Assembly (NCBI GenBank): GCA_020628375.1
Contig: JAHDFD010000027.1
Location: forward strand, 1 to 44,568
Origin: Chitinophagales bacterium
Lineage (GTDB): Bacteria; Bacteroidota; Bacteroidia; Chitinophagales; UBA2359
Reading direction: 5' to 3'
Length of the DNA stretch: 44,568 nucleotides
Below, piece after piece: positions 1 to 44,568 of this stretch. The translations under genes were made by a program, and so were the position numbers. The notes under the pieces are model-generated. The model had not been told where the DNA came from. It did not search any database and saw only the letters and a list, made by a program, of their open reading frames with translations. How positions within the stretch are numbered: the stretch's first letter is position 1; the number at the start of each line of letters is the position of its first letter.

Positions 1-240
1 CTGTCGTGTCAGTTCCTGTTGTATCTGTTCCTGTCGTGTCAGTTCCTGTTGTATCTGTTCCTGTCGTGTCAGTTCCTGTTGTATCTGTTCCTGTCGTGTC
101 AGTTCCTGTTGTATCTGTTCCTGTCGTGTCAGTTCCTGTTGTATCTGTTCCTGTCGTGTCAGCTCCAGTTTCATCAGTTCCTGTCTCATCTGTACCCGTT
201 TCATCTGTAGGATCGTCATCTGTACAAGGCAAGATGTTAA
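1..240 (-). repeat. 30-bp tandem repeat (5 perfect copies plus about 3 diverged copies) inside the giant gene, encoding (TDTTG)n on the coding strand
   Basis: Positions 1-150 are five identical copies of ctgtcgtgtcagttcctgttgtatctgttc. Copies at 151-240 are diverged. The minus-strand frame of the giant gene reads TDTTGTDTTG per unit. Confidence 0.9.
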
Positions 241-3200
241 GAGTTACTGTTAACATATAATCACAAGTTCCTGTTCCTGGTATAACCTCAGAACCAGAAG
301 CACTGTATGAAGTTCCAGTGGTTGGAGAAACATAAGGTAAATCAGAATCACAAATATCTGCTTCTTCAGTTATGTCCATTGGTGTCACACAATCCGCACC
401 AATTCCAGAGATACTTAATGGTTCACCAGCAGCATTAGTAAAGTCTGCATTAAAGCCTACACCAGGCTCATAGAAGAATACAAATTCATAAACACCAGAA
501 CCTGCAGGATTTTCTGAAGCAATTGGTGCCCCTGAAATCGGGTTTCCTGAAGCATTGAACAATCCGTTAGAAGTTCCTAAATCCAATGACCATATTTCAC
601 CTGTATCACTTGTAATCGTTACTGTTTCTTCAACTAAGTCAGTACCATCTGCTGTAGTGAAGTTATTAGGATTATCACAAGTACATGGGTCTGAAATACT
701 AATTGCAGGTTCTGTGCAATCGCAAGCCTCTACAGTTATTGTTTGCACCTGATCAGCCGCTGCATTTCCACATGCATCAACGGCACTCCATGTTCTTTCA
801 ATGGTAATTCCTGTACAAGCATCTCCAGTTTCTACATCTACTGAAGTTGCTGTTACTCCTGTGTCACAATTATCTGTTGCTGTTACAGTAGGAGGCGTTG
901 AAGTGTCTCCACAAGCAATTGTTTCATCATCCGGAGCAGTAAACATTGGAGCTTCAGTATCTGGTTCTACTGTAATTACCTGAACATGTGTAACAGGATT
1001 GTTACATGCATCTGTTAAGGTATAAGTTCTTGTAATTGTATTAGCATCCGGGCAAGTTAAGCCTGCATTAACATCATCAACGGTTAATACTGGTGCTGTA
1101 TCACAATCATCTGTACCTGTCAGGTTCTCAGCAGAAGGTATAGCATCTGCACAAGAAATTGTAACATCACCAGGTAATGCTCCATCGAATACCGGTGGAG
1201 TAGTATCTGCATAAGTTTCATTTATACTGAATATCTGCTCACATGTTGTTCCGGCAAAGAATGTATTAACGTAAGTTAAATCATAAGCACAAGTTGGTGG
1301 TGTTGTTATAGTACCCGCTGCACTATCACACTCAGTACCATCAACTGCTGTAATACTAACTGAACCAGCTTCACCACATGCAGGACTTACAGTATTAGCC
1401 ATAAATGCTGCAGGGTAAACCGTTACAGTTGCCGTCGTTGTTACTTTAACTACTCCATCAGTTGGACATGTAATAGTAATATCGAAAGTTGAATCAGCAG
1501 GATCACATGATTCGTTTGCATCGATATTTACCGTATAACATTCTTCAGCATTCGCTCCAGCTGTCGCAGCGGTGAAACTAGTAGTTGTTCCATTAGCTGT
1601 AATATCTACAGTTACACCATTCGCTTCATCACCATCATCATAAGTGATACATATATCAGCTGTACCTGCATCACTACAAGCTTCAGCAGGGGCAGCAACT
1701 GCATTACCCAACACACAACATTCCGCTGGAGTAATCGTAACATCTTCCCCAATGAAAGGACATGTTCCATCACCATTCTGTACGGCTGTAGTGTAAGTTC
1801 CAGGTGCTAAACCAGTGAAAGTACCAGAAGTTACCCAGGTAGTTCCTCCATCAATAGAGTATTCATAAGCTGTTCCGTTTCCTCCTGCAGCAACAATAGT
1901 AATTGTTCCATCTTCAGCCTGACAGCTTGTTTCATCTGTAAAGGCTACTGGTACCGTTACTTCTGGAGTTGACGGTGCCTGAATTGTAGCAGTATCATCA
2001 ATTTGACAAGTTCCATCATCGTTTCTTACACTAATAGTGTAAACACCATCAGGCAATCCAGTGAATGTACCTGCTGGCTGCCAAGTAGCGCCACCATCTA
2101 TAGAATATTCTAAACCACCTCCTACAGAAGACAAACCTCCTGAAGCAGTAATCGCGATTTCACCAGTACCAGCATCACAAGTTATTGGTTGAACTACATC
2201 GATTGCATCGATTACTAATGGATCACAGATAGTAACTTCTATCATTTCTTCACAACCACCAGCAATATTAGGATTTCCATCATTAACAGCAACCATATAA
2301 GTGCCAGCAGGAGCATCAGCATTAGAGAAAACTCCGGTTGTGTTTGAAGCACCATTATCAAGTGTGAATGTGTAAGTACCTGTTCCGTCAGAAGGACAAG
2401 CATCTGTTGCTCCACCCGTAGCTGTTACAGTAACACTACCATCACATGCTTTAGTTACCTCAGGAACAATTGATTCGTAAACGGTAATCATAATTTCTTC
2501 CACGCATGGTTCAGGGATAATTTCTATGCTAATACCATTCAAAGTACCATCATCAAAACCAAAATTAGTAACACAAAACTCCCAATTTCCAGTCGGGTCT
2601 TCACCATCAAAGTCAGTAAATGCACCGCTATTCGGACTGAAAGTACCTGCAGGATCATTCGGGAACTGAGCAATCGTAGGTTGTCCATCCTGGAAGCAAG
2701 GAGTTAAAGAAGATCCTACTCCTTCAAAGTTATATAATTGTATAGTTGTACCAGAAGGGGAGGTTAATGTAATTCCATAGTTTCCAATATTAGAAGCACT
2801 TAAATCAACACATGCTCCATCGAGTGTAGCACCATTAGGACCTCCAAGAACAGAACCAAATCCGGCTACAGGAACAGTGTAACAAGTTTCTGTAAAAAAT
2901 CCAGGTACATTTCCTCCTGTACCACCAACAGAAATTGGTGTAGGACTTAAAGGCGTATTATCGTTAACTTGTATTATGTAATCACCACATGCAAGCCCTG
3001 TAAATGAAGCAGAAGCAGGATCAGAAATCAAGCCAGCTGCATTTGGATCAGGTGAAATTGAGAATGAGAAATCCTCTCCGTTAGCACCTGCATACCCACC
3101 AGAAGCATTTACTATTATATCTCCATAATTACAACTTTCATCAACAGTAACCATTGTTTCATCAGGTATAATAACTACGAATGTATCTACCGATTGACAA

Positions 3201-6200
3201 CCCCACTCACCTGTTACAGTTAAGAAGTATTCATACGTACCTGGTGCTGCTGGCGTCTGAATTTCTGGTGGAATTGGTGTAGTCGTATTTTCAGTAGCTC
3301 CAGTTGTAATCACACCAGAATTATATGCTCCTGTCCATTCGTAATCAACAACTGTATTAATTATCTCAAAACATTCAAACGGTTCAGAGAAAATAGGTGT
3401 TGGAGATTGGTCATCATTAATATCCACATTTTGTCCATCTAAAGAGAACACACTTTGAGAACCATCAGGATTGGTTATTGTTACAGAGATGCCAAAGAAT
3501 ACACCAAAATCACCACCAACAATATCAGTAATAATTACTCCCCAAGGAGCAGCATTAGCATCTGTACCAATAATCGGGTTGAATACTCCACCACCATTCA
3601 GTGGCTGCCAAGAACTTCCAGCAGGAGGCGCTACTCCATTATTCCAATCCAAATTCGTATCTGCAGGATTATTAGTAAAACAGAAATTGAACTGATCGTT
3701 TGGTGTATCTGAGCCAATTGGACAACAGACACCATCGATCAGGTTAATGACTGTACCATCCGGTGCTACAACTTCAAATGATAAATCGGAAATATAAGTA
3801 TGTTCAAATTCTACACAAACTTCAATCTCGAATCCAGGTTCAACAAAGAATTGTGGTAATTCACCTCCACAGAATTCACGACAGAAATTCGGTCCTGGTA
3901 AGGTAGTTGCCTGTAAAGTAATATCTCGACCTAAGCATTGATATACTGTATCAGGTCCTCCGTTATTCATATTAATAGTAGGAGGCGTTGAAATAAATAC
4001 TTTCGCTGTGTCTGCAAAGCAACATCCTTGTGCATCAACTACAGTAATTTGATACGTACCCGTTTCAAGATCTGTGATCTGTGCATTAGTACCAATAGCC
4101 GAACCAGCGAATGCAGGATCTGTACAATCTTCAGGGAATAAACAATTATCATCTAATTCGTGCCAGAAATATTGATAAGGCGGTGTTGCTGTTGCGTCAT
4201 CTGGAGTTGCTTCTAAACAACCTAATTCTCCATCACAATATACATATACAATTGGTAAGTCCTGAATTGTAAAATCAGGATAATTACCTGTGGTATCAAT
4301 AGTATCTATGTATGCACCACAACCTAATATCTCAACAACTTCATCACCACAACAAGAAACGATATTAACCGGTCCAGAAATAGTTGAACATCCGTTTTCG
4401 TCAACGATTTCAATATACACATCACCACCTAAATCCATAAACTCAGGTGAAGCAGCAGCGGCATCTGTTAAAGTTGTTGTTGCTGTTATTGAAGCTAATG
4501 TTGCACCTCCATCTGTTGAAGGACCTACATTGATCGTATATGCACCCGGAGTTGTAGCAAATGCAACATTTGGATCGGCACCACCCTGAGCAACAGTAAT
4601 ATCTAATTCACCACAATTAGCTGTAGGAACGCCTGCTACTTCTAAAGGAGCACAAATATCTATATCAATTGTTTCTAAACAAGTTGCAACCGGATCTACA
4701 TTCTGATTATTATCATTTACCTCAACGGTATATGTACCCGCTGCAGCATCAGCAGATGTAAACACACCTGTTGTATTAGAAACCGCTAATCCAGCAGGAT
4801 CAAGTGTGAAAGTGAAGCCTTGTGCTCCGTTAGCAGGTGTAAAACAAGCACCTGCATAACCACCAGTAGCAGTTACAGTTGTTTCTGTACAAGTTTTTAC
4901 CTGATCCAATACAACCGGATCAAATACTTCTATATTATCTAAAGTATATTCACAGTTTCCAGGTGCAATATCTGTAACTGTTAAAGTGTAAGAACCACAA
5001 GGTACATTATCGAAGGTAGTAGGTCCTGTACTAGCCTGATCTACACCATTCAAATTAAAAGTGTATTCGTCGCCAGCAGCTTCGGCAGCTCCACCAGTAG
5101 CATCTACTGTTATTTCTCCATAATCACAAGTGTAAGATACCGTAGGTATAATCTCACTCGGAACTGTTACAATAACTTCTTCAGTAGAAATACATCCGAA
5201 ACAATCAGAAACTGTAAGTGTATAAGTTGTTGTTCCTACCGGAGGGGTAACTGTCTCAGCAGGGAAAGTTGCTAACATAGTGTTTTGATCTGCATCAGGA
5301 ATAGTAATCAATCCTGAATCAAAACCATCTGAACCTATCCACTGGTACGATAAAGTACAATTAGGTAAATTATCACATTCAACCGGAGGTGTTGGTTCAC
5401 CAGCATCATTATCGGCACTTTCATCGATAAATAATGGCGGATCGAATGTAATAGCTTCACTTAAAGTACACCCGTTAGGATCACTAATATCAATAGTATA
5501 ACCAAAGTAAGTACCGCCTTCTCCCGGAACATCATCAATCAATGAAACCTGAAAAGTACCTGTATTTATATCCAGACCAGCTAATCCATCAAAAACATCA
5601 TTTCCTCCAACATTTCCTTCAGGCAACCAATTTCCTGATAAACCCGGATCACATTCAAATCCACCGGGAGCACATAATCCTAATAAGTCAGCAACTCCTG
5701 GACCGTTAAAGTTGGCATTAGCAGTTGTATTCCAATCTAACTCTATTAATGCTCCTCCGGCACCATTATCTGCTGTTGGATCGTTCGTAAAGCAGAATTG
5801 CTCTGCATTATCATCCGAGTTAGGATATCCATCTCCTGCGTTTCTTGGTGTTAATAAGGTCAAAGTTATAGGTGCAGAACCATCATTCGGGAAGAATACT
5901 AGATCGAATCCGAAATCTGAGATCCAAGTTGCATCAAATGAAGGACAGATAGTAAATATAGCATCGTTAGTCAACACACAAGGAGGCAATTCTCCTTCAC
6001 AATATTCAAGACAAATTCCGTCTCCATCAGGTTGAGAAGTTCCTTCCAGATCAACTGTATCTCCTAAACAAACAGTAATATCATCATTTGCTGTAATTAC
6101 TGGTGGTGTATCTATAAATACTTTAAACTCATAAGTATTCTGACATCCAATAGCATCAGTTACAACAACCGTATAAGTTCCTGTTTGGAAACCTGTTGCT

Positions 6201-9200
6201 TGCTCTCCTATAAAAAACTCATCTCCTCCAGCCGTCGGGTCGTTAAAATCACCATAACCACATTCATCGCTTAATTCAAACCATTCATAAGTATATGGAG
6301 CTGTACCACCAGAACCTATTCCGTCCATACAAGCATCTCCACAGAATACATACAGATCTAAAGGAATAGTAGATAAACCATCAATTGAAACAAATTCTAA
6401 TTGAGGATTCGGAGGTGTAGCAGTTGCATCAGGGAAAACGTAGCCTGCATTCGCACAAGCCGCAGCAGTTACTTCAGGAATACCACCAACAGTGAAACAA
6501 ACCGAAGTTACATCTATACATTCGCTAGGATGTAATGGTTCAGGTGTGGTCATATCAGAACCAACTGCAATCGTTGTAGGACCAGTTGAAATTTGATAAT
6601 TTACTCCATAAATACAATAATCTCCTTCAGCAGCCGGTGTAAATACGCTTGTTGCTTGTAATCCCTGAACTACAATACCTGCAGCATCTGTAAGTACAAA
6701 TTCATAAGCATAATCTGCGCCTGTTTCTTGTCCTGTTGGTGTTAAGTCAGGAGAACTATCACCAATACAGAAATCTGTAACCGGATCAATAGTGCCTGCT
6801 TCAGCAGTACAACAAGAATAAATGAAAGTTTGTGTACAGGTAGCAGGGTTTCCACATTCATCGGTAATTGTATAAGTACGCGTTACTGTTGCCTCATTGC
6901 CTGCATTAGGACAAGCAGGGTCAGTTACATCAGCAAATGCAACTGTAAATGTTGTACTACAATTATCATTAATTGTACCTCCTAAAGCAATAAATCCAGC
7001 TTGATCTGTTGCACCAGGATTGTTTGCTAAGAAGTCAGCGTCATTATTATATAATGTTGTGTTATTAGCAGGGCAAGTGATTACTGGAGGATCTGTATCA
7101 GCATCAAATGTAAATGTCTGATCACATGTTGCAGGGTTACCACAAACATCAGTAATAGTATATGTTCTTGTAATTGTTCCTCCTGCACAAAAATCAATGT
7201 CAGTTATTGTCATATCATCAACAAAAGCAACTGTTAAATCTGCTTCATCTGTACAATTATCCGAGGCAGTTCCACCCAAACCAAGGAAAGCTGTTATATC
7301 TGTAACACCGGCAGGTAATGCATCGGTACAAGTTAAAGCTGTAATATTCGCAGGGCAAGTAATAACTGGCATATCAGTATCTGCATCGAATGTAAATGTT
7401 TGATCACAAGTAGCAGGGTTACCACATTCATCAGTAATCGTATAAGTTCTTGTTACAACAAAAGGACCATCAGCTGCACATAAACTAAAGGTTGTTGGAT
7501 CAACATCATCAACAAAACTAATTTGAGTAACATCAGGATTACAATTATCCGTAACAGTTCCACCTAATCCAGTAAAGCCAGCAATATCCGTTGCACCAGG
7601 ATAAGTTGTTGCAAAATCTGTTGTACAATCTAAACCTGAAACATTTGCAGGACATACAACTTGCGGCATTTCTGTATCTTCAATATAAATATCAACAGGG
7701 CAAGCGGTAGATACAGCACCAGCAGCGAATGTAAATTCAACTGTAATAGCATTTGCCTGACCACAAGCAGTTGGTAAAGTGTTTGCAGTATAATCGTTAC
7801 TTAAAGTAGTTGCAACACAATTAGTTGCAGCATCAACTCCAGCTTGTAATGCAGTAGTTGTAGCAGCAATAAAACCATCGACAGCAGTTTGATAATCCGT
7901 AGCACATAATACTAAGTCGTCTGGAGCAGCACAAACTGAAACGGTTACAGGTGTACCCGTAGTTTCACAAGTAGTACATCCATCGAAATCCCAAGTAGGC
8001 GTAAAAGTTACTTGCGTGCACGTTCCAGGTGCAGCAGGAGCCGTAACAGTAAAATCATCATCAGCACCTCCATCATCACGCGTCCAAACTAAAGCACCTG
8101 CACCAGTATAAGGATTAGCAGATGGTGCCCCTGTTGCAGGAACGCATTCTACCACATCAGCTGCAAATGTAAAAGTGTAATCTCCACAAGCAGCAGCAAC
8201 ATCTACACATTCGTTAACAATACGTGGAGTTACGACTTGTACGGTTTCAGTAGTTGTAGTTTGACACGTAGGGCAATTAGCATTTGTAATAGCATAGGTA
8301 ATATCATATTCACCACAAGCAACACATGCATCAATTTCAATCGAACCAGAAGCATCTGTACAATCTGTACCAGTTACTAAGTTATCACAAAGTGTTAAAC
8401 CTCCTGTTGTAGTCCAATCAAAAGAGAAGCCTGAATTAATAGCAGGTTGTGTAATAATCGTAGTAGCTGCACCTGCATTAAGACCTCCATTTTGCCATTG
8501 GTCAGCTCCACCAATAATTAAATCATTACCACAAAGGTCTGAGCAATTGATTACTGTAGCCGGAACATTGAAGTCAGAAGTTGGATATAGCACTTCAACA
8601 TCATAAGTTACATTTACAGACACATCTCCTCCTGCACAAGCTGCATTTTCAAACGTTATATCAATTGTTCCATCTTGACAAACAGTTCCTTCAGCTGTAA
8701 GACCATTAATTGTTTCAAATCTTCCTTCGCCTCCATCATCATATACAGATAGATTGTCAATTAAAACTGCTGAACTTAAGTCTTCTGACAATACATCAGA
8801 GGCATCTGAAACAACAAACGTATTACTACCAAAATTTGCTCCACAGCTATTTGCTGCTGTATAAGTTGCTTCTATAGTAGCACCACAAATTGCTTGAGCC
8901 ATTCCTAAGTTTTGTGTTACAGTGTTTCCAAGTGCCTCATCACCATCAAAAGCTACCGTAGATAGACCATTACACTCATCAGTTATTTCGACATCAACTT
9001 CAAAATCCCATGGAGCAATACCTGGCACGTCAATAGTTACCACAGCTGCGGCCCAGTTGTTATCATATGGTCCTTCCTCTAAAGTACCTGAGTTAGTATT
9101 ATTACCGCAATTATTAGTAGTACCATCTAAATCATCAGCATGGTTATCCGGAGCGCTATTCCATGGGAATGTTCCAAAATCACCAGAAGCATAAGTAATC

Positions 9201-9688
9201 AGATCCCCTACTGCGAATGCATTTTGATCACGATCCTCAGCACAACCACAATTATCTACCCCACTATCCATTCTTCTGGTAATTAATACTACAGTGTAAG
9301 TTTTCCCCTCACAAAGAGGAATGTTAGCATCTATAAATATTGGAAAAGTATCATAACTATCTCCATCAATAGTTACAGTTCCTGTTGCGGTTCCTGACAA
9401 ATCAGCACAATTACCACCAGGATTAACTTTTATTGCAAAGGCATCGTTAGTTGGACAATTCCCTTCTACAACATAAATTTCATAATAGAAATTATCGGTT
9501 GTATTATTATTATCTACACCCAAAAATTCAATATCATAAATACCACCGCCCTGTGGTGTAAGCTGTAGGTCTACAGCTCCCCAAACGTGGTCAGCTTTCA
9601 AATTAGTTGTTGAAAGAATCAAAAAGAATAAGAGGAAAATTCCTCTTATACAATTAATCCTACAACAAGAAGTAAATGTTTTTTTCAT
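1..9688 (-). CDS. Giant secreted cell-surface protein, partial (over 3200 aa in window; stop codon lies beyond window start). N-terminal signal peptide, tandem ~95-aa Cys-containing HYR-like repeats, and a (TDTTG)n linker near the C-terminus.
   Basis: ATG at 9688-9686 (revcomp of cat). Translation begins MKKTFTSCCRINCIRGIFLLFFLILSTTNLKA, a signal peptide. The frame (codon first bases at positions congruent to 1 mod 3 on the minus strand) was spot-checked open at 5038-4979 (QASTGPTTFDNVPCGSYTLT) and at 31-2 (TDTTGTDTTG). Repeats contain CPANxxxLxCT...TDIAxFTGLGGTVTDNC...VVTRTYTITDECGN...C.QTFTF, which resembles HYR-domain TATDxxGN motifs. The gene is absent from the ORF track, presumably because no stop lies within the window. 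All plus-strand ORFs in 6-9194 are short antisense artefacts. Confidence 0.8.
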   Translation of the reverse strand, partial: MKKTFTSCCRINCIRGIFLLFFLILSTTNLKADHVWGAVDLQLTPQGGGIYDIEFLGVDNNNTTDNFYYEIYVVEGNCPTNDAFAIKVNPGGNCADLSGTATGTVTIDGDSYDTFPIFIDANIPLCEGKTYTVVLITRRMDSGVDNCGCAEDRDQNAFAVGDLITYASGDFGTFPWNSAPDNHADDLDGTTNNCGNNTNSGTLEEGPYDNNWAAAVVTIDVPGIAPWDFEVDVEITDECNGLSTVAFDGDEALGNTVTQNLGMAQAICGATIEATYTAANSCGANFGSNTFVVSDASDVLSEDLSSAVLIDNLSVYDDGGEGRFETINGLTAEGTVCQDGTIDITFENAACAGGDVSVNVTYDVEVLYPTSDFNVPATVINCSDLCGNDLIIGGADQWQNGGLNAGAATTIITQPAINSGFSFDWTTTGGLTLCDNLVTGTDCTDASGSIEIDACVACGEYDITYAITNANCPTCQTTTTETVQVVTPRIVNECVDVAAACGDYTFTFAADVVECVPATGAPSANPYTGAGALVWTRDDGGADDDFTVTAPAAPGTCTQVTFTPTWDFDGCTTCETTGTPVTVSVCAAPDDLVLCATDYQTAVDGFIAATTTALQAGVDAATNCVATTLSNDYTANTLPTACGQANAITVEFTFAAGAVSTACPVDIYIEDTEMPQVVCPANVSGLDCTTDFATTYPGATDIAGFTGLGGTVTDNCNPDVTQISFVDDVDPTTFSLCAADGPFVVTRTYTITDECGNPATCDQTFTFDADTDMPVITCPANITALTCTDALPAGVTDITAFLGLGGTASDNCTDEADLTVAFVDDMTITDIDFCAGGTITRTYTITDVCGNPATCDQTFTFDADTDPPVITCPANNTTLYNNDADFLANNPGATDQAGFIALGGTINDNCSTTFTVAFADVTDPACPNAGNEATVTRTYTITDECGNPATCTQTFIYSCCTAEAGTIDPVTDFCIGDSSPDLTPTGQETGADYAYEFVLTDAAGIVVQGLQATSVFTPAAEGDYCIYGVNYQISTGPTTIAVGSDMTTPEPLHPSECIDVTSVCFTVGGIPEVTAAACANAGYVFPDATATPPNPQLEFVSIDGLSTIPLDLYVFCGDACMDGIGSGGTAPYTYEWFELSDECGYGDFNDPTAGGDEFFIGEQATGFQTGTYTVVVTDAIGCQNTYEFKVFIDTPPVITANDDITVCLGDTVDLEGTSQPDGDGICLEYCEGELPPCVLTNDAIFTICPSFDATWISDFGFDLVFFPNDGSAPITLTLLTPRNAGDGYPNSDDNAEQFCFTNDPTADNGAGGALIELDWNTTANANFNGPGVADLLGLCAPGGFECDPGLSGNWLPEGNVGGNDVFDGLAGLDINTGTFQVSLIDDVPGEGGTYFGYTIDISDPNGCTLSEAITFDPPLFIDESADNDAGEPTPPVECDNLPNCTLSYQWIGSDGFDSGLITIPDADQNTMLATFPAETVTPPVGTTTYTLTVSDCFGCISTEEVIVTVPSEIIPTVSYTCDYGEITVDATGGAAEAAGDEYTFNLNGVDQASTGPTTFDNVPCGSYTLTVTDIAPGNCEYTLDNIEVFDPVVLDQVKTCTETTVTATGGYAGACFTPANGAQGFTFTLDPAGLAVSNTTGVFTSADAAAGTYTVEVNDNNQNVDPVATCLETIDIDICAPLEVAGVPTANCGELDITVAQGGADPNVAFATTPGAYTINVGPSTDGGATLASITATTTLTDAAAASPEFMDLGGDVYIEIVDENGCSTISGPVNIVSCCGDEVVEILGCGAYIDTIDTTGNYPDFTIQDLPIVYVYCDGELGCLEATPDDATATPPYQYFWHELDDNCLFPEDCTDPAFAGSAIGTNAQITDLETGTYQITVVDAQGCCFADTAKVFISTPPTINMNNGGPDTVYQCLGRDITLQATTLPGPNFCREFCGGELPQFFVEPGFEIEVCVEFEHTYISDLSFEVVAPDGTVINLIDGVCCPIGSDTPNDQFNFCFTNNPADTNLDWNNGVAPPAGSSWQPLNGGGVFNPIIGTDANAAPWGVIITDIVGGDFGVFFGISVTITNPDGSQSVFSLDGQNVDINDDQSPTPIFSEPFECFEIINTVVDYEWTGAYNSGVITTGATENTTTPIPPEIQTPAAPGTYEYFLTVTGEWGCQSVDTFVVIIPDETMVTVDESCNYGDIIVNASGGYAGANGEDFSFSISPDPNAAGLISDPASASFTGLACGDYIIQVNDNTPLSPTPISVGGTGGNVPGFFTETCYTVPVAGFGSVLGGPNGATLDGACVDLSASNIGNYGITLTSPSGTTIQLYNFEGVGSSLTPCFQDGQPTIAQFPNDPAGTFSPNSGAFTDFDGEDPTGNWEFCVTNFGFDDGTLNGISIEIIPEPCVEEIMITVYESIVPEVTKACDGSVTVTATGGATDACPSDGTGTYTFTLDNGASNTTGVFSNADAPAGTYMVAVNDGNPNIAGGCEEMIEVTICDPLVIDAIDVVQPITCDAGTGEIAITASGGLSSVGGGLEYSIDGGATWQPAGTFTGLPDGVYTISVRNDDGTCQIDDTATIQAPSTPEVTVPVAFTDETSCQAEDGTITIVAAGGNGTAYEYSIDGGTTWVTSGTFTGLAPGTYTTAVQNGDGTCPFIGEDVTITPAECCVLGNAVAAPAEACSDAGTADICITYDDGDEANGVTVDITANGTTTSFTAATAGANAEECYTVNIDANESCDPADSTFDITITCPTDGVVKVTTTATVTVYPAAFMANTVSPACGEAGSVSITAVDGTECDSAAGTITTPPTCAYDLTYVNTFFAGTTCEQIFSINETYADTTPPVFDGALPGDVTISCADAIPSAENLTGTDDCDTAPVLTVDDVNAGLTCPDANTITRTYTLTDACNNPVTHVQVITVEPDTEAPMFTAPDDETIACGDTSTPPTVTATDNCDTGVTATSVDVETGDACTGITIERTWSAVDACGNAAADQVQTITVEACDCTEPAISISDPCTCDNPNNFTTADGTDLVEETVTITSDTGEIWSLDLGTSNGLFNASGNPISGAPIASENPAGSGVYEFVFFYEPGVGFNADFTNAAGEPLSISGIGADCVTPMDITEEADICDSDLPYVSPTTGTSYSASGSEVIPGTGTCDYMLTVTLNILPCTDDDPTDETGTDETGTDETGADTTGTDTTGTDTTGTDTTGTDTTGTDTTGTDTTGTDTTGTDTTGTDTTGTDTT

Positions 9689-11859
9689 TGTTTGTTTTTA
9701 GATTTAAAAATTTTATGTGTGTGAAATAAATTATTGTCCAATTGATTAACTATATAATATAAACCACTAGGCAAATATGAAGTATCCAAAATAATTTCAC
9801 CTTTAGTTTCAAAAGGGAGAATATCAATAATTTGCCCGATACTATTCAAAAAAATTAATTGAGAATTTTGAACCTTGGAAGATTCAATAATTAAGTGATC
9901 ATTAAATGGATTGGGATAAAAAACTAATTCGGACTGAGCTCCAACCTCATGAGTTCCTACATATTGAACATTTTCTTCAATTGTGTACTTCATTAAGTTT
10001 AAACCTCCTTTGCTGTTCCCTACAACTATATACTTGATATTGTTGTGTGTAAAAAATGCTGGTTTTGTAGCTTTTGATCTGAAATTGAGCGTATCTGTAG
10101 GCAAAAGTGTATTTGATGATAGAACATCAATATTTTCATAAAAGTACAGTTTTCCATCAACAGATCCTACATAAAAGTTTAAAGTATCATTTAGATATTC
10201 GATTGTAATAGTACTATTACCAGATGATGTACCAGGTACCTGAACATTAATGTTACTTATATATTCATTAGTTATTTCAAATTCAGGTATGTTAGATTCG
10301 TTCAGACCAATATTGGTCAACAACCCTACGGTCCCTGAACTTCTTCCAAAGATAATATCTGAAGCTCCATCGTTATTATAGTCAAAAGAAACAGGACTAG
10401 ATGCAGAACCAAAATCCAATTCGAAGCTACCATCTTCTCCAAGCAGATGCCCAAGATAAGTGTAATCGTTATTCTCGTTTAAAAAATAATGAAACTTTCC
10501 AGAAATAGCACCAATCACTATATCATCATCTCCATCTGCATCAAAATCGCCAAATGTTAAATCAAAATTTGAATCAGCAATTCCGGAAAAATCAAACAAC
10601 TCATTCGTCACTAATTCAAAAGAGGGAGTTTCTTCTGAACTGTTATTTCTTAGTATAGATAAATAAAAATCATTTTGATTTGTTTCTTGATTTCTAAAAT
10701 TATTGATAACAAGTATATCAATCAATCCATCTTTATTATAATCATACATTACCGGTTTTGAATAACGCCCTATATCGAACATAGTATTTACTAAAAAATC
10801 TTGTTGAACTAAGTTATATTCTCCTTCATTATTATCGTATAACCAAGCAATTTCAAAAGGTTCGTTACTAAAATTCTCATACTGTTTCGTAACCACTAAA
10901 TCTTCATCTCCATCGTTATCAGCATCAATAAAATTCGGAAGTGGACGACTATTAATTTCAGCAGGCTCATCAAAAGGAAAACCTTCAGAAAATGAACTAA
11001 AAAATGCTACATTTTCTATTCCTTCATTCAATAAAACCTTAAATCCTTCGAAGCGTGAATCACTCATTAACAAATCAACTTTACCGTCATCGTTTAAGTC
11101 TTTAACAAAAATTGAAGGAACAATATGAAGTTTTTCTTCAATTAAATCTGAATAGTCCAGTTTTGAGTTGCAGTCACTATTAAATATAAGACTGTCATTA
11201 TCAAATCGATACTGAAATTTGCCCCAACACTCATCAGAAAGATTAAAGAATAGGCTGTCGGGATTAGTAGAAAACTCAGAAGATATATTTTCAAAAAAGT
11301 TAATAAACTGTCCTGTTGGATCAAAGTGAATAAAGTCGATATCACCATCACTATCGGAATCAAAAAAAGCAGGGGTTTCATCGGCTACAATATTACCTAC
11401 TGTTGAGTTTATAAAATAAGACTCTGAAGCAAATTCTAAGAGCCCATTATTTATATTGCCCAAATAACAACTTATCTTGAAGTTGTCATTGGTAATAAGA
11501 TCTTTCACCCCATCCTCATTAAAATCTTCAATAAAAACAAAGTTAAGAACTTTTGTATCCTTGTAAGGATTTGCCGATACATGTACCCACTTATTATCAA
11601 CTGTCCATTCAAACACTTCAATTGAATTGTCTGCATCATCAAAAACAATTAAGTCATCATCACCATCAAGATCAAAATCAACTTTATGTAGTGAAGTCGC
11701 ATCCATTCCTCCTGCCCAGGGATTAACCAGAATTTCACCATCTTTTATAATGGTTATAGAATTATCTGGTTTCCATGAATAATTATCATTCTGAGCTTTT
11801 AAACAAAGATTGAAATTAAATAAAAATAAGAGAGCAAATATGCTTTTTGGGGAATACAA
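9685..11859 (-). CDS. T9SS-secreted FG-GAP/VCBS-like beta-propeller repeat protein (724 aa) with a C-terminal Por/T9SS sorting domain
   Basis: TTG start at 11859-11857 followed by a signal peptide (SIFALLFLFNFNLCLKAQ). Eight or more DxDxDGxxD-type repeats are present (DLDGDDDLIVFDD, DSDSDGDIDFIHFD, DADNDGDEDLVVT, DFDADGDDDIVIGA and others). The C-terminal ~80 aa (ELVFYPNPFNDHLIIE...LPSGLYYIVN) match the T9SS type A CTD. The stop TGA at 9685-9687 overlaps the ATG of the giant downstream gene as ATGA. Confidence 0.8.
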   Translation of the reverse strand: MYSPKSIFALLFLFNFNLCLKAQNDNYSWKPDNSITIIKDGEILVNPWAGGMDATSLHKVDFDLDGDDDLIVFDDADNSIEVFEWTVDNKWVHVSANPYKDTKVLNFVFIEDFNEDGVKDLITNDNFKISCYLGNINNGLLEFASESYFINSTVGNIVADETPAFFDSDSDGDIDFIHFDPTGQFINFFENISSEFSTNPDSLFFNLSDECWGKFQYRFDNDSLIFNSDCNSKLDYSDLIEEKLHIVPSIFVKDLNDDGKVDLLMSDSRFEGFKVLLNEGIENVAFFSSFSEGFPFDEPAEINSRPLPNFIDADNDGDEDLVVTKQYENFSNEPFEIAWLYDNNEGEYNLVQQDFLVNTMFDIGRYSKPVMYDYNKDGLIDILVINNFRNQETNQNDFYLSILRNNSSEETPSFELVTNELFDFSGIADSNFDLTFGDFDADGDDDIVIGAISGKFHYFLNENNDYTYLGHLLGEDGSFELDFGSASSPVSFDYNNDGASDIIFGRSSGTVGLLTNIGLNESNIPEFEITNEYISNINVQVPGTSSGNSTITIEYLNDTLNFYVGSVDGKLYFYENIDVLSSNTLLPTDTLNFRSKATKPAFFTHNNIKYIVVGNSKGGLNLMKYTIEENVQYVGTHEVGAQSELVFYPNPFNDHLIIESSKVQNSQLIFLNSIGQIIDILPFETKGEIILDTSYLPSGLYYIVNQLDNNLFHTHKIFKSKNKQ

Positions 11860-12003
11860 TATTTAAAATTTACAGAGACTAAAAACTAAATATATAAACC
11901 GAATGTCGTAAATCTATTGACAATCAACATTTTTTGCAATTTCGGTCGGGAAAATCACAAAAAAATAATTAAAGCGTCGAAAAAAGAATACAGTAAAGGT
12001 GTT

Positions 12004-12011
12004 TACCTTTG
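12004..12011 (+). promoter_or_regulatory. Candidate Bacteroidota sigma-A -7 box (TAnnTTTG) 5 nt upstream of the tktB ATG, which would imply a leaderless or near-leaderless transcript
   Basis: tacctttg at 12004-12011, ATG at 12017. No clear -33 TTG was seen. Confidence 0.3.
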
Positions 12012-12016
12012 CAGCT

Positions 12017-12982
12017 ATGGCAAAATTTGAGCAATATACACCTACCGGAAAATCTGATACACGCTCTGGTTTCGGAGCAGGATTATTAGAATTAGGCAAT
12101 GAGAATGAGCAGGTTGTAGCACTTTGTGCTGACCTGACCGGATCGTTAAAAATGGGAGATTTCAAGAAAGCATTTCCCGATCGTTTTTTTCAGGTAGGTA
12201 TTGCCGAAGCCAATATGATCGGATTGGCAGCAGGATTAACCATAGGAGGGAAAATTCCTTTTACCGGAACTTTTGCCAATTTCTCAACAGGCAGGGTTTA
12301 TGATCAGATACGCCAGTCGGTTGCTTATTCACACAAGAATGTAAAAATATGTGCTTCTCATGCAGGTATTACACTTGGAGAAGATGGCGCAACGCATCAA
12401 ATCTTAGAAGATATAGGAATGATGAAAATGTTACCCGGAATGACGGTAGTTGTTCCTTGTGATTATACTCAGACCAAGTTAGCTACTAAAGCGATTGCAG
12501 AACTTGATGGTCCTTGTTATCTTCGTTTCGGTCGTCCGAAATGGCCAATATTCACTGCTGAAGATCAAAACTTTGAAATAGGAAAGGCTCAGGTTTTAGC
12601 TGAAGGAAATGATGTTACTATTATTGCCTGTGGGCACTTGGTATGGAAGGCTATTGAGGCAGCTAAAGTTTTGGAAGAAAAAGGTATTTCTGTAGAATTG
12701 ATCAATATGCACACCATTAAACCACTCGATGATGAAGCTATTATAAAAAGTGTTCAAAAAACAGGCTGTGTAATCACATGTGAAGAACACAATATACTTG
12801 GTGGCTTGGGTGAAAGTGTTTCCAGAGTATTATCTATGCATTATCCGGCTCCCCAAGAATTCATTGCAACAAAAGACACTTTTGGCGAAAGTGGAACACC
12901 AGATCAACTAATGGACAAATATGGTCTTTCTACTGAGGCAATTGTGGCTGCAGGGGAAAGGGTTGTTGGGAGGAAGAAATAA
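12017..12982 (+). CDS. tktB: Transketolase, C-terminal (pyrimidine-binding) subunit
   Basis: MAKFEQYTPTGKSDTRSGFGAGLLELG...FQVGIAEANMIGLAAGL...PCYLRFGRP is a typical split-transketolase C-subunit. An alternative ATG at 11999 lies inside a TAnnTTTG box, so 12017 is preferred but not certain. Confidence 0.85.
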   Translation: MAKFEQYTPTGKSDTRSGFGAGLLELGNENEQVVALCADLTGSLKMGDFKKAFPDRFFQVGIAEANMIGLAAGLTIGGKIPFTGTFANFSTGRVYDQIRQSVAYSHKNVKICASHAGITLGEDGATHQILEDIGMMKMLPGMTVVVPCDYTQTKLATKAIAELDGPCYLRFGRPKWPIFTAEDQNFEIGKAQVLAEGNDVTIIACGHLVWKAIEAAKVLEEKGISVELINMHTIKPLDDEAIIKSVQKTGCVITCEEHNILGGLGESVSRVLSMHYPAPQEFIATKDTFGESGTPDQLMDKYGLSTEAIVAAGERVVGRKK

Positions 12983-13007
12983 TTTTAAATTCGTAATTAT
13001 TGATTCT

Positions 13008-13358
13008 TTGGACAATCCAGTAAAAGATAAAAGCTTCGATTTTGCAGTTAGAATTGTGAATTTGTATAAATACCTTGTTAATACAAAGAAAGAATTTGTA
13101 CTCAGCAAACAATTATTACGCTCAGGAACCTCAGTAGGTGCTAATGTTAGAGAAGCTCAAAATGCTGAAAGCAAAAAAGATTTTATTCACAAACTCTCAA
13201 TTGCACAAAAAGAATGTGACGAAACACTTTATTGGTTAGAATTACTTTGTAAAACAAATTTTATTTCATCAAGTGAATTTGATAGCATTTATAACGAAGG
13301 CGTATCGGTTTTAAAATTGCTAAAACGAATAATTATTAGCACAAAAAATAATTCATAA
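13008..13358 (+). CDS. Four-helix-bundle protein of the TIGR02436 family (so-called 23S rRNA-intervening-sequence protein)
   Basis: KSFDFAVRIVNLYKYL...LSKQLLRSGTSVGANVREAQNAESKKDFIHKLSIAQKECDETLYWLELL matches the family signature. The ORF frame has no ATG, and the most plausible start is TTG at 13008. The gene lies 26 nt after the tktB stop. Confidence 0.65.
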   Translation: MDNPVKDKSFDFAVRIVNLYKYLVNTKKEFVLSKQLLRSGTSVGANVREAQNAESKKDFIHKLSIAQKECDETLYWLELLCKTNFISSSEFDSIYNEGVSVLKLLKRIIISTKNNS

Positions 13359-13376
13359 TCAAGCATTAATAATCAC

Positions 13377-14114
13377 CTAAAAGCTTCGCTTCTTTAATTC
13401 AAAATCTTTACCTAAATAGACTTCCCTAACAGTTTCATCGGCAGCCAATTCTTCAGCAGTGCCTGCTTTCAACAGATTACCTTCAAACATAAGATAGGCT
13501 CTATCGGTAATTGAAAGCGTTTCATGTACATTGTGATCTGTAATGAGTACACCAATATTTCTGTGAATTAATTTGGCAACGATCATTTGAATTTCTGCAA
13601 CCTGAATCGGATCGACCCCTGCAAAGGGCTCATCCAATAAAATAAAGTTAGGACTGGTTGCTAAAGCTCTGGCGATCTCGGTTCTTCTTCTTTCACCTCC
13701 AGACAATGCTTTACCCAAAGTGGTATTCCTTATGTGCATTAAGCCGAACTCTTCCAATAATTCTTCCAGCTTGTCTTTCTGTTCTGCTTTGGAAAGTTTT
13801 GTCATTTCAAGCACCGCTTTAATATTATCTTCTACGTTCAGATGCCTGAAAACAGAAGCTTCCTGCGGCAAATAGCCAACCCCCATTTGTGCACGTTTAT
13901 ACATCGCTTTCTTAGTAATATTCTTTTCATCTAAAAATACTTTTCCTTCATCGGGCTTTATCAAACCAACCACCATATAAAAGGTAGTGGTTTTTCCAGC
14001 TCCATTAGGTCCTAGCAAACCAACTATTTCACCCTGAGCTACTTCTACTGAAATCTGATTAACGACGGTTCGGCCGCCATATCTTTTCACCAATTTATCG
14101 GAACGTAAAATCAC
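13377..14114 (-). CDS. lptB: LPS export ABC transporter ATP-binding protein
   Basis: Walker [15 protein letters not shown] signature LSGGERRR, Walker [12 protein letters not shown], 245 aa. The C-terminal extension is typical of LptB. Confidence 0.85.
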
Positions 14115-14278
14115 TATTTTTTTCTTTTTTTGATATTTTTTTTAATTTTTTTCAATATTATTTAAACCCAATTAAAAATATTGTATCTAAAGTGCATCTT
14201 GTGATTTGGAAGATCATTGGATTTTGGTAAGCAATTTTGATTTTGAGAAGGTGTATTTGTTCTGCAAGTACACCTTTT

Positions 14279-14794
14279 TCATTTTATGGTAACCTTTTCT
14301 TCCCCTTTTTTCAAACTAACAGTAATGTGTTCTAATAAAGTAGTCGATAGGCGTATGCCTACATAATCTGCTTTTATTGGAAATAGTTTATGTTCCCTGT
14401 CTACCAAAACTGCGACTTGTATTTTTTGTGGTAAAGCTTCTAATAAAGGCTGAATGGCATAACATAAGGTTCTTCCTGTATTCGCTACATCATCAACAAT
14501 AATGACCACCTTGTCATTTAATTCATGTGCTTTTAAACGCTTATCTAATTCAATTTTTCCTTCAGTAGGATTTTCTGGATTGAGGTCTATTCTGTAGCCA
14601 ATACTTTTCAGATCTGAAATATCAGCAACAACTTTCTTTATCCTTTTTGCCAACTCCGTTCCTCCTTCCCGAATTCCAATAAAGATCAATTCTGAAGCCG
14701 AATAATTATGCTCATAAATCTCATAAGCTATTCGTTCGATTTTCTTTTCTATATCTGATCTATCAAGAATTATATTTTCCACAATAATTTCCAT
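14279..14794 (-). CDS. pyrR: PyrR-like bifunctional pyrimidine regulatory protein / uracil phosphoribosyltransferase
   Basis: PRPP-binding loop VVIIVDDVANTGRT, plus LVDREHKLFPIKADYVG. It aligns along its full length to PyrR (IGIREGG..LAKRI, IDL, YRDD-like region). 171 aa. Confidence 0.7.
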   Translation of the reverse strand: MEIIVENIILDRSDIEKKIERIAYEIYEHNYSASELIFIGIREGGTELAKRIKKVVADISDLKSIGYRIDLNPENPTEGKIELDKRLKAHELNDKVVIIVDDVANTGRTLCYAIQPLLEALPQKIQVAVLVDREHKLFPIKADYVGIRLSTTLLEHITVSLKKGEEKVTIK

Positions 14795-15029
14795 TTCATT
14801 TCAATCTTTAATAAGAGCATGATTAAACAATAACAAAATAGCATTCTATATTAAAAAAGTATTGAAAGCCAAATTTTTATTGGCATCTTTAGCATTTTTT
14901 AATGAAGTATGCCGAAATTAGCCCTTAAAGTAAAGCTACTTCAAAACTTGCTTATAAAAATATTGTTAAACATTAATATGAGTAAGGCATCTTTTTTGTC
15001 TTAGCAAGCATAGTAAAAGCTCAAAGATA

Positions 15030-16361
15030 ATGATTCAACAAATACTGTTTATTCTGGTTTTAGCGGGATTAGGTTGGTTTGCCTATCAGCGCTATTCTGA
15101 AATTTGGCAAAATATAAAACGTGGGAAGGATCTGGCAATAGAAGGAGATTCCGGCGTGCGCATGAAAAACATGATCCTACTGGCGTTTGGTCAGAAAAAG
15201 ATGTTCAAGAATTTCATTCCTGCCATTTTTCACTTTTTCATTTATGCTGCCTTCATGGTAACACAAATCGAGCTGATTGAAATTTTCGTCGATGGAATTT
15301 TCGGTGTGCATCGATTCTTTGCTCCTTATTTGGGTGCTTTTTATACCTTCATCATAAGCTTTATTGAAATATTATCTTTATTGGCATTGGTGGCAACTTT
15401 TGTATTTCTTGCAAGAAGAAACCTTCTGAAAGTTCCAAGATTAACCATGAATGAAATGAATGGCTGGCCAAAATTAGATGGTAATCTTATTCTTTATGGT
15501 GAGTTATTTCTAGTGGCTTGCATCTTTACAATGAACGGAACAGATACCGTTTTACAAAAAATCGATCCTGCCCATTATCCAAGTACAGGTTTTCTTGCCA
15601 TTTCGGGTTGGTTAGGTCCTGCTTTATTTGGTGGTTTAGGAGAAGGAACGCTAAAAATACTTGAGCGTATTGGCTGGTGGGGACACATCTTAGGTGTTTT
15701 TGGTTTTATTGCTTATTTACCATTTTCAAAGCACTTACACATTTTGTTAGCATTCCCTAATGCTTATTTCAGTAGTTTAGAATCTAAAGGAAAAATGAGA
15801 AATATGCCTGAGATTGCTGCAGAGGTAAAACTAATGATGGATCCTAATGCACCTATTCCTGAAGAAGACCCTAATGCCGGCCCTGTATCGTTCGGAGCTA
15901 ATGATGTTGATGGCTTAAGCTGGAAAAACTTACTAGATGCTTATGCTTGTACAGAATGTGGAAGATGTACCGCAAACTGTCCGGCGAATCAAACTGGGAA
16001 AGAACTATCTCCACGTGCGATTATGATGAAAACGCGTGATCGCATGGAAGACCTGAGTAAATTTGAAAAGGCTGGTGGCAATAAAGAAGAAGGGGATGGA
16101 AAAGCATTACTTGGTGATTATATTACCAAAGAAGAAATAAATGCTTGTACAACGTGTAACGCATGTGTGGAAGAATGTCCTGTTTCTATCAATCCTTTAT
16201 CGATCATTACAGAATTACGTCGTTATACGATCTTAGATGCTGCCGATTCTCCTGAAGAATGGAATTTGATGTTCGGTAATGTTGAAAACAATGGAGCTGT
16301 TTGGCAGTTCAATCCACAGGACAGAGCAAAATGGGTTGAAGAACTTGAGGAGGGGTCGTGA
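15030..16361 (+). CDS. Membrane-anchored (Fe-S)-binding protein with a 4Fe-4S dicluster domain (HdrD/GlpC-like, N-terminal half)
   Basis: Several N-terminal hydrophobic helices, then two Cys clusters CTECGRCTANCP and CTTCNACVEECP. Confidence 0.75.
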   Translation: MIQQILFILVLAGLGWFAYQRYSEIWQNIKRGKDLAIEGDSGVRMKNMILLAFGQKKMFKNFIPAIFHFFIYAAFMVTQIELIEIFVDGIFGVHRFFAPYLGAFYTFIISFIEILSLLALVATFVFLARRNLLKVPRLTMNEMNGWPKLDGNLILYGELFLVACIFTMNGTDTVLQKIDPAHYPSTGFLAISGWLGPALFGGLGEGTLKILERIGWWGHILGVFGFIAYLPFSKHLHILLAFPNAYFSSLESKGKMRNMPEIAAEVKLMMDPNAPIPEEDPNAGPVSFGANDVDGLSWKNLLDAYACTECGRCTANCPANQTGKELSPRAIMMKTRDRMEDLSKFEKAGGNKEEGDGKALLGDYITKEEINACTTCNACVEECPVSINPLSIITELRRYTILDAADSPEEWNLMFGNVENNGAVWQFNPQDRAKWVEELEEGS

Positions 16362-16393
16362 TGGTTGATGGTTGATGGTTGATGGTTGATATA
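16359..16393 (+). repeat. (TGATGGT)x4 plus TGATATA heptamer array starting on the stop codon of the Fe-S gene
   Basis: tgatggttgatggttgatggttgatggttgatata. The 7-nt periodicity places TGA in all three frames. Confidence 0.9.
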
Positions 16394-16421
16394 ATTGTAA
16401 TTAATAACAAAGAAAGAAAAT

Positions 16422-17201
16422 ATGCAGGTAGTACCAATAATGGCTGATTTATTTGCCGAGGGAAAACAACCCGAAGTTTTATTCTGGGTAGGTTGTGCAG
16501 GAAGTTTTGACCAAAGAGCTCAAATGGTTACGAAGGCTTTTGTAAAAATACTGAATAAAGTAGGTGTAAGTTTTGCAATTCTCGGACCAGAAGAAAGCTG
16601 TACAGGTGATCCGGCAAGACGTTCAGGTAATGAGTTTTTATTTCAGATGCAGGCGGCAATGAATATTGAAGTCCTCAATATGTACGAAGTAAAACGCATT
16701 GTAACAACTTGTCCGCATTGTTTCAATACACTGAAAAATGAATATCCGGAATTAGGTGGTAATTACGAAGTAATACATCATACTACTTTCCTTCAGGAAT
16801 TAATTAACGATGGAAAGTTGAAATTAAAAGAAGGTGGAGATTTCAAAGGAAAAAGAATTTCTTACCACGACTCATGTTATTTAGGCAGAGCCAATGAAAT
16901 TTATGAAGCTCCACGTAAGGTTCTTGAACTATTAGATGCTGAATTAGTTGAAATGAAGCGTTGCAGAACAAAAGGTTTATGTTGTGGTGCCGGTGGAGCT
17001 CAAATGTTTAAGGAGGAAGAAGACGGAACTTTAAGGGTAAATCAGGAAAGAACAAAAGATGTTATAGAATCGAAAGCTGATTACATTGCTGTTGCTTGTC
17101 CGTTTTGCTCTACTATGTTAGGTGACGGAATTAAAGAAAAAGAAAAACAAGAAGAAATCAAGGTGCTTGATATTGCAGAAATGCTTGAGAAATTGATGTA
17201 A
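16422..17201 (+). CDS. CCG (cysteine-rich, DUF224) domain protein, partner of the upstream Fe-S protein (HdrD/GlpC-like, C-terminal half)
   Basis: Two CCG-type motifs are present: CPHCFNTLKNEYP and CCGAGGAQMF, with CPFCSTMLGD also present. Homologous gene pairs are separate genes in other Flavobacteriia (from memory, not searched). Confidence 0.75.
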   Translation: MQVVPIMADLFAEGKQPEVLFWVGCAGSFDQRAQMVTKAFVKILNKVGVSFAILGPEESCTGDPARRSGNEFLFQMQAAMNIEVLNMYEVKRIVTTCPHCFNTLKNEYPELGGNYEVIHHTTFLQELINDGKLKLKEGGDFKGKRISYHDSCYLGRANEIYEAPRKVLELLDAELVEMKRCRTKGLCCGAGGAQMFKEEEDGTLRVNQERTKDVIESKADYIAVACPFCSTMLGDGIKEKEKQEEIKVLDIAEMLEKLM

Positions 17202-17222
17202 TATCAACGTTTGGTCAGATAA

Positions 17223-17263
17223 TAAAAAAAGCCCGATGTAAGTTCTTACATCGGGCTTTTTTT
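17223..17263. terminator. Bidirectional rho-independent terminator between convergent genes
   Basis: aaaaaaagcccgatgtaag-ttc-ttacatcgggcttttttt. A 12-bp perfect stem is flanked by A- and T-runs. Confidence 0.8.
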
Positions 17264-17283
17264 ATCGCCATATTTTCTATTGA

Positions 17284-18987
17284 CTACAGTTTAAGATCAT
17301 CAATATTATCTAAGTATGTTTTAATACTTTCAACTGCATTTTTAATTGTTTCATGCTTAAATGGAGATTCAAGATTAGCAAAATCAACCAATTCAAGGAA
17401 AGATCGAGTTCCGCCTGCTCTGCAAAGGCGTAAATAATCTTCAAATGAAGCCTCTTTATTTTCCTGAGCTTTTGCCCAGAACTGTACTGCACAAATTTGA
17501 GCTAAGGTATAATCAATATAATAGAAAGGCATTTGGAAGATATGTCCTTGTTTTTGCCACATACCACCATTTTCTAAGTAAGGTATGCCATCATAATCTA
17601 AATGCGGTAAGTATTTTTTCTCAAGGTCAGACCAGGCTGCTCTTCTTTCTTCTGCACTTGCTTCAGGATTATCATATACCCAATGTTGGAATTCATCGAC
17701 ACAAACACCATAAGGTATAAAAAGAATAGCACTCGCTAAGTGTGAGTATTTATACTTTGTTGTATCATTTTCGAAGAACTCGTCCATCCAGGGCCAGGTA
17801 AAAAACTCCATACTCATCGAGTGTATTTCACAAGCTTCATAGGTTGGCCAATTATATTCAGGCAATTCATAATTTCTGCTTTCAAAAACCTGAAAAGCGT
17901 GTCCAGCTTCATGTGTTAATACGTCGATATCGTGAGACGTACCATTGAAATTAGAAAAAATAAACGGCGATTTTTCTTTGGAAATATAAGTACAGTAACC
18001 TCCACCTGCTTTTCCTTTTTTATTCACCAGATCCAGTAGATCCCGATCCAGCATAAATGAGAAGAAGTTTCCGGTTTCAGGTGATAGTTCATTGTACATT
18101 TTCTTTCCTTTCTGTACGATCCACTCAGGCGAACCTTTCGGTGTTGGATTTCCGGTTTTAAAATGATATCCTACATCATAAGCTTTAAGCCTGTCAACAC
18201 CAATTCTTTTTACCTGACGCTTTCTCAACTCAGTTGCAAAAGGTACAATATACTTTAAAACTGCATCTCTGAACTGGGCTACTTGTTCTCTGCGATAATC
18301 AGAACGCAACATTCTGTCATAACCCATTTCAACAAAATTCTTATAACCAAGCTTAGTTGCCATTGCATGACGTACTTTAACCTGTTTATCATAAATTTCA
18401 TCGAACTGCTCCATATTTTCAGCAAAGAAATTCCAAAAAGCTTTGTATGCCTTTTCACGAACTGCTCTATCATTAGATTGCATAAAAGGTTGTAAACCTG
18501 CCAAATTGTATTCTTTACCTTCAAAATCTATCTTCGCAGAAGCACACAACTTACCGTAATCACTACCTAATTTATTTTCCAAAGCCAAATCATCAACTAT
18601 CTCATCGCTGACTGTTTTACTAGTCATTTCTGCAATACGAAATAATTGCTGTCCCCAATATCCTTTTAGCTCATCTTTATAATCTGAATTAACTAAACAC
18701 TTATAGTATTCGTTAATGATAAGCTGAAACTTAGGTAAGTTATCGTTGAAAAAGTCATTTTCTTTTTCGTAAGCTTCATCGTTTGTATCGATAGTATGAC
18801 GAATATGAGCCAAGTTCCACATACTATCAAATTCACTCCTGTGCTCATTAATAGCTGCAATTAATTGATTCTGTTTGTCTTTACTATCTGCTTTGGAAAA
18901 CTCATTTAAAAGCGTCTGCATTTTCTTACGCATTTGCTCTACATCGGGGCGGGTATATTGGTAGTTATTAAAGGTTACTTTTGTCAT
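17284..18987 (-). CDS. pepF: M3-family oligoendopeptidase (PepF-like)
   Basis: HEAGHAFQ zinc motif, 567 aa, PepF-like overall layout. Confidence 0.8.
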   Translation of the reverse strand: MTKVTFNNYQYTRPDVEQMRKKMQTLLNEFSKADSKDKQNQLIAAINEHRSEFDSMWNLAHIRHTIDTNDEAYEKENDFFNDNLPKFQLIINEYYKCLVNSDYKDELKGYWGQQLFRIAEMTSKTVSDEIVDDLALENKLGSDYGKLCASAKIDFEGKEYNLAGLQPFMQSNDRAVREKAYKAFWNFFAENMEQFDEIYDKQVKVRHAMATKLGYKNFVEMGYDRMLRSDYRREQVAQFRDAVLKYIVPFATELRKRQVKRIGVDRLKAYDVGYHFKTGNPTPKGSPEWIVQKGKKMYNELSPETGNFFSFMLDRDLLDLVNKKGKAGGGYCTYISKEKSPFIFSNFNGTSHDIDVLTHEAGHAFQVFESRNYELPEYNWPTYEACEIHSMSMEFFTWPWMDEFFENDTTKYKYSHLASAILFIPYGVCVDEFQHWVYDNPEASAEERRAAWSDLEKKYLPHLDYDGIPYLENGGMWQKQGHIFQMPFYYIDYTLAQICAVQFWAKAQENKEASFEDYLRLCRAGGTRSFLELVDFANLESPFKHETIKNAVESIKTYLDNIDDLKL

Positions 18988-19296
18988 ATAAATTAAGATT
19001 GTTGATCTTCAGAAAATGAGAGAAAAACTGATTAATCACATTTCCGCACAATTTGGGACTACAAAAATATAATATTTTGTAGTCACTTGCCCTATTCACA
19101 ATACTCCAAACTTTCAGCAAACAGCGCAAATAAATACAAGTCAATATATTACACATATAAATTAACTAAATTTAAACTATATATATTCATATAGGTCTAT
19201 GTATTTGTAGGTTAACACACATTTATATTTACAGATTTAGCATTCGCTTTATCATTCATGTAAATCAATCAATTAATTCATATAAATATTTTCGAC

Positions 19297-19938
19297 ATGA
19301 AAAGTTATTTTTTCAATGTAATGGGCATTTTTGCCTTAATGATCGGCTTTTGCACTTTTGAATCTAATGCTCAAACCCCTGTTTCAGGAAATAATGGCTC
19401 AAGTACTTCTTTTGGAATTTCTGCTGAAATGGGCATCCCTAAATTTGCTTCTAACACCATGAGTATTGATATACTACCGGGTATAGATATTCCTATCAAT
19501 TTCGTAGATTTCAGCGAGGCTTCTGATGTTGGTTTCGGGGTAAGCGGAAATATACAACATACCTTTGCCAATAACCGTGCTGCAGTTCTGGCTAAAGTAG
19601 GTATTATGAATTTTAAAGTGGCAGATCAGGGTATTCTGCGTGCCAATGTAAAAGCAGTTCCTGTAAGTATAGGAGGAAGGGTTTATATTTTCGATGGTTT
19701 ATATGCAGGTGCTGACGTAGGTGCTACTATGGTAACATCAAAATTAAAAGCAACCATTCTATTAGATATAGGCGAATCACGACAGGAAACGGTATTTACT
19801 TTTGCCCCGAATCTGGGTTATCAGTTAAACGTTGGAAACACACAAGTGGATATTGGAGCTAAATACGCTTTGGTTGGTGGTAAGTATAATTACTTTGGTG
19901 TTAGTGCAGGAATTAATTTACCGGTAGGGAAGCGGTGA
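19297..19938 (+). CDS. Outer-membrane beta-barrel (porin-family) protein
   Basis: Signal peptide MGIFALMIGFCTFESNAQ, alternating hydrophobic beta-strand pattern, and aromatic residues at the C-terminus typical of OMPs. 213 aa. Confidence 0.5.
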   Translation: MKSYFFNVMGIFALMIGFCTFESNAQTPVSGNNGSSTSFGISAEMGIPKFASNTMSIDILPGIDIPINFVDFSEASDVGFGVSGNIQHTFANNRAAVLAKVGIMNFKVADQGILRANVKAVPVSIGGRVYIFDGLYAGADVGATMVTSKLKATILLDIGESRQETVFTFAPNLGYQLNVGNTQVDIGAKYALVGGKYNYFGVSAGINLPVGKR

Positions 19939-20012
19939 TAGGTGATAAATGATAAATGATTAGTGATAAATGATTAGTGATTAGTGATTAGTGATTAGTG
20001 ATTAGTGAAATA
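19936..20012 (+). repeat. Eleven consecutive TGATNNN heptamers (TGATAGG, TGATAAA x3, TGATTAG x6, TGAAATA) starting on the stop codon
   Basis: Read directly from the sequence. There is a TGA or TAG in every frame many times over. A terminator hairpin follows immediately. Confidence 0.95.
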
Positions 20013-20013
20013 T

Positions 20014-20060
20014 AAAACCGCAGATTTAAAGCATTCAACTTTAAATCTGCGGTTTATTTG
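20014..20060. terminator. Bidirectional rho-independent terminator
   Basis: aaaaccgcagatttaaag-cattcaac-tttaaatctgcggtttatttg. The stem is about 13 bp and is flanked by A- and T-runs. Confidence 0.8.
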
Positions 20061-20077
20061 TTGGTTAACTTTTAATA

Positions 20078-20335
20078 TTAGTTACAAGTTGCACCTGCAG
20101 CCTCCTGAGCAGCAACGATATCATCTAATGATACGCCTTCAAGTGTTTCACTAACACCGCTGGTAGTTACGATTACATTATCTCCATCCTCACAGTATTC
20201 AGATGAAACTGATACACCTAATAATTCTAACTCACAAGTTTGACAAGAGCTTGCATCTTCATCGTCATCACCACATGAAGTTAAAGCAAATGCCGATAAC
20301 AATAGCATAAAAGAAAATAATTTGAAAAAATTCAT
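20078..20335 (-). CDS. Small acidic Cys-containing lipoprotein (85 aa), unknown function
   Basis: Lipobox LTSC after the signal peptide. Five Cys residues. Ends ...GATCN. Confidence 0.5.
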   Translation of the reverse strand: MNFFKLFSFMLLLSAFALTSCGDDDEDASSCQTCELELLGVSVSSEYCEDGDNVIVTTSGVSETLEGVSLDDIVAAQEAAGATCN

Positions 20336-20571
20336 TATATAAATTTTAATGGTTAAAAAATGGAGTGCAAATGTAGTACAACCGACAAGAATACCAAATA
20401 ATTTACCATATTATTTCATCAAAACTTTTAGAATTGAAGGTATTATGTACGATTATATAATAACTAAAACCCTACACATCATAATACACTGATTTTCAGC
20501 ACAAAAAAATGGTTGATGAGAGAATCAAATTCCCCATCAACCATCAATAATCAACTACTAATTACTAATTA

Positions 20572-21750
20572 CTATTTCAATAGCTCATAAATACCAGCGA
20601 TACCTTGTCCACCACCAACACAGGCAGTAACCATTCCGTACTTCTGGTTTCTTCTGCGCATTTCGCTGAATAATTGGATTGACAATTTAGCTCCTGTACA
20701 ACCAAGCGGGTGCCCAAGCGCAATTGCTCCACCGTTCGGATTCACAATATCAGGATTCAAGCCTGCTGTTTTAATAACGGCCAATGCCTGAGCTGCAAAT
20801 GCTTCATTCAACTCTATTTGCTCAATATCTTTCAATTGCAAACCCGCTCTTTCCAATGCCTTTGGAATAGCAGCGCATGGTCCTATTCCCATGTATAAAG
20901 GCTCAACTCCGGCAACCGCACAGGTAACTAAACGGGCAACCGGTTCAAGATTCAATTCTTTTACCATTTTACCACTCATTACCAAACAAAAAGCAGCACC
21001 ATCACTCATTTGAGAAGAAGTTCCGGCAGTAACTGTTCCTTTGTTGGCAAATGCAGGACGTAATCTTCCCAGTGCCTCCATGCTTGTTCCACGACGAACT
21101 CCTTCATCCATAGCCACAGTAAACTCACGCTCTTTACGTTTGTTATTTTCCAGATAAACTTCTTTAACTGTAACCGGAATAATTTCATCAACAAATTTTC
21201 CTTCGTCGATCGCTTTAGCAGCTTTTTCGTGTGATTTCACAGCAAAAGCATCTTGTTCTTCACGACTCACTTCGTATTTCTTAGCAACAGCTTCAGCCGT
21301 TAAGCCCATTCCAACAACATAGTCAGGTGTTGTTGAAGCAACATTATAAGAAGGTGCTAATTTGTATCCTGTCATCGGAATCATACTCATACTTTCTGTT
21401 CCACCTGCTACGATACAATCTGCCATTCCTGCTGCAATTTTTCCAACAGCAATAGAAATGGTTTCTAAACCAGATGCACAATAACGGTTAACCGTCATAC
21501 CCGGTACTTCTTTTCCTAAAGCACGTACAGAGATCATACGACCGATCTGTAAACCTTGCTCTCCTTCCGGATTCGCACAGCCTACAATTAGATCATCAAC
21601 TCTTGTTGGATCTAATTCTGGTGTTTTTGCTAACAATCCTTTAATTACATCTACCGCCAGATCATCAGAACGATAGAATCTGAATCCGCCCTTTTTAGCT
21701 TTACCTACGGCTGAACGGTAGCCATTTACGATATATACTTCTCTACTCAT
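20572..21750 (-). CDS. fadA: Acetyl-CoA C-acyltransferase (3-ketoacyl-CoA thiolase)
   Basis: Thiolase signatures (NRYCASGLE..., C-terminal GCTGAKL...CVGGGQG). 392 aa. Confidence 0.9.
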   Translation of the reverse strand: MSREVYIVNGYRSAVGKAKKGGFRFYRSDDLAVDVIKGLLAKTPELDPTRVDDLIVGCANPEGEQGLQIGRMISVRALGKEVPGMTVNRYCASGLETISIAVGKIAAGMADCIVAGGTESMSMIPMTGYKLAPSYNVASTTPDYVVGMGLTAEAVAKKYEVSREEQDAFAVKSHEKAAKAIDEGKFVDEIIPVTVKEVYLENNKRKEREFTVAMDEGVRRGTSMEALGRLRPAFANKGTVTAGTSSQMSDGAAFCLVMSGKMVKELNLEPVARLVTCAVAGVEPLYMGIGPCAAIPKALERAGLQLKDIEQIELNEAFAAQALAVIKTAGLNPDIVNPNGGAIALGHPLGCTGAKLSIQLFSEMRRRNQKYGMVTACVGGGQGIAGIYELLK

Positions 21751-21830
21751 TGTAGTTTATTTTTATTTGATTAAATATTTAATTCTAAGATTATAGGGAC
21801 TTTAGATTTTAGACATTTTATAATATATTT

Positions 21831-22193
21831 CTAAGATTGTTGCATATACTTTTTAAACCCAAGAATCGTTCTCTGAATTTCATGAACTTGATTTAGTAAA
21901 TCGCTTAAATTTTCTTCATTCAAATAATTTACATCAAAAGATAACAGTAATTGTGTTTCCAACTCACAGGCAGAACCATGAGCATAATCTAAAAATTGCA
22001 AGGTTTGAGCTTTTGTATCTCTACCACAACCTTCAGCAATATTGGAAGGAATTGAAACAGCAGAACGCCTGATCTGTGATATCAAGCCGAATTGTTCAAC
22101 TTTTGGAAAATTTTGAGAAATCAAATAAATATCTTTTACTAGATTCCTTGACTTTTTCCAGGATTTTAATTCTCTAAAATTATGCTTTACCAT
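21831..22193 (-). CDS. Four-helix-bundle protein, TIGR02436 family (second copy), inserted between fadB and fadA
   Basis: ELKSWKKSRNLVKDIYLISQNFPKVEQFGLISQIRRSAVSIPSNIAEGCGR...ELETQL is the family signature. 120 aa. Confidence 0.75.
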   Translation of the reverse strand: MVKHNFRELKSWKKSRNLVKDIYLISQNFPKVEQFGLISQIRRSAVSIPSNIAEGCGRDTKAQTLQFLDYAHGSACELETQLLLSFDVNYLNEENLSDLLNQVHEIQRTILGFKKYMQQS

Positions 22194-22272
22194 TTTTTCT
22201 TTTAAAAGTTATTAAGTATCACATCATAAATCTTTTTAAGTCTAATATCTAAAATCTAAAAGTCTAAAATCT

Positions 22273-24711
22273 TTAGTTACGCAAAGGCTTATTATTCTCC
22301 AACATATACTGAATACGCTCGAGTGTTTTAGGCTCACCACATAAGCTCAAGAACTGCTCACGTTCAACATCCAACAAGTATTGTTCTGATACTTTTTGCG
22401 GTGCACTCAGATCACCTCCACAAAGAACATAAGCAATTTTATTGGCAATTTTAATATCATGTTCTGAAGCGTAGTTTCCTAACTTCAAACTATGAGCAGC
22501 TACTTGTAAAGCACCTAAGCCTCCACGACCTAATACATGAATATCGTTACGTGGTGCCGGCTGGCTGTATCCTGCATCTGCAAGGTCTAATACCATCTTC
22601 TTAGCTTCACCAATGTTTCTTTTCGTTTTAACAGAAACTCTGTCTTTTCCTTCAATCAGGTAACCGTGTGTGAACGCTTCGTAAGCAGAAGTAGCAACAC
22701 TAGCCATTGCAATAGTCTTGAACTTTTCTATTATTGTAGGAATCTGTACGTCTCCTTCAAAGAATGAATCAGCTGCGCGTAAAGCGAACTCTTTGGTTCC
22801 ACCTCCTCCAGGCAATAAACCAACACCTACTTCAACTAATCCGATGTAAGATTCAGCAGCAGCAACCGCTCCATCACAGTGCATGATCGTTTCACAACCA
22901 CCACCGAACACATAACCCTGTGTAGCAGCTACAACAGGAATGCTTGAATAACGACAACGCATAGTCGTTTGCTGGAATGCATTTACAGCAAAGTTCAATT
23001 CATCGAATTCTTGCTGATATGCCATCATTCCGATCATCATAAGGTTGGCTCCAACAGAAAAATGTTCGGCATTGTTTCCGATCACTAACCCTTTCCAACC
23101 ATCATCTTCTGCAATTCTGATTGCTTCGTTAATTCCTTTTAAAACGCCTTCACCAATTGAATTCATTTTAGAAATAAATTCTAAACAAAGAACTCCATCG
23201 CCAATATCGTGTAATACAACGCCATCGTTTTTAAATACCGGAGCCTGCTCGCGATAATTGTCTAAAATAATGAATTGATCTGCTCCCGGAACTGCTTTGT
23301 AAGATTTTGAATCAATATCGTAATATTTCTGAACACCTCCTTCTTTTTTATAGAATGAAGTATGTCCTGCAGCAAGCATTTCTTTTACCCAGTCTGCAAT
23401 TTTTTCTCCATCAGCTTCAGCAGCTTTAATTCCATTTTCAATACCAACTAAATCCCAGTATTGGAAAGGTCCTACATCCCAACGGAAACCTGCGCGCAAA
23501 GCATCATCGATGCTATAAAGATTGTCAGAAATTTCAGGAATACGATTAGAAGCATAAGCAAATAATCCAGCTAAAGAACGACGTACTAATTCAGCCGCTT
23601 TATCTTCTCCGGCGAAATAAATATCCAAACGCTCTTTTAAATGGTCTTTACGACGTGCTGCTCCCATACTGTCGAACTTCACAGATGGCTTTGGTACGTA
23701 CTCTAATTTTTCAAGATCCAATTCAAGTACAACTCTTTTTCCTTTAGCATCTCTGTCGTTGGTCTTTTTATAGAAACCCTGACCAGACTTATTTCCTAAG
23801 AATTTATTCTCTAAAAGGAAATTGAAATATTTAGGCATTTCAAAAGCTTGTGCCTGCTCGTCGTCGGTACAACGTGTACGAATTGTTTCGGTAACGCTCA
23901 TCGCAGTATCGTGCCCAACTAAATCTCCTAAACGGAATGTTCCTGTATTCGGACGACCAATTGCTTTACCTGTTAATTTATCAACTACACTGATCGGTAA
24001 ACCAAGCTCGCTTGTAAGCTGATATACTTTAGCCATAGCATAAACCCCTACTCTATTGGCAATGAATGCTGGTGTATCTTTACAAAGTACGGTTTGTTTT
24101 CCTAAGTAAGTTGACCCATACTCCATAAAGAAATCTACTACCTCGCTTGACGTATGTGGCGTAGGAATGATCTCTAATAATTCTAAGTATCTTGGCGGAT
24201 TGAAATAATGCGTTCCACAGAAATGCGCTTTAAAGTCTTCACTTCTTCCTTCGGCCATTAAATGAATTGGAATACTTGAAGTGTTAGAGGTTATTAAAGT
24301 CCCGGGCTTACGGATCTTATCGATCTTTTCAAATAAAGATTGTTTGATCTCTAATTTTTCAACGATAACTTCAATGATCCAATCGCAATCTGCTAACATT
24401 TCTAAATTATCGTCTAGATTTCCAACCGTGATTCTGCTTGCAAAATCTTTGCTGTAATAAGCAGCAGGCTTTGATTTTAACAACGCTTTCATTGCTGCGT
24501 TTACAATGCTGTTTCTTTTAGCTGGAATTTTCTTTTCTTCATCGCTTAAATTGAAAGGAACGATGTCGAGCATTACCACCTCAAGACCAATATTCGCATA
24601 ATGTGCAGCGATACCTGCTCCCATTACACCTGATCCGATAACGGCAACTTTTTTGATTTTCCTCGATTTTGCCGAGGTAACTTGGATTTTTTCCATTGTT
24701 TTTGCTTCCAT
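22273..24711 (-). CDS. fadB: Fatty-acid oxidation complex alpha subunit (N-terminal 3-hydroxyacyl-CoA dehydrogenase plus C-terminal enoyl-CoA hydratase)
   Basis: N-terminal Rossmann motif VAVIGSGVMGAGIA, C-terminal crotonase fold. 812 aa. An alternative start MEKIQ lies 5 codons in. Confidence 0.85.
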   Translation of the reverse strand: MEAKTMEKIQVTSAKSRKIKKVAVIGSGVMGAGIAAHYANIGLEVVMLDIVPFNLSDEEKKIPAKRNSIVNAAMKALLKSKPAAYYSKDFASRITVGNLDDNLEMLADCDWIIEVIVEKLEIKQSLFEKIDKIRKPGTLITSNTSSIPIHLMAEGRSEDFKAHFCGTHYFNPPRYLELLEIIPTPHTSSEVVDFFMEYGSTYLGKQTVLCKDTPAFIANRVGVYAMAKVYQLTSELGLPISVVDKLTGKAIGRPNTGTFRLGDLVGHDTAMSVTETIRTRCTDDEQAQAFEMPKYFNFLLENKFLGNKSGQGFYKKTNDRDAKGKRVVLELDLEKLEYVPKPSVKFDSMGAARRKDHLKERLDIYFAGEDKAAELVRRSLAGLFAYASNRIPEISDNLYSIDDALRAGFRWDVGPFQYWDLVGIENGIKAAEADGEKIADWVKEMLAAGHTSFYKKEGGVQKYYDIDSKSYKAVPGADQFIILDNYREQAPVFKNDGVVLHDIGDGVLCLEFISKMNSIGEGVLKGINEAIRIAEDDGWKGLVIGNNAEHFSVGANLMMIGMMAYQQEFDELNFAVNAFQQTTMRCRYSSIPVVAATQGYVFGGGCETIMHCDGAVAAAESYIGLVEVGVGLLPGGGGTKEFALRAADSFFEGDVQIPTIIEKFKTIAMASVATSAYEAFTHGYLIEGKDRVSVKTKRNIGEAKKMVLDLADAGYSQPAPRNDIHVLGRGGLGALQVAAHSLKLGNYASEHDIKIANKIAYVLCGGDLSAPQKVSEQYLLDVEREQFLSLCGEPKTLERIQYMLENNKPLRN

Positions 24712-24823
24712 TGATTTAGTAATTAGTGAATTATTAAACTTTAAAACGGTTTTTTATTTATAGCAGTTCGACTACGCTCACTGACCGTAAGAAAAAAATA
24801 GTTTTAAAGTCTATTATTTATAA

Positions 24824-25165
24824 TTAATTATTTTTAAGGTTTTTCAAAACATTTAAAAGCGGTTGTTCTAATGACGGAATATCGAATTTTATTGTATTCC
24901 AAACAGTTTCTACGTCGGTTTTAAAATATTCGTGAATTAAAATATTTCTCATTCCTTTCATTATTCGCCACGGTATATTCTGACATTCATTTTTTGTTTG
25001 TTCTGTAACATTTGCCGATGCTTCGCCAATTATTTCAATTAAACGCTCGGCAGTTCGTTGGTAAATATTTTCATTTGAAAAGGTTGTAAAGTCAACATCA
25101 TCGAAAGTTTCAATTGCTTCTTTTATTATTTCAAGAATGTGATTAATTCGTTGTTTATCGGTCAT
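24824..25165 (-). CDS. hepT: HepT-like (DUF86) RNase toxin of a HepT/MNT toxin-antitoxin pair
   Basis: 113 aa. Rx4HxY motif RNILIHEY. Overlaps the upstream nucleotidyltransferase gene by 11 nt. Confidence 0.7.
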   Translation of the reverse strand: MTDKQRINHILEIIKEAIETFDDVDFTTFSNENIYQRTAERLIEIIGEASANVTEQTKNECQNIPWRIMKGMRNILIHEYFKTDVETVWNTIKFDIPSLEQPLLNVLKNLKNN

Positions 25166-26024
25166 AAATTAGAATTTTATCTCGTTCAAATCCTTCCTTT
25201 ACAAATGCTCGCAACGCCATTTTACTGGGTACTAAATCTACTTTTCTATTAAATGAATCTTCTAATTTTGCTTGTATTCTACTAATGATGAATAAACTTT
25301 TTTTACTACCTTCCGAAAATTCAATTAAAATGTCAATATCGCTATTTTCTGTTTGTTCTCCTCGTGCGAAAGAACCAAATAGATAGGCTTTGCTAACAGG
25401 TTCTTGCTCAAAAATTGATTGAGCTTTTTTTAAGTCTAAACTATTATTAACATCAATTTCTGATAGATTAAATTTATCTGCAATGTTCTCTAAGGCTCTT
25501 TCCAAATAACTTTTATCCTGGAAAACTTTCATGAGCATAACCGCGCCTTCAACTTGTGCAACAGCATCTTTAGCTTGCAAAATAGCTTCTTCTTCAGTAT
25601 AGCGTGTCTTAAACACATTAGCTAAAGCATCTATCCAATCGTTGAAGAATTTTCTGAAATACAAGGCAAAATTTTCATTCATGCTAACGGTTTCTAGGGC
25701 AATGTTACCCATTAAACAACCATCTGAAGCATCGAAAAAAGTTTTATAGCTGAACTCTTTGAACAGATTTAGTTTTTCTTTTACCTCCATACTTTCATCG
25801 TAAGCGATAGCAAACAAACTGTTTTTATAGCCTTTATACAACAGTTCCAAAACTGCTTCCATTATTTGTTCTTTACCTTTTGGGAAATGGTGGTATAAAC
25901 TTGCCTTTTGCAGTCCGCATGCTTCTGCAAGATCATTCATTGAGGTTTGATGATACCCCTGCTTCCAAAAAACCCGCATCGAGCTTTTAACTACTTCATC
26001 GGCTGAAACCTTCTTTTTTGGCAA
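25155..26024 (-). CDS. TetR-family HTH domain fused to an MNT-type nucleotidyltransferase (putative antitoxin/regulator, 289 aa)
   Basis: N-terminal TetR HTH SMNDLAEACGLQKASLYHHFPKGKEQIM plus a ~180-aa helical TetR body. C-terminal ~100 aa carry the minimal NTase motif AYLFGSFARGEQTENSDIDILIEF (GSx9-11DxD). Confidence 0.7.
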   Translation of the reverse strand: MPKKKVSADEVVKSSMRVFWKQGYHQTSMNDLAEACGLQKASLYHHFPKGKEQIMEAVLELLYKGYKNSLFAIAYDESMEVKEKLNLFKEFSYKTFFDASDGCLMGNIALETVSMNENFALYFRKFFNDWIDALANVFKTRYTEEEAILQAKDAVAQVEGAVMLMKVFQDKSYLERALENIADKFNLSEIDVNNSLDLKKAQSIFEQEPVSKAYLFGSFARGEQTENSDIDILIEFSEGSKKSLFIISRIQAKLEDSFNRKVDLVPSKMALRAFVKEGFERDKILIYDR

Positions 26025-26117
26025 ATTTTAAGCTTTTAGATTCAAAATTCGATACAAATATACATTTTTTACCAAACGGTCGGTTGGGAAAATCCATTTC
26101 TTAATGAAATTTTAACT

Positions 26118-27362
26118 TTGCCAAAAATTCAGACATTGAAAAAAACAAGTATTGCAATAATAGGTGGTGGCGCAGCAGGGTTCTTTGCTGCACTTAATTG
26201 TGCTATTCTGGCAAAGGAAAAAAACAAACAGGTTTCTATTACAATATATGAACAAGCGAAAAATGTTTTGCAAAAAGTTCGCATATCCGGTGGTGGTCGT
26301 TGTAATGTAACTCATGCTTGCTGGACTCCAAAAGAATTGGTAAAGTTCTATCCTAGAGGAAGTAAGGAATTATTAGGTCCGTTTCATACTTTTTGTTGTG
26401 GCGATACAGTAGCATGGTTCGGAGAAAGAGGCGTTGAATTGAAAATTGAAGGTGATGGTAGAATGTTTCCTAAAAGTGATTCTTCTCAGACAATAATCGA
26501 TTGTTTACTCAAAACCACCAATGATTTTGGTATAAAAGTATTAACCAAACATAAATTGACACATTTAAGTCAGTCTGATAATGGCAAATGGATAATAGAA
26601 TTGAACAAAGAAAAAAAGCTTGAATTCGATAAGGTGATGATCGCCAGTGGCAGCTCTAAAGTGATGTGGGATAAACTGTCAACATTAGGATTAGAAATAG
26701 TGCGCCCTGTTCCTTCGTTGTTTACTTTCAATATTAAAAATTCGTTGTTAAATCAATTAATGGGCTTATCATTACAAGATGTACACATAAAAATTCTTGG
26801 AACAAAGCTAAATTCAAATGGTCCATTATTGATTACTCATTGGGGTTTAAGTGGGCCTGCTGTACTGAAACTTTCTGCCTGGGGAGCCCGAAAGTTAAAT
26901 GAATTACAATATGATTTTCAAATCCAGATAAATTTCACAGGAGCTAGTAAACACGAGGAAGTAAAAAAGCAACTTCTGGCTATTAGGAATAATCAGAAAG
27001 TGATGAATATTGCTCAATTTAATATTCCTAAAAGATTATGGAAATATTTGGTTACAGAAGCAGATATTCCACCAGAGCGTACATGGAATGAGTTTGGGAA
27101 AAAACAAGCTGGCAGCTTAGCAACGATCATTACGCAATCGACTTATAATGTTAAAGGGAAAAGTACCTTTAAAGAAGAGTTTGTAACAGCCGGTGGTATT
27201 GACCTTAAGGAAATAGATTTCAAAAAATTTGAAAGTAAGAAATTCCCCGGTTTATTTTTTGCAGGCGAAGTGCTGAACATAGATGCCATTACCGGTGGAT
27301 TCAACTTTCAGGCAGCCTGGACGGGCGGCTATATTGTTGGGAGAAACATGGTTGATTATTGA
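26118..27362 (+). CDS. NAD(P)/FAD-dependent oxidoreductase, HI0933/YhiN (BaiN-like) flavoprotein family
   Basis: IAIIGGGAAGFFAA dinucleotide-binding motif and GGGRCNVT, with C-terminal FFAGEVLNIDAITGGFNFQAAWTGG. The ORF-track start is TTG at 26118. A second TTG at 26136 (MKKTSIAIIGGG) is equally plausible. Confidence 0.8.
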   Translation: MPKIQTLKKTSIAIIGGGAAGFFAALNCAILAKEKNKQVSITIYEQAKNVLQKVRISGGGRCNVTHACWTPKELVKFYPRGSKELLGPFHTFCCGDTVAWFGERGVELKIEGDGRMFPKSDSSQTIIDCLLKTTNDFGIKVLTKHKLTHLSQSDNGKWIIELNKEKKLEFDKVMIASGSSKVMWDKLSTLGLEIVRPVPSLFTFNIKNSLLNQLMGLSLQDVHIKILGTKLNSNGPLLITHWGLSGPAVLKLSAWGARKLNELQYDFQIQINFTGASKHEEVKKQLLAIRNNQKVMNIAQFNIPKRLWKYLVTEADIPPERTWNEFGKKQAGSLATIITQSTYNVKGKSTFKEEFVTAGGIDLKEIDFKKFESKKFPGLFFAGEVLNIDAITGGFNFQAAWTGGYIVGRNMVDY

Positions 27363-27387
27363 TAGGTGATAAATGATGAGTGATTTA
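27360..27387 (+). repeat. TGATAGG-TGATAAA-TGATGAG-TGATTTA heptamer array on the stop codon
   Basis: Read directly. The complementary strand carries ATGATGAATGATGG after the hemCD stop. Confidence 0.85.
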
Positions 27388-27412
27388 TCAATTATCTCCC
27401 ATCATTCATCAT

Positions 27413-28993
27413 TTATATGATATCTACTAGTCCTATTTCACTTGCTTGCCATGCAATTTCAACTTTTTCTATTCCTAAATTTTTAAGCGTTTCAGCTGTT
27501 GAAGTGCCTATTGCCAAAATACGTTGATGCTCTTTGATCTCATGTTTTGACAAATAAGCTTCAGCATTTAAAGAACTGGTAAAAGCAAGAATGTCATGGT
27601 CTAATTCCGGGAAATCCTGAATGGGTTCATTTTCATAAACAACCCAATTAATAGCATTGATATTTTCTCCTATTCTCTTTTGAATCGATTGCTTTGAGTT
27701 TGAAGCCTGTGGAAAAAGTATATCTTGCCCCTCTGCTATTTTCAAAAAAGTCTGTGCTGTATCTTCTACTCCTTCATCATTTCCGATAAAATCGGGTTGA
27801 AAACCGTATTCTTTTAATTCATTCGCTGTGCCTGAACCCAAACAAGCTATTTTGTACATCAACAATCGTTGAACACCATTAAAACGTGGTACGATCTCAA
27901 AGAAATACTGAACGCCTTTTCTGCTCGAAAAGAAAATCCAATCTGCTTCCGGTAATTCAAATACTTCAGCAACTTTGAAATTGATCAAAGAATTTCCTTC
28001 AACAAGGTATCCTTGACTTTCCAATTGCTTTTTAAAATAACTTTTACCTGATTGATTTCTGGAAATAAATACTTTCTGGGGCTCAAAAGCCTTTAAAGCT
28101 TTCAATGTCTTTTTAACTACCTTTTCTGGTTTTCTTGAAGAACGGAACAGTCTTTTATAAGCTTTGGCTTTAGGTTTATTCACATCATAATCAGACTGAT
28201 AAAATGCCCACACATTATATCTTTCTTCTTCATATTCACAATAAACACCTATAGGTAACTGACAGCCACCTTCCAGTTGATGCAAAATACTTCTTTCTAC
28301 TTTCACTGCTGCTTCGGCACTGCTATCGTGTATCGTTTCAATTGCTGCAGCTGCTTTAGCATTACCTTCTTTTATCTGATACGCTAAAACTCCCTGAACA
28401 GCAGCCGGAATAAACTTTCTTGGATCGAATTTGAATAAATGGTAATTACTAAGATCGAGTTCTAATCTGGAAAGCCCTGCTGCGGCAAGCACAACAGCAT
28501 CTACTTCTTCTTCCACTTTTTTAACTCTGGTCGGCACATTTCCTCTGATCGGAACAACTTTGATATCGGGACGAAAAGCCAATAATTGGGCAACTCTTCT
28601 CGGAGAAGAAGTTCCAACGATCGCTCCTTCTTTTAAATCCCATAAACGCCCAATATGAACTGCTTTTTTATTTATAATGAGCCAATCTTCTGTTCTATCA
28701 CGGTAAGAATTTCCGGCGATAATCAATCCTTCAGGATTTTCGGTTGGTAGATCTTTGTAAGAATGTACAGCAATATCGATGCTTTCATCCAATAATGACT
28801 CTTCTAGTTCTTTAGTAAAGAAACCTTTTCCTTCCAACTTATCAAAACCAACGTTCTGAATTTTATCACCTTGTGTTTTTATGATCTCGATTTCAACCTC
28901 GTATCCTTGTTCAGTTAGTAAACTTTCGACATAATGTGCCTGCCATAAAGCTAACTGACTTCCACGTGAACCAATTATAATTTTGCGATCCAT
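27413..28993 (-). CDS. hemC/hemD: Bifunctional hydroxymethylbilane synthase / uroporphyrinogen-III synthase (HemC-HemD fusion)
   Basis: The N-terminal ~300 aa match HemC (IIGSRGSQLALWQA, GTSSPRR, RGNVPTRV, AAAGLSRL). The C-terminal ~225 aa have the HemD-like double Rossmann layout. 526 aa in a single ORF. Confidence 0.7.
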   Translation of the reverse strand: MDRKIIIGSRGSQLALWQAHYVESLLTEQGYEVEIEIIKTQGDKIQNVGFDKLEGKGFFTKELEESLLDESIDIAVHSYKDLPTENPEGLIIAGNSYRDRTEDWLIINKKAVHIGRLWDLKEGAIVGTSSPRRVAQLLAFRPDIKVVPIRGNVPTRVKKVEEEVDAVVLAAAGLSRLELDLSNYHLFKFDPRKFIPAAVQGVLAYQIKEGNAKAAAAIETIHDSSAEAAVKVERSILHQLEGGCQLPIGVYCEYEEERYNVWAFYQSDYDVNKPKAKAYKRLFRSSRKPEKVVKKTLKALKAFEPQKVFISRNQSGKSYFKKQLESQGYLVEGNSLINFKVAEVFELPEADWIFFSSRKGVQYFFEIVPRFNGVQRLLMYKIACLGSGTANELKEYGFQPDFIGNDEGVEDTAQTFLKIAEGQDILFPQASNSKQSIQKRIGENINAINWVVYENEPIQDFPELDHDILAFTSSLNAEAYLSKHEIKEHQRILAIGTSTAETLKNLGIEKVEIAWQASEIGLVDII

Positions 28994-29027
28994 GGTGTAA
29001 ATTTACATTCAATAAAAAGTATTCAGC

Positions 29028-30032
29028 ATGAAAGCGATTCAAATATCAATAATTTTATTCTTTTTTCTATTAATTGAAGCGAAAGCACAAGATACTTTTT
29101 CAATAATTGCTGTTGATCCGGCAACGGGTGCAGTGGGCGCAGCTGGTGCAACCTGTGTTGATGGAATAGCTGATTTTGGTGGCATACAGTTACTTAATCA
29201 TATCATTCCTGGAAAAGGAGGTGTAAATGCTCAGGCATGGATTTGTATCAATCCACATATCAATCTTGAAAATGCCGTTGAACAAATGGAAAATGATTTA
29301 TCACCAGAAGAAATTATTACCTGGTTATTGGAAAATGACGATTGCTTTGCTCAAAACTACAATCCTGAATACAGGCAATACGGCATTGTTGATCTTGATA
29401 GTTTGGGAAACCCAAGAGTTGCAGCTTTTACCGGCAGTCAAGCAGATGATTATAAAGGTCATATAACCGGTTATAATTATGCTATTCAGGGAAATATTTT
29501 AATTGGTGAAGAAGTTTTAACCGGAATGGAAAATGGTTTTGTGAATACTGAAGGTTCTTTAGCTGCAAAATTAATGGGTGCTATGCAAGGAGCCAATATT
29601 GCCGGAGCAGACGTACGTTGTCTCGACAGAGGTACTTCTTCTACTTCTGCTTTTCTAAGGGTTGTAAATCCTAACGATACTTTTGATTCACCTTATTTAG
29701 AACTGAATGTAATTGAAGCTGAATATGGAGAAGAACCAATTGATTCTTTGCAGGTTTTATTTGACATCTGGTTAGGAACAACTTCTAATACTGAAATAAA
29801 AAATCATTTCATTACTTTATTTCCTAATCCGGTTGTTAATGAACTTAGTATAGCTCTCAATGAGCAAGTACAAATTAACAGAATCAGTATTCACAATATT
29901 AATGGTAAGTTACAAAGTGAAATACCTTTTTCAAACACAATAAGCATGAACGATTTTCCAAAAGGGTTATATTTTATTAATTTTTGGAAAGATGATACAC
30001 GCATAGCTATTCAAAAAGTTGTGAAGTTGTAA
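29028..30032 (+). CDS. DUF1028 (Ntn-hydrolase-fold) family protein with a C-terminal T9SS sorting domain
   Basis: Signal peptide, then FSIIAVDPATGAVGAAGATCVDG typical of DUF1028. The C-terminus LFPNPVVNELSIAL...GLYFINF is a T9SS CTD. Confidence 0.65.
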   Translation: MKAIQISIILFFFLLIEAKAQDTFSIIAVDPATGAVGAAGATCVDGIADFGGIQLLNHIIPGKGGVNAQAWICINPHINLENAVEQMENDLSPEEIITWLLENDDCFAQNYNPEYRQYGIVDLDSLGNPRVAAFTGSQADDYKGHITGYNYAIQGNILIGEEVLTGMENGFVNTEGSLAAKLMGAMQGANIAGADVRCLDRGTSSTSAFLRVVNPNDTFDSPYLELNVIEAEYGEEPIDSLQVLFDIWLGTTSNTEIKNHFITLFPNPVVNELSIALNEQVQINRISIHNINGKLQSEIPFSNTISMNDFPKGLYFINFWKDDTRIAIQKVVKL

Positions 30033-30141
30033 ATTTGTGCTTCGACTACGCTCAGCATAAATTCAGCTATACTTGACATAAAGTAGATTAGCTGTTTTAT
30101 AATAATGTAAGGGTTTTGCTGAGTAAGCTTGACATAAGTGT

Positions 30142-31176
30142 ATGTTTAAATTTTATTATTCAATGATAAATTTTGCTTTAAACTCAATTGTATTGGCAAA
30201 CCCCTGGTGGTTGGTTTTACTATTGATCATACCTCTTTTGGCATTCTGGATATATCGAAACTATCATCGCCAGTATGCCGATATGAAATTCAATTCTGCT
30301 AATAAGGAAAAATCAGGTTTGACCTTAAAAGGCTTTCTTAGAAACAGTTTGGTTTTCACTAAGTTATTAGCGTTAACACTGCTGATCGTAGCAATGGCGC
30401 GCCCTCAAGATATGTTGCAGGAAGAAAAGGTTTCTACCGAAGGTATCGATATTGTTATAGCAATGGATATTTCGGGAAGTATGCAGGCAATGGACTTTGA
30501 GCCTGATCGCCTTGGTGCAGCAAAGAAAACAGCTTCCGATTTTGTTGATGCCCGTAAAGATGATAGAATTGGTTTGGTCGTATTTGCCGGTGAAAGCTTT
30601 ACACAATGTCCGGTTACCACTGACCATGCAATTTTAAACGTTTTAATGAAAGACCTCAGCAATGACAACTTGATCGAAGATGGTACTGCTATTGGTATGG
30701 GATTAGCAACAGCAATTAATCGTTTGAAAGATAGTCAATCGGAGAGTAAAGTCGTTATCTTACTAACCGATGGTGTGAATAATAAAGGTTTTATAGATCC
30801 AATGACGGCAGCAGAAACGGCTGAAGAATTCGGTATTAAAGTATATACAATCGGTATTGGAACAAAAGGGCAAGCGCCTTATCCTGCTCGTGATCTATTT
30901 GGTAGAACCGTAACCAGAATGATGGAAGTTCAGATAGACGAAGAATTACTTGAACAAATTGCTACTATGACGGGTGGCCAGTATTTCCGTGCGACAGATA
31001 ATAATAGTCTGAAAGATATTTATGCTGAAATTGATAAAATGGAAAAAACAGAAGTAGAGATCAGTTCAATTCGTCGTTTTACAGAACGTTTTCATCCACT
31101 TGCGATCTTAGCAGTTGCTATTCTTTCTTTAGACTTATTGCTTCGATTAACTATTTTACGAGGCTTGACTGGTTAG
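30142..31176 (+). CDS. batA: BatA-like membrane-anchored von Willebrand factor A (VWA) domain protein
   Basis: N-terminal TM segment WWLVLLLIIPLLAFW, MIDAS motif DISGSM, C-terminal TM segment. 344 aa. Confidence 0.75.
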   Translation: MFKFYYSMINFALNSIVLANPWWLVLLLIIPLLAFWIYRNYHRQYADMKFNSANKEKSGLTLKGFLRNSLVFTKLLALTLLIVAMARPQDMLQEEKVSTEGIDIVIAMDISGSMQAMDFEPDRLGAAKKTASDFVDARKDDRIGLVVFAGESFTQCPVTTDHAILNVLMKDLSNDNLIEDGTAIGMGLATAINRLKDSQSESKVVILLTDGVNNKGFIDPMTAAETAEEFGIKVYTIGIGTKGQAPYPARDLFGRTVTRMMEVQIDEELLEQIATMTGGQYFRATDNNSLKDIYAEIDKMEKTEVEISSIRRFTERFHPLAILAVAILSLDLLLRLTILRGLTG

Positions 31177-31271
31177 TTTTGATGAGTGATGAGATTCGGT
31201 AACTGATCGGAGTCGAAGTTGAGTTTAGATAAAAATACAGACCACTATACATCTAATATAATTTGAACAGT

Positions 31272-31298
31272 AGCGACGAGGCAATGCCTCGTCGCTAA
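31272..31298. other. GC-rich perfect palindrome / stem-loop (possible terminator or protein-binding site)
   Basis: agcgacgaggca|tgcctcgtcgct is a 24-bp perfect palindrome. The T-run begins about 6 nt downstream. Confidence 0.5.
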
Positions 31299-31400
31299 CT
31301 CTATTTTTCAACCAACCAAACAGTTTTAAAGTAAAATGTATAGTGATGAGATAAAAATAATATATACGAGCCTGATTTTGTTGAGGATTTATTTGACAGG

Positions 31401-32066
31401 ATGAGTGATTCTTATGAAAGAATCAACTTATTGTTTTCTTTTGGGTTCACCTATTTCTGGCGAAAAGCAATGCTCAACAAAATAGATCATGTCGATAATA
31501 ACTCCTTAGAAATAATGGACCTGATGACGGGCATGGGCGAAACATGGGATTTACTAAAAGCAAAATTCCCTTCTGCACGATTAAGTGGTTTAGATATTTC
31601 TGATGGAATGTTGAAAAATGCAAGAAAAAAGAACAAGGCAAAATACAGTGATAATATCATAATTCTGAAAGACAATGTTTTAGATAATTCTTTGGATTCC
31701 AATAAATATGATCTTGTTTTTTCTGCCTTCGGACTTAAAACTTTCAATAAACAACAAGTAAAAATTTTAGCCCAGGAAATAAAAAGAATATTAAAACCCA
31801 AAGGAGCTTTCGCATTAATCGAAATATCTGAGCCTGAAAATATATTCTTCAATTTATTTTATAGAATTTACATCGGTAAGATCACACCGCAAATCACAAG
31901 GCTTTTACTTGGTGATCCTGAAGAATATAAATTATTATGGGAGTACACCAAAAGATATAAAAACTCGCAATGGGTTGCTGATATATTCAATGACGTTGGA
32001 TTGGAGACAACATACGATGAATACTTTTTTGGTTGTGCTTCTGGAGTAAGTGGATCCAAGACCTGA
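31401..32066 (+). CDS. Class I SAM-dependent methyltransferase, UbiE/MenG-like
   Basis: YERINLLFSFGFTYFWRK resembles the YDxMNDxxSxGxHRxWK motif of UbiE/MenG. SAM motif I is LDLMTGMGE, with a post-I acidic residue in GLDIS. 221 aa. Confidence 0.65.
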   Translation: MSDSYERINLLFSFGFTYFWRKAMLNKIDHVDNNSLEIMDLMTGMGETWDLLKAKFPSARLSGLDISDGMLKNARKKNKAKYSDNIIILKDNVLDNSLDSNKYDLVFSAFGLKTFNKQQVKILAQEIKRILKPKGAFALIEISEPENIFFNLFYRIYIGKITPQITRLLLGDPEEYKLLWEYTKRYKNSQWVADIFNDVGLETTYDEYFFGCASGVSGSKT

Positions 32067-32269
32067 ACTTATATTATGACCTGAGTTGCGACTTATCGTA
32101 ACTGTCAACAGTTTAGCAGTCAACTGTCCACAAAAGAGCAACTTATATTTGTAAAAGATAATGCTTTGTGGTCTGTCATCTATATAGAAAAATGTCTTTG
32201 TACACCACAACTTGAATTAGACCTTATACAATTTCCCTATATTGCCTGCAAAACTTTTAATTTCATAAA

Positions 32270-32755
32270 ATGAATTTGAATTATACAGCCTTTTTCCTGA
32301 TTTCATTTATTCCCCTGATTATAGCAGCATTCTGGTATCATCCGGCCTCGCCATTGATGAAGTGGTTAGGAAATGATACATTACAAAATCCTTTAAAGCT
32401 AAGTTTCTTAAAAATCGTTTGGGCTTTTATTCTTAGTTTTACTTTGGTTTATGGATACATAAATCTGGTAATTCATCAAATGGGTTTTTATGAATTATTC
32501 TTTACCGATATTATGCGTGGTAGTGAAGAAGCAAAACAAATTGCCAATGAATTTTTAGCCAAGTATGGCGATAAACACCGCCATTTCGGTCATGGTGTTT
32601 TTCATGGAGTAATCAATGCCTTTGTTTTTGCTTTGCCATTTTTAAGTTTTAACGCCTTACTCGAAAAAAGCAACAATAAGATTGTTTTGGTTCACTTTCT
32701 TTATTGGATTGTTACCAGTGCTATTATTGGTGGTTTGATCTCTGAATTTGTGTAA
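32270..32755 (+). CDS. Small polytopic membrane protein (possibly DUF1761 family)
   Basis: Four predicted TM helices. The family assignment is from memory of DUF1761-like sequences and is weak. Confidence 0.4.
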   Translation: MNLNYTAFFLISFIPLIIAAFWYHPASPLMKWLGNDTLQNPLKLSFLKIVWAFILSFTLVYGYINLVIHQMGFYELFFTDIMRGSEEAKQIANEFLAKYGDKHRHFGHGVFHGVINAFVFALPFLSFNALLEKSNNKIVLVHFLYWIVTSAIIGGLISEFV

Positions 32756-32949
32756 CTTATACAATTTGAGTTTTAATATAGCGTACATTTATAAGTGTGT
32801 AGATCACTGTCAGGTGAAGCCAAATAACACGAATTATCTCACGAAAAATAGCGAGGTGTCTATATTTCGGCTTCATTACATTACGCTCAATATGACACGA
32901 TCATTTGTACGTTTTTTTATTTTTAATTTTGTATTACAAAAACTGAACT

Positions 32950-33843
32950 ATGAATCCATACTTGAAAAATAACAAAAGATTCAGTCGTTCTACTTCCTTT
33001 ATATTTTGTATTGTAGCTTATATAATCGCCATTGCTATTGCTTTTTTTGTACAGAAACAATTTGCCTACTTAGGAGATATATACAGTGTTTTAATCGCTG
33101 ATGTTATTGCTACAATCGTAATCTATATATTTGGTTTGTTTGTTTCTAATGCAAGTTTATACGATCCTTATTGGAGCGTTGCACCTGTTCCTATTGCTAT
33201 TTATTGGTGGTCATTATCGAACTTCGATCTTTCATTGAATAAAATACTCCTGCTTATTGTTTTGCTGTATTGGGCTGTTCGTTTAACACTAAACTGGGCA
33301 AGAGGCTGGTCTGGTTTAGAACACGAAGATTGGCGATATGGAATGCTTCGACAGAAAAATGGAAAGTTATACCAATTCGTCAATTTATCAGGTATTCACC
33401 TGTTTCCGACTATTTTAGTTTTTCTGGGAATGTTACCGGTTTACTATGTGCTTGCCTTTAATTATGAGGCTCAAACCATGTACAGTATTTCAGCTTTTAT
33501 TATTGGAATAATTGCGGTTTCTATTTCCTTGATCGCCGATGAACAACTAAAAAAATTCGTCAAAGAAAACAAAGTCAGAGGTGTATTCCTTCGTTCAGGC
33601 TTATGGCAATATTCTCGTCATCCGAATTATTTTGGGGAAGTTAGTTTTTGGTTCAGCACGTGGTTATTTGCATTGTCTGTAAATTCTGATTACCTCTGGA
33701 CGGGCATAGGTGTTTTAGCTATGTTCTTATTGTTCTGGTTTATCAGCATTCCAATGATGGACGAACGAATGTCGAAGCGAAAGATCGGCTATAAAGATTT
33801 TATGAAGACCACTTCGAGATTCTTTCTGTTGCCGAGAAGGTGA
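32950..33843 (+). CDS. DUF1295 / steroid 5-alpha-reductase-like membrane protein
   Basis: Polytopic membrane protein with the C-terminal motif LWQYSRHPNYFGE. 297 aa. Confidence 0.7.
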   Translation: MNPYLKNNKRFSRSTSFIFCIVAYIIAIAIAFFVQKQFAYLGDIYSVLIADVIATIVIYIFGLFVSNASLYDPYWSVAPVPIAIYWWSLSNFDLSLNKILLLIVLLYWAVRLTLNWARGWSGLEHEDWRYGMLRQKNGKLYQFVNLSGIHLFPTILVFLGMLPVYYVLAFNYEAQTMYSISAFIIGIIAVSISLIADEQLKKFVKENKVRGVFLRSGLWQYSRHPNYFGEVSFWFSTWLFALSVNSDYLWTGIGVLAMFLLFWFISIPMMDERMSKRKIGYKDFMKTTSRFFLLPRR

Positions 33844-33854
33844 GGGGCTCTTGC

Positions 33855-34020
33855 CTAGGGGATACCTGCCTTCGCAGGTATGACTGATAGAAGTGTTGGA
33901 TACCAAACATTCACAAGTATGGGTTGATTGAAGTGTTGGATACCCAAACATTTGCAGGTATGACTGATAGAAGTGTTGGATACCCAACATTTGCGGGTAT
34001 GACTGATAGAAGTATTGATT
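33855..34020 (+). repeat. Tandem array (4 units of ~40 bp) of a hairpin-containing repeat, consensus GGATACC(C)AAACATTTGCAGGTATGACTGATAGAAGTGTT
   Basis: The first unit ctaggggatacctgccttcgcaggtatgactgatagaagtgttggatacc contains the inverted repeat atacctgc/gcaggtat. Positions 33855-33906 are identical to 36041-36092. Confidence 0.9.
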
Positions 34021-36000
34021 TTAAAAGTTCATGATCTCTAAATAATGTGAGGTGTAATAGTTACCCCAAATCAGTAAATTTTCTCCATCGAACAAAACTC
34101 TTCTAGGACTCGTTATTGGTTCATATTCCGCATAAATTTCATTATTGGAATAATCGAATTCAACGATCTTTTGTTGGTTACTTGGCACAATAAATACTGA
34201 ATATAAATTGCTTGAGTTAAAGGTAAAATCCCACCAAAAAGAACCTCCATTTAACTGTCCTAAATATTCTGGATTTTCACCAAAACTTGCTCTGTGTCCT
34301 TCAGATCCACTTACAAACATATTTTCGTAAGGTGCCAATACAATTTGTTGGTGGTCGAAGCTTGAACTTACAAAATAAGTAGTAGATGGATTAATGAACT
34401 CACCATATTGTGTCACCTCAAACTGATAAATATTCGTATAGGTCAAATAAAAAAGTGTTCTTATACCATCAGCTTTTCTGTATGCAATTTTGCTATAAGA
34501 GGCGGTATCGAATAATTCATCGTTAATGGTTAAATCATCTCGACTGTAAGAACGCAATCCTCTGAAGGCATTGACGGATGCGCTTAAATTATGCGTGGCA
34601 TAAATATTTCCTGTTCCATCTGTAGTTACGAATGCTGTTTCCTGATCGGGGTAACTTCCTGATCCATTTGGCCCTTTACCTGTATAAATATGATCTAACT
34701 CGTTAAAAGTATTTACATTGTAAATCCTGATCTTACTATCATCACAACCGACATAAAGTTCCAGACCGTAGCCATTATCTCCTATGGCAAAGCAGGTAGC
34801 ACGTACAGGAATATCAATCGTTTTATTAACTACATTATTTATATAATCGAATTCTGTTATCTCTAATCCATCTGAACGTAATAGATACACTAGTTTCTCT
34901 TCAGGGTGTAAGATCATATCTTTTATGTCGAAATCAAAAGCAGCATTATTCTGAGTAAAAATATGCTCTGAATTTGATTCAACAACCTGATTATTCTCAG
35001 TCTCAACAGTTATAAAATAGCAATAATCTGTTTGAAAAGCTATATTTCCATCTGTATGAGTCGTAATCATTGGATCATCAAATTCAGCGATCAATGTAGG
35101 TTCATAAGCATAACAATCGTAGGCATGTCTGTAAACTTTATAGGCTTCAAAATCCTCACCTGTATAAGCACTCCAATTTAATTCGATGGTATTCCCCACT
35201 AATTGTGGAGGATCTAAAACGACAGGTTCTACTTTATTCACTGTTAGGAAAAATTCTTTTTCCAGACCATAAGCATCGGGTAAATAGCTATCATTTCTTA
35301 CATAAACGGAAATATAATGCTTGCCTTCACTCAGTCTTTCAGTGAAATCTATTTTGCCTTCGCTATTCAAATTTCCTTCAAAGAAAACACCATCCAAATC
35401 GCTATTCCATCTTGTAATAAGGGTTTCTACATTTTCGGGTGCTTCGAGGTAGTAAAAGAAATAATCTGCTTCAAACGGAATATCTTCATCAGGACCATAA
35501 AGTTGCCCATGGGGTTTTAGAATCTCTATATTAATATCTACATAATCTTCATCTAATGGAGAAGGTACCGCCACAAGTTCAACCAAAGTGCCATCTTCTT
35601 CTACTTCGATATATCTAGTAGTTGTATTTGTAACAGTTCCAGAGGTGAAACCAGAGAAAGAATACTTTTCATCGGTTGTAATGGTAATTTGATACTCACC
35701 AGTCGTGACATTCTCGAAAATAAGGTCTCCATTTTCATCTGTAAAACCGATCAGATCAGTGTCGTTCACCACAACTTCTACATCTTCAAGGGGTAATAAT
35801 CCGGAATCAACAATATAACCAGTATTAGGGCTTAGATCTAGTTGAACTTTAATCGTTAGCGTAGCTGTTTGTTCTCCAAAGATCAAAGTGCCGGCATCTT
35901 CATCTTTGTTACAGCTTGAAAGTATAAACACAAATAGCAATAATAGAAGGGATAATTGATGTTTCATCTGGGATGGGGTTGATGTGATATTTGATTGCAA
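34021..36000 (-). CDS. Lipoprotein of unknown function with an N-terminal carboxypeptidase-regulatory-like beta-sandwich region and a Y/W-rich C-terminal half
   Basis: The most likely start is the second Met (MKHQLSLLLLLFVFILSSC, a lipoprotein signal) at 35967. The rest is an unknown domain, and the Y/W-rich C-terminal half may be a propeller. Repeat arrays flank the gene on both sides. Confidence 0.6.
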   Translation of the reverse strand: MQSNITSTPSQMKHQLSLLLLLFVFILSSCNKDEDAGTLIFGEQTATLTIKVQLDLSPNTGYIVDSGLLPLEDVEVVVNDTDLIGFTDENGDLIFENVTTGEYQITITTDEKYSFSGFTSGTVTNTTTRYIEVEEDGTLVELVAVPSPLDEDYVDINIEILKPHGQLYGPDEDIPFEADYFFYYLEAPENVETLITRWNSDLDGVFFEGNLNSEGKIDFTERLSEGKHYISVYVRNDSYLPDAYGLEKEFFLTVNKVEPVVLDPPQLVGNTIELNWSAYTGEDFEAYKVYRHAYDCYAYEPTLIAEFDDPMITTHTDGNIAFQTDYCYFITVETENNQVVESNSEHIFTQNNAAFDFDIKDMILHPEEKLVYLLRSDGLEITEFDYINNVVNKTIDIPVRATCFAIGDNGYGLELYVGCDDSKIRIYNVNTFNELDHIYTGKGPNGSGSYPDQETAFVTTDGTGNIYATHNLSASVNAFRGLRSYSRDDLTINDELFDTASYSKIAYRKADGIRTLFYLTYTNIYQFEVTQYGEFINPSTTYFVSSSFDHQQIVLAPYENMFVSGSEGHRASFGENPEYLGQLNGGSFWWDFTFNSSNLYSVFIVPSNQQKIVEFDYSNNEIYAEYEPITSPRRVLFDGENLLIWGNYYTSHYLEIMNF

Positions 36001-36040
36001 AGGTAGTGAATATTTGAGAGGTTGTATTATGTGGCTTTAG

Positions 36041-36298
36041 CTAGGGGATACCTGCCTTCGCAGGTATGACTGATAGAAGTGTTGGATACCAACATACGCT
36101 GGTGTGCCTGATTGAAGTGTTTATTGGGGATAACTGCCTTCACAGGTATGACTGGGAGAAGTGTAGGATACCAACATAAGCTGGTGTGCCTGATTGAAGT
36201 GTTTATTGGGGATAACTGCCTTCACAGGTATGACTGGTTGAAGTGTTTATTGGGGATACTTGCATTCGCAGGTATGACTGATTGAAGTGTAATGTCTG
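36041..36298 (+). repeat. Tandem array (~6 units) of the same hairpin repeat family, organised as a 2-unit (~82 bp) higher-order repeat
   Basis: The first unit is identical to the first unit of the array at 33855. Units alternate between ggataccaacata[c/a]gctggtgtgcctgattgaagtgtttatt and ggggataactgccttcacaggtatgactgg..gaagtgt. Confidence 0.9.
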
Positions 36299-39200
36299 TT
36301 ACCACCAATCGGGTGGTTGAATAGAAAGATCGTTCAGGAGTTTACGGATGCCTTCGAGGCTGTCTTTATATTCGCCGAAGTGGCTGGCGATATCGCTGAG
36401 GGCAGAATCATTTTTGGCCTTTTTGTTTTCTGAAAAAATAGTTTTTATTTGTTCCCAACGTTTTTGCTCTCCAGCATTAGCCAAACCAACCAAAGCTTTA
36501 AACTTCAATAAATTGGCTTCTGAACCATTGGTCAAGGTTTGGCTTTCGTTTTCGTAGTGAGAAACAATAAGCGTTTCCAATTCTTTATCGTTCATGATCG
36601 GTACTAACTTCTCTACCATTTTATTCATATTACGATACGAGCCTTGCAGTTTAAATGGTGGTTCGGTTCTATATTCATCATTGATAGAAGCCGAGCGAAT
36701 ATATTCCTGATTTACATTTAAAACTACATCTCTCACTCTTATCATTTTTTCAATGATAGATACATAATCGTTTATTTCTTCTGGGCTGTGTTTGTGTACC
36801 AATGTAATTCCTTCCTGGTTTCCTTGTTGAGCAATTTTAATAATATTTTTCACATCATCTGTACCCTTAGCCGTCAATTTTTGCAGAATGGGGTTAGAAG
36901 TCATGGCATTTTCAAGATAACTTAATTCAAATTCTGCTTTGGCATCGCCTAATATATCTCCTAAGTTGTAAATATCGGCACGGTTGGCTAACATATCAGG
37001 AATCTGGAATTTCTCTCCACTTTCAGTATATGGATTTCCCGCCATAACCACACAAACTTTCTTGCCTCTGAAATCGTAGGTTTTAGTTTTGCCTTTGTAA
37101 GTACCTTCAATTTTGCGTTGCGCATCACATAATGAAATAAATTTCTGTAAAAACTCTGGATGGCAATGTTGGATATCATCTAAATAGATCATTACATTAT
37201 CGCCCATTTCAAAAGCAAGGTTCAATTTTTCCAATTCTTGTTTTGCTCCTGCTGAATCGGCTTGCATCGGATCAACAGAAGTGATATAATGTCCCAATGC
37301 AGGACCGTTGATCTTCATAAAAACCAAGCCCAAACGATTGGAAAGGTATTCCATTAAAGTGGTTTTACCATATCCCGGTGGTGAGATCAGTAAGAGCAAT
37401 CCCATACGATCGGTTCGCTGTGTATCACCAACCGAACCAATTTGCTTCGATAAATTATCTCCTAAGATCGGTAAATACACTTTGTCGATCAATTCGTTTC
37501 TCACAAAAGAAGATAACACTCGCGGTTTGAATTCTTCCAAACGCATATTGGCTTTTTCTTCTTCAATAACTTGCCTTTTTAAATCCTGATAGGCTTTGTA
37601 AGCCATTACTGTTTCTGCATCGAATTTCTTCAGCTTATTAATGAACGCTAAAAACTCTATGGAATAAGTTCCTTTTTCGATGAGCTTATGATCGCCCAAC
37701 ATTTCGTTTAAATGTATGCTCGTATTGGTATCGTTAATGCGCCATTTTGCTTTTTCATTCCAAAGAAATGAAGCAATGCCCTGATAACGCCAACGCTCAT
37801 CTGCATTTTCAATTGCCAGAAATGCCAAAACCCATTTACCTATTAACTGGAAGCGTTCGATTGGCTTTTCCTTCAGTGCTTCCAAAGAGCTATTGTATCC
37901 TTTTTCTGATTTTGTTTCTTTTAAATATTGAATTAAAGATTCGGCTAATTCTTTGTCTGTTAAGGAAACGATATAATCTTTTTGCTTCAATAATTCTTCA
38001 TATAAATAAGCAGCTGCTAAGCGGGTATTAAATTCAAAATTGAGTGCTGCGCTTTCTTTGAATTCAATTATTTTTTCTTCCAATTTGTCAATCAGGTAGA
38101 AGAATTGTTTCGATTCAGGAAAGACCTTTAATACTTGAGCTGCACCATTGATCTCATTCTGAAAATCAGTTTTAAATCCTTCATTTTCCAAGCCTTCCCA
38201 AAACAGTAAAGCCGCTGCTCTTTCTTCGGGTCCGAACTTTAACAGATCAATATTTTCATCTATTTCTATAAGGCGATCCAATATTTTTTTGGCGTCTTCA
38301 TTATGTACACCTTTTACATAAGATTCCTGTATTCTCGAATCGATGATCTTATTGATAAATGGAATTTTTTCATCTTCAGCAAGTCCTTTGTAAGTATCTT
38401 TCAGCAGTTTATTAAAAATACTGAATGCTAAAAATTCTGCCCGATAAACCAGTTCATTTTCAGAGATCAATTGCTGATTCCAGAAAGGTTTTGTTTCTAT
38501 AAAATCGGCGTTGGTAATGGGTTCAAAAAAGTTCGTTCCCATTAAGTGAAAGCACATATCTTCACCTTGTGGTACTATACTCAGATCTAGTTTTTGCGTA
38601 TTAACAGAAAACTGATGCTTACCAAGCTTGATGATATTTTCACCATCGACAAAGAGTTCGTTTTTATCTTTCAGTTGTCGGACTGCCTCTTCTTTAGCTG
38701 CTTTTAATTGTGCTGCAACATCGTCTGACTTGACCGGATCTTCCAAGGTTCTTAACTGCGAAGAAATATCGCGCACCTTCTCCACCATCAGATCGGCAGC
38801 GAAATAAGCATTGATCTCATCATTGGTTTTGAAAGTCGCCAGTTTATTTTTTATACCTTTCAGAATCCTTTCAGCTGAATTCATTAAGGCATTTGTTTTA
38901 CGGTTATAAGCTTCGACTAACTGTAATTTACGATTTTCAAATGCCTCGTAAATTTCTTCTCTTTTTTCAGCTATTTCAACAGTAAATTCATCGTAATCGG
39001 CAAATTTCCCTTCTAAGTCTTCGAGCTGAACCATTAATTTATTCAGATATTCATCGGCTTGAACTGGTGTTTCTACAACTGATAAATAATTAATTAAACT
39101 CTGATCAAGTAATTTCGCTTGTGCTGAAAAGTTGGCTACCGATTCTGTTCCTCTTAATTCATTCAAACGCTGTTTGAGAACAGATTTCGATTTATTCAAA

Positions 39201-41176
39201 TTGGCGAAGATGGCAGAAATACTGTCTATGATCTTGGTAGTTTGTGTGGCATCTTCAATCTTAAGATTTCCAACTATTTCGATCAGCATTTTTAAATCCT
39301 GTCCTATAACATCTATTTCTTCATCTAACTTTTTAGCTTGCGTTGCGCTCTTTAGCTCAGGAATTAGTTTGTTTTTTGCTTCAACATCCTCGATATAAGG
39401 GGCAAGTGCTTTATCTGAACTAAGGAATTTTACACAATTTTCTGAAACCTTATCACTTTGTTCTACTAGTTTTTGTTCTAATACTTCTACTCTCTCTAAA
39501 TCAATATATCTCAATTCTTTGAGGGAAATAGTCTCCCCTCTTATGATTCGGAAATCGTTTAGAACCTGAACATAATCATTGATCGATTCAAAACGTAAGT
39601 ATTTGGTTTTTTCCAGTTGTTCTTCGATCTTTTTTTCTAGCTCTTCAAAACTTTTCGCTGTACTTTTCTTGATGCTTTGGACTTTATCGAACTCATCAAT
39701 AGCTGCGGTTGCCGTCTTTCTGATCGAAGTAATTGGTTCTTGTAAATTAAAAGCCTGTTCTTCACCGATCCAGTAATAAGCATCGATTATATCATTGGAT
39801 TTTTTACTCAGATCATAGTATAGATCCTGATAGGAATCTTCTTTATTCAGTAAAGCTATCAGCTCATAAGCCTCTGCCATTGCTTTAACAATGTCTTTAT
39901 TACCGACTTTATACAAATAGCTGTCTTTCAAATCGGAAGGAGCTTCGGTGCTTTGTGTATAGGGCGTTTGCCAGATTTGGATTACATGGTGTTTGGTACT
40001 TTCTTCTTCAGATTTAAAGTAAGCCATTTCACCATTTGGGAATAAGGTAAATCCATTACAGATCACTGGATTCTCTACCTGTTGTTCAATAATGTTATAA
40101 GAAAGCAGGATATAAACGTTCTGTTCAGGTGAAAAGAAAATGTATAAGAAATCTTCTCCATTGGGTGATGATAGCTTTTGCTCAAATTTAAGTCCTTCGA
40201 GTTTATTATCGAAAAACTTGTATTGCCCTGTTTGCAGATAATAACCATTTGAGAATATCAATCCCTGATCGTCAGGTAATAAAATTGCAGCACTAGCGAT
40301 AGTATCTATTCTTTTTGCTTCTTTAACCTTATCGTTATAAATGAAGTATCTGTAATCTTCTTGATAAGGTCTTATTTTAAGCGCGAATAAGTTACCTAAA
40401 TCGGCATAATAATATTCACCATCATCCAGTTTTTGTTCTTTTTGAGCAACTTCTTCAGCATAAATACCTTTTCCATCATCGGTATTATCTTCAATTTTGA
40501 TCGTTATATCACCACCAACTGCTTCAACAAATAATTTATCTTTTATGGAAACATGTGGATGTTTTCCATCTCTGAAATCATCTCTTCTTAATCTACTCCA
40601 CGAAAAATCGAGCTGTTCCGGAAATTTATATTCATGATCACTTCTGTCATCTACATATTGAAGTTCATTTTCTTTTATTAACCATTTAAAGGTTTTGATA
40701 TCACCTATATTTTTACTTACCTGAAAAACCATATACAGGTAATTTCCTATTCGGGCAAATTTGGTAAATACAGTTTCTCTGTAATATTTATAAAGATTTT
40801 TAAAAGAATCGATAAATTTTTCGTCTGAAAGAAGCTTTACTTCTTGTTCCTGAAAGGCATTATTACTGAATTTATAAATGCTGAAAACATCTTCAATTTT
40901 AATTTCGGAGCGTAAGCCAATATGTACATTATAGCCAAATAAAACCGTATCTCCCAATGCAAAAATATCTCTGGCAATACAGTTATTAGATGTATTGATC
41001 CTATCGGTCGCCAGCAGCTTTGTTTCGATAGAACCGAATACTTTTTTTCTTTCTGTATTCAGTTGATCAAGTCGCTTACTTAATTCACCTTGTTGTTTCA
41101 GTAAACGGGTTCTGATTATACCATAAGTATCTCCTTCAAGTTGAGTTGTCTGATTTATATTTTTCTCTTCCTGCAT
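36299..41176 (-). CDS. Giant (1625 aa) protein. The C-terminal region is a MoxR/AAA_5-type ATPase, and the N-terminal ~1250 aa are uncharacterised, with a long central coiled-coil or helical region.
   Basis: Walker A LLLISPPGYGKTTL. Walker B and sensor region MIYLDDIQHCHPEFLQKFISLCD resemble the MoxR DEINRApPevqsaLL pattern. KKVCVVMAGNPYTESGEKFQIPDMLANRADIY resembles the MoxR ATQNP...LPEAQLDRF pattern. The middle 700 aa are E/K/L-rich heptad-like sequence. Confidence 0.75.
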   Translation of the reverse strand: MQEEKNINQTTQLEGDTYGIIRTRLLKQQGELSKRLDQLNTERKKVFGSIETKLLATDRINTSNNCIARDIFALGDTVLFGYNVHIGLRSEIKIEDVFSIYKFSNNAFQEQEVKLLSDEKFIDSFKNLYKYYRETVFTKFARIGNYLYMVFQVSKNIGDIKTFKWLIKENELQYVDDRSDHEYKFPEQLDFSWSRLRRDDFRDGKHPHVSIKDKLFVEAVGGDITIKIEDNTDDGKGIYAEEVAQKEQKLDDGEYYYADLGNLFALKIRPYQEDYRYFIYNDKVKEAKRIDTIASAAILLPDDQGLIFSNGYYLQTGQYKFFDNKLEGLKFEQKLSSPNGEDFLYIFFSPEQNVYILLSYNIIEQQVENPVICNGFTLFPNGEMAYFKSEEESTKHHVIQIWQTPYTQSTEAPSDLKDSYLYKVGNKDIVKAMAEAYELIALLNKEDSYQDLYYDLSKKSNDIIDAYYWIGEEQAFNLQEPITSIRKTATAAIDEFDKVQSIKKSTAKSFEELEKKIEEQLEKTKYLRFESINDYVQVLNDFRIIRGETISLKELRYIDLERVEVLEQKLVEQSDKVSENCVKFLSSDKALAPYIEDVEAKNKLIPELKSATQAKKLDEEIDVIGQDLKMLIEIVGNLKIEDATQTTKIIDSISAIFANLNKSKSVLKQRLNELRGTESVANFSAQAKLLDQSLINYLSVVETPVQADEYLNKLMVQLEDLEGKFADYDEFTVEIAEKREEIYEAFENRKLQLVEAYNRKTNALMNSAERILKGIKNKLATFKTNDEINAYFAADLMVEKVRDISSQLRTLEDPVKSDDVAAQLKAAKEEAVRQLKDKNELFVDGENIIKLGKHQFSVNTQKLDLSIVPQGEDMCFHLMGTNFFEPITNADFIETKPFWNQQLISENELVYRAEFLAFSIFNKLLKDTYKGLAEDEKIPFINKIIDSRIQESYVKGVHNEDAKKILDRLIEIDENIDLLKFGPEERAAALLFWEGLENEGFKTDFQNEINGAAQVLKVFPESKQFFYLIDKLEEKIIEFKESAALNFEFNTRLAAAYLYEELLKQKDYIVSLTDKELAESLIQYLKETKSEKGYNSSLEALKEKPIERFQLIGKWVLAFLAIENADERWRYQGIASFLWNEKAKWRINDTNTSIHLNEMLGDHKLIEKGTYSIEFLAFINKLKKFDAETVMAYKAYQDLKRQVIEEEKANMRLEEFKPRVLSSFVRNELIDKVYLPILGDNLSKQIGSVGDTQRTDRMGLLLLISPPGYGKTTLMEYLSNRLGLVFMKINGPALGHYITSVDPMQADSAGAKQELEKLNLAFEMGDNVMIYLDDIQHCHPEFLQKFISLCDAQRKIEGTYKGKTKTYDFRGKKVCVVMAGNPYTESGEKFQIPDMLANRADIYNLGDILGDAKAEFELSYLENAMTSNPILQKLTAKGTDDVKNIIKIAQQGNQEGITLVHKHSPEEINDYVSIIEKMIRVRDVVLNVNQEYIRSASINDEYRTEPPFKLQGSYRNMNKMVEKLVPIMNDKELETLIVSHYENESQTLTNGSEANLLKFKALVGLANAGEQKRWEQIKTIFSENKKAKNDSALSDIASHFGEYKDSLEGIRKLLNDLSIQPPDWW

Positions 41177-41311
41177 TAGCTTTTGGGGTAAAGGGTGAAA
41201 ATTTAGAATAATTTTTTCTTCAACTTGTTTAGTAGTCCAATATCATAGTGTAAGAAACTATGACATTGGATTATTAACAAATGAGCATTCTTAAGCTACT
41301 TTCAATGACAA

Positions 41312-43402
41312 TTAAAAGAAATTATCAATTCCTACATTCCCCATACCTAAATGCTTAACTGAATTTATCATTGTTTGAATTATATCTTTATCATTATCAC
41401 CAGCCTGACTATACATTTTCATTAGGAAGGCACTTAAAGTAAGATTTTTAAGTGTATCAGAATCAAAACCAGATTTTGCTATTAGCTTTCCAATTCGAGT
41501 AGATAAATCTTCTCCGCTTCCATTTTCAGCAAGTAGCATTTGTTTTACACTTGAAATCGTTTCGCTTTCATTTACTAATCTATCAATCCCTTTGGCTCTG
41601 CTTATTTGCTTCATTATATTCTCGAAGAACATTGTTTCACCACCGACTATATCAATATTAGAATTTTTAAGTGCTTCAGCAAGTGTATTGGCTTGTGCTT
41701 GTGCTATGGCCTCCTGAATATTAATATTTGCAAGTTCGATTTCCTTTTCCTTTTCAAGCTGAAGTTTGAACTCTTCGTGTTCTTTACCTACACCATCTAA
41801 TTTTTTCATTGCTTCGGCTTTCTCTTCAATCCCTAATGCTTCGGCTTTTGCTTGTTCTTCTATTACATGAGCTTCGGCTACTCCTTGCTCTTTTATAATT
41901 TGTGCTTCTACTAAGCCTCTTTCTTTTTCAGCTTCTGCTTTAATTCTTATACTTTCGGCTTCGGCTTTTGCAGTTGCTTCGATCACTTTAGCTTCAGCTA
42001 AACCTTCAACTTCTAAAGCTTGAGCTTTTGCTTCAATTACTTGTGCTTCTGATTTTCCAACTGCTGCTTCTTCATTTGCTTTTGCTTCTGCAATTATTTT
42101 TCTGGCTTCAGCTTCTTTTACCGAAGCATTCTTTTTAGCTTCGGCTTCAATAAGTGCTTGTTCCGCTTCTAGTTTTGAGGCTTCTTTTGCCGCTTCAGCT
42201 CGCTGTACGTGTTTAATCAATTCTTGTTCTGCTTCTTGTTCGGCTGCTGTTACAGCTACTTGTTTAGACCTGTCAGCTTCAGCAAATGCCTTTGTATCTT
42301 TAATTTTCTCTTCTTCCGCTACAACTTCTTTTTCTACCATTACTCTTTCACGAATAACATCCTGTATATTCTTTCGCTCAACCTCTAATACTTTTTCTTT
42401 TTCTATCTCGGCAAGTGTAACTATTCTTTCCCTTTCTGTTACTTCTAATAACCTGTCTTTTTCTACTCTTTCAGCTTCAATGGCTTCCGTTCTTTCTTTA
42501 TTTTTTAATGCAACTATAACCTGTCGTTCCTTATTTGCTTCAGCAATTTCTATTTCCTCATCAGTAGCAATTCTTGCTGATTCCATTTTTAATCTTTCCT
42601 CATGTGCTACTTTCTCAGCTTCTGCTGTTTCTCTTGATTGGATATTAGCGATTTCTCTTTTTTGTTTTTCTTCTTTTTCAGCTAGTTGTCTATCTAACTC
42701 AAGAATTGCCTCTCTTGCTTCAACATCTTGTTTTTTAATAACTTTTTCTTCTTCTCTTCTTATTAGATTGGCTTTCATATTCTGTTCCGCAGTCAATTCT
42801 GTGATCTTCTTAATACCTTCTGCATCTAAAATATTATCAGCTCGTAAAAATTCAACTGGTGTTTGTTCTAAATAATCTATAGCGGCATCATCTAAAAGAT
42901 AGCCATTTAAGTCAGTACCTATTATATCTAAAATTTCTTGTTTAAATTCTTTTCTGGAATCATAAAGCTGAACAAAATCGAATTTTTTACCTACCGTTTT
43001 CAGTGCCTCTGAAAATTTCGCTTCAAATAATTCATTTAGTGTTGTAATATCTGATGCTCTTTCACAACCAATTGATTGCGCTACTTTTTTAACTTCTGCT
43101 GTTTCAGGATTTACACGAACAAAAAAAGCTACTTTAATATCAGCACGCATATTATCACGGCATATTAAACCATCTTTTCCCATACGATGAATCTCTACTT
43201 TCTTCACTGAAATATCCATAATTTCGCCTTTATGAATAACAGGAATTACCATCATTCCTTCAAAAGCGACCTGGGTTCCTCCAACACCTGTTCTCACCAA
43301 TGCCTTTCCCTGAGAGATCTTCTTAAAAAAGCTAACGGTAACGATAGCACCAATAATAATTACAAAAATTAAAATACCGAGCACGATGAATGCGATTTCC
43401 AT
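41312..43402 (-). CDS. Flotillin-family (SPFH/band-7) protein, YqiK/FloT-like
   Basis: N-terminal TM segment followed by an SPFH domain, then a ~300-aa EA-rich coiled coil (AEAEA repeats) and a C-terminal flotillin tail. 696 aa. Confidence 0.85.
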   Translation of the reverse strand: MEIAFIVLGILIFVIIIGAIVTVSFFKKISQGKALVRTGVGGTQVAFEGMMVIPVIHKGEIMDISVKKVEIHRMGKDGLICRDNMRADIKVAFFVRVNPETAEVKKVAQSIGCERASDITTLNELFEAKFSEALKTVGKKFDFVQLYDSRKEFKQEILDIIGTDLNGYLLDDAAIDYLEQTPVEFLRADNILDAEGIKKITELTAEQNMKANLIRREEEKVIKKQDVEAREAILELDRQLAEKEEKQKREIANIQSRETAEAEKVAHEERLKMESARIATDEEIEIAEANKERQVIVALKNKERTEAIEAERVEKDRLLEVTERERIVTLAEIEKEKVLEVERKNIQDVIRERVMVEKEVVAEEEKIKDTKAFAEADRSKQVAVTAAEQEAEQELIKHVQRAEAAKEASKLEAEQALIEAEAKKNASVKEAEARKIIAEAKANEEAAVGKSEAQVIEAKAQALEVEGLAEAKVIEATAKAEAESIRIKAEAEKERGLVEAQIIKEQGVAEAHVIEEQAKAEALGIEEKAEAMKKLDGVGKEHEEFKLQLEKEKEIELANINIQEAIAQAQANTLAEALKNSNIDIVGGETMFFENIMKQISRAKGIDRLVNESETISSVKQMLLAENGSGEDLSTRIGKLIAKSGFDSDTLKNLTLSAFLMKMYSQAGDNDKDIIQTMINSVKHLGMGNVGIDNFF

Positions 43403-43479
43403 AGATAGAGTGTTTAGGTTAAGAATGATTTATTGAATAGACATTACTATCCATTGATTCAAAATAAATTTCTAAAATA

Positions 43480-44178
43480 TCAAATTTCTTCTACTTTTTG
43501 AACATTATAGTAGTTCTCTTTGCTTTTATCAACGACTATACATTGAAAGCCTTTAGGAATAATACCTTTAACGGACTTAATATTGATGGTAATAATTCTG
43601 CCATTGTCAACTGCCTCAGCCTGACCGATTCTTTGTTCAGTTGCTTCTAAAATAACCTTACAAAGTTTTCCTTCAATGGTAGTTTCAGCATTGCCTTTTC
43701 TATTAAGTTTACTGAACATTCCACTAAATGGAGTTAATAAAAATTTAGTGATGAATAGGCTTATTATAAAATTAGGAATTAAGTATAACATACTTAAGCC
43801 TAAACTACCATTATTAAAATATTGGTTTGAATATAGGGAAATACCCCACATAACTGCAACCAAACAGGTAACGATTACAATCACTGGCATTTTTCCAAAA
43901 TGAAAGAATCTAAGCAGTTCTATCATAGTGTCTTCACCAAAACCAGCTCCTCCGGTTTTAGAATTAAGTTCAAGATCACTATCAACATCAGCGTCTAAGT
44001 CTATATCAGTATCTGCATCTAAGTCAAAATCAAAAGAATCAAAGTCGAGTACTCCAATTAAAGAGACTATATTCAATCCGAGGAAAAACAACAAGAGTAA
44101 AGTGAGTAATAGGTTCTCTGGTGCAAAAGCGATATGAATAATGTCTGTCATGATAAGTATAAATATAACTATACTCAA
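43480..44178 (-). CDS. NfeD/YqiJ-like membrane protein with a C-terminal OB-fold domain, the canonical partner of flotillin
   Basis: N-terminal TM segments, an acidic D-rich linker (DFDSFDFDLDADTDIDLDADVDSD), a second TM block, and a C-terminal ~70-aa beta-rich domain GKLCKVILEATEQRIGQAEAVDNGRIITINIKSVKG typical of NfeD short forms. 232 aa. Confidence 0.65.
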   Translation of the reverse strand: MSIVIFILIMTDIIHIAFAPENLLLTLLLLFFLGLNIVSLIGVLDFDSFDFDLDADTDIDLDADVDSDLELNSKTGGAGFGEDTMIELLRFFHFGKMPVIVIVTCLVAVMWGISLYSNQYFNNGSLGLSMLYLIPNFIISLFITKFLLTPFSGMFSKLNRKGNAETTIEGKLCKVILEATEQRIGQAEAVDNGRIITINIKSVKGIIPKGFQCIVVDKSKENYYNVQKVEEI

Positions 44179-44224
44179 GAAGAAAAAAGTTCCAAATTAG
44201 AAAAATTTAGTATTGATCTCGATC

Positions 44225-44568
44225 CTAATCCTCAATGAAATGAAAATAAGATTTAGTTCTTGCTCCATTAGGATTAAGGCCCCCATAATCACCAGTTGAA
44301 ACTGTAATTCTGATAATCGAAGATTCGATTTTATTCTTTTTTCTTAATCTATTTTCAATTTTAAGGGCTAATTTTTCAAGTTCATTGTCAAAACGGTCCC
44401 TGTCGACGTAAGGGTTAAAGGCGTAGAATAAATAATCACTAGAACCCATGATAGTCACATGCATCTCATTGTATCTATATTTACTTGGATGTCCATCAAT
44501 ATCTACCATTCTTACTTTCACTTTTCTAGCCAAAGTATGAAAAGCAATATACCGTTCAAGATTAGTCA
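44225..44568 (-). CDS. Hypothetical protein, 5'-partial (reading frame stays open to the window end). It is the first visible gene of the flotillin/ATPase operon.
   Basis: The frame carrying ...TNLERYIAFHTLARKVKVRMVDIDGHPSKYRYNEMHVTIMGSS... is open with no in-frame stop up to 44568. I recognise no domain. Confidence 0.45.
   Translation of the reverse strand, partial: TNLERYIAFHTLARKVKVRMVDIDGHPSKYRYNEMHVTIMGSSDYLFYAFNPYVDRDRFDNELEKLALKIENRLRKKNKIESSIIRITVSTGDYGGLNPNGARTKSYFHFIED

Follow-up and report, generated by a model that had tools for sequence, protein, structure and literature searches.

A TetR regulator fused to an MNT nucleotidyltransferase and paired with HepT: a rare variant of the HepT/MNT toxin-antitoxin system in a Chitinophagales genome

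Introduction

The transcriptional control of type VII toxin-antitoxin systems is poorly understood, because the canonical antitoxin MntA lacks a recognisable DNA-binding domain and represses its operon weakly. In Shewanella oneidensis, no DNA-binding domain is predicted in MntA, which represses 1.6-fold (PMC4621449). That the canonical complex autoregulates, as assumed in the original prediction on the locus described here, is therefore true in a weak sense. The locus was predicted to encode an MNT nucleotidyltransferase joined to a complete TetR regulator, next to a HepT toxin gene. It raises the questions of whether the two domains are really parts of one protein, which of them was resident at the site, and how the pair is controlled. 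The window analyzed is a stretch of 44,568 nucleotides of a Chitinophagales bacterium (assembly GCA_020628375.1, contig JAHDFD010000027.1). TetR-MNT and HepT make up a new variant of the known HepT/MNT system, real but rare.

Architecture of the fusion gene

The tetR::mnt fusion ORF (25155-26024, minus strand) starts with TTG, ends with TAA at 25155-25157, and codes for 289 aa. The TetR part (aa 1-186; 25467..26024, minus strand) includes a helix-turn-helix (HTH) and a TetR_C_13_2 ligand/dimerisation domain. The MNT part, a MntA-like minimal nucleotidyltransferase (aa 187-289 plus stop; 25155..25466, minus strand), includes the linker, helix alpha1, the GSx10DxD motif and D263. The sizes of this ORF and of the 113-aa HepT, their coordinates and the 11-nt overlap between them are exactly those originally reported.

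The presence of a complete TetR and an MNT in one protein is confirmed by Pfam searches, which identified TetR_N (PF00440; aa 13-58, 58.4 bits, cutoff 24), TetR_C_13_2 (aa 99-177, 44.9 bits, cutoff 27) and NTP_transf_2 (PF01909; aa 201-281, 57.8 bits, cutoff 21), each above its cutoff, as well as Polbeta (PF18765; aa 200-288). XRE domains were not hit, and the DNA-binding domain corresponds to TetR_N plus TetR_C. The complete minimal nucleotidyltransferase domain covers aa ~198-288. Its GSx10DxD motif reads G217-S218-x10-D229-x-D231 in a motif scan, with D263 as third catalytic Asp; the GS, SDxD and VD residues are invariant in the alignment of MNT relatives. The MNT part also matches the minimal nucleotidyltransferase of PDB entry 1wot (E = 6e-6).

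The AF2 model of the fusion protein (mean pLDDT 88.6, pTM 0.65) features nine TetR helices across residues 8-186, followed by a full alpha/beta MNT domain. The linker is modelled with weaker confidence (pLDDT ~68 in blocks 181-200), and AF2 scores give no evident interface between the TetR and MNT domains. According to Foldseek, the nearest structures to the TetR part are 3on4, PA2196, NemR, YxaF and AcuR, with TMt values of 0.78-0.82 to 3on4, 4l62, 4yze and 1sgm. Its closest homologues stand alone as TetRs of 183-197 aa, and stop in the alignment at fusion aa ~184-197.

The HepT gene and the class of the pair

HepT, a predicted DUF86/HEPN RNase toxin of 113 aa, is encoded at 24824..25165 on the minus strand. 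The MNT gene lies 5' of hepT on the same strand; the start of hepT overlaps the fusion ORF by 11 nt, and the overlap is identical in the second genome carrying the fusion (L001, see below). HepT is a separate, frame-shifted ORF, and MNT and HEPN are not parts of one polypeptide. The protein matches the HepT-like family PF01934 (82.1 bits, E = 3e-23, cutoff 23.5). The Rx4HxY motif, R73-NILI-H78-E-Y80, was found in both the window and L001, and all the family-invariant HepT residues are retained in the alignment, so that the catalytic motif, whose loss would have spoken against the original prediction, is kept.

GSx10DxD and Rx4HxY are the motifs which define AMPylating pairs (PMC7641770). The presence of both supports the assignment of the locus to the HepT/MNT type, although the positions initially implied for the motifs were merely approximate. 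The organization is that of type VII HepT/MntA systems of Class I (PF01934/PF01909), such as SO_3166/SO_3165 of S. oneidensis (PMC7641770, PMC4621449): the MNT gene is located 5' and overlaps hepT, hits to both Pfam families exceed the gathering threshold, and the acceptor Tyr flanks the RNase motif. The locus differs from these systems in three respects. The antitoxin, free and <150 aa long in type VII pairs, here occupies the last third of a TetR regulator of 289 aa. The cassette lacks its own promoter and resides within a beta-oxidation operon. NCBIfam equivalog cutoffs are not reached, as MntA_antitoxin (NF047752) scores 50.5 bits on the fusion protein and HepT_toxin (NF047751) only 35.5 bits on HepT, both under the cutoff of 60. 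HepT relatives above ~47% identity were found solely in the two fusion genomes, and none was detected in a scan of viral contigs.

Reality and rarity of the fusion

The same uninterrupted 289-aa ORF, starting with ATG, is present in a second assembly (L001; Logan SRR26831607). The fusion ORFs of the window and L001 share 83% nucleotide and 87% amino acid identity, and differ at 147 nucleotides with no frameshifts. The dN/dS ratios are ~0.10 for MNT, ~0.075 for HepT and ~0.04 for TetR, values which place MNT and HepT under purifying selection. The intact ORF in a second assembly and the selection acting on MNT and HepT indicate that the fusion is genuine. A hidden frameshift or stop, which would have split the ORF into two genes, was searched for and not found, and the L001 frame is continuous. 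A sequencing or assembly error merging two genes by a missed stop or frameshift is accordingly very improbable: nothing in its favour was found, two independent assemblies from different sources hold the same frame despite 147 differences, and standalone TetRs end where MNT-side homology starts, with no start codon following. In neither genome is there an in-frame start codon between fusion aa 179 and 268.

Further TetR-NTase fusions were sought among 5.8 billion proteins by word index and, exhaustively with phmmer, among 1.84 billion representatives, and only the cluster of the query itself was retrieved; fusions involving distant TetR subfamilies and scoring below ~88 bits would escape this listing. 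Two candidates were discarded. P0162, also 289 aa long, has a TetR_N domain only, and the L010 match to query residues 1-225 comes from a TetR that stands alone, with the gene of an AriA-like ATPase after it. No description of a TetR-MNT fusion was found in the literature. The architecture, originally described as uncommon, is thus known from two genomes and one cluster among 1.84 billion representatives. Two genomes are a weak sample from which to judge whether selection maintains the fusion itself over long times.

A resident TetR and a foreign MNT-HepT cassette

In the relatives L002, L003 and L007-L013, tetR is located directly upstream of fadB. Judging from these loci, a tetR-fadB-thiolase operon is conserved in Chitinophagales/Saprospiraceae relatives, with TetR as its resident autoregulator and fadB as the ancestral immediate downstream neighbour of tetR. 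The order of events originally proposed, in which the toxin-antitoxin module added a TetR, must be reversed: the comparative loci mark TetR as the resident, and the MNT-HepT cassette as the newcomer. The same tetR|fadB junction holds other cargo in two other relatives. The junction does not qualify as a defence-only hotspot, as the cargo in L012 looks metabolic from its sequence.

The MNT-HepT block is, by its divergence and composition, foreign and younger than its flanks. A segment at 24900..25466 (minus strand) is 91-94% identical to L001 at the nucleotide level, vs 78-82% in the flanks. Its extent was also obtained by BLAST of L001 against the window. Sliding identity profiles and nucleotide-level alignment set sharp breakpoints at fusion aa ~187 and HepT aa ~103, and no tract of raised identity reaches clearly into fadB in the sliding profile. 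Between window and L001, dS is 0.315 in MNT and 0.271 in HepT, vs 1.1-2.7 in TetR, fadB, thiolase and the IVP gene, the highest value (2.7) being that of TetR. Divergence at 4-fold sites is 19.6% in the cassette and 54.9% in the flanks (Fisher p = 4e-7), and also sets apart the two halves of the fusion ORF (Fisher p = 5e-4). GC content is 29.5-29.8% in the cassette vs 36-39% in the flanks; GC3 is 15-22% (15% in MNT) vs 28-35%. The original remark that the pair has no other mobile-element signature is therefore partly right, but in composition and in evolutionary history the cassette differs from its surroundings. The fusion appears to have arisen once, and to have subsequently moved between two lineages by recombination. 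The contrast in dS values is a clean example of a cassette moving between lineages more recently than the flanks diverged.

Operator, promoter and transcription unit

A palindromic operator had been expected upstream of position 26024. The candidate found for TetR is an imperfect palindrome of 26 bp, TTTTCCCAACCGACCGTTTGGTAAAA, at 26067..26092 (minus strand), 43-68 nt upstream of the start codon, with 20/26 positions self-complementary. It was identified by cross-locus alignment; the repeat search missed its arms, as they are imperfect and adjacent. The element is unique in the window, where 0 chance matches are expected and no second operator occurs. It is kept ahead of tetR both in L001 and in L002, which lacks the cassette, and related sites (consensus TTTACCAAAC-N4-GTTTGGTAAA) are found upstream of tetR in L007-L013. 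Overall, the candidate palindrome is conserved in eleven orthologous loci, window included, and goes with the TetR orthologue family whether the cassette is present or absent.

The sequence TAnnTTTG is the established promoter consensus of Bacteroidota. A putative -7 box of this type, TATATTTG, is located at 26055..26062 (minus strand), directly downstream of the operator, and may act as the promoter. It is the sole TAnnTTTG on the minus strand between 26150 and 24650; L001 likewise features a single TAnnTTTG between positions 1300 and 3500. A sigma-70 promoter scan gave 7 sites vs 5.7 expected.

Downstream of the cassette lies a fadB-like gene (22273..24711, minus strand) coding for a 3-hydroxyacyl-CoA dehydrogenase/enoyl-CoA hydratase (Pfam 3HCDH_N, 3HCDH, ECH_1). 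The hepT-fadB spacer holds no TAnnTTTG box, and a terminator scan found no canonical terminator on its minus strand. The fusion gene, hepT and fadB probably share a transcript, and the data support the view that transcription of the cassette would now depend on the TetR-controlled promoter. The spacer region at 24735..24813 (minus strand) can form a hairpin (RNA fold -20.6 kcal/mol, z = -2.66). A related element is found upstream of fadB in L001; L002 has no spacer, and the tetR stop abuts the fadB ATG. The hairpin could attenuate read-through into fadB.

Proposed mechanism and alternative readings

The reading regarded as probable is that a foreign, promoterless HepT/MntA (type VII) cassette was inserted at tetR/fadB, giving a single operon and a bifunctional TetR-MNT protein. 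Insertion would have taken place between the stop codon region of the resident tetR and fadB, joining the MNT antitoxin in frame to the TetR C-terminus. Because the cassette landed at the 3' end of tetR, the antitoxin enzyme would be made as the tail of the repressor. Operator/promoter, tetR::mnt, hepT, fadB, the IVP gene and thiolase would form one unit, presumably co-transcribed. The TetR half would dimerise, bind the conserved palindrome overlapping its own promoter, and repress the unit until a ligand releases the fusion protein. The MNT half, on a linker of ~10 residues, would AMPylate HepT at Tyr80, keeping the RNase silent. With the TetR domain and the AMPylating MNT in one protein, TetR would supply the DNA-binding and autoregulation module which canonical MntA lacks. 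DNA binding by the fusion protein, as AMPylation and toxicity of the pair, we infer from the domains and motifs described above.

The coexistence of two intact domains under purifying selection in one polypeptide also fits a tighter coupling, in which the TetR ligand-binding domain would allosterically gate the antitoxin, making both HepT AMPylation and transcription dependent on a small molecule and the pair a metabolite-triggered RNase switch. Gating of this kind is unlikely. The lower-confidence linker is probably flexible, and no interface between domains is evident (pLDDT ~68, pTM 0.65); the fused junction seems to be a side effect of insertion into a variable site, one which also takes unrelated cargo; the fusion resides in two genomes only; and the TetR half, evolving like its standalone orthologues, bears no sign of co-adaptation. 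Small-molecule dependence of neutralisation, as originally suggested, is unsupported; what the data support is that cassette transcription would be tied to a TetR-controlled promoter. Little probability is likewise assigned to the opposite extreme, a neutral accident on its way to decay, in which the fusion would be the scar of an insertion that was tolerated, with the toxin-antitoxin pair or the TetR no longer functional. The rarity of the architecture, the TTG start in the window, MntA and HepT scores under the NCBIfam equivalog cutoffs and a HepT C-terminal tail which differs between the two genomes could be taken as signs of decay, but dN/dS ratios are low in all three parts, catalytic and family-invariant residues are all kept in both genomes, frameshifts are absent despite 17% nucleotide divergence, and the operator is kept.

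The two halves could also be separated at translation. In both genomes, codons 163 and 165 (ATG) and 174 (TTG) are in frame and could initiate a separate MNT of ~116-127 aa, leaving the full-length protein to act only as a TetR. Bacteroidota do not rely on Shine-Dalgarno sequences, and internal starts are consequently hard to exclude from sequence alone. M163 and M165 are however conserved in standalone TetRs, as part of a GAxMLMK helix, and need no internal start to be explained; start codons are absent at and after the true junction (aa 179-268), and the XRE-HTH-MNT relatives are evidence that a large DNA-binding domain at the N-terminus does not stop MNT from working. Internal initiation is thus an improbable source of the antitoxin.

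In a more elaborate scheme, to which a low likelihood is given, the fusion would link a metabolic or stress signal to the RNase toxin. Binding of ligand, of operator or of both would shift the geometry of the two MNT domains tethered to the TetR dimer, altering AMPylation of the HepT dimer; HepT binding would in turn modulate repression of the beta-oxidation operon. If true, a domesticated toxin-antitoxin pair would govern fatty-acid catabolism post-transcriptionally, or serve as an abortive-infection switch gated by a metabolite. Independently of this, tetR|fadB would be a recombination hotspot, via which small defence cassettes would be exchanged among Chitinophagales/Saprospiraceae lineages.

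Relationship to known systems

Fusions of an XRE helix-turn-helix to MNT, paired with HepT (for example P0033 in L004-L006), are among the closest MNT relatives, with about 50-60% core identity. No description of such pairs was found in the literature searched. As in the locus described here, an N-terminal DNA-binding domain precedes a C-terminal MNT, and HepT follows with the same 11-nt overlap. In contrast, their DNA-binding domain is the ~60-aa XRE helix-turn-helix of a mobile module, that of the fusion a ligand-binding TetR of ~186 aa from a host operon. The nature of these closest relatives indicates that a DNA-binding domain on MNT recurs as a design, in which TetR is, by domain comparison, a rare substitute for XRE. 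The locus and its XRE-HTH-MNT relatives suggest that MNT antitoxins repeatedly gain control through a covalently attached DNA-binding domain. Here the domain would have been borrowed from a host metabolic regulator, and toxin-antitoxin expression thereby tied to a beta-oxidation operon. The locus can be viewed as a natural experiment on the embedding of a selfish cassette in host regulation, on how much N-terminal cargo MNT tolerates, and on whether enzyme-type antitoxins can become signal-responsive. Practical significance is modest, as the fusion is carried by two genomes only and its function is predicted from sequence.

Shewanella provides another case of a HepT/MntA-type module whose MNT domain has undergone fusion. 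The fused MNT-HEPN proteins called FhepTA show that MNT tolerates covalent partners, and that N-terminal context affects stability (PMC13000451). In FhepTA, MNT is joined to its own toxin; in the fusion described here it is joined to an unrelated regulator, and MNT and HepT are encoded by separate ORFs.

The TetR half resembles the TetR_C_13 / YxaF-LmrA-NemR-AcuR-PA2196 group in the HTH and nine-helix fold, the palindromic candidate operator, the autoregulatory position upstream of the controlled operon, and the length of its standalone orthologues. The enzymatic C-terminal extension of ~100 aa sets it apart from the group. An acyl-CoA-sensing TetR of the FadR type is unsupported, the fold being closer to electrophile- or drug-sensing members of the group than to FadR. 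As for the ligand, genomic context suggests fatty-acid metabolism and an acyl-CoA, while the fold points to the NemR/YxaF-like group.

A TetR-MNT fusion paired with HepT

On the minus strand of the window, a 289-aa ORF starting at TTG (tetR::mnt, 25155-26024) overlaps by 11 nt the ORF of a 113-aa HepT protein (24824-25165), and re-examination of the ORFs found positions and overlap exactly as in the original prediction. The claimed fusion of a TetR regulator to a nucleotidyltransferase, next to a DUF86/HepT gene, was upheld by Pfam searches of both proteins. TetR_N (aa 13-58), TetR_C_13_2 (aa 99-177), NTP_transf_2 (aa 201-281) and Polbeta (aa 200-288) were all found in the fusion protein above the gathering score, and the HepT-like domain PF01934 spans the 113-aa protein (E = 3e-23). 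Yao et al. (PMC7641770) defined signature motifs for such pairs, which correspond to G217-D231 of the fusion (GSx10DxD of MNT, with the third Asp at D263) and to R73-x4-H78-x-Y80 of HepT (Rx4HxY). In alignments with homologues all family-invariant residues are kept in both proteins, and the HepT catalytic motif shows no loss.

The AlphaFold2 model of the fusion (mean pLDDT 88.6, pTM 0.65) features nine TetR helices (residues 8-186) followed by a complete alpha/beta MNT domain (198-288), joined by a linker of lower confidence (blocks 181-200, pLDDT ~68). By Foldseek and phmmer, the TetR half matches YxaF (1sgm), 3on4, PA2196, NemR and AcuR among PDB entries, the MNT half the minimal nucleotidyltransferase 1wot.

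The architecture is as uncommon as had been supposed. Among 5.8 billion clustered proteins, the sole other sequence with a TetR-MNT arrangement is P0002, encoded at a locus (L001) of the independent Logan assembly SRR26831607 and 87% identical to the window protein; exhaustive phmmer search of 1.84 billion representatives revealed no further protein spanning both halves.

TetR as the resident, putative regulator of a fad operon

The closest homologues of the TetR half are standalone TetRs of 183-197 aa, which end at fusion residues ~184-197. The gene of the best one (P0003, 56% identity) is followed by the same fadB-like gene, its TAA stop directly adjoining the fadB ATG, with IVP-type and thiolase genes coming next. 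In a scan of GTDB representative genomes, tetR precedes fadB in every close orthologue locus (L007-L013, in MAGs of Chitinophagales, Aureispira and Saprospiraceae), which assigns the window to Bacteroidota.

A palindromic operator had been anticipated upstream of 26024, and a candidate was found, the 26-bp imperfect palindrome TTTTCCCAACCGACCGTTTGGTAAAA (26067-26092, minus strand), 43-68 nt 5' of the start codon; it is, however, common to cassette-free TetR orthologue loci too. The palindrome occurs once in the window, where the chance expectation is 0 matches, and is kept in L001, in the cassette-free locus L002 and in L010; a slightly altered form, TTTACCAAAC-N4-GTTTGGTAAA, was found in L007-L013. 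Directly after it, TATATTTG matches the Bacteroidota -7 consensus TAnnTTTG, and is the only such match on the minus strand from the tetR upstream region to fadB, in the window and L001 alike. Standalone orthologues, gene order, shared palindrome and lone -7 box together indicate that TetR is the resident, putative autoregulator of a beta-oxidation operon, and was not brought by the toxin-antitoxin module. The original prediction is thus confirmed for the HepT/MNT pair and its TetR-MNT fusion but reversed in direction: TetR was not added to the module, the cassette joined a resident TetR.

The gene 5' of tetR encodes an HI0933-like flavoprotein in the window (26118-27362, plus strand) and an HgmA-like dioxygenase in L001 (156-1313, minus strand), so that synteny of the two fusion genomes is kept on the fadB side only. 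Further upstream in the window, one 526-aa ORF (27413-28993, minus strand) joins porphobilinogen deaminase (HemC) to uroporphyrinogen-III synthase (HemD) as a hemC-hemD gene fusion.

Gene context suggests acyl-CoA as the TetR ligand. By Foldseek the fold is nearer to NemR, YxaF, PA2196 and AcuR than to FadR. All 11 aligned TetRs, of which two are the fusion proteins and nine are standalone orthologues, share Cys103 (codon at 25716-25718, minus strand) within a DGCLMGN motif. The cysteine and the NemR/YxaF/PA2196-like fold hint less at acyl-CoA binding than at thiol or electrophile sensing, presumably as in NemR.

A younger, foreign MNT-HepT cassette

Between the window and L001, nucleotide identity is 72-82% in the flanks (TetR part, fadB, IVP gene, thiolase) and 91-94% in the MNT part and hepT. 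The dS values are 2.7 for TetR, 1.63 for fadB, 1.33 for the IVP gene and 1.12 for thiolase, against 0.315 for MNT and 0.271 for HepT. Four-fold degenerate sites differ at 19.6% in the cassette versus 54.9% in the flanks (Fisher p = 4e-7), and the two halves of the single fusion ORF also differ from each other at these sites (p = 5e-4). Identity switches sharply on both sides of the cassette; the left switch (window ~25465, residues S-E-I-D-V, aa ~187) coincides precisely with the ends of standalone TetRs and with the onset of MNT-side homology, helix alpha1 included; the right one lies at ~24900 (HepT aa ~103). The cassette is compositionally foreign, with a GC content of 29.5-29.8% (36-39% in the flanks) and a GC3 of 15-22% (28-35%).

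Since the junction is identical in both genomes, we infer a single origin of the fusion, followed by its movement between the two lineages through recombination. In L001 an extra IVP gene separates hepT from fadB, from which the right-hand endpoint appears to have been remodelled since the transfer. No close relative of the cassette was found elsewhere, the best HepT homologue being at most ~47% identical, and a viral search found no viral relatives of HepT.

Variable cargo at the tetR-fadB junction

In most orthologous loci tetR and fadB are 0-180 bp apart; the exceptions are L010 and L012. The junction in L010, a Chitinophagales MAG, holds 2.46 kb with genes (928-3313) for an AriA-like (PARIS-type) ATPase, identified by PADLOC at E = 3.6e-57, and for a 270-aa protein that matches no family, together with an IVP gene, possibly an uncharacterised two-gene defence system. 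In L012, an Aureispira MAG, 2.7 kb with four ORFs (3898-6333) were found which, judged by eye from sequence, resemble an alpha/beta-hydrolase, an SRPBCC-like protein and two hotdog-fold thioesterases, so that the junction also takes up metabolic-looking cargo. Given these two loci, the window insertion is one of several independent acquisitions at the site, and the only one fused in frame.

Small IVP genes (PF05635, '23S_rRNA_IVP', bAvd-like four-helix bundles) are scattered in the fad operon at positions varying by genome: 21831-22193 (minus strand) in the window, 2889-3257 and 6047-6397 in L001, 11054-11425 in L002, 2924-3313 in L010. In this they resemble small mobile gene cassettes. The hepT-fadB spacer folds into a long hairpin (24735-24813, minus strand; z = -2.66), the core of which, GAGCGTAGTCGAA, is found again between other genes of the window (30040-30055, minus strand); a related element lies 5' of fadB in L001 (~3290-3400). 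The hairpin may be a short repeated palindromic intergenic element.

Proposed organization and alternative explanations

The locus is probably best explained as a single TetR-repressed unit, tetR::mnt-hepT-fadB, in which the fusion would act both as repressor and as HepT AMPylator. One TetR-controlled promoter would drive tetR::mnt, hepT, fadB, the IVP gene and the thiolase gene. The lack of a second operator in the window supports a single promoter; no second -7 box precedes fadB, and the 112-nt hepT-fadB spacer has no minus-strand terminator, though a hairpin is present. The fusion protein would dimerise via the TetR domain and bind the palindrome, and, if arranged as TetR dimers generally are, would carry two MNT domains on flexible tethers on the side facing away from DNA; these domains would AMPylate Tyr80 of HepT. 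Gating of HepT neutralisation by a TetR ligand, as originally proposed, is unlikely.

A sequencing or assembly artefact, such as a hidden frameshift or stop, is extremely improbable: the independent L001 assembly has the same 289 codons with zero indels, ATG replacing TTG, and the fusion is real. It is also doubtful that internal initiation yields free MNT. In-frame ATG, GTG or TTG codons are absent from codons 179-268 in both fusion genomes, so a separate MNT start at the junction is impossible, and conceivable internal starts are limited to M163, M165 and TTG-174, all in the last TetR helices. The fusion is rare and lineage-restricted, an insertion accident probably gave rise to it, and it could be a decaying scar; there is little probability of this, as dN/dS between the window and L001 (~0.10 for MNT, ~0.075 for HepT) denotes purifying selection on both in the fused state. 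From these comparisons the fused locus nevertheless appears to be maintained under selection, and it is informative on how enzyme-type antitoxins gain transcriptional control.

The start codon at 26022-26024 (minus strand) is TTG in the window and ATG at the same position in L001 and L002, and TTG may lower translation of the repressor-antitoxin in the window genome. In Shewanella, turnover of MNT is governed by its N-terminal region (PMC13000451), and loss of the native MNT N-terminus would, by analogy, probably also alter antitoxin stability.

Relation to known HepT/MNT systems

By motifs and Pfam domains the pair falls within HepT/MntA type VII systems, but its MNT is not the small standalone antitoxin that defines them, and NCBIfam equivalog models, while agreeing in direction, give scores (MntA 50.5 bits, HepT 35.5 bits) below the 60-bit cutoff of both. 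In a non-exhaustive literature search, neither TetR-MNT nor HTH-MNT antitoxins were found to have been described. MNT homologues show many fusions (XRE-HTH-MNT, MNT-MNT, MNT-HepT, DUF6577-MNT). One of the nearest relatives of the window MNT (~49-51% identity) is the XRE-HTH-MNT protein P0033 (23 member sequences, 17 contigs), whose gene is followed by hepT and overlaps it by 11 nt, as in the window pair. The characterised MntA of S. oneidensis, in contrast, lacks any predicted DNA-binding domain, and its promoter is repressed by it only 1.6-fold (PMC4621449; PMC7641770). XRE-HTH-MNT plus HepT is a widespread, predicted DNA-binding-antitoxin form of the system. In several metagenome contigs (L004-L006, 2501-3386), modules of the 172-aa XRE-HTH-MNT protein and HepT reside directly 3' of a RadA/Sms-like gene.

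Follow-up and report, generated by a model that had tools for sequence, protein, structure and literature searches.

Two tandem arrays of a short repeat bracket a single predicted surface lipoprotein gene in a Bacteroidota metagenome-assembled genome (MAG). We consider it probable that the arrays are clusters of hairpins of the NTS/dRS3 type known from Neisseria, and that they form a bracket around this gene resembling neisserial intergenic mosaic elements (NIME) and the 'NTS-gene-NTS' arrangement. The window, by which we mean the whole stretch of DNA analyzed, is a contig of 44,568 nt (44.5 kb). Our data establish the anatomy of the arrays, the sequence and structure class of their hairpin, and the link between this class and GIY-YIG genes in other genomes. 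How the arrays arose and what they may do for the gene between them is approached by analogy with Neisseria.

Anatomy of the arrays

The features of the locus are as follows.

32950-33843, plus strand: convergent neighbor, DUF1295 membrane protein (Pfam), stop codon 11 nt from array 1
33855-33906, no strand assigned: 52-nt head of array 1, made of CTAG, the intact unit and 9 nt from the start of the following unit
33858-33885, minus strand: intact hairpin 1, classed as NTS-type, with the minus-strand sequence AGTCATACCTGCGAAGGCAGGTATCCCC, its stem at 33862-33869 / 33874-33881 and its loop at 33870-33873
33898-34020, minus strand: decayed units 1b-1d of array 1, with GGATACC and the tail CTGATAGAAGTGT retained and the stem broken or shortened
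34021-35967, minus strand: bracketed lipoprotein gene, 648 aa from ATG 35967, the most likely start
35968-36040, minus strand: unique 73-nt spacer that separates array 2 from the start codon of the lipoprotein gene
36041-36092, no strand assigned: 52-nt head of array 2, same letters as 33855-33906
36044-36071, minus strand: intact hairpin 2, same sequence and class as hairpin 1; stem 36048-36055 / 36060-36067, loop 36056-36059
36084-36298, minus strand: decayed units 2b-2f of array 2 (unit table, folds and Tandem Repeats Finder)
36299-41176, minus strand: upstream neighbor of 1625 aa, DUF3686 / DUF7902 / AAA_5 'DNA repair ATPase' (Pfam)

The two heads match exactly over 52 nt, as the original prediction had it, and the match extends past neither end; the minus-strand sequence of the head is AGTCATACCTGCGAAGGCAGGTATCC. 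Our unit map divides array 1 into four units (33858-34020) and array 2 into six (36044-36298), each 40-47 nt long, abutting head to tail and all ten in direct orientation. Tandem Repeats Finder recovers array 1 at 33871-34017 (period 39-40, 3.6-3.7 copies, 83% matches) and array 2 at 36044-36246 (period 82, 2.5 copies, 93% matches), with a further call of period 44 at 36101-36290. Unit numbers, shared direct orientation and an 82-bp, two-unit higher-order repeat in the second array had all been proposed from the sequence, and each is supported by these analyses. Array 2 alternates hairpin-derived units with stem-less 'B' units. Within the 82-nt higher-order repeat, the blocks 2b+2c and 2d+2e are 95% alike; each consists of one 'B' unit and one hairpin-derived unit whose stem has two mismatches. 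The head-to-tail units have no spacers between them, which rules out a CRISPR array, in line with the original reading.

Both parts of the repeat are confined to the arrays. The 25-nt core, with up to three mismatches allowed, occurs five times in the 44.5-kb contig (0.00 expected by chance) and the tail CTGATWGAAGTGT nine times (0.11 expected); every one of these copies lies inside the two arrays.

Only the heads fold well. A stable 8-bp stem is present in the head units, which are identical to each other (-7.4 kcal/mol when folded as DNA, z = -3.9); these are the only intact copies in the contig, one per array. None of the remaining eight units folds better than its shuffled versions, save 2f, which has a weak interrupted stem (z = -2.1). 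The arrays had been described as carrying an 8-bp inverted repeat in each unit; by the fold test, this description is wrong for eight of the ten. Units 1b-1d are 74-85% identical to the head unit. The intact copy occupies the same end in both arrays. As RNA, the arrays fold slightly better than shuffles (z = -2.4 and -2.9).

The bracketed gene and its neighbors

Two convergent genes have their stop codons at 33843 and 34021, and array 1 fills the whole interval between them. Array 2 directly follows the stop codon of the 1625-aa gene (36299-36301) and comes to within 73 nt of the lipoprotein ATG, on its upstream side. One gene lies between the arrays, and the claim that they flank the lipoprotein gene only is borne out by these positions. 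The protein was initially given as 659 aa, a reading that begins at TTG 36000. The 648-aa form that begins at ATG 35967, as in the protein collection, is more likely.

The translated signal peptide ends in ILSSC, followed by N-K-D-E-D. The lipobox cysteine, Cys19, is invariant across a remote family of proteins of about 600 aa (20-26% identity by alignment, 23-32% by HMMER). K-(D/E)2 is a surface export signal (PMC5080379). The AlphaFold model (pLDDT 80) predicts N-terminal beta-sandwich domains and a C-terminal beta-propeller that resembles YncE, Lp49 and WD40 proteins. From the lipobox Cys19, the K-D-E signal and the propeller model, the product is predicted to be a surface lipoprotein. The GC content of the gene (0.34-0.36) equals that of its neighbors and so bears no mark of recent import; a foreign origin is ruled out as far as composition can tell. 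The 73-nt spacer contains a TAccTTTG box 30 nt upstream of the ATG, which we take, from established promoter knowledge, to be a putative Bacteroidota promoter motif of the -7 type. The collections contain no close relative; in a comparison aimed at an empty site, orthologs of the DUF3686 gene reach at most 55-56% identity and are followed by different genes. The nearest homolog of the lipoprotein (28% identity) has no such repeats at its locus.

A bracket of identical repeats in a metagenome-assembled contig raises the question of assembly. A 2.2-kb gene segment could have been misplaced between the repeats; if the 52-mer is resolved the other way, the result is a one-array chromosome and a separate circle of 2.19 kb. 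In runs SRR14415273 and SRR14415274 the Logan unitigs do end exactly 30 nt inside the repeats, and short-k graphs are therefore unable to order the pieces. However, the Logan contig junctions that run from unique sequence into the repeat agree with the window. Immediately beyond the 52-mer the two arrays differ in sequence, so that the path is resolvable for any assembler with k >52, or with ordinary 150-nt reads. We give an artefact only a slim chance.

The position of the arrays also invites a reading at the RNA level. On the coding strand each array begins a few nucleotides past a stop codon, so that the arrays could belong to the 3' untranslated regions of two minus-strand genes and stabilize or terminate transcripts, as some REP/BIME elements do. 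The better-than-shuffled RNA folds of both arrays are consistent with such a role. Against it, each array has a single stable hairpin, and Rfam at gathering thresholds has no match anywhere in the window. T-tracts and terminator-like sites are absent from 33500-36700 (0 sites), which rules out an intrinsic terminator with its GC-rich stem and trailing T-run, while the same contig does have a canonical terminator at 17222-17265, with a 21-bp stem and T-runs. The conserved GTC and C flanks of the hairpin, described below, matter to a DNA nuclease that ignores RNA (PMC11893778). We regard an RNA-level element as quite improbable.

Relation of the hairpin to known repeats

The intact hairpin has the minus-strand layout A-GTC-ATACCTGC-GAAG-GCAGGTAT-C; its search string is GGATACCTGCCTTCGCAGGTATGAC and its minus-strand oligonucleotide form ACTTCTATCAGTCATACCTGCGAAGGCAGGTATCCCCTAG. 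It closely resembles the NTS, or SRM, hairpin repeats, which are the targets of Ssn proteins, single-strand DNA nucleases consisting of a single GIY-YIG domain (cd10448; Chenal et al., 2025, PMC11893778). The published NTS is CGTCATTCCCGCGMAVGCGGGAATCYRG; a GTC 5' of the palindrome is required for cutting, and the C directly 3' of it is required for binding and is the most critical position for it (PMC11893778). Ssn binds DNA and ignores RNA (PMC11893778).

Compared with the published NTS, our hairpin retains GTCAT, the GCG-AAG-GC center and the C after the palindrome. The head units alone have the palindrome of about 8 bp with a 4-nt loop, here GAAG, and they bear both flanks in the required orientation, GTC(AT) on the 5' side and C on the 3' side. 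The site is intergenic in both systems, and both include an 'NTS-gene-NTS' bracket around the gene of a cell-surface protein. The differences lie in the stem, where two pairs are swapped (T-A to A-T and C-G to T-A), and in the 3' end, which is ATCCCC here and ATCCAG in the NTS. In addition, the host is a Bacteroidota MAG and each array holds a single intact motif. The hairpin consequently differs from the published NTS string at seven positions, four of which make up the two compensatory stem pairs, and falls outside a search that allows one mismatch. The published SRM regular expression has no match on either strand of the window because a T-A stem pair stands where the string requires V...B; that string is a hand-made search heuristic and states no biochemical criterion. 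Judged by its flanks, its loop, the covariation of its stem and the covariance model described below, the array element is a compensated variant of the Neisseria NTS/dRS3-type, Ssn-related hairpin, an assignment made at the level of sequence and structure.

The arrays as a whole recall NIME, which combine dRS3 inverted repeats with RS units (Bentley et al., 2007, PMC1797815). Both are non-coding arrays built on a similar 20-nt palindrome on both sides of surface-protein genes, both vary by duplication, and a role as recombination substrate has been proposed. NIME, however, have many intact dRS3 copies and RS spacers of 50-150 bp in more than 100 families. The arrays described here have a period of 40-47 nt, no separate spacer family and no palindrome in eight of ten units; multiple intact inverted repeats alternating with RS units of 50-150 bp are thus lacking, and adjacency to a surface-protein gene is retained. 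The dRS3 string ATTCCC-N8-GGGAAT is replaced in the window by ATACCT-N8-AGGTAT.

The original prediction placed the arrays in a REP/BIME-like intergenic family. REP elements are recognized by a GTAG tetranucleotide beside the palindrome, by copies that alternate in orientation and by the presence of a gene for a Y1 transposase, and a small nuclease or transposase is believed to act on REP/BIME elements in their single-stranded hairpin form. Our elements share with REP/BIME, and their IS200/IS605-related REP-associated tyrosine transposase (RAYT), the form of short extragenic palindromes in mosaic clusters, and the assignment to hairpin repeats in general was sound. The specific family is the NTS/dRS3 type, and the REP hallmarks are missing: there is no GTAG beside the palindrome, the orientation is single rather than alternating, and no protein of the window has a Y1_Tnp domain. 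Elsewhere this hairpin class adjoins GIY-YIG genes, not Y1 transposase genes. Spread by a RAYT is, in our estimate, extremely unlikely. Integron attC cassettes were also rejected; on reading the sequence we found no attC-like imperfect inverted repeat, and the scanned ORFs include no integrase domain.

Distribution of the hairpin family

Matches to a generalized pattern of the hairpin, GGATNCCNGCCTTCGCNGGNATGAC, come from more than 120 IMG/VR contigs. Of 147 such matches, 139 have both free stem pairs complementary, in 12 combinations that include the A-T/T-A of the window. Among GTDB genomes, at least 120 stretches contain the exact 25-mer; the matches listed include Chloroflexota, Pseudomonadota, Bacteroidota, Ignavibacteria, Nitrospirota, Planctomycetota and others, with seven Bacteroidota loci in MAG FW602_bin.19.

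The fetched loci contain ten single-domain GIY-YIG ORFs of about 96-104 aa, three of them confirmed as Pfam PF01541. Hairpins of the family lie within about 100 nt of all ten, and on both sides of nine. One of these genomes, represented by locus L223, also carries the exact variant seen in the window. A covariance model, R1, trained on 25 hairpins beside the ten GIY-YIG ORFs, scores hairpin 1 at 31.8 bits (E = 3.9e-8) and hairpin 2 at 30.3 bits (E = 1.2e-7), in a test that is not fully independent because the training hairpins were picked by a pattern shaped on the hairpin of the window. Across the window nothing else is significant save unit 1d (18.8 bits, E = 7e-4). The ORFs of the 44.5-kb contig include no GIY-YIG gene.

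Short-period tandem arrays with a hairpin are uncommon in the family (6 of 240 loci). Read on the GGAT..ATGAC strand, 20 loci have direct copies of the 3' arm on the downstream side of an intact hairpin, and 8 have them upstream; examples of this polarity are the 20-21-nt arrays of loci L006 and L077 and the 30-nt arrays of L172 and L181. The hairpin arm joined to its tail (CAGGTATGACTGRTWGAAGTGT) has no match in JGI metagenomes. The 25-mer extended by TG yields three single copies in the metagenome scan, on unrelated contigs (GC 41-56%) and outside any array. Viral contigs have one chance match to the tail and none to the B unit, and a protein search with the three minus-strand translations of both arrays found no match. 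Apart from that one chance viral match, the composite unit of hairpin and tail is without counterpart outside the window in the metagenome, viral-contig and protein searches.

Origin and possible function of the arrays

If the hairpins behave as in Neisseria, the intact copy would fold whenever replication, repair or DNA uptake leaves the minus strand unpaired. The folded hairpin could then be bound, and possibly nicked, by a putative Ssn-like partner enzyme whose gene would lie elsewhere in the genome. The predicted cut would fall within the tail (ACTTCT^ATC), some 3 nt to the 5' side of the motif, and the decayed copies, three in array 1 and five in array 2, would lie on the cut side. Repeated breakage with imprecise repair, slippage and unequal exchange may have produced the degenerate array that adjoins each hairpin. 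The outcome would be identical, direct 52-nt heads bracketing a promoter-bearing gene for a surface lipoprotein in an 'NTS-gene-NTS' arrangement, which may in turn affect recombination of that gene. In Neisseria, NTS-gene-NTS was shown in transformation to lower the integration of incoming DNA (PMC11893778), and NIME arrays have been proposed as recombination substrates at surface-protein loci (PMC1797815). A role as recombination substrate around the lipoprotein cassette, offered as an alternative in the original prediction, would accord with both precedents.

Alternatively, the arrays could be inert relics: NTS-type by descent, through past spread or horizontal transfer, with no nuclease left, expanded as junk by slippage and unequal crossing-over, and forming a bracket without consequence. 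Decay of eight of the ten units fits this view, as do the 82-nt higher-order repeat, which is a plain tandem duplication, the missing nuclease gene in the 44.5-kb window, the native composition of the lipoprotein gene and the repeat-free locus of its nearest homolog. Neutral decay, however, would not leave the 52-nt heads identical when the adjoining units differ by 12-43%, nor does it sit well with intact copies at the same end of both arrays. Identical heads beside diverged units point to heads that were recently copied or underwent gene conversion, or to an intact hairpin under selection. We consider relics unlikely.

The reading we favor, NTS/dRS3-type clusters around a surface lipoprotein gene, can be extended to a working system. 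One could envision an active Ssn-hairpin pair, outside published search definitions, in a deep-branching member of the Bacteroidota. Its hairpin would seed a polar 'scar' array on the cut side through nicking and faulty repair, and the paired arrays would make the lipoprotein gene an exchangeable or excisable cassette, a NIME-like device for surface variation outside Neisseria. This extension is speculative, and we think it will probably prove wrong in at least some part.

Implications

No new class of system is involved: the literature has had the enzyme-repeat pair since 2025 and the array type since 2000-2007. If our interpretation is correct, Ssn-type hairpin repeats extend, by way of compensated stems, past the published search strings and into Bacteroidota, and Neisseria-style repeat bracketing of surface-protein genes recurs in an unrelated phylum. 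The polarity of the arrays, in which the intact hairpin is terminal and its decayed copies lie toward the predicted cut, is also present in other genomes and would then suggest how such arrays grow.

Two tandem arrays around a lipoprotein gene

We favour, with moderate confidence, the reading that the two arrays bracketing a surface-lipoprotein gene in this Bacteroidota MAG are decayed, polar and NIME-like (NIME being the dRS3-based arrays of Neisseria), built on a compensated variant of the NTS/dRS3 (Ssn-related) hairpin. The original prediction described an identical 52-nt copy at each array, 4 and about 6 units in direct orientation, and an ~82-nt two-unit higher-order repeat in array 2. 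These points were borne out: 33855-33906 and 36041-36092 agree over 52 nt without mismatch, the match ending on both sides, and Tandem Repeats Finder and a unit map gave the following.

Tandem arrays in the window
33871-34017, array 1 repeat: period 39-40, ~3.7 copies (Tandem Repeats Finder)
36044-36290, array 2 repeat: period-82 higher-order repeat (93% matches) and a period-44 reading (Tandem Repeats Finder)
33858-34020, array 1 units: 4, direct orientation (unit map)
36044-36298, array 2 units: 6, all direct (unit map)

The repeat feature is real. Across the whole contig a 25-nt core occurs in 5 copies at 3 or fewer mismatches (0.00 expected by chance) and the short conserved tail, CTGATWGAAGTGT, in 9 (0.11 expected); neither was found outside the two arrays, including in the contig's other intergenic regions. 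Array 1 fills the whole gap between the convergent stops of a DUF1295 gene (33843) and the lipoprotein gene (34021-34023). Array 2 directly adjoins the stop codon (36299-36301) of a 1625-aa DUF3686/AAA gene, and its other end lies 73 nt upstream of the lipoprotein ATG (35967). Within it, a hairpin-derived unit alternates with a stem-less "B" unit, and that two-unit block is duplicated.

Each unit was folded separately as single-stranded DNA and compared with shuffled sequence. An 8-bp stem with a 4-nt loop is present only in the two identical heads, the first units of the arrays (-7.4 kcal/mol, z = -3.9). The other 8 units fold no better than shuffles, except unit 2f, in which a weak, interrupted stem persists (z = -2.1). 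Each array thus consists of a single intact hairpin and 3-5 decayed copies, and the earlier description of arrays of hairpin units holds for 2 of 10. In both arrays the intact copy occupies the corresponding end; on the plus strand it is the leftmost unit and follows CTAG. The heads are identical over 52 nt whereas neighbouring units differ by 12-43%, a contrast that speaks against passive decay and for selection, gene conversion or recent copying.

We rejected a CRISPR array from the unit map, as the original prediction had. An attC cassette as the identity of the arrays was rejected too, as was a canonical terminator as that of the hairpin, a scan of 33500-36700 having given no terminator-like site. 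REP/RAYT, a narrower form of the REP-type assignment made earlier, was also set aside: all units are direct, domain and profile searches of the ORFs in the 44.5-kb window found no transposase gene (nor a GIY-YIG gene), and the hairpin is best read instead as of NTS/dRS3 type.

The bracketed gene encodes a 648-aa lipoprotein with a signal peptide ending ILSSC; Cys19 is invariant throughout a remote family of ~600 aa. The following residues, N-K-D-E-D, fit the Bacteroidetes surface export signal K-(D/E)2 (PMC5080379). In an AlphaFold model (pLDDT 80), beta-sandwich domains at the N-terminus precede a C-terminal beta-propeller, and the fold resembles YncE and Lp49, a leptospiral antigen. No close homolog was found among 5.8 billion proteins, and the locus of the nearest homolog has no such repeats. 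The gene matches its neighbours in GC content. A TAccTTTG box 30 nt upstream of the ATG, inside the 73-nt spacer, suggests that it has its own promoter.

Other features and assembly context

Further features of the window
1 to ~9600 (-): very long reading frame seemingly running off the left contig end, no continuous frame confirmed; 15/30-nt coding repeats at 1-210 and ~285-nt modules near 6800-7600; probably a giant repetitive surface protein
12921-13358 (+), 21831-22193 (-), 24824-26024 (-): among these, two 23S_rRNA_IVP genes (four-helix bundle, bAvd-like) and a HepT-like toxin gene adjoining an ORF with TetR and nucleotidyltransferase (MNT-like) domains
16358-16392 (+), 19935-20004 (+), 27352-27386 (+), 20534-20554 (-): (NTGATNN)n tracts of TGA-containing heptamers, up to 10 units
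17222-17265: 21-bp perfect inverted repeat bordered by A- and T-runs; a CCG-domain protein gene (16422-17201) lies on one side and an M3 peptidase gene on the other
36299-44178 (-): 1625-aa DUF3686/DUF7902/AAA_5 "DNA repair ATPase" in a conserved-looking gene set with a 696-aa protein (41312-43402; no Pfam match, strongly skewed composition) and a YqiJ_N protein

Each of the four heptamer tracts follows the sense direction of the gene whose stop codon it accompanies: three start at or overlap that codon, and the remaining one is placed ~18 nt downstream. Every tract is rich in stops in several frames. The array tail, TGATAGA AGTGTTG, is similar to one of these heptamers. We know of no described function for such tracts. 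The element at 17222-17265 is a canonical bidirectional intrinsic terminator, showing that ordinary terminators are in use in this genome. Of two relatives (loci L250, L251), one carries a Band_7 gene upstream, two genes away; the other, L251, has a weak Y1_Tnp match (5292-5816) directly upstream of the DUF3686 ortholog.

Por_Secre_tail domains and best protein matches in Saprospiraceae and Cytophagales place the host in a Bacteroidota lineage; the window is one entire contig of an NCBI MAG. No close relatives were found in the searched collections; the best ortholog of the flanking DUF3686 gene shares no more than 56% identity, and the gene order downstream is not maintained. Logan unitigs from the source runs end 30 nt into the repeats. 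Resolved the other way, the 52-mer would yield one array plus a 2.19-kb circle, a form that misassembly of the window may hide or that excision may produce.

Identity and distribution of the hairpin

The head hairpin reads AGTCATACCTGCGAAGGCAGGTATCCCC on the minus strand. Generalised to GGATNCCNGCCTTCGCNGGNATGAC, with 21 fixed bases, it matched >120 IMG/VR contigs where about none were expected by chance. Both free positions pair in 139 of 147 matches, in 12 different combinations, a strong covariation signal for a structured element. Chenal et al., 2025 (PMC11893778), reached through the commonest variant, describe the Neisseria NTS, CGTCATTCCCGCGMAVGCGGGAATCYRG, which includes the classical dRS3 repeat. 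SsnA, a single-domain GIY-YIG protein, binds NTS as single-stranded DNA and cuts one strand only, ~3 nt away on the 5' side of the motif. For cutting, the 3 nt preceding the palindrome are important; for binding, the C that follows it. Across bacteria, ssn genes have NTS-like SRM motifs beside them on either flank, and transformation with NTS-gene-NTS DNA is reduced when SsnA is present (PMC11893778). The window hairpin retains GTCAT, the GCG-AAG-GC centre and the 3' C. It differs from the NTS at 7 of 28 positions, four of them forming two compensatory stem pairs, and fits neither the published NTS string nor the degenerate SRM string.

At least 120 stretches of GTDB species genomes contain the exact 25-mer, GGATACCTGCCTTCGCAGGTATGAC; the matches listed include Chloroflexota, Alpha-, Beta- and Gammaproteobacteria, Bacteroidota (7 loci of one MAG), Ignavibacteria, Nitrospirota, Planctomycetota, Zixibacteria and a CPR genome. 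The flanks of the 25-mer differ by lineage (loci L122-L241), and in some MAGs it is present many times (e.g. CAZAGU01, JAUIAP01, SCUC01). A profile search of 242 hairpin-bearing loci found 10 small GIY-YIG ORFs (Pfam PF01541 confirmed for 3). Family hairpins lie within ~100 nt of all ten, on both sides of the gene in nine, as in the published NTS-ssn-NTS architecture; the genome of one (L223) holds the exact window variant. A covariance model trained solely on 25 hairpins beside these genes recovered the window heads on the minus strand (31.8 and 30.3 bits, E ~4e-8 and 1e-7) and unit 1d (E = 7e-4), with no further significant match in the window; the training hairpins were chosen with a window-shaped pattern, making this test supportive and not fully independent. 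The composite of hairpin and tail did not occur outside the window in metagenome, viral-contig or protein-level searches.

Array polarity and proposed growth

Short-period tandem arrays with the family hairpin are uncommon (6 of 240 loci). In two (L172, 2861-3006; L181, 6078-6280), whole hairpin units repeat at a 30-nt period; at L006 (2753 onward) and L077 (minus strand), an intact hairpin heads arm-only arrays with GCGGGAATGAC every 20-21 nt. On the GGAT..ATGAC strand, direct 3'-arm copies lie downstream of the intact hairpin at 20 loci and upstream at 8. This is the side of the decayed units in the window and, by analogy with Neisseria, would be the side cut by Ssn. The shared side suggests that the arrays may have been enlarged through repeated breakage and imprecise repair beside one functional hairpin.

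Follow-up and report, generated by a model that had tools for sequence, protein, structure and literature searches.

Introduction

Operons that combine a flotillin with a large AAA+ protein are known from comparative genomics. Ravi et al. (mSystems 2024, PMC11237479) described operons of the order CesT/Tir-PspA-YqiJ/YuaF-(band-7 plus flotillin)-(β-propeller plus coiled-coil plus AAA+), such as that of Dokdonia donghaensis (ANH61663.1), and reported that abbreviated operons without the PspA pair are more widely distributed; the study was purely comparative and left the AAA+ module unclassified. In Pseudomonas aeruginosa, the "biofilm-associated cluster" bacABCDEF (PA3732-PA3727) encodes, in order, the YjfI/CesT-like BacA, the PspA BacB, the short NfeD BacC, the SPFH protein BacD (PaFlo3), and the large BacE, which is annotated as "ATPase involved in DNA repair" (PMC2587700, PMC10948618). 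The genes bacA to bacF are co-transcribed, and all of the products are up 6-13-fold in a bacA mutant (PMC10948618). Deletion of the flotillin PaFlo3 leads to only about 20% less biofilm, and the literature searched yielded no phenotype for a bacE mutant.

Here, we analyzed a locus of this kind in a 44,568-nucleotide stretch of DNA (the window) from a Chitinophagales bacterium. A preliminary description of the locus held that a flotillin/NfeD pair coupled to a giant MoxR-type ATPase had not been described; this claim of novelty fails because Ravi et al. had already given the same operon together with its PspA-less short form (PMC11237479).

Overall Organization of the Locus

The features of the locus and its surroundings are as follows:

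44225 to beyond 44568, minus strand: partial upstream ORF (translated ORF, at least 113 aa)
43480..44178, minus strand: NfeD-type gene, 232 aa from a TTG start
41312..43402, minus strand: YqiK-type flotillin gene, 696 aa
36299..41176, minus strand: DUF3686-coiled-coil-AAA+ ATPase gene, 1625 aa
36044..36290, minus strand: palindromic intergenic repeat array of four copies, stem ATACCTGC/GCAGGTAT and loop GAAG (tandem repeat finder)
30142-31176, strand opposite to the ATPase gene and ~5 kb away from it: VWA/BatA gene, without a counterpart in the conserved clusters

The four ORFs are co-directional, all on the minus strand, and are separated by gaps of 46, 77, and 135 bp, so that their lengths, spacing, and coordinates are as first described. 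The designation "four-gene operon" has to be reduced to a conserved core of three genes. The partial first ORF has no Pfam, NCBIfam, or PADLOC match and zero homologues among 5.8 billion proteins, and it is missing upstream of the module in 80 of the 80 related loci; it is an orphan outside the conserved module. The window is otherwise occupied by housekeeping and type IX secretion cargo genes, and there is no defence island.

The repeat array directly follows the stop codon of the ATPase gene. Five matches to the palindromic repeat were found in the window against zero expected, the fifth lying in another convergent 3' intergenic region, and the transcription unit probably ends at the array. 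A scan for sigma-70 promoters and terminators gave counts no higher than those of shuffled controls, with scan models that do not cover Bacteroidota promoters.

Structure of the Flotillin and the NfeD-Type Protein

The window flotillin contains an N-terminal membrane helix, an SPFH domain, and a long Glu/Ala/Lys-rich coiled coil, with a conserved GGETxFF motif at the C-terminus. The protein itself has no Pfam, NCBIfam, or PDB sequence match, and Band_7 of Pfam does not match it even at E 10; among the 32 flotillin orthologues, Band_7 matches four (best E 3e-13). We found that the orthologue profile aligns with E. coli YqiK in hhalign at a probability of 100% (E 3e-42) over 391 columns, which span the SPFH domain and the coiled coil. 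The homologues carry the source names "flotillin family protein" or YqiK. The comparison with YqiK confirms the flotillin call, and the gene encodes a YqiK-type flotillin, an identity that comes entirely from profile comparison because Pfam gives no match. An AF2 model of the flotillin built from 27 sequences reached a pLDDT of 54.6, with the SPFH region below 50, and is unusable except for the helix at residues 2-24.

Directly upstream lies the gene for a protein that has three hydrophobic segments, the first followed by an acidic DxDxD loop, and that carries an OB-like domain at its C-terminus; an independent gene call starts it instead at an in-frame ATG at 44151, which gives 223 aa. The protein matches Pfam YqiJ_N with 24.8 bits (E 2.6e-5; cut-off 23), its orthologue profile aligns with E. 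coli YqiJ in hhalign (probability 96.2%, E 2e-9), and the family profile matches the soluble domain of YuaF (PDB 2K14, E 0.005). These three matches support the initial NfeD/YqiJ-like call and the assignment of the product as a short NfeD membrane protein of the YqiJ/YuaF type. A gene for such a three-transmembrane protein immediately upstream of the flotillin gene is a feature that the locus shares with the described operon class.

Structure of the Giant ATPase

The protein encoded downstream of the flotillin is the largest of the module, and it combines a helical/coiled-coil region with a C-terminal AAA+ module, as in the described class. Its parts, all on the minus strand, are as follows:

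39773..41086, minus strand: DUF3686 domain, residues 31-468 (Pfam E 9e-182)
39161..39412, minus strand: DUF7902, residues 589-672 (Pfam E 2.3e-26)
36497..37504, minus strand: AAA+ module with lid, about residues 1225-1560
37358..37381, minus strand: Walker A, PPGYGKTT (K1271), invariant in 20 orthologues
37175..37192, minus strand: Walker B, MIYLDD (D1333, D1334), in which an invariant DD replaces the usual DE

More than 3,700 homologues of the ATPase were found at E ≤ 1e-5, and the 120 listed are full length. The DUF3686 domain matches 685 clusters (50% identity) among 1.84 billion representatives; in the best 150 of the 685, the domain starts within about 50 residues of the N-terminus in nearly all cases, and the full-length proteins measure about 1600-2000 aa. 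Two proteins with DUF3686 far from the N-terminus, P0260 and P0351, were considered as possible fusions with flotillin or NfeD; their linkers look like junk, and they were discarded as Rosetta-stone evidence because they appear to be read-through or frameshift gene calls. Ravi et al. interpreted the DUF3686 region as β-propeller repeats (PMC11237479); we detected no internal repeat in it by hhalign self-comparison and no PDB sequence match. DUF7902 sits within a charged, proline- and glycine-poor helical stalk, located at about residues 450-850 in the composition profile. The highest 19-residue Kyte-Doolittle mean is 1.06, so that no transmembrane segment was found, and the 1625-aa ATPase is by its hydropathy a soluble protein. 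No peptidase domain was found by Pfam.

Residues 1261-1386 match Pfam AAA_5 (E 8e-8), the best AAA model, and AAA (E 3e-6). The module belongs to the clade with a pre-sensor-1 β-hairpin and a helix-2 insert, the MoxR-like fold, and among solved structures its fold comes closest to those of the MoxR proteins CbbQ and NorQ. The Walker A motif is intact, and a sensor-1 Asn and Arg-finger candidates are present. The earlier assignment as a MoxR-like ATPase therefore stands as regards the fold; it does not extend to the accompaniments of that family, since there is no VWA partner and the Walker B carries the invariant DD. Such a DD could make hydrolysis slow and switch-like, rather than that of a processive remodeller.

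Conservation of the Three-Gene Module

We compared the related loci with at least 3.5 kb of upstream sequence, 62 in number. The order NfeD-flotillin-ATPase is held in 59 of them, across at least seven phyla; in the other three loci (L027, L037, and L048), the ATPase gene has no upstream flotillin gene. Of the 62 loci, 56 have an NfeD-type gene upstream of that for flotillin. The conserved loci come from Bacteroidota, Planctomycetota, Verrucomicrobiota, Kiritimatiellota, Desulfobacterota, Omnitrophota, and Clostridia, the same order occurs in Pseudomonas (pQBR103) and Streptomyces, and the ATPases are 44-55% identical across phyla. At least 595 matching stretches were counted among one-genome-per-species contigs. 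The flotillin, its NfeD-type partner, and the giant ATPase are thus a conserved bacterial gene module. Because the order is kept so widely, the adjacency goes beyond chance, and the linkage of the three genes is supported by gene order as functional rather than fortuitous, the point on which the preliminary description had made its proposal depend.

Just upstream of the module, genes for CesT_Tir_1 (E 3e-58) and PspA_IM30 (E 6e-41) and a divergently transcribed HTH gene occur in 26-29 of 57 loci, and independent gene calls reproduce the upstream CesT/Tir-PspA arrangement. The window contig contains no PspA or CesT gene by tblastn with the CesT and PspA proteins of two related loci (L002 and L005). 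The genes downstream of the ATPase gene are not conserved among the related loci, and no VWA partner gene is present in their conserved neighbourhood.

Some related loci carry small variable genes between the flotillin and ATPase genes, in one locus three of them. The possibility that these small ORFs were PspA or CesT was rejected, as they are unrelated and variable (DMP19, DUF3997, DUF3592, AbiEii, and a lipoprotein). Copies of the module are also found on megaplasmids.

The P. aeruginosa bacABCDEF operon (PMC10948618) appears to be the long form of this module. The published RT-PCR primers for bacD and bacE encode EGDFFN and PKNNCI, of which the former matches the flotillin motif GGETxFF and the latter the invariant NNCIA at residue 64 of the DUF3686 protein. 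On the basis of the annotation and of these primer-encoded motifs, rather than of a full alignment, the window ATPase is probably the counterpart of BacE (PA3728). In addition, tblastn matched the related locus on P. fluorescens pQBR103 at 39% identity.

Proposed Function of the Module

We lean, at slightly better than even confidence, towards a role in envelope stress and membrane maintenance: the locus would be the short form, without PspA, of a widespread module whose ATPase remodels the assemblies of flotillin and, where present, of PspA. Envelope stress or membrane remodelling had been named at the outset as one candidate role, and it gains from the finding that the CesT/Tir-PspA pair is often upstream. 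The core consists of a short NfeD with three transmembrane segments and a cytoplasmic OB-like domain, a membrane-anchored flotillin presumed, as for other SPFH proteins, to oligomerise via its SPFH domain and long coiled coil, and the soluble giant ATPase, which would dock on the flotillin/NfeD scaffold through the N-terminal DUF3686 and the helical stalk. The C-terminal MoxR-like AAA+ module would probably form a ring, as in CbbQ and NorQ, and drive with ATP the assembly, disassembly, or reshaping of the flotillin assemblies. In the long operons, the ring may also act on the co-encoded, ESCRT-III-like PspA polymer together with the CesT/Tir-type chaperone, and the ATPase would then do the work that Vps4 does on ESCRT-III, as its analogue in function and not as its homologue. 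Within this scheme, that the proteins touch each other, what the ATPase acts on, and which stress triggers the module are inferred.

To our knowledge, no dedicated ATPase is known for either bacterial flotillin or PspA assemblies. The module is a concrete and testable candidate because it places a large MoxR-like motor beside both kinds of assembly. More specifically, and only tentatively, the DUF3686-AAA+ protein may be dedicated to remodelling flotillin cages and PspA/ESCRT-III polymers with the energy of ATP, as a bacterial functional counterpart of Vps4 that uses a MoxR-like motor. If true, it would be the first known mechano-enzyme whose target is the SPFH scaffold itself; FtsH, in contrast, sits inside such a scaffold.

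Alternatively, the ATPase may be a maturation chaperone of the MoxR type, like CbbQ, NorQ, or RavA, which activates a membrane enzyme complex or inserts its cofactor, with the flotillin serving as a platform only. The solved folds closest to the AAA+ module and the best Pfam model both agree with such a role, which we nevertheless consider rather unlikely, as the conserved neighbourhood contains neither a VWA adaptor gene nor an adjoining gene for a client enzyme, the downstream genes vary, and the ATPase is five times the size of a MoxR protein and carries the Walker B DD.

An anti-phage or abortive-infection system, in which the flotillin and NfeD would sense membrane perturbation and the giant ATPase would trigger or execute the response, was the other role initially suggested, and it seems to us quite improbable. 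In favour of defence, there are NTP-dependent conflict systems in which a MoxR-like ATPase is joined to a propeller domain, some loci have AbiEii toxin and DMP19-like genes inserted between those for the flotillin and the ATPase, and copies occur on megaplasmids. Some proteobacterial versions also include a phospholipase D (HKD) gene (Ravi et al., PMC11237479). However, none of the five proteins searched matched a PADLOC-DB v2 model at E ≤ 0.01, no phage homologues were found, and the neighbours in the window are housekeeping genes. The genes that recur beside the module are those for PspA and CesT/Tir and polyamine genes instead of nucleases or other effectors, the three-gene core is without an effector domain, and the ATPases are more similar across phyla than is usual for defence genes.

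The database names "DNA repair ATPase" and "ATPase involved in DNA repair" would make the protein a DNA-repair ATPase, a reading that we hold to be most improbable. Apart from the names, it could draw on the Foldseek and HMM likeness to MCM and RuvB, which is generic to AAA+ proteins; no DNA-binding or nuclease domain was detected by Pfam or NCBIfam, and the conserved neighbours are, without exception, proteins of the membrane or of the PspA system. No mention of DUF3686, PF12458, or "DNA repair ATPase" together with flotillin was found in the literature searched. The name "DNA repair ATPase", for which there is no context evidence, is probably misleading. A merely fortuitous adjacency, to which the three loci lacking an upstream flotillin gene might point, can practically be dismissed in view of the order and orientation shared by all the others, including Pseudomonas and Streptomyces.

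Comparison with Known Systems

The likeness to ESCRT-III and Vps4 is by analogy only, in that PspA of the long operons is a membrane-remodelling polymer encoded with an AAA+ ATPase. In the case of HflK/C-FtsH, an SPFH cage encloses an AAA+ protease, and an SPFH scaffold is likewise coupled to an AAA+ machine; however, the window SPFH protein is a flotillin, and the ATPase has neither a transmembrane segment nor an M41 protease domain and belongs to the MoxR-like clade rather than to the classical AAA+ clade of FtsH. The MoxR-VWA pairs CbbQ-CbbO, NorQ-NorD, and RavA-ViaA offer the closest AAA+ folds, with the same pre-sensor-1 β-hairpin. Compared with compact MoxR proteins of ~300-500 aa and a canonical Walker B hhhhDE, the ATPase of the window has 1625 aa, possesses DUF3686, the stalk, and the Walker B DD, and is without a VWA partner.

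The E. coli yqiJ-yqiK and B. subtilis yuaF-floT operons share this gene order and encode homologues of both the NfeD-type protein and the flotillin, but they lack the giant ATPase. The flotillin of the window is the longer one, at 696 aa against 553 aa, and is too divergent for Pfam Band_7, and the acidic DxDxD loop of its NfeD-like partner is absent from YqiJ. In P. aeruginosa, the bac operon has a sigma-54 promoter and includes bacA, bacB, and bacF, which have no equivalents in the window, and the published bac phenotypes (biofilm, rhamnolipid, and virulence) pertain to bacA and bacB rather than to the ATPase. The class of Ravi et al. occurs in the same phylum, and its three core genes and their order are those of the window. 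The window differs from the long form of this class in the lack of CesT/Tir and PspA and in the orphan ORF upstream, and fits the abbreviated form. The locus adds one more instance of a system that is known but still uncharacterised, and its value lies not in discovery but in being annotated correctly and tied to the bac operon of P. aeruginosa.

Gene Organization of the Module

Four co-directional ORFs lie at the right end of the window, and their coordinates, lengths, and intergenic gaps (46, 77, and 135 bp) were all as the preliminary description had reported; the gene identities given there also held.

Features of the module and the adjacent repeats
44225 to beyond the contig end, minus strand, partial ORF (ORF calling)
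43480-44178, minus strand, NfeD-like gene, 232 aa, TTG start
41312-43402, minus strand, flotillin gene, 696 aa
36299-41176, minus strand, ATPase gene, 1625 aa
37175-37180, minus strand, Walker B DD (D1333, D1334; YLDDIQH) of the ATPase, invariant in all aligned orthologues and DE in none
36044-36290, four copies of a palindromic repeat, in the 298-bp spacer directly after the ATPase stop codon
33858-33882, fifth copy of the repeat, in another convergent 3' intergenic region

The NfeD-like gene also has an ATG in frame at position 44151; this start, chosen by an independent gene call, gives a 223-aa product. The partial ORF (44225-44568) had no homologue among 5.8 billion proteins and no domain match, and the related loci conserve neither this ORF nor the 659-aa gene downstream of the module; thus, the four-gene extent proposed earlier was not retained. 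In an independent Logan assembly (L082), this sequence breaks off near the right end of the window.

We found at least 80 related loci in a genome scan, 62 of which were informative, with at least 3.5 kb of sequence upstream of the ATPase gene. The flotillin gene is located immediately upstream of the ATPase gene on the same strand in 59 of the 62, and the NfeD-like gene is also present in 56; the gene order is kept, which upholds the suggested functional coupling of flotillin and NfeD with the ATPase. The scanned loci belong to Bacteroidota, Planctomycetota, Verrucomicrobiota, Kiritimatiellota, Desulfobacterota, Omnitrophota, and Clostridia, and tblastn against plasmid records added the genera Pseudomonas, Proteus, Vibrio, Halomonas, Streptomyces, Nonomuraea, and Deinococcus, with an identical gene order annotated in P. 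fluorescens pQBR103 and one Streptomyces plasmid. In a minority of loci, the flotillin and ATPase genes are separated by one to three small, unrelated genes (L003 8621-9707; L040 8085-9383; L069 7871-9771; L006 9063-9967; L083 12151-16325), including DMP19-like, DUF3997, DUF3592, AbiEii toxin, lipoprotein, DUF2059, and DUF2339 genes, so that this gap looks like a variable insertion spot in an otherwise rigid operon.

Upstream of the NfeD-like gene, CesT_Tir_1, PspA/IM30, and divergent HTH regulator genes were observed in 26-29 of 57 loci, also in independent gene calls, and the membrane-stress flavour of the initial interpretation therefore holds. Plasmid pQBR103 carries the module fused to a yjfI-pspA-DUF350-glutathionylspermidine-synthase operon. 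Neither a PspA nor a CesT gene is present on the window contig, where the remaining genes have housekeeping roles (transketolase-like, ABC ATPase, fatty-acid oxidation, and haem synthesis) or encode type IX secretion cargo. A BatA/VWA-domain gene (30142-31176), which lies some 5 kb away from the ATPase gene and is encoded on the other strand, is probably unrelated to the module because the conserved clusters of related loci contain no counterpart.

The palindromic repeat (CATACCTGCGAAGGCAGGTATCCCC), with an 8-bp stem and a GAAG loop, has five matches in the window versus zero expected and resembles a REP-type element or a terminator array. The minus-strand ORF at 2-9697, with at least 3232 codons, continues past the left contig end. 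It has a signal-peptide-like N-terminus (MKKTFTSCCRINCIRGIFLLFFLILSTTNLKA) and, where it is truncated, TGTDTT tandem repeats; the product is probably a very large, secreted, adhesin-like protein. A single 526-aa ORF (27413-28993) is apparently a gene fusion, with both a porphobilinogen deaminase (HemC) and a uroporphyrinogen-III synthase (HemD) domain.

Structure of the Module Proteins

Pfam assigns residues 31-468 of the 1625-aa ATPase to DUF3686 ("ATPase involved in DNA repair"; E 9e-182), residues 589-672 to DUF7902, and residues 1258-1386 to AAA_5/AAA/AAA_22; NCBIfam and PADLOC searches gave no meaningful match, and no transmembrane segment was found in the sequence. At 50% identity, DUF3686 falls into 685 clusters; in the best matches listed, the domain starts near the N-terminus, and full-length carriers have about 1600-2000 aa. 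The nearest relatives among the matches listed share ~55% identity with the window ATPase. Residues 450-850 are strongly charged with few prolines and glycines, a composition that fits a helical or coiled-coil stalk.

The AAA+ block shows the highest conservation. In the AF2 model of residues 1186-1625 (pLDDT 80.9), a standard AAA+ core carries a beta-hairpin ahead of the sensor-1 strand; hence, the earlier "MoxR-like" label is correct for the fold. It does not extend to family membership: compared with the MoxR family, this ATPase has 1625 aa, a DD Walker B, and no conserved VWA partner. Walker A is PPGYGKTT, and N1381 and R1399, invariant in the ortholog alignment, occupy the positions expected for the sensor-1 residue and the arginine finger, for which they are candidates. 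The YLDDIQH Walker B resembles the DnaA-type DDIQ motif, and its DD may imply slow or regulated hydrolysis.

The 696-aa protein had no sequence match in Pfam, NCBIfam, or PDB. A profile of 32 orthologues nevertheless aligned with E. coli YqiK (probability 100%, E 3e-42, 391 columns), Band_7 was matched by four of the 32, and homologues are named "flotillin family protein" or YqiK in their sources. The 232-aa protein is a YqiJ/YuaF-type short NfeD. Unlike E. coli YqiJ, it bears an acidic DxDxD-type tract (DFDSFDFDLDADTDIDLDADVDSD) at about residues 45-70, after the first hydrophobic segment, which a simple pattern search detected in 17 of the 23 aligned proteins. The tract could be a cation- or polyamine-binding loop, since the long operons, with CesT/Tir and PspA genes upstream, carry polyamine genes.

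Proposed Function

The flotillin-ATPase pair is the best-conserved link (59/62 loci) and PspA occurs in about half; therefore, from guilt by association and domain logic, we favour a model in which the ATPase remodels the flotillin scaffold. The soluble ATPase would be recruited to the NfeD/flotillin scaffold, and its ATP-driven activity would assemble, take apart, or reshape that scaffold; in loci with a PspA gene, the PspA polymer would be a second target. A MoxR-type maturation chaperone is less well supported, as the VWA partner is not conserved, and so is an action in DNA repair, the activity named in the DUF3686 description. The defence system raised as an option in the preliminary description is unsupported by the PADLOC search, by phage genomes, among which no homologue was found, and by the housekeeping or type IX secretion cargo neighbours in the window.

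Comparison with Known Systems

The combination of an SPFH-NfeD pair with a giant ATPase, at first considered novel, belongs to an operon described earlier by Ravi et al. (PMC11237479), whose supplementary example, from a flavobacterium, has the gene order of the window; the locus is a further member of a known module. In the biofilm-associated bacABCDEF cluster of P. aeruginosa, bacC encodes a short NfeD and bacD the SPFH protein PaFlo3. The genes are co-transcribed with a proposed sigma-54 dependence, and all the products of the operon increase 6-13-fold in a bacA mutant (PMC10948618). The published RT-PCR primers spanning bacD-bacE encode EGDFFN, corresponding to the flotillin C-terminal GGETxFF motif, and PKNNCI, corresponding to the invariant NNCIA at residue 64 of DUF3686. 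Because of these correspondences, the primer-encoded motifs, short of a full alignment, strongly suggest that BacE, the large ATPase of that cluster, is in the same family as the window ATPase.

Follow-up and report, generated by a model that had tools for sequence, protein, structure and literature searches.

The closest described systems are CesT/Tir–PspA–YqiJ/YuaF–flotillin operons that include a 'Betapropeller + Coiled-coil + AAA-ATPase' protein, with an 'abbreviated operon' as the more widely distributed form (Popp et al., mSystems 2024; PMC11237479). The SPFH2–NfeD2 pair is YqiK–YqiJ (PMC2636767). The 44,568-nucleotide stretch of Chitinophagales DNA analysed here, hereafter the window, encodes a 1625-residue ATPase with the same domain order and size as the ATPase of those operons, and with the same upstream partners, a YqiJ/YuaF-like protein with three TM segments and a flotillin made up of TM, SPFH and coiled-coil parts. 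As opposed to the full operon, the window lacks the CesT–PspA dyad and the divergent HTH regulator, which fits the abbreviated form. The window ATPase is therefore best introduced as what it is, an ordinary member, in a short three-gene form, of a known and uncharacterised family whose architecture is recorded in Pfam and was described in 2024. A literature search that included the flotillin, phage shock protein and YqiJ/YqiK contexts found no experimental work on any DUF3686, PF12458 or 'DNA repair ATPase' family member.

The previously described operon ATPase corresponds to the Pfam DUF3686 + DUF7902 + AAA proteins, whose NCBI product name is 'DNA repair ATPase'. Beyond the 2024 account, we find that the motor is CbbQ/NorQ-like, that its Walker B motif reads DD, and that the segment labelled coiled coil models as a spectrin-repeat-like rod followed by an extra conserved module.

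A three-gene operon on the minus strand

The operon consists of the following genes, in order of transcription:

43480-44178, minus strand: YqiJ/YuaF-like (NfeD2-type) membrane protein, 232 aa, about three TM segments, first gene of the operon
41312-43402, minus strand: YqiK-type flotillin (SPFH2), 696 aa, made up of a single N-terminal TM segment, an SPFH domain and a long helical region rich in E and A
36299-41176, minus strand: whole ATPase gene, 1625 aa, ATG start, DUF3686 + DUF7902 + AAA+ family

The flotillin gene lies 135 nt upstream of the ATPase gene on the same strand. Its product, with a single TM segment at residues 1-31, is 29% identical to Escherichia coli YqiK over 441 aa (E = 4e-48) and 47-61% identical to the product of the gene that immediately precedes the ATPase gene in three related loci (L001-L003); Pfam Band_7 was not detected in it even at E<=10, and a PDB sequence search returned nothing meaningful. 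The YqiJ-like protein, with hydrophobic segments at residues 12-49, 88-118 and 125-155, matches Pfam YqiJ_N just above threshold (24.8 bits, cutoff 23) and is 30-32% identical to its counterparts in L001 and L002; direct BLAST against E. coli YqiJ was not significant.

This arrangement recurs throughout the family. Of 66 related loci, 63 have a YqiK-type flotillin gene immediately before the ATPase gene and in the same orientation, and the other three have no flotillin within 10 kb of the ATPase. The three-TM YqiJ-like gene occurs in 58 of the 65 loci scored for it and CesT–PspA in 29 of 65; for this dyad and the divergent HTH regulator together, the counts lie at 27-29 of 65. The conserved neighbours are all membrane proteins (flotillin, YqiJ, PspA), with no repair genes among them, and the linkage of the ATPase to flotillin and YqiJ is near-obligate. 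E. coli yqiJK works without such an ATPase, so the ATPase is an accessory rather than a core flotillin factor. In the window, tblastn found no PspA or CesT/YjfI, so that this locus matches the abbreviated, three-gene form; upstream of the YqiJ-like gene the contig extends for only 390 nt, and the HTH regulator is absent from the window.

Apart from these three, the genes nearby in the window are of the housekeeping kind, and in GC content the operon matches the remainder of the contig. Scans of the window for Rfam families and tRNAs returned nothing, and consensus promoters and terminators were no more numerous in the operon than in shuffled sequence. A 102-aa ORF at 44225-44533 proved not to encode the YbjQ-like protein of Aquimarina.

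Domain order of the 1625-residue chain

The ATPase gene is an intact, ATG-initiated ORF of 1625 codons. The preliminary description of this DNA had its extent right and did not give its strand, which is minus. The encoded chain, of about 186 kDa, has no TM segments (maximum Kyte–Doolittle 19-residue mean 1.06) and is soluble and cytoplasmic. The possibility raised in that description, that an assembly error or frameshift has joined two genes, is excluded, because more than 3700 homologous proteins and at least 579 species genomes share the same colinear architecture, which recurs across many phyla in thousands of independently assembled genomes; nothing was found in favour of an artefact. The best 120 homologues are all 1610-1752 aa long with identical Pfam order, relatives from other phyla are 1636-1999 aa long, and homologues in the family with a single C-terminal AAA+ module thus span 1610-1999 aa. 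In 80 genomes, tblastn matches are mostly colinear from residue ~1-13 to ~1610-1620, and conservation is unbroken along the full length in alignments of 20 and of 70 sequences, the nearest relatives being 55-56% identical to the window ATPase. The domain order is established as follows:

41036-41164, minus strand: N-terminal long alpha-helix, aa 5-47 (AF2 model mdb4764af1572, H5-47)
39968-41020, minus strand: predicted divergent beta-propeller, aa 53-403, core of DUF3686 (Pfam, AF2, Foldseek)
38642-39919, minus strand: helical rod, aa 420-845, in the AF2 model like tandem spectrin-type three-helix bundles
39161-39412, minus strand: DUF7902 within the rod, aa 589-672 (Pfam PF25472)
37532-38641, minus strand: conserved middle module, aa 846-1215 (AF2 model me743502cac44, pLDDT ~75-96)
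36947-37414, minus strand: AAA+ alpha/beta core, aa 1255-1410
36323-36946, minus strand: AAA+ lid and C-terminal helical extension, aa 1411-1618 (AF2 helices, invariant columns)

Starting from the N terminus, the first helix is modelled with a pLDDT of 40-65 in its first 20 residues and of 88-96 for residues 21-50, and all of 70 homologues share R24, L25, L39, N40, R43 and F47. Residues 1-450 had been thought to hold no recognisable motif. This did not survive a Pfam search, in which residues 31-468 match the whole of PF12458 (DUF3686; profile positions 1-448 of 448) at E 9.2e-182, scoring 604.9 bits where the cutoff is 25. The structure prediction and Foldseek search suggested for this region gave beta-propellers only among PDB matches, including the DCAF1 WDR domain (E 4.6e-6, TMt 0.43), Vps18, CyRPA, prolyl oligopeptidase and PON1. 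The AF2 model has about 27 strands, mostly at pLDDT 83-96, a count that would correspond to some seven four-stranded blades, and an acidic loop, EDNTDDGKG (aa 229-237), is invariant in the 70 homologues. DUF3686 is thus predicted to be a divergent beta-propeller behind a long helix; the domain that bears the 'ATPase' name is by this prediction a beta-propeller and no ATPase.

Residues 450-1150 had been read as E/K/L-rich helical sequence forming a coiled coil. The composition and helicity hold, with E, K and L making up 33.5% of residues 411-845 and 36% of residues 911-1140, but in the AF2 models a single coiled coil gives way to a rod and a separate module. Residues 420-845 form 15 helices of 4-58 aa each, joined by short loops, and model as a spectrin-repeat-like rod rather than a plain coiled coil; by predicted fold they resemble the repeat arrays of spectrin, plakin and plectin. 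DUF7902 lies within this rod (92.3 bits, cutoff 26). No internal sequence repeats were found in it, hhalign between helical segments giving probabilities of at most 3.7%, so that the resemblance to spectrin is one of structure.

In the middle module, a small beta unit (848-886) is followed by a helical domain (912-1138) and then by a second small beta unit (1145-1174), and the module ends in a long connector helix (1175-1211) that leads to the ATPase. G852, E906, R912, L916, G956, H958 and D961 are invariant. Residues 846-1215 have no Pfam match even at E<=10 and match no known family.

A MoxR-class motor with an aspartate in Walker B

The motor carries the following elements, all on the minus strand:

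37358-37384, minus strand: Walker A SPPGYGKTT, aa 1265-1273
37166-37186, minus strand: Walker B YLDDIQH, aa 1331-1337, with DD replacing DE
37073-37114, minus strand: predicted pre-sensor-1 beta-hairpin, aa 1355-1368 (AF2)
36974-37042, minus strand: sensor-1 N1381 and putative arginine finger R1399 in AGNPYTESGEKFQIPDMLANRAD, aa 1379-1401
36626-36646, minus strand: QGSYRNM, aa 1511-1517, invariant, with R1515 as candidate sensor-2 arginine

The preliminary description had placed the ATPase at about residues 1280-1560, behind some 1250 residues of other sequence. The C-terminal position and the length of the preceding region are confirmed, and the quoted motifs are present (GYGKTT at 1268-1273, YLDDIQH, and the sensor segment), but the AAA+ core begins near residue 1255 rather than 1280. 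The fold is that of a MoxR-class AAA+ protein, in that its closest structural neighbours are MoxR-class ATPases, with CbbQ and NorQ the closest solved structures. Pfam AAA_5 is matched with 33.4 bits against a cutoff of 22, but AAA_3, which is MoxR proper, is not listed in the Pfam scan even at E<=10. The canonical Walker B hhhhDE does not occur in the protein. Taken as a whole, the interpretation in the preliminary description is supported in part.

In place of hhhhDE the chain has VMIYLDD, with D1333 and D1334 both invariant, so that the catalytic Glu is replaced by Asp family-wide; ATP turnover may therefore be slow or switch-like rather than processive. The motor is the best conserved part of the ATPase. 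In the alignments of 20 and of 70 sequences, every residue of SPPGYGKTT, LDDIQH, MAGNPYTESG, PDMLANRAD and QGSYRNM is invariant; the Walker A Lys, the sensor-1 Asn, the putative arginine finger and the candidate sensor-2 residue are invariant as well. A pre-sensor-1 beta-hairpin insert is predicted from two AF2 strands (1355-1360 and 1363-1368) just before the sensor-1 strand (1374-1380), and the motor is not nearest to the classical-clade AAA proteins Vps4, p97 and FtsH. At the helix-2 insert site, between strand beta2 and helix alpha2, the model has about 18 residues (1291-1308) that form a loop and a short helix, with no hairpin. An HbYX-like C-terminal docking motif was considered and is unlikely because the C-terminal tails differ among homologues.

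Searches of PDB sequences with the single sequence and with a 70-sequence profile gave only P-loop-level matches to VCP, Rix7 and RuvB, and the NCBIfam scan only sub-threshold RuvB P-loop matches; to judge by these searches, no solved sequence relative of the ATPase exists. Sequence identity to the AAA_5-type ATPases CbbQ (PDB 6l1q) and NorQ (PDB 9qh4) is only 12-13%. Compared with CbbQ and NorQ, the window ATPase is longer by about 1250 residues at the N terminus and by about 100 at the C terminus, and it has a DD rather than a DE in Walker B, no AAA_3 match and no VWA partner gene. Dynein and midasin (Rea1/Mdn1) have six concatenated AAA modules, as opposed to one per chain here, and homology to them outside the motor is not detectable.

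Possible roles beside the membrane

Flotillin or PspA membrane assemblies, not DNA, are the most likely targets of ATP-driven remodelling by this protein. We lean, with moderate confidence, towards a soluble, probably ring-forming MoxR-class ATPase that remodels membrane scaffolds as the third component of a conserved module, together with a YqiJ/NfeD2-like three-TM protein and a YqiK-type flotillin. Ahead of the motor, each chain would carry the N-terminal helix, DUF3686 as a propeller docking domain, a spectrin-repeat-like rod of about 425 residues, probably a spacer, and the middle module. Carried at the rod's end, the propeller would bind the scaffold of flotillin and YqiJ on the cytoplasmic membrane's inner face and, in many relatives, perhaps also a polymer of PspA (bacterial ESCRT-III) brought by the CesT-like chaperone. 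A ring, plausibly a hexamer, would spend ATP to assemble, disassemble or turn over flotillin/PspA oligomers in envelope stress, and remodelling could run in either direction. Such action would be comparable to that of Vps4 on ESCRT-III, or of CbbQ/NorQ on the complexes they partner. Physical contact of the ATPase with flotillin, YqiJ or PspA is suggested by gene linkage.

The same architecture could instead serve a mainly structural role, as a spectrin- or coat-like skeleton that underlies the membrane, is anchored on flotillin microdomains and uses its AAA+ part only to control the oligomerisation of the protein itself. The rod resembles spectrin, plakin and plectin arrays, an invariant DD in Walker B could mean a slow nucleotide switch, and Foldseek lists coat and tether proteins built from a propeller and helices (Vps18, IFT-A, a nuclear-pore-complex chain), but these coat-protein matches are weak, with very low TM-scores of 0.11-0.26, and the helical segments are without sequence repeats. 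The other catalytic AAA+ residues are all invariant and no part of the protein is better conserved than the motor, which argues for an active enzyme, and we regard the mainly structural role as unlikely. Our estimate is lower again for an anti-phage or abortive-infection sensor and motor whose membrane partners (flotillin and YqiJ, joined in some Proteobacteria by PLD and rhomboid proteins) would, once it is activated, damage the membrane or seal it. Conflict systems often include large NTPases whose sensor domains are propellers or repeats, PspA is historically tied to phage stress, and in Pseudomonas sihuiensis the operon extends into genes for a rhomboid protease and a PLD-family hydrolase, enzymes of kinds that can be effectors. 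However, the operon occurs in at least 579 species and keeps its synteny and its partners, unlike patchy and variable defence islands; its GC content and housekeeping neighbours in the window do not set the operon apart; and PADLOC found no match for the ATPase and four neighbours (five proteins), and thus no support for a known defence system.

Two further readings follow from names and relatives. MoxR-class motors usually work through a VWA partner, and the likeness to CbbQ and NorQ would suit a canonical maturation chaperone that, with a VWA/MIDAS partner, inserts a cofactor or activates an enzyme (CbbQ–CbbO, NorQ–NorD, RavA–ViaA). A VWA/BatA-type gene does occur in the window (30142-31176), but we rejected it as a partner, as it is on the opposite strand at a distance of 5 kb and is not conserved beside the ATPase elsewhere, no VWA cluster appearing among the conserved neighbours in 80 other loci. 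The ATPase is five times the size of MoxR, is unmatched by AAA_3 and has a predicted propeller of its own that could replace a VWA adaptor, so we consider this chaperone role highly improbable. A role in DNA repair, as the databases name it, has if anything a slighter chance. Its sole support is the inherited name, including the 'ATPase involved in DNA repair' of PF12458 and the NCBI product name, together with a weak sub-threshold RuvB_N/RuvB match confined to the P-loop (aa 1252-1295), which at 18.5 bits is far under the cutoff of 282. Against it, Pfam, NCBIfam, PDB sequence and fold searches found no DNA-binding, nuclease, helicase or SMC-type domain, the conserved neighbours are membrane proteins with no repair genes, and the name-bearing domain is a predicted beta-propeller. 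The name 'DNA repair ATPase' is unsupported by sequence, fold or gene context.

Returning to scaffold remodelling, known systems offer partial parallels. In HflK/C–FtsH and stomatin–NfeD an SPFH scaffold is likewise encoded with an NfeD-type partner and functionally tied to an AAA+ machine, but FtsH is a membrane-anchored classical-clade AAA protease, whereas the window ATPase is soluble, MoxR-class and without a protease domain. PspA is a member of the ESCRT-III superfamily, and there is a functional analogy with Vps4 and ESCRT-III in that both cases show a genetic link between an AAA+ ATPase and a polymer that remodels membranes. A more specific proposal, which we offer only tentatively and think rather doubtful, is that the ATPase is a dedicated ATP-driven remodeller that acts on flotillin (SPFH2) cages and, wherever PspA is encoded alongside, on PspA/ESCRT-III polymers too. 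It would then be a functional counterpart of Vps4 on a MoxR-class motor, with the spectrin-like rod as a ruler that brings the terminal propeller to a defined flotillin/YqiJ site.

The family, whose chains are large and well conserved in sequence, is very widespread, occurring in at least 579 species genomes from seven or more phyla and, for DUF3686, in 700 clusters at 50% identity, and yet databases spread for it a name, 'DNA repair ATPase', that the evidence contradicts. A motor nearly always encoded beside a flotillin gene is a concrete candidate for the assembly and take-down of flotillin scaffolds and PspA polymers in bacteria. According to a 2025 review, bacteria seem to lack a Vps4-like regulator; if the more specific proposal is true, such a motor would be the regulator that current reviews say they lack.

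Domain architecture of the ATPase

The ATPase is encoded by an intact ORF at 36299–41176 that gives the 1625 residues stated in the preliminary description and runs on the minus strand from an ATG start; the motifs quoted there map to residues 1268–1273 (GYGKTT), 1331–1337 (YLDDIQH) and 1379–1401 (AGNPYTESGEKFQIPDMLANRAD). The window takes in the entire contig (44,568 nt), and the GC content of the gene, 0.33–0.38, is the same as in the remaining contig. Searching 5.8 billion proteins gave 3738 significant matches, the best 120 of which are all 1610–1752 amino acids long with a Pfam order identical to that of the ATPase; by profile search, proteins of this architecture turned up at 38–44% identity in Gammaproteobacteria, Acidobacteriota, Planctomycetota and Persicimonas, and when one genome was scanned per species, colinear matches came from at least 579 species. 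These same-architecture homologues and colinear matches rule out an origin of the ORF as a fusion or frameshift artefact, a possibility that the preliminary description had itself raised.

Two AlphaFold2 models, built on a 70-sequence alignment, are both confident (residues 1–851, pLDDT 87.1; residues 831–1625, pLDDT 86.4 and pTM 0.75) and, together with Pfam, give the following layout.

Segments of the ATPase, encoded on the minus strand, in amino-acid positions (AlphaFold2 unless Pfam is named)
5–47: long helix
31–468: DUF3686 (Pfam PF12458, whose description reads ‘ATPase involved in DNA repair’, E = 9.2e-182)
53–403: beta-rich domain of ~27 strands
420–845: 15 helices of 4–58 residues with short loops between them
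589–672: DUF7902 (Pfam PF25472, E = 2.3e-26)
848–886: small beta unit
912–1138: helical domain
1145–1174: second small beta unit
1175–1211: connector helix
1255–1410: AAA+ alpha/beta core, with a beta-hairpin (1355–1368) directly before the sensor-1 strand
1261–1386: AAA_5/AAA (Pfam)
After the AAA+ core to 1618: lid and additional helices

The ATPase is a MoxR-class AAA+ motor that carries a predicted propeller at the tip of a long helical rod. Both the long extension and the assignment to the MoxR class proposed earlier stand, whereas the N-terminus is not unknown nor the architecture unusual, both being catalogued and published. In Foldseek, the beta domain matches mainly beta-propellers (DCAF1 WDR, Vps18, CyRPA, prolyl oligopeptidase and PON1) at a probability of ~1, yet with low TM-scores and high rmsd, and we read the modelled domain as a divergent propeller to which no solved structure is closely related. 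The first 468 residues have 700 matches among 1.84 billion cluster representatives; DUF3686 is N-terminal in all the full-length ones (1600–2036 amino acids), so that it is essentially private to this architecture. An acidic loop of the propeller, EDNTDDGKG (residues 229–237; window 40466–40492, minus strand), lies in a stretch with the family consensus VEDNTEDGxGIY and many invariant residues (K227, E229, N231, T232, G235, G237, Y239 and E241). This loop is a candidate functional site and faintly resembles a DxDxDG-type calcium-binding loop.

No internal sequence repeats were found among the helical segments, and their likeness to spectrin is therefore structural only. The middle module (residues 846–1215) matches no Pfam family, even at E ≤ 10, and contains invariant G852, E906, R912, G956, H958 and D961. 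Since the ATPase lacks any hydrophobic segment (maximum 19-residue Kyte–Doolittle mean, 1.06), the protein is soluble and cytoplasmic. Within the motor, the usual catalytic positions are all invariant except for Walker B (window 37166–37186, minus strand), which is hhhhDD family-wide, with DD (D1333, D1334) and not DE. D1333, D1334, Q1336 and H1337 are invariant, and none of the 70 aligned homologues has the canonical catalytic Glu; slow or switch-like ATP hydrolysis may follow from the invariant DD.

The flotillin operon and its variants

Upstream of the ATPase, on the same strand, lie genes for a 696-aa protein (41312–43402), with one N-terminal transmembrane segment and a long E/A-rich helical region, and a 232-aa protein (43480–44178), with about three transmembrane segments and a Pfam YqiJ_N match barely above threshold. 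The former is a homologue of the E. coli flotillin YqiK (29% identity over 441 residues, E = 4e-48). The YqiJ-like/flotillin/ATPase arrangement also occurs in a JGI Bacteroidota genome, in Aquimarina litoralis, with CesT_Tir–PspA(–YbjQ) added upstream, and in Pseudomonas sihuiensis, with YjfI(DUF2170)–PspA added upstream and, on the downstream side, genes for a rhomboid and a PLD-family protein. PspA and CesT were not found in the window, which therefore carries the short three-gene form of the operon.

Neighbours were counted at 80 ATPase loci from different species, the flotillin count being limited to the 66 with enough upstream sequence. A flotillin-like gene is directly upstream on the same strand in 63/66 (median gap 202 nt) and a YqiJ-like gene is present in 58/65, PspA in 29/65 and a CesT-like gene in 27/65; flotillin is the constant partner and PspA a facultative one. 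Unbiased clustering of all ORFs at the 80 loci revealed a divergent 251-aa HTH regulator (28 loci) as the sole further recurrent gene, and no VWA gene or conserved downstream gene. The ATPase gene thus has, as near-obligatory neighbours, genes for a YqiJ-type protein and a membrane-anchored flotillin, and is often accompanied by PspA and a CesT-like chaperone.

Exactly this operon, including CesT/Tir–PspA, was described by Popp et al. (mSystems 2024, PMC11237479), where abbreviated operons without PspA are said to be more widespread, a PLD gene is noted in some Proteobacteria and a supplementary table has a Dokdonia donghaensis entry, ‘Betapropeller+Coiled-coil+AAA-ATPase’. The SPFH2–NfeD2 (YqiK–YqiJ) pairing has been known since 2009 (PMC2636767). 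In the P. sihuiensis locus (13238–15090), the stop codon of the ATPase lies within an overlap with the rhomboid protease gene, which is followed by a PLDc_2 gene and a gene for a 200-aa unknown protein; the PLD gene agrees with the remark on Proteobacteria in PMC11237479, a remark that makes no mention of a rhomboid gene. Three of the 66 loci (L029, L038 and L047), with ample upstream sequence, hold an orphan ATPase with no flotillin-like or YqiJ-like gene within 10 kb.

Other features of the contig

A 102-aa ORF at the edge of the contig (44225–44533, minus strand), directly upstream of the YqiJ-like gene, matched nothing in Pfam, NCBIfam or PADLOC, and none of the 80 related loci has a counterpart. 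Downstream of the ATPase, a 659-aa predicted lipoprotein (34021–36000, minus strand) shows weak CarboxypepD_reg-like and PQQ-type beta-propeller repeat signals; its adjacency to the ATPase is not conserved in other genomes. A 29-nt hairpin-forming element, GGGGATACCTGCCTTCGCAGGTATGACTG, occurs in five copies (36002–36291 and 33858–33886), with none expected by chance: four are arrayed in tandem (41/82 nt) in the interval from the ATPase stop codon to the next gene, and one lies just past the end of a gene ending at 33843. The copies look like a REP-like intergenic palindromic repeat or terminator array, and the 301-nt region folds only a little better than shuffled sequence (z = −1.96).

On the minus strand, a frame without stops (2–9697) extends for at least 3232 codons and is open at the left contig end; it has HYR_4C, proprotein-convertase P-domain and PKD-like matches and probably encodes a giant adhesin of the secreted or surface type. 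The gene next to it (9685–11859, minus strand) encodes a 724-aa FG-GAP protein with a T9SS Por_Secre_tail. A 289-aa ORF (25155–26024, minus strand) combines TetR_N, TetR_C and an MNT-type nucleotidyltransferase (NTP_transf_2) in one chain and is followed, with an 11-nt overlap, by a 113-aa HepT-like RNase gene (24824–25165, minus strand). The two may be a HEPN–MNT toxin–antitoxin pair with the antitoxin fused to a TetR regulator.

Possible role of the ATPase

We infer that the motor would form a ring, as MoxR-class ATPases do, and that the propellers would dock onto the flotillin/YqiJ scaffold, or PspA. ATP hydrolysis could then drive assembly, disassembly or turnover of sub-membrane flotillin/YqiJ/PspA oligomers during envelope stress, by analogy with Vps4 on ESCRT-III; a 2025 review states that a Vps4-like PspA regulator ‘appears absent in bacteria’ (PMC7619361). 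The proposed action would likewise resemble that of CbbQ/NorQ on their partner complexes, with a built-in propeller in place of the usual VWA adaptor. The earlier idea of the helical region as a putative ruler or tether is compatible with this proposal. The ATPase is absent from E. coli yqiJK and is therefore an accessory factor.

The database name ‘DNA repair ATPase’ should be treated as a misnomer: a role in DNA repair has no support beyond this inherited name, searches for the ATPase gave no domain, fold or neighbour related to DNA, and the domain bearing the name, DUF3686, is a predicted propeller. A canonical MoxR–VWA chaperone is disfavoured because the clustering at the 80 loci revealed no linked VWA gene. 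It is possible that the operon serves anti-phage defence, as the large ATPase and the PLD and rhomboid genes of some operons would suit, but PADLOC gave no match and the stable synteny across phyla resembles a housekeeping stress system. Strong conservation of the catalytic residues of the motor speaks against the possible alternative of a purely structural skeleton of spectrin- or coat-like type.

We found no experimental work on the ATPase in the literature. It is a new member, sharing 55–56% identity with its nearest relatives, of a known, experimentally uncharacterised family; the discovery value is moderate to low, and the family is a good experimental target.
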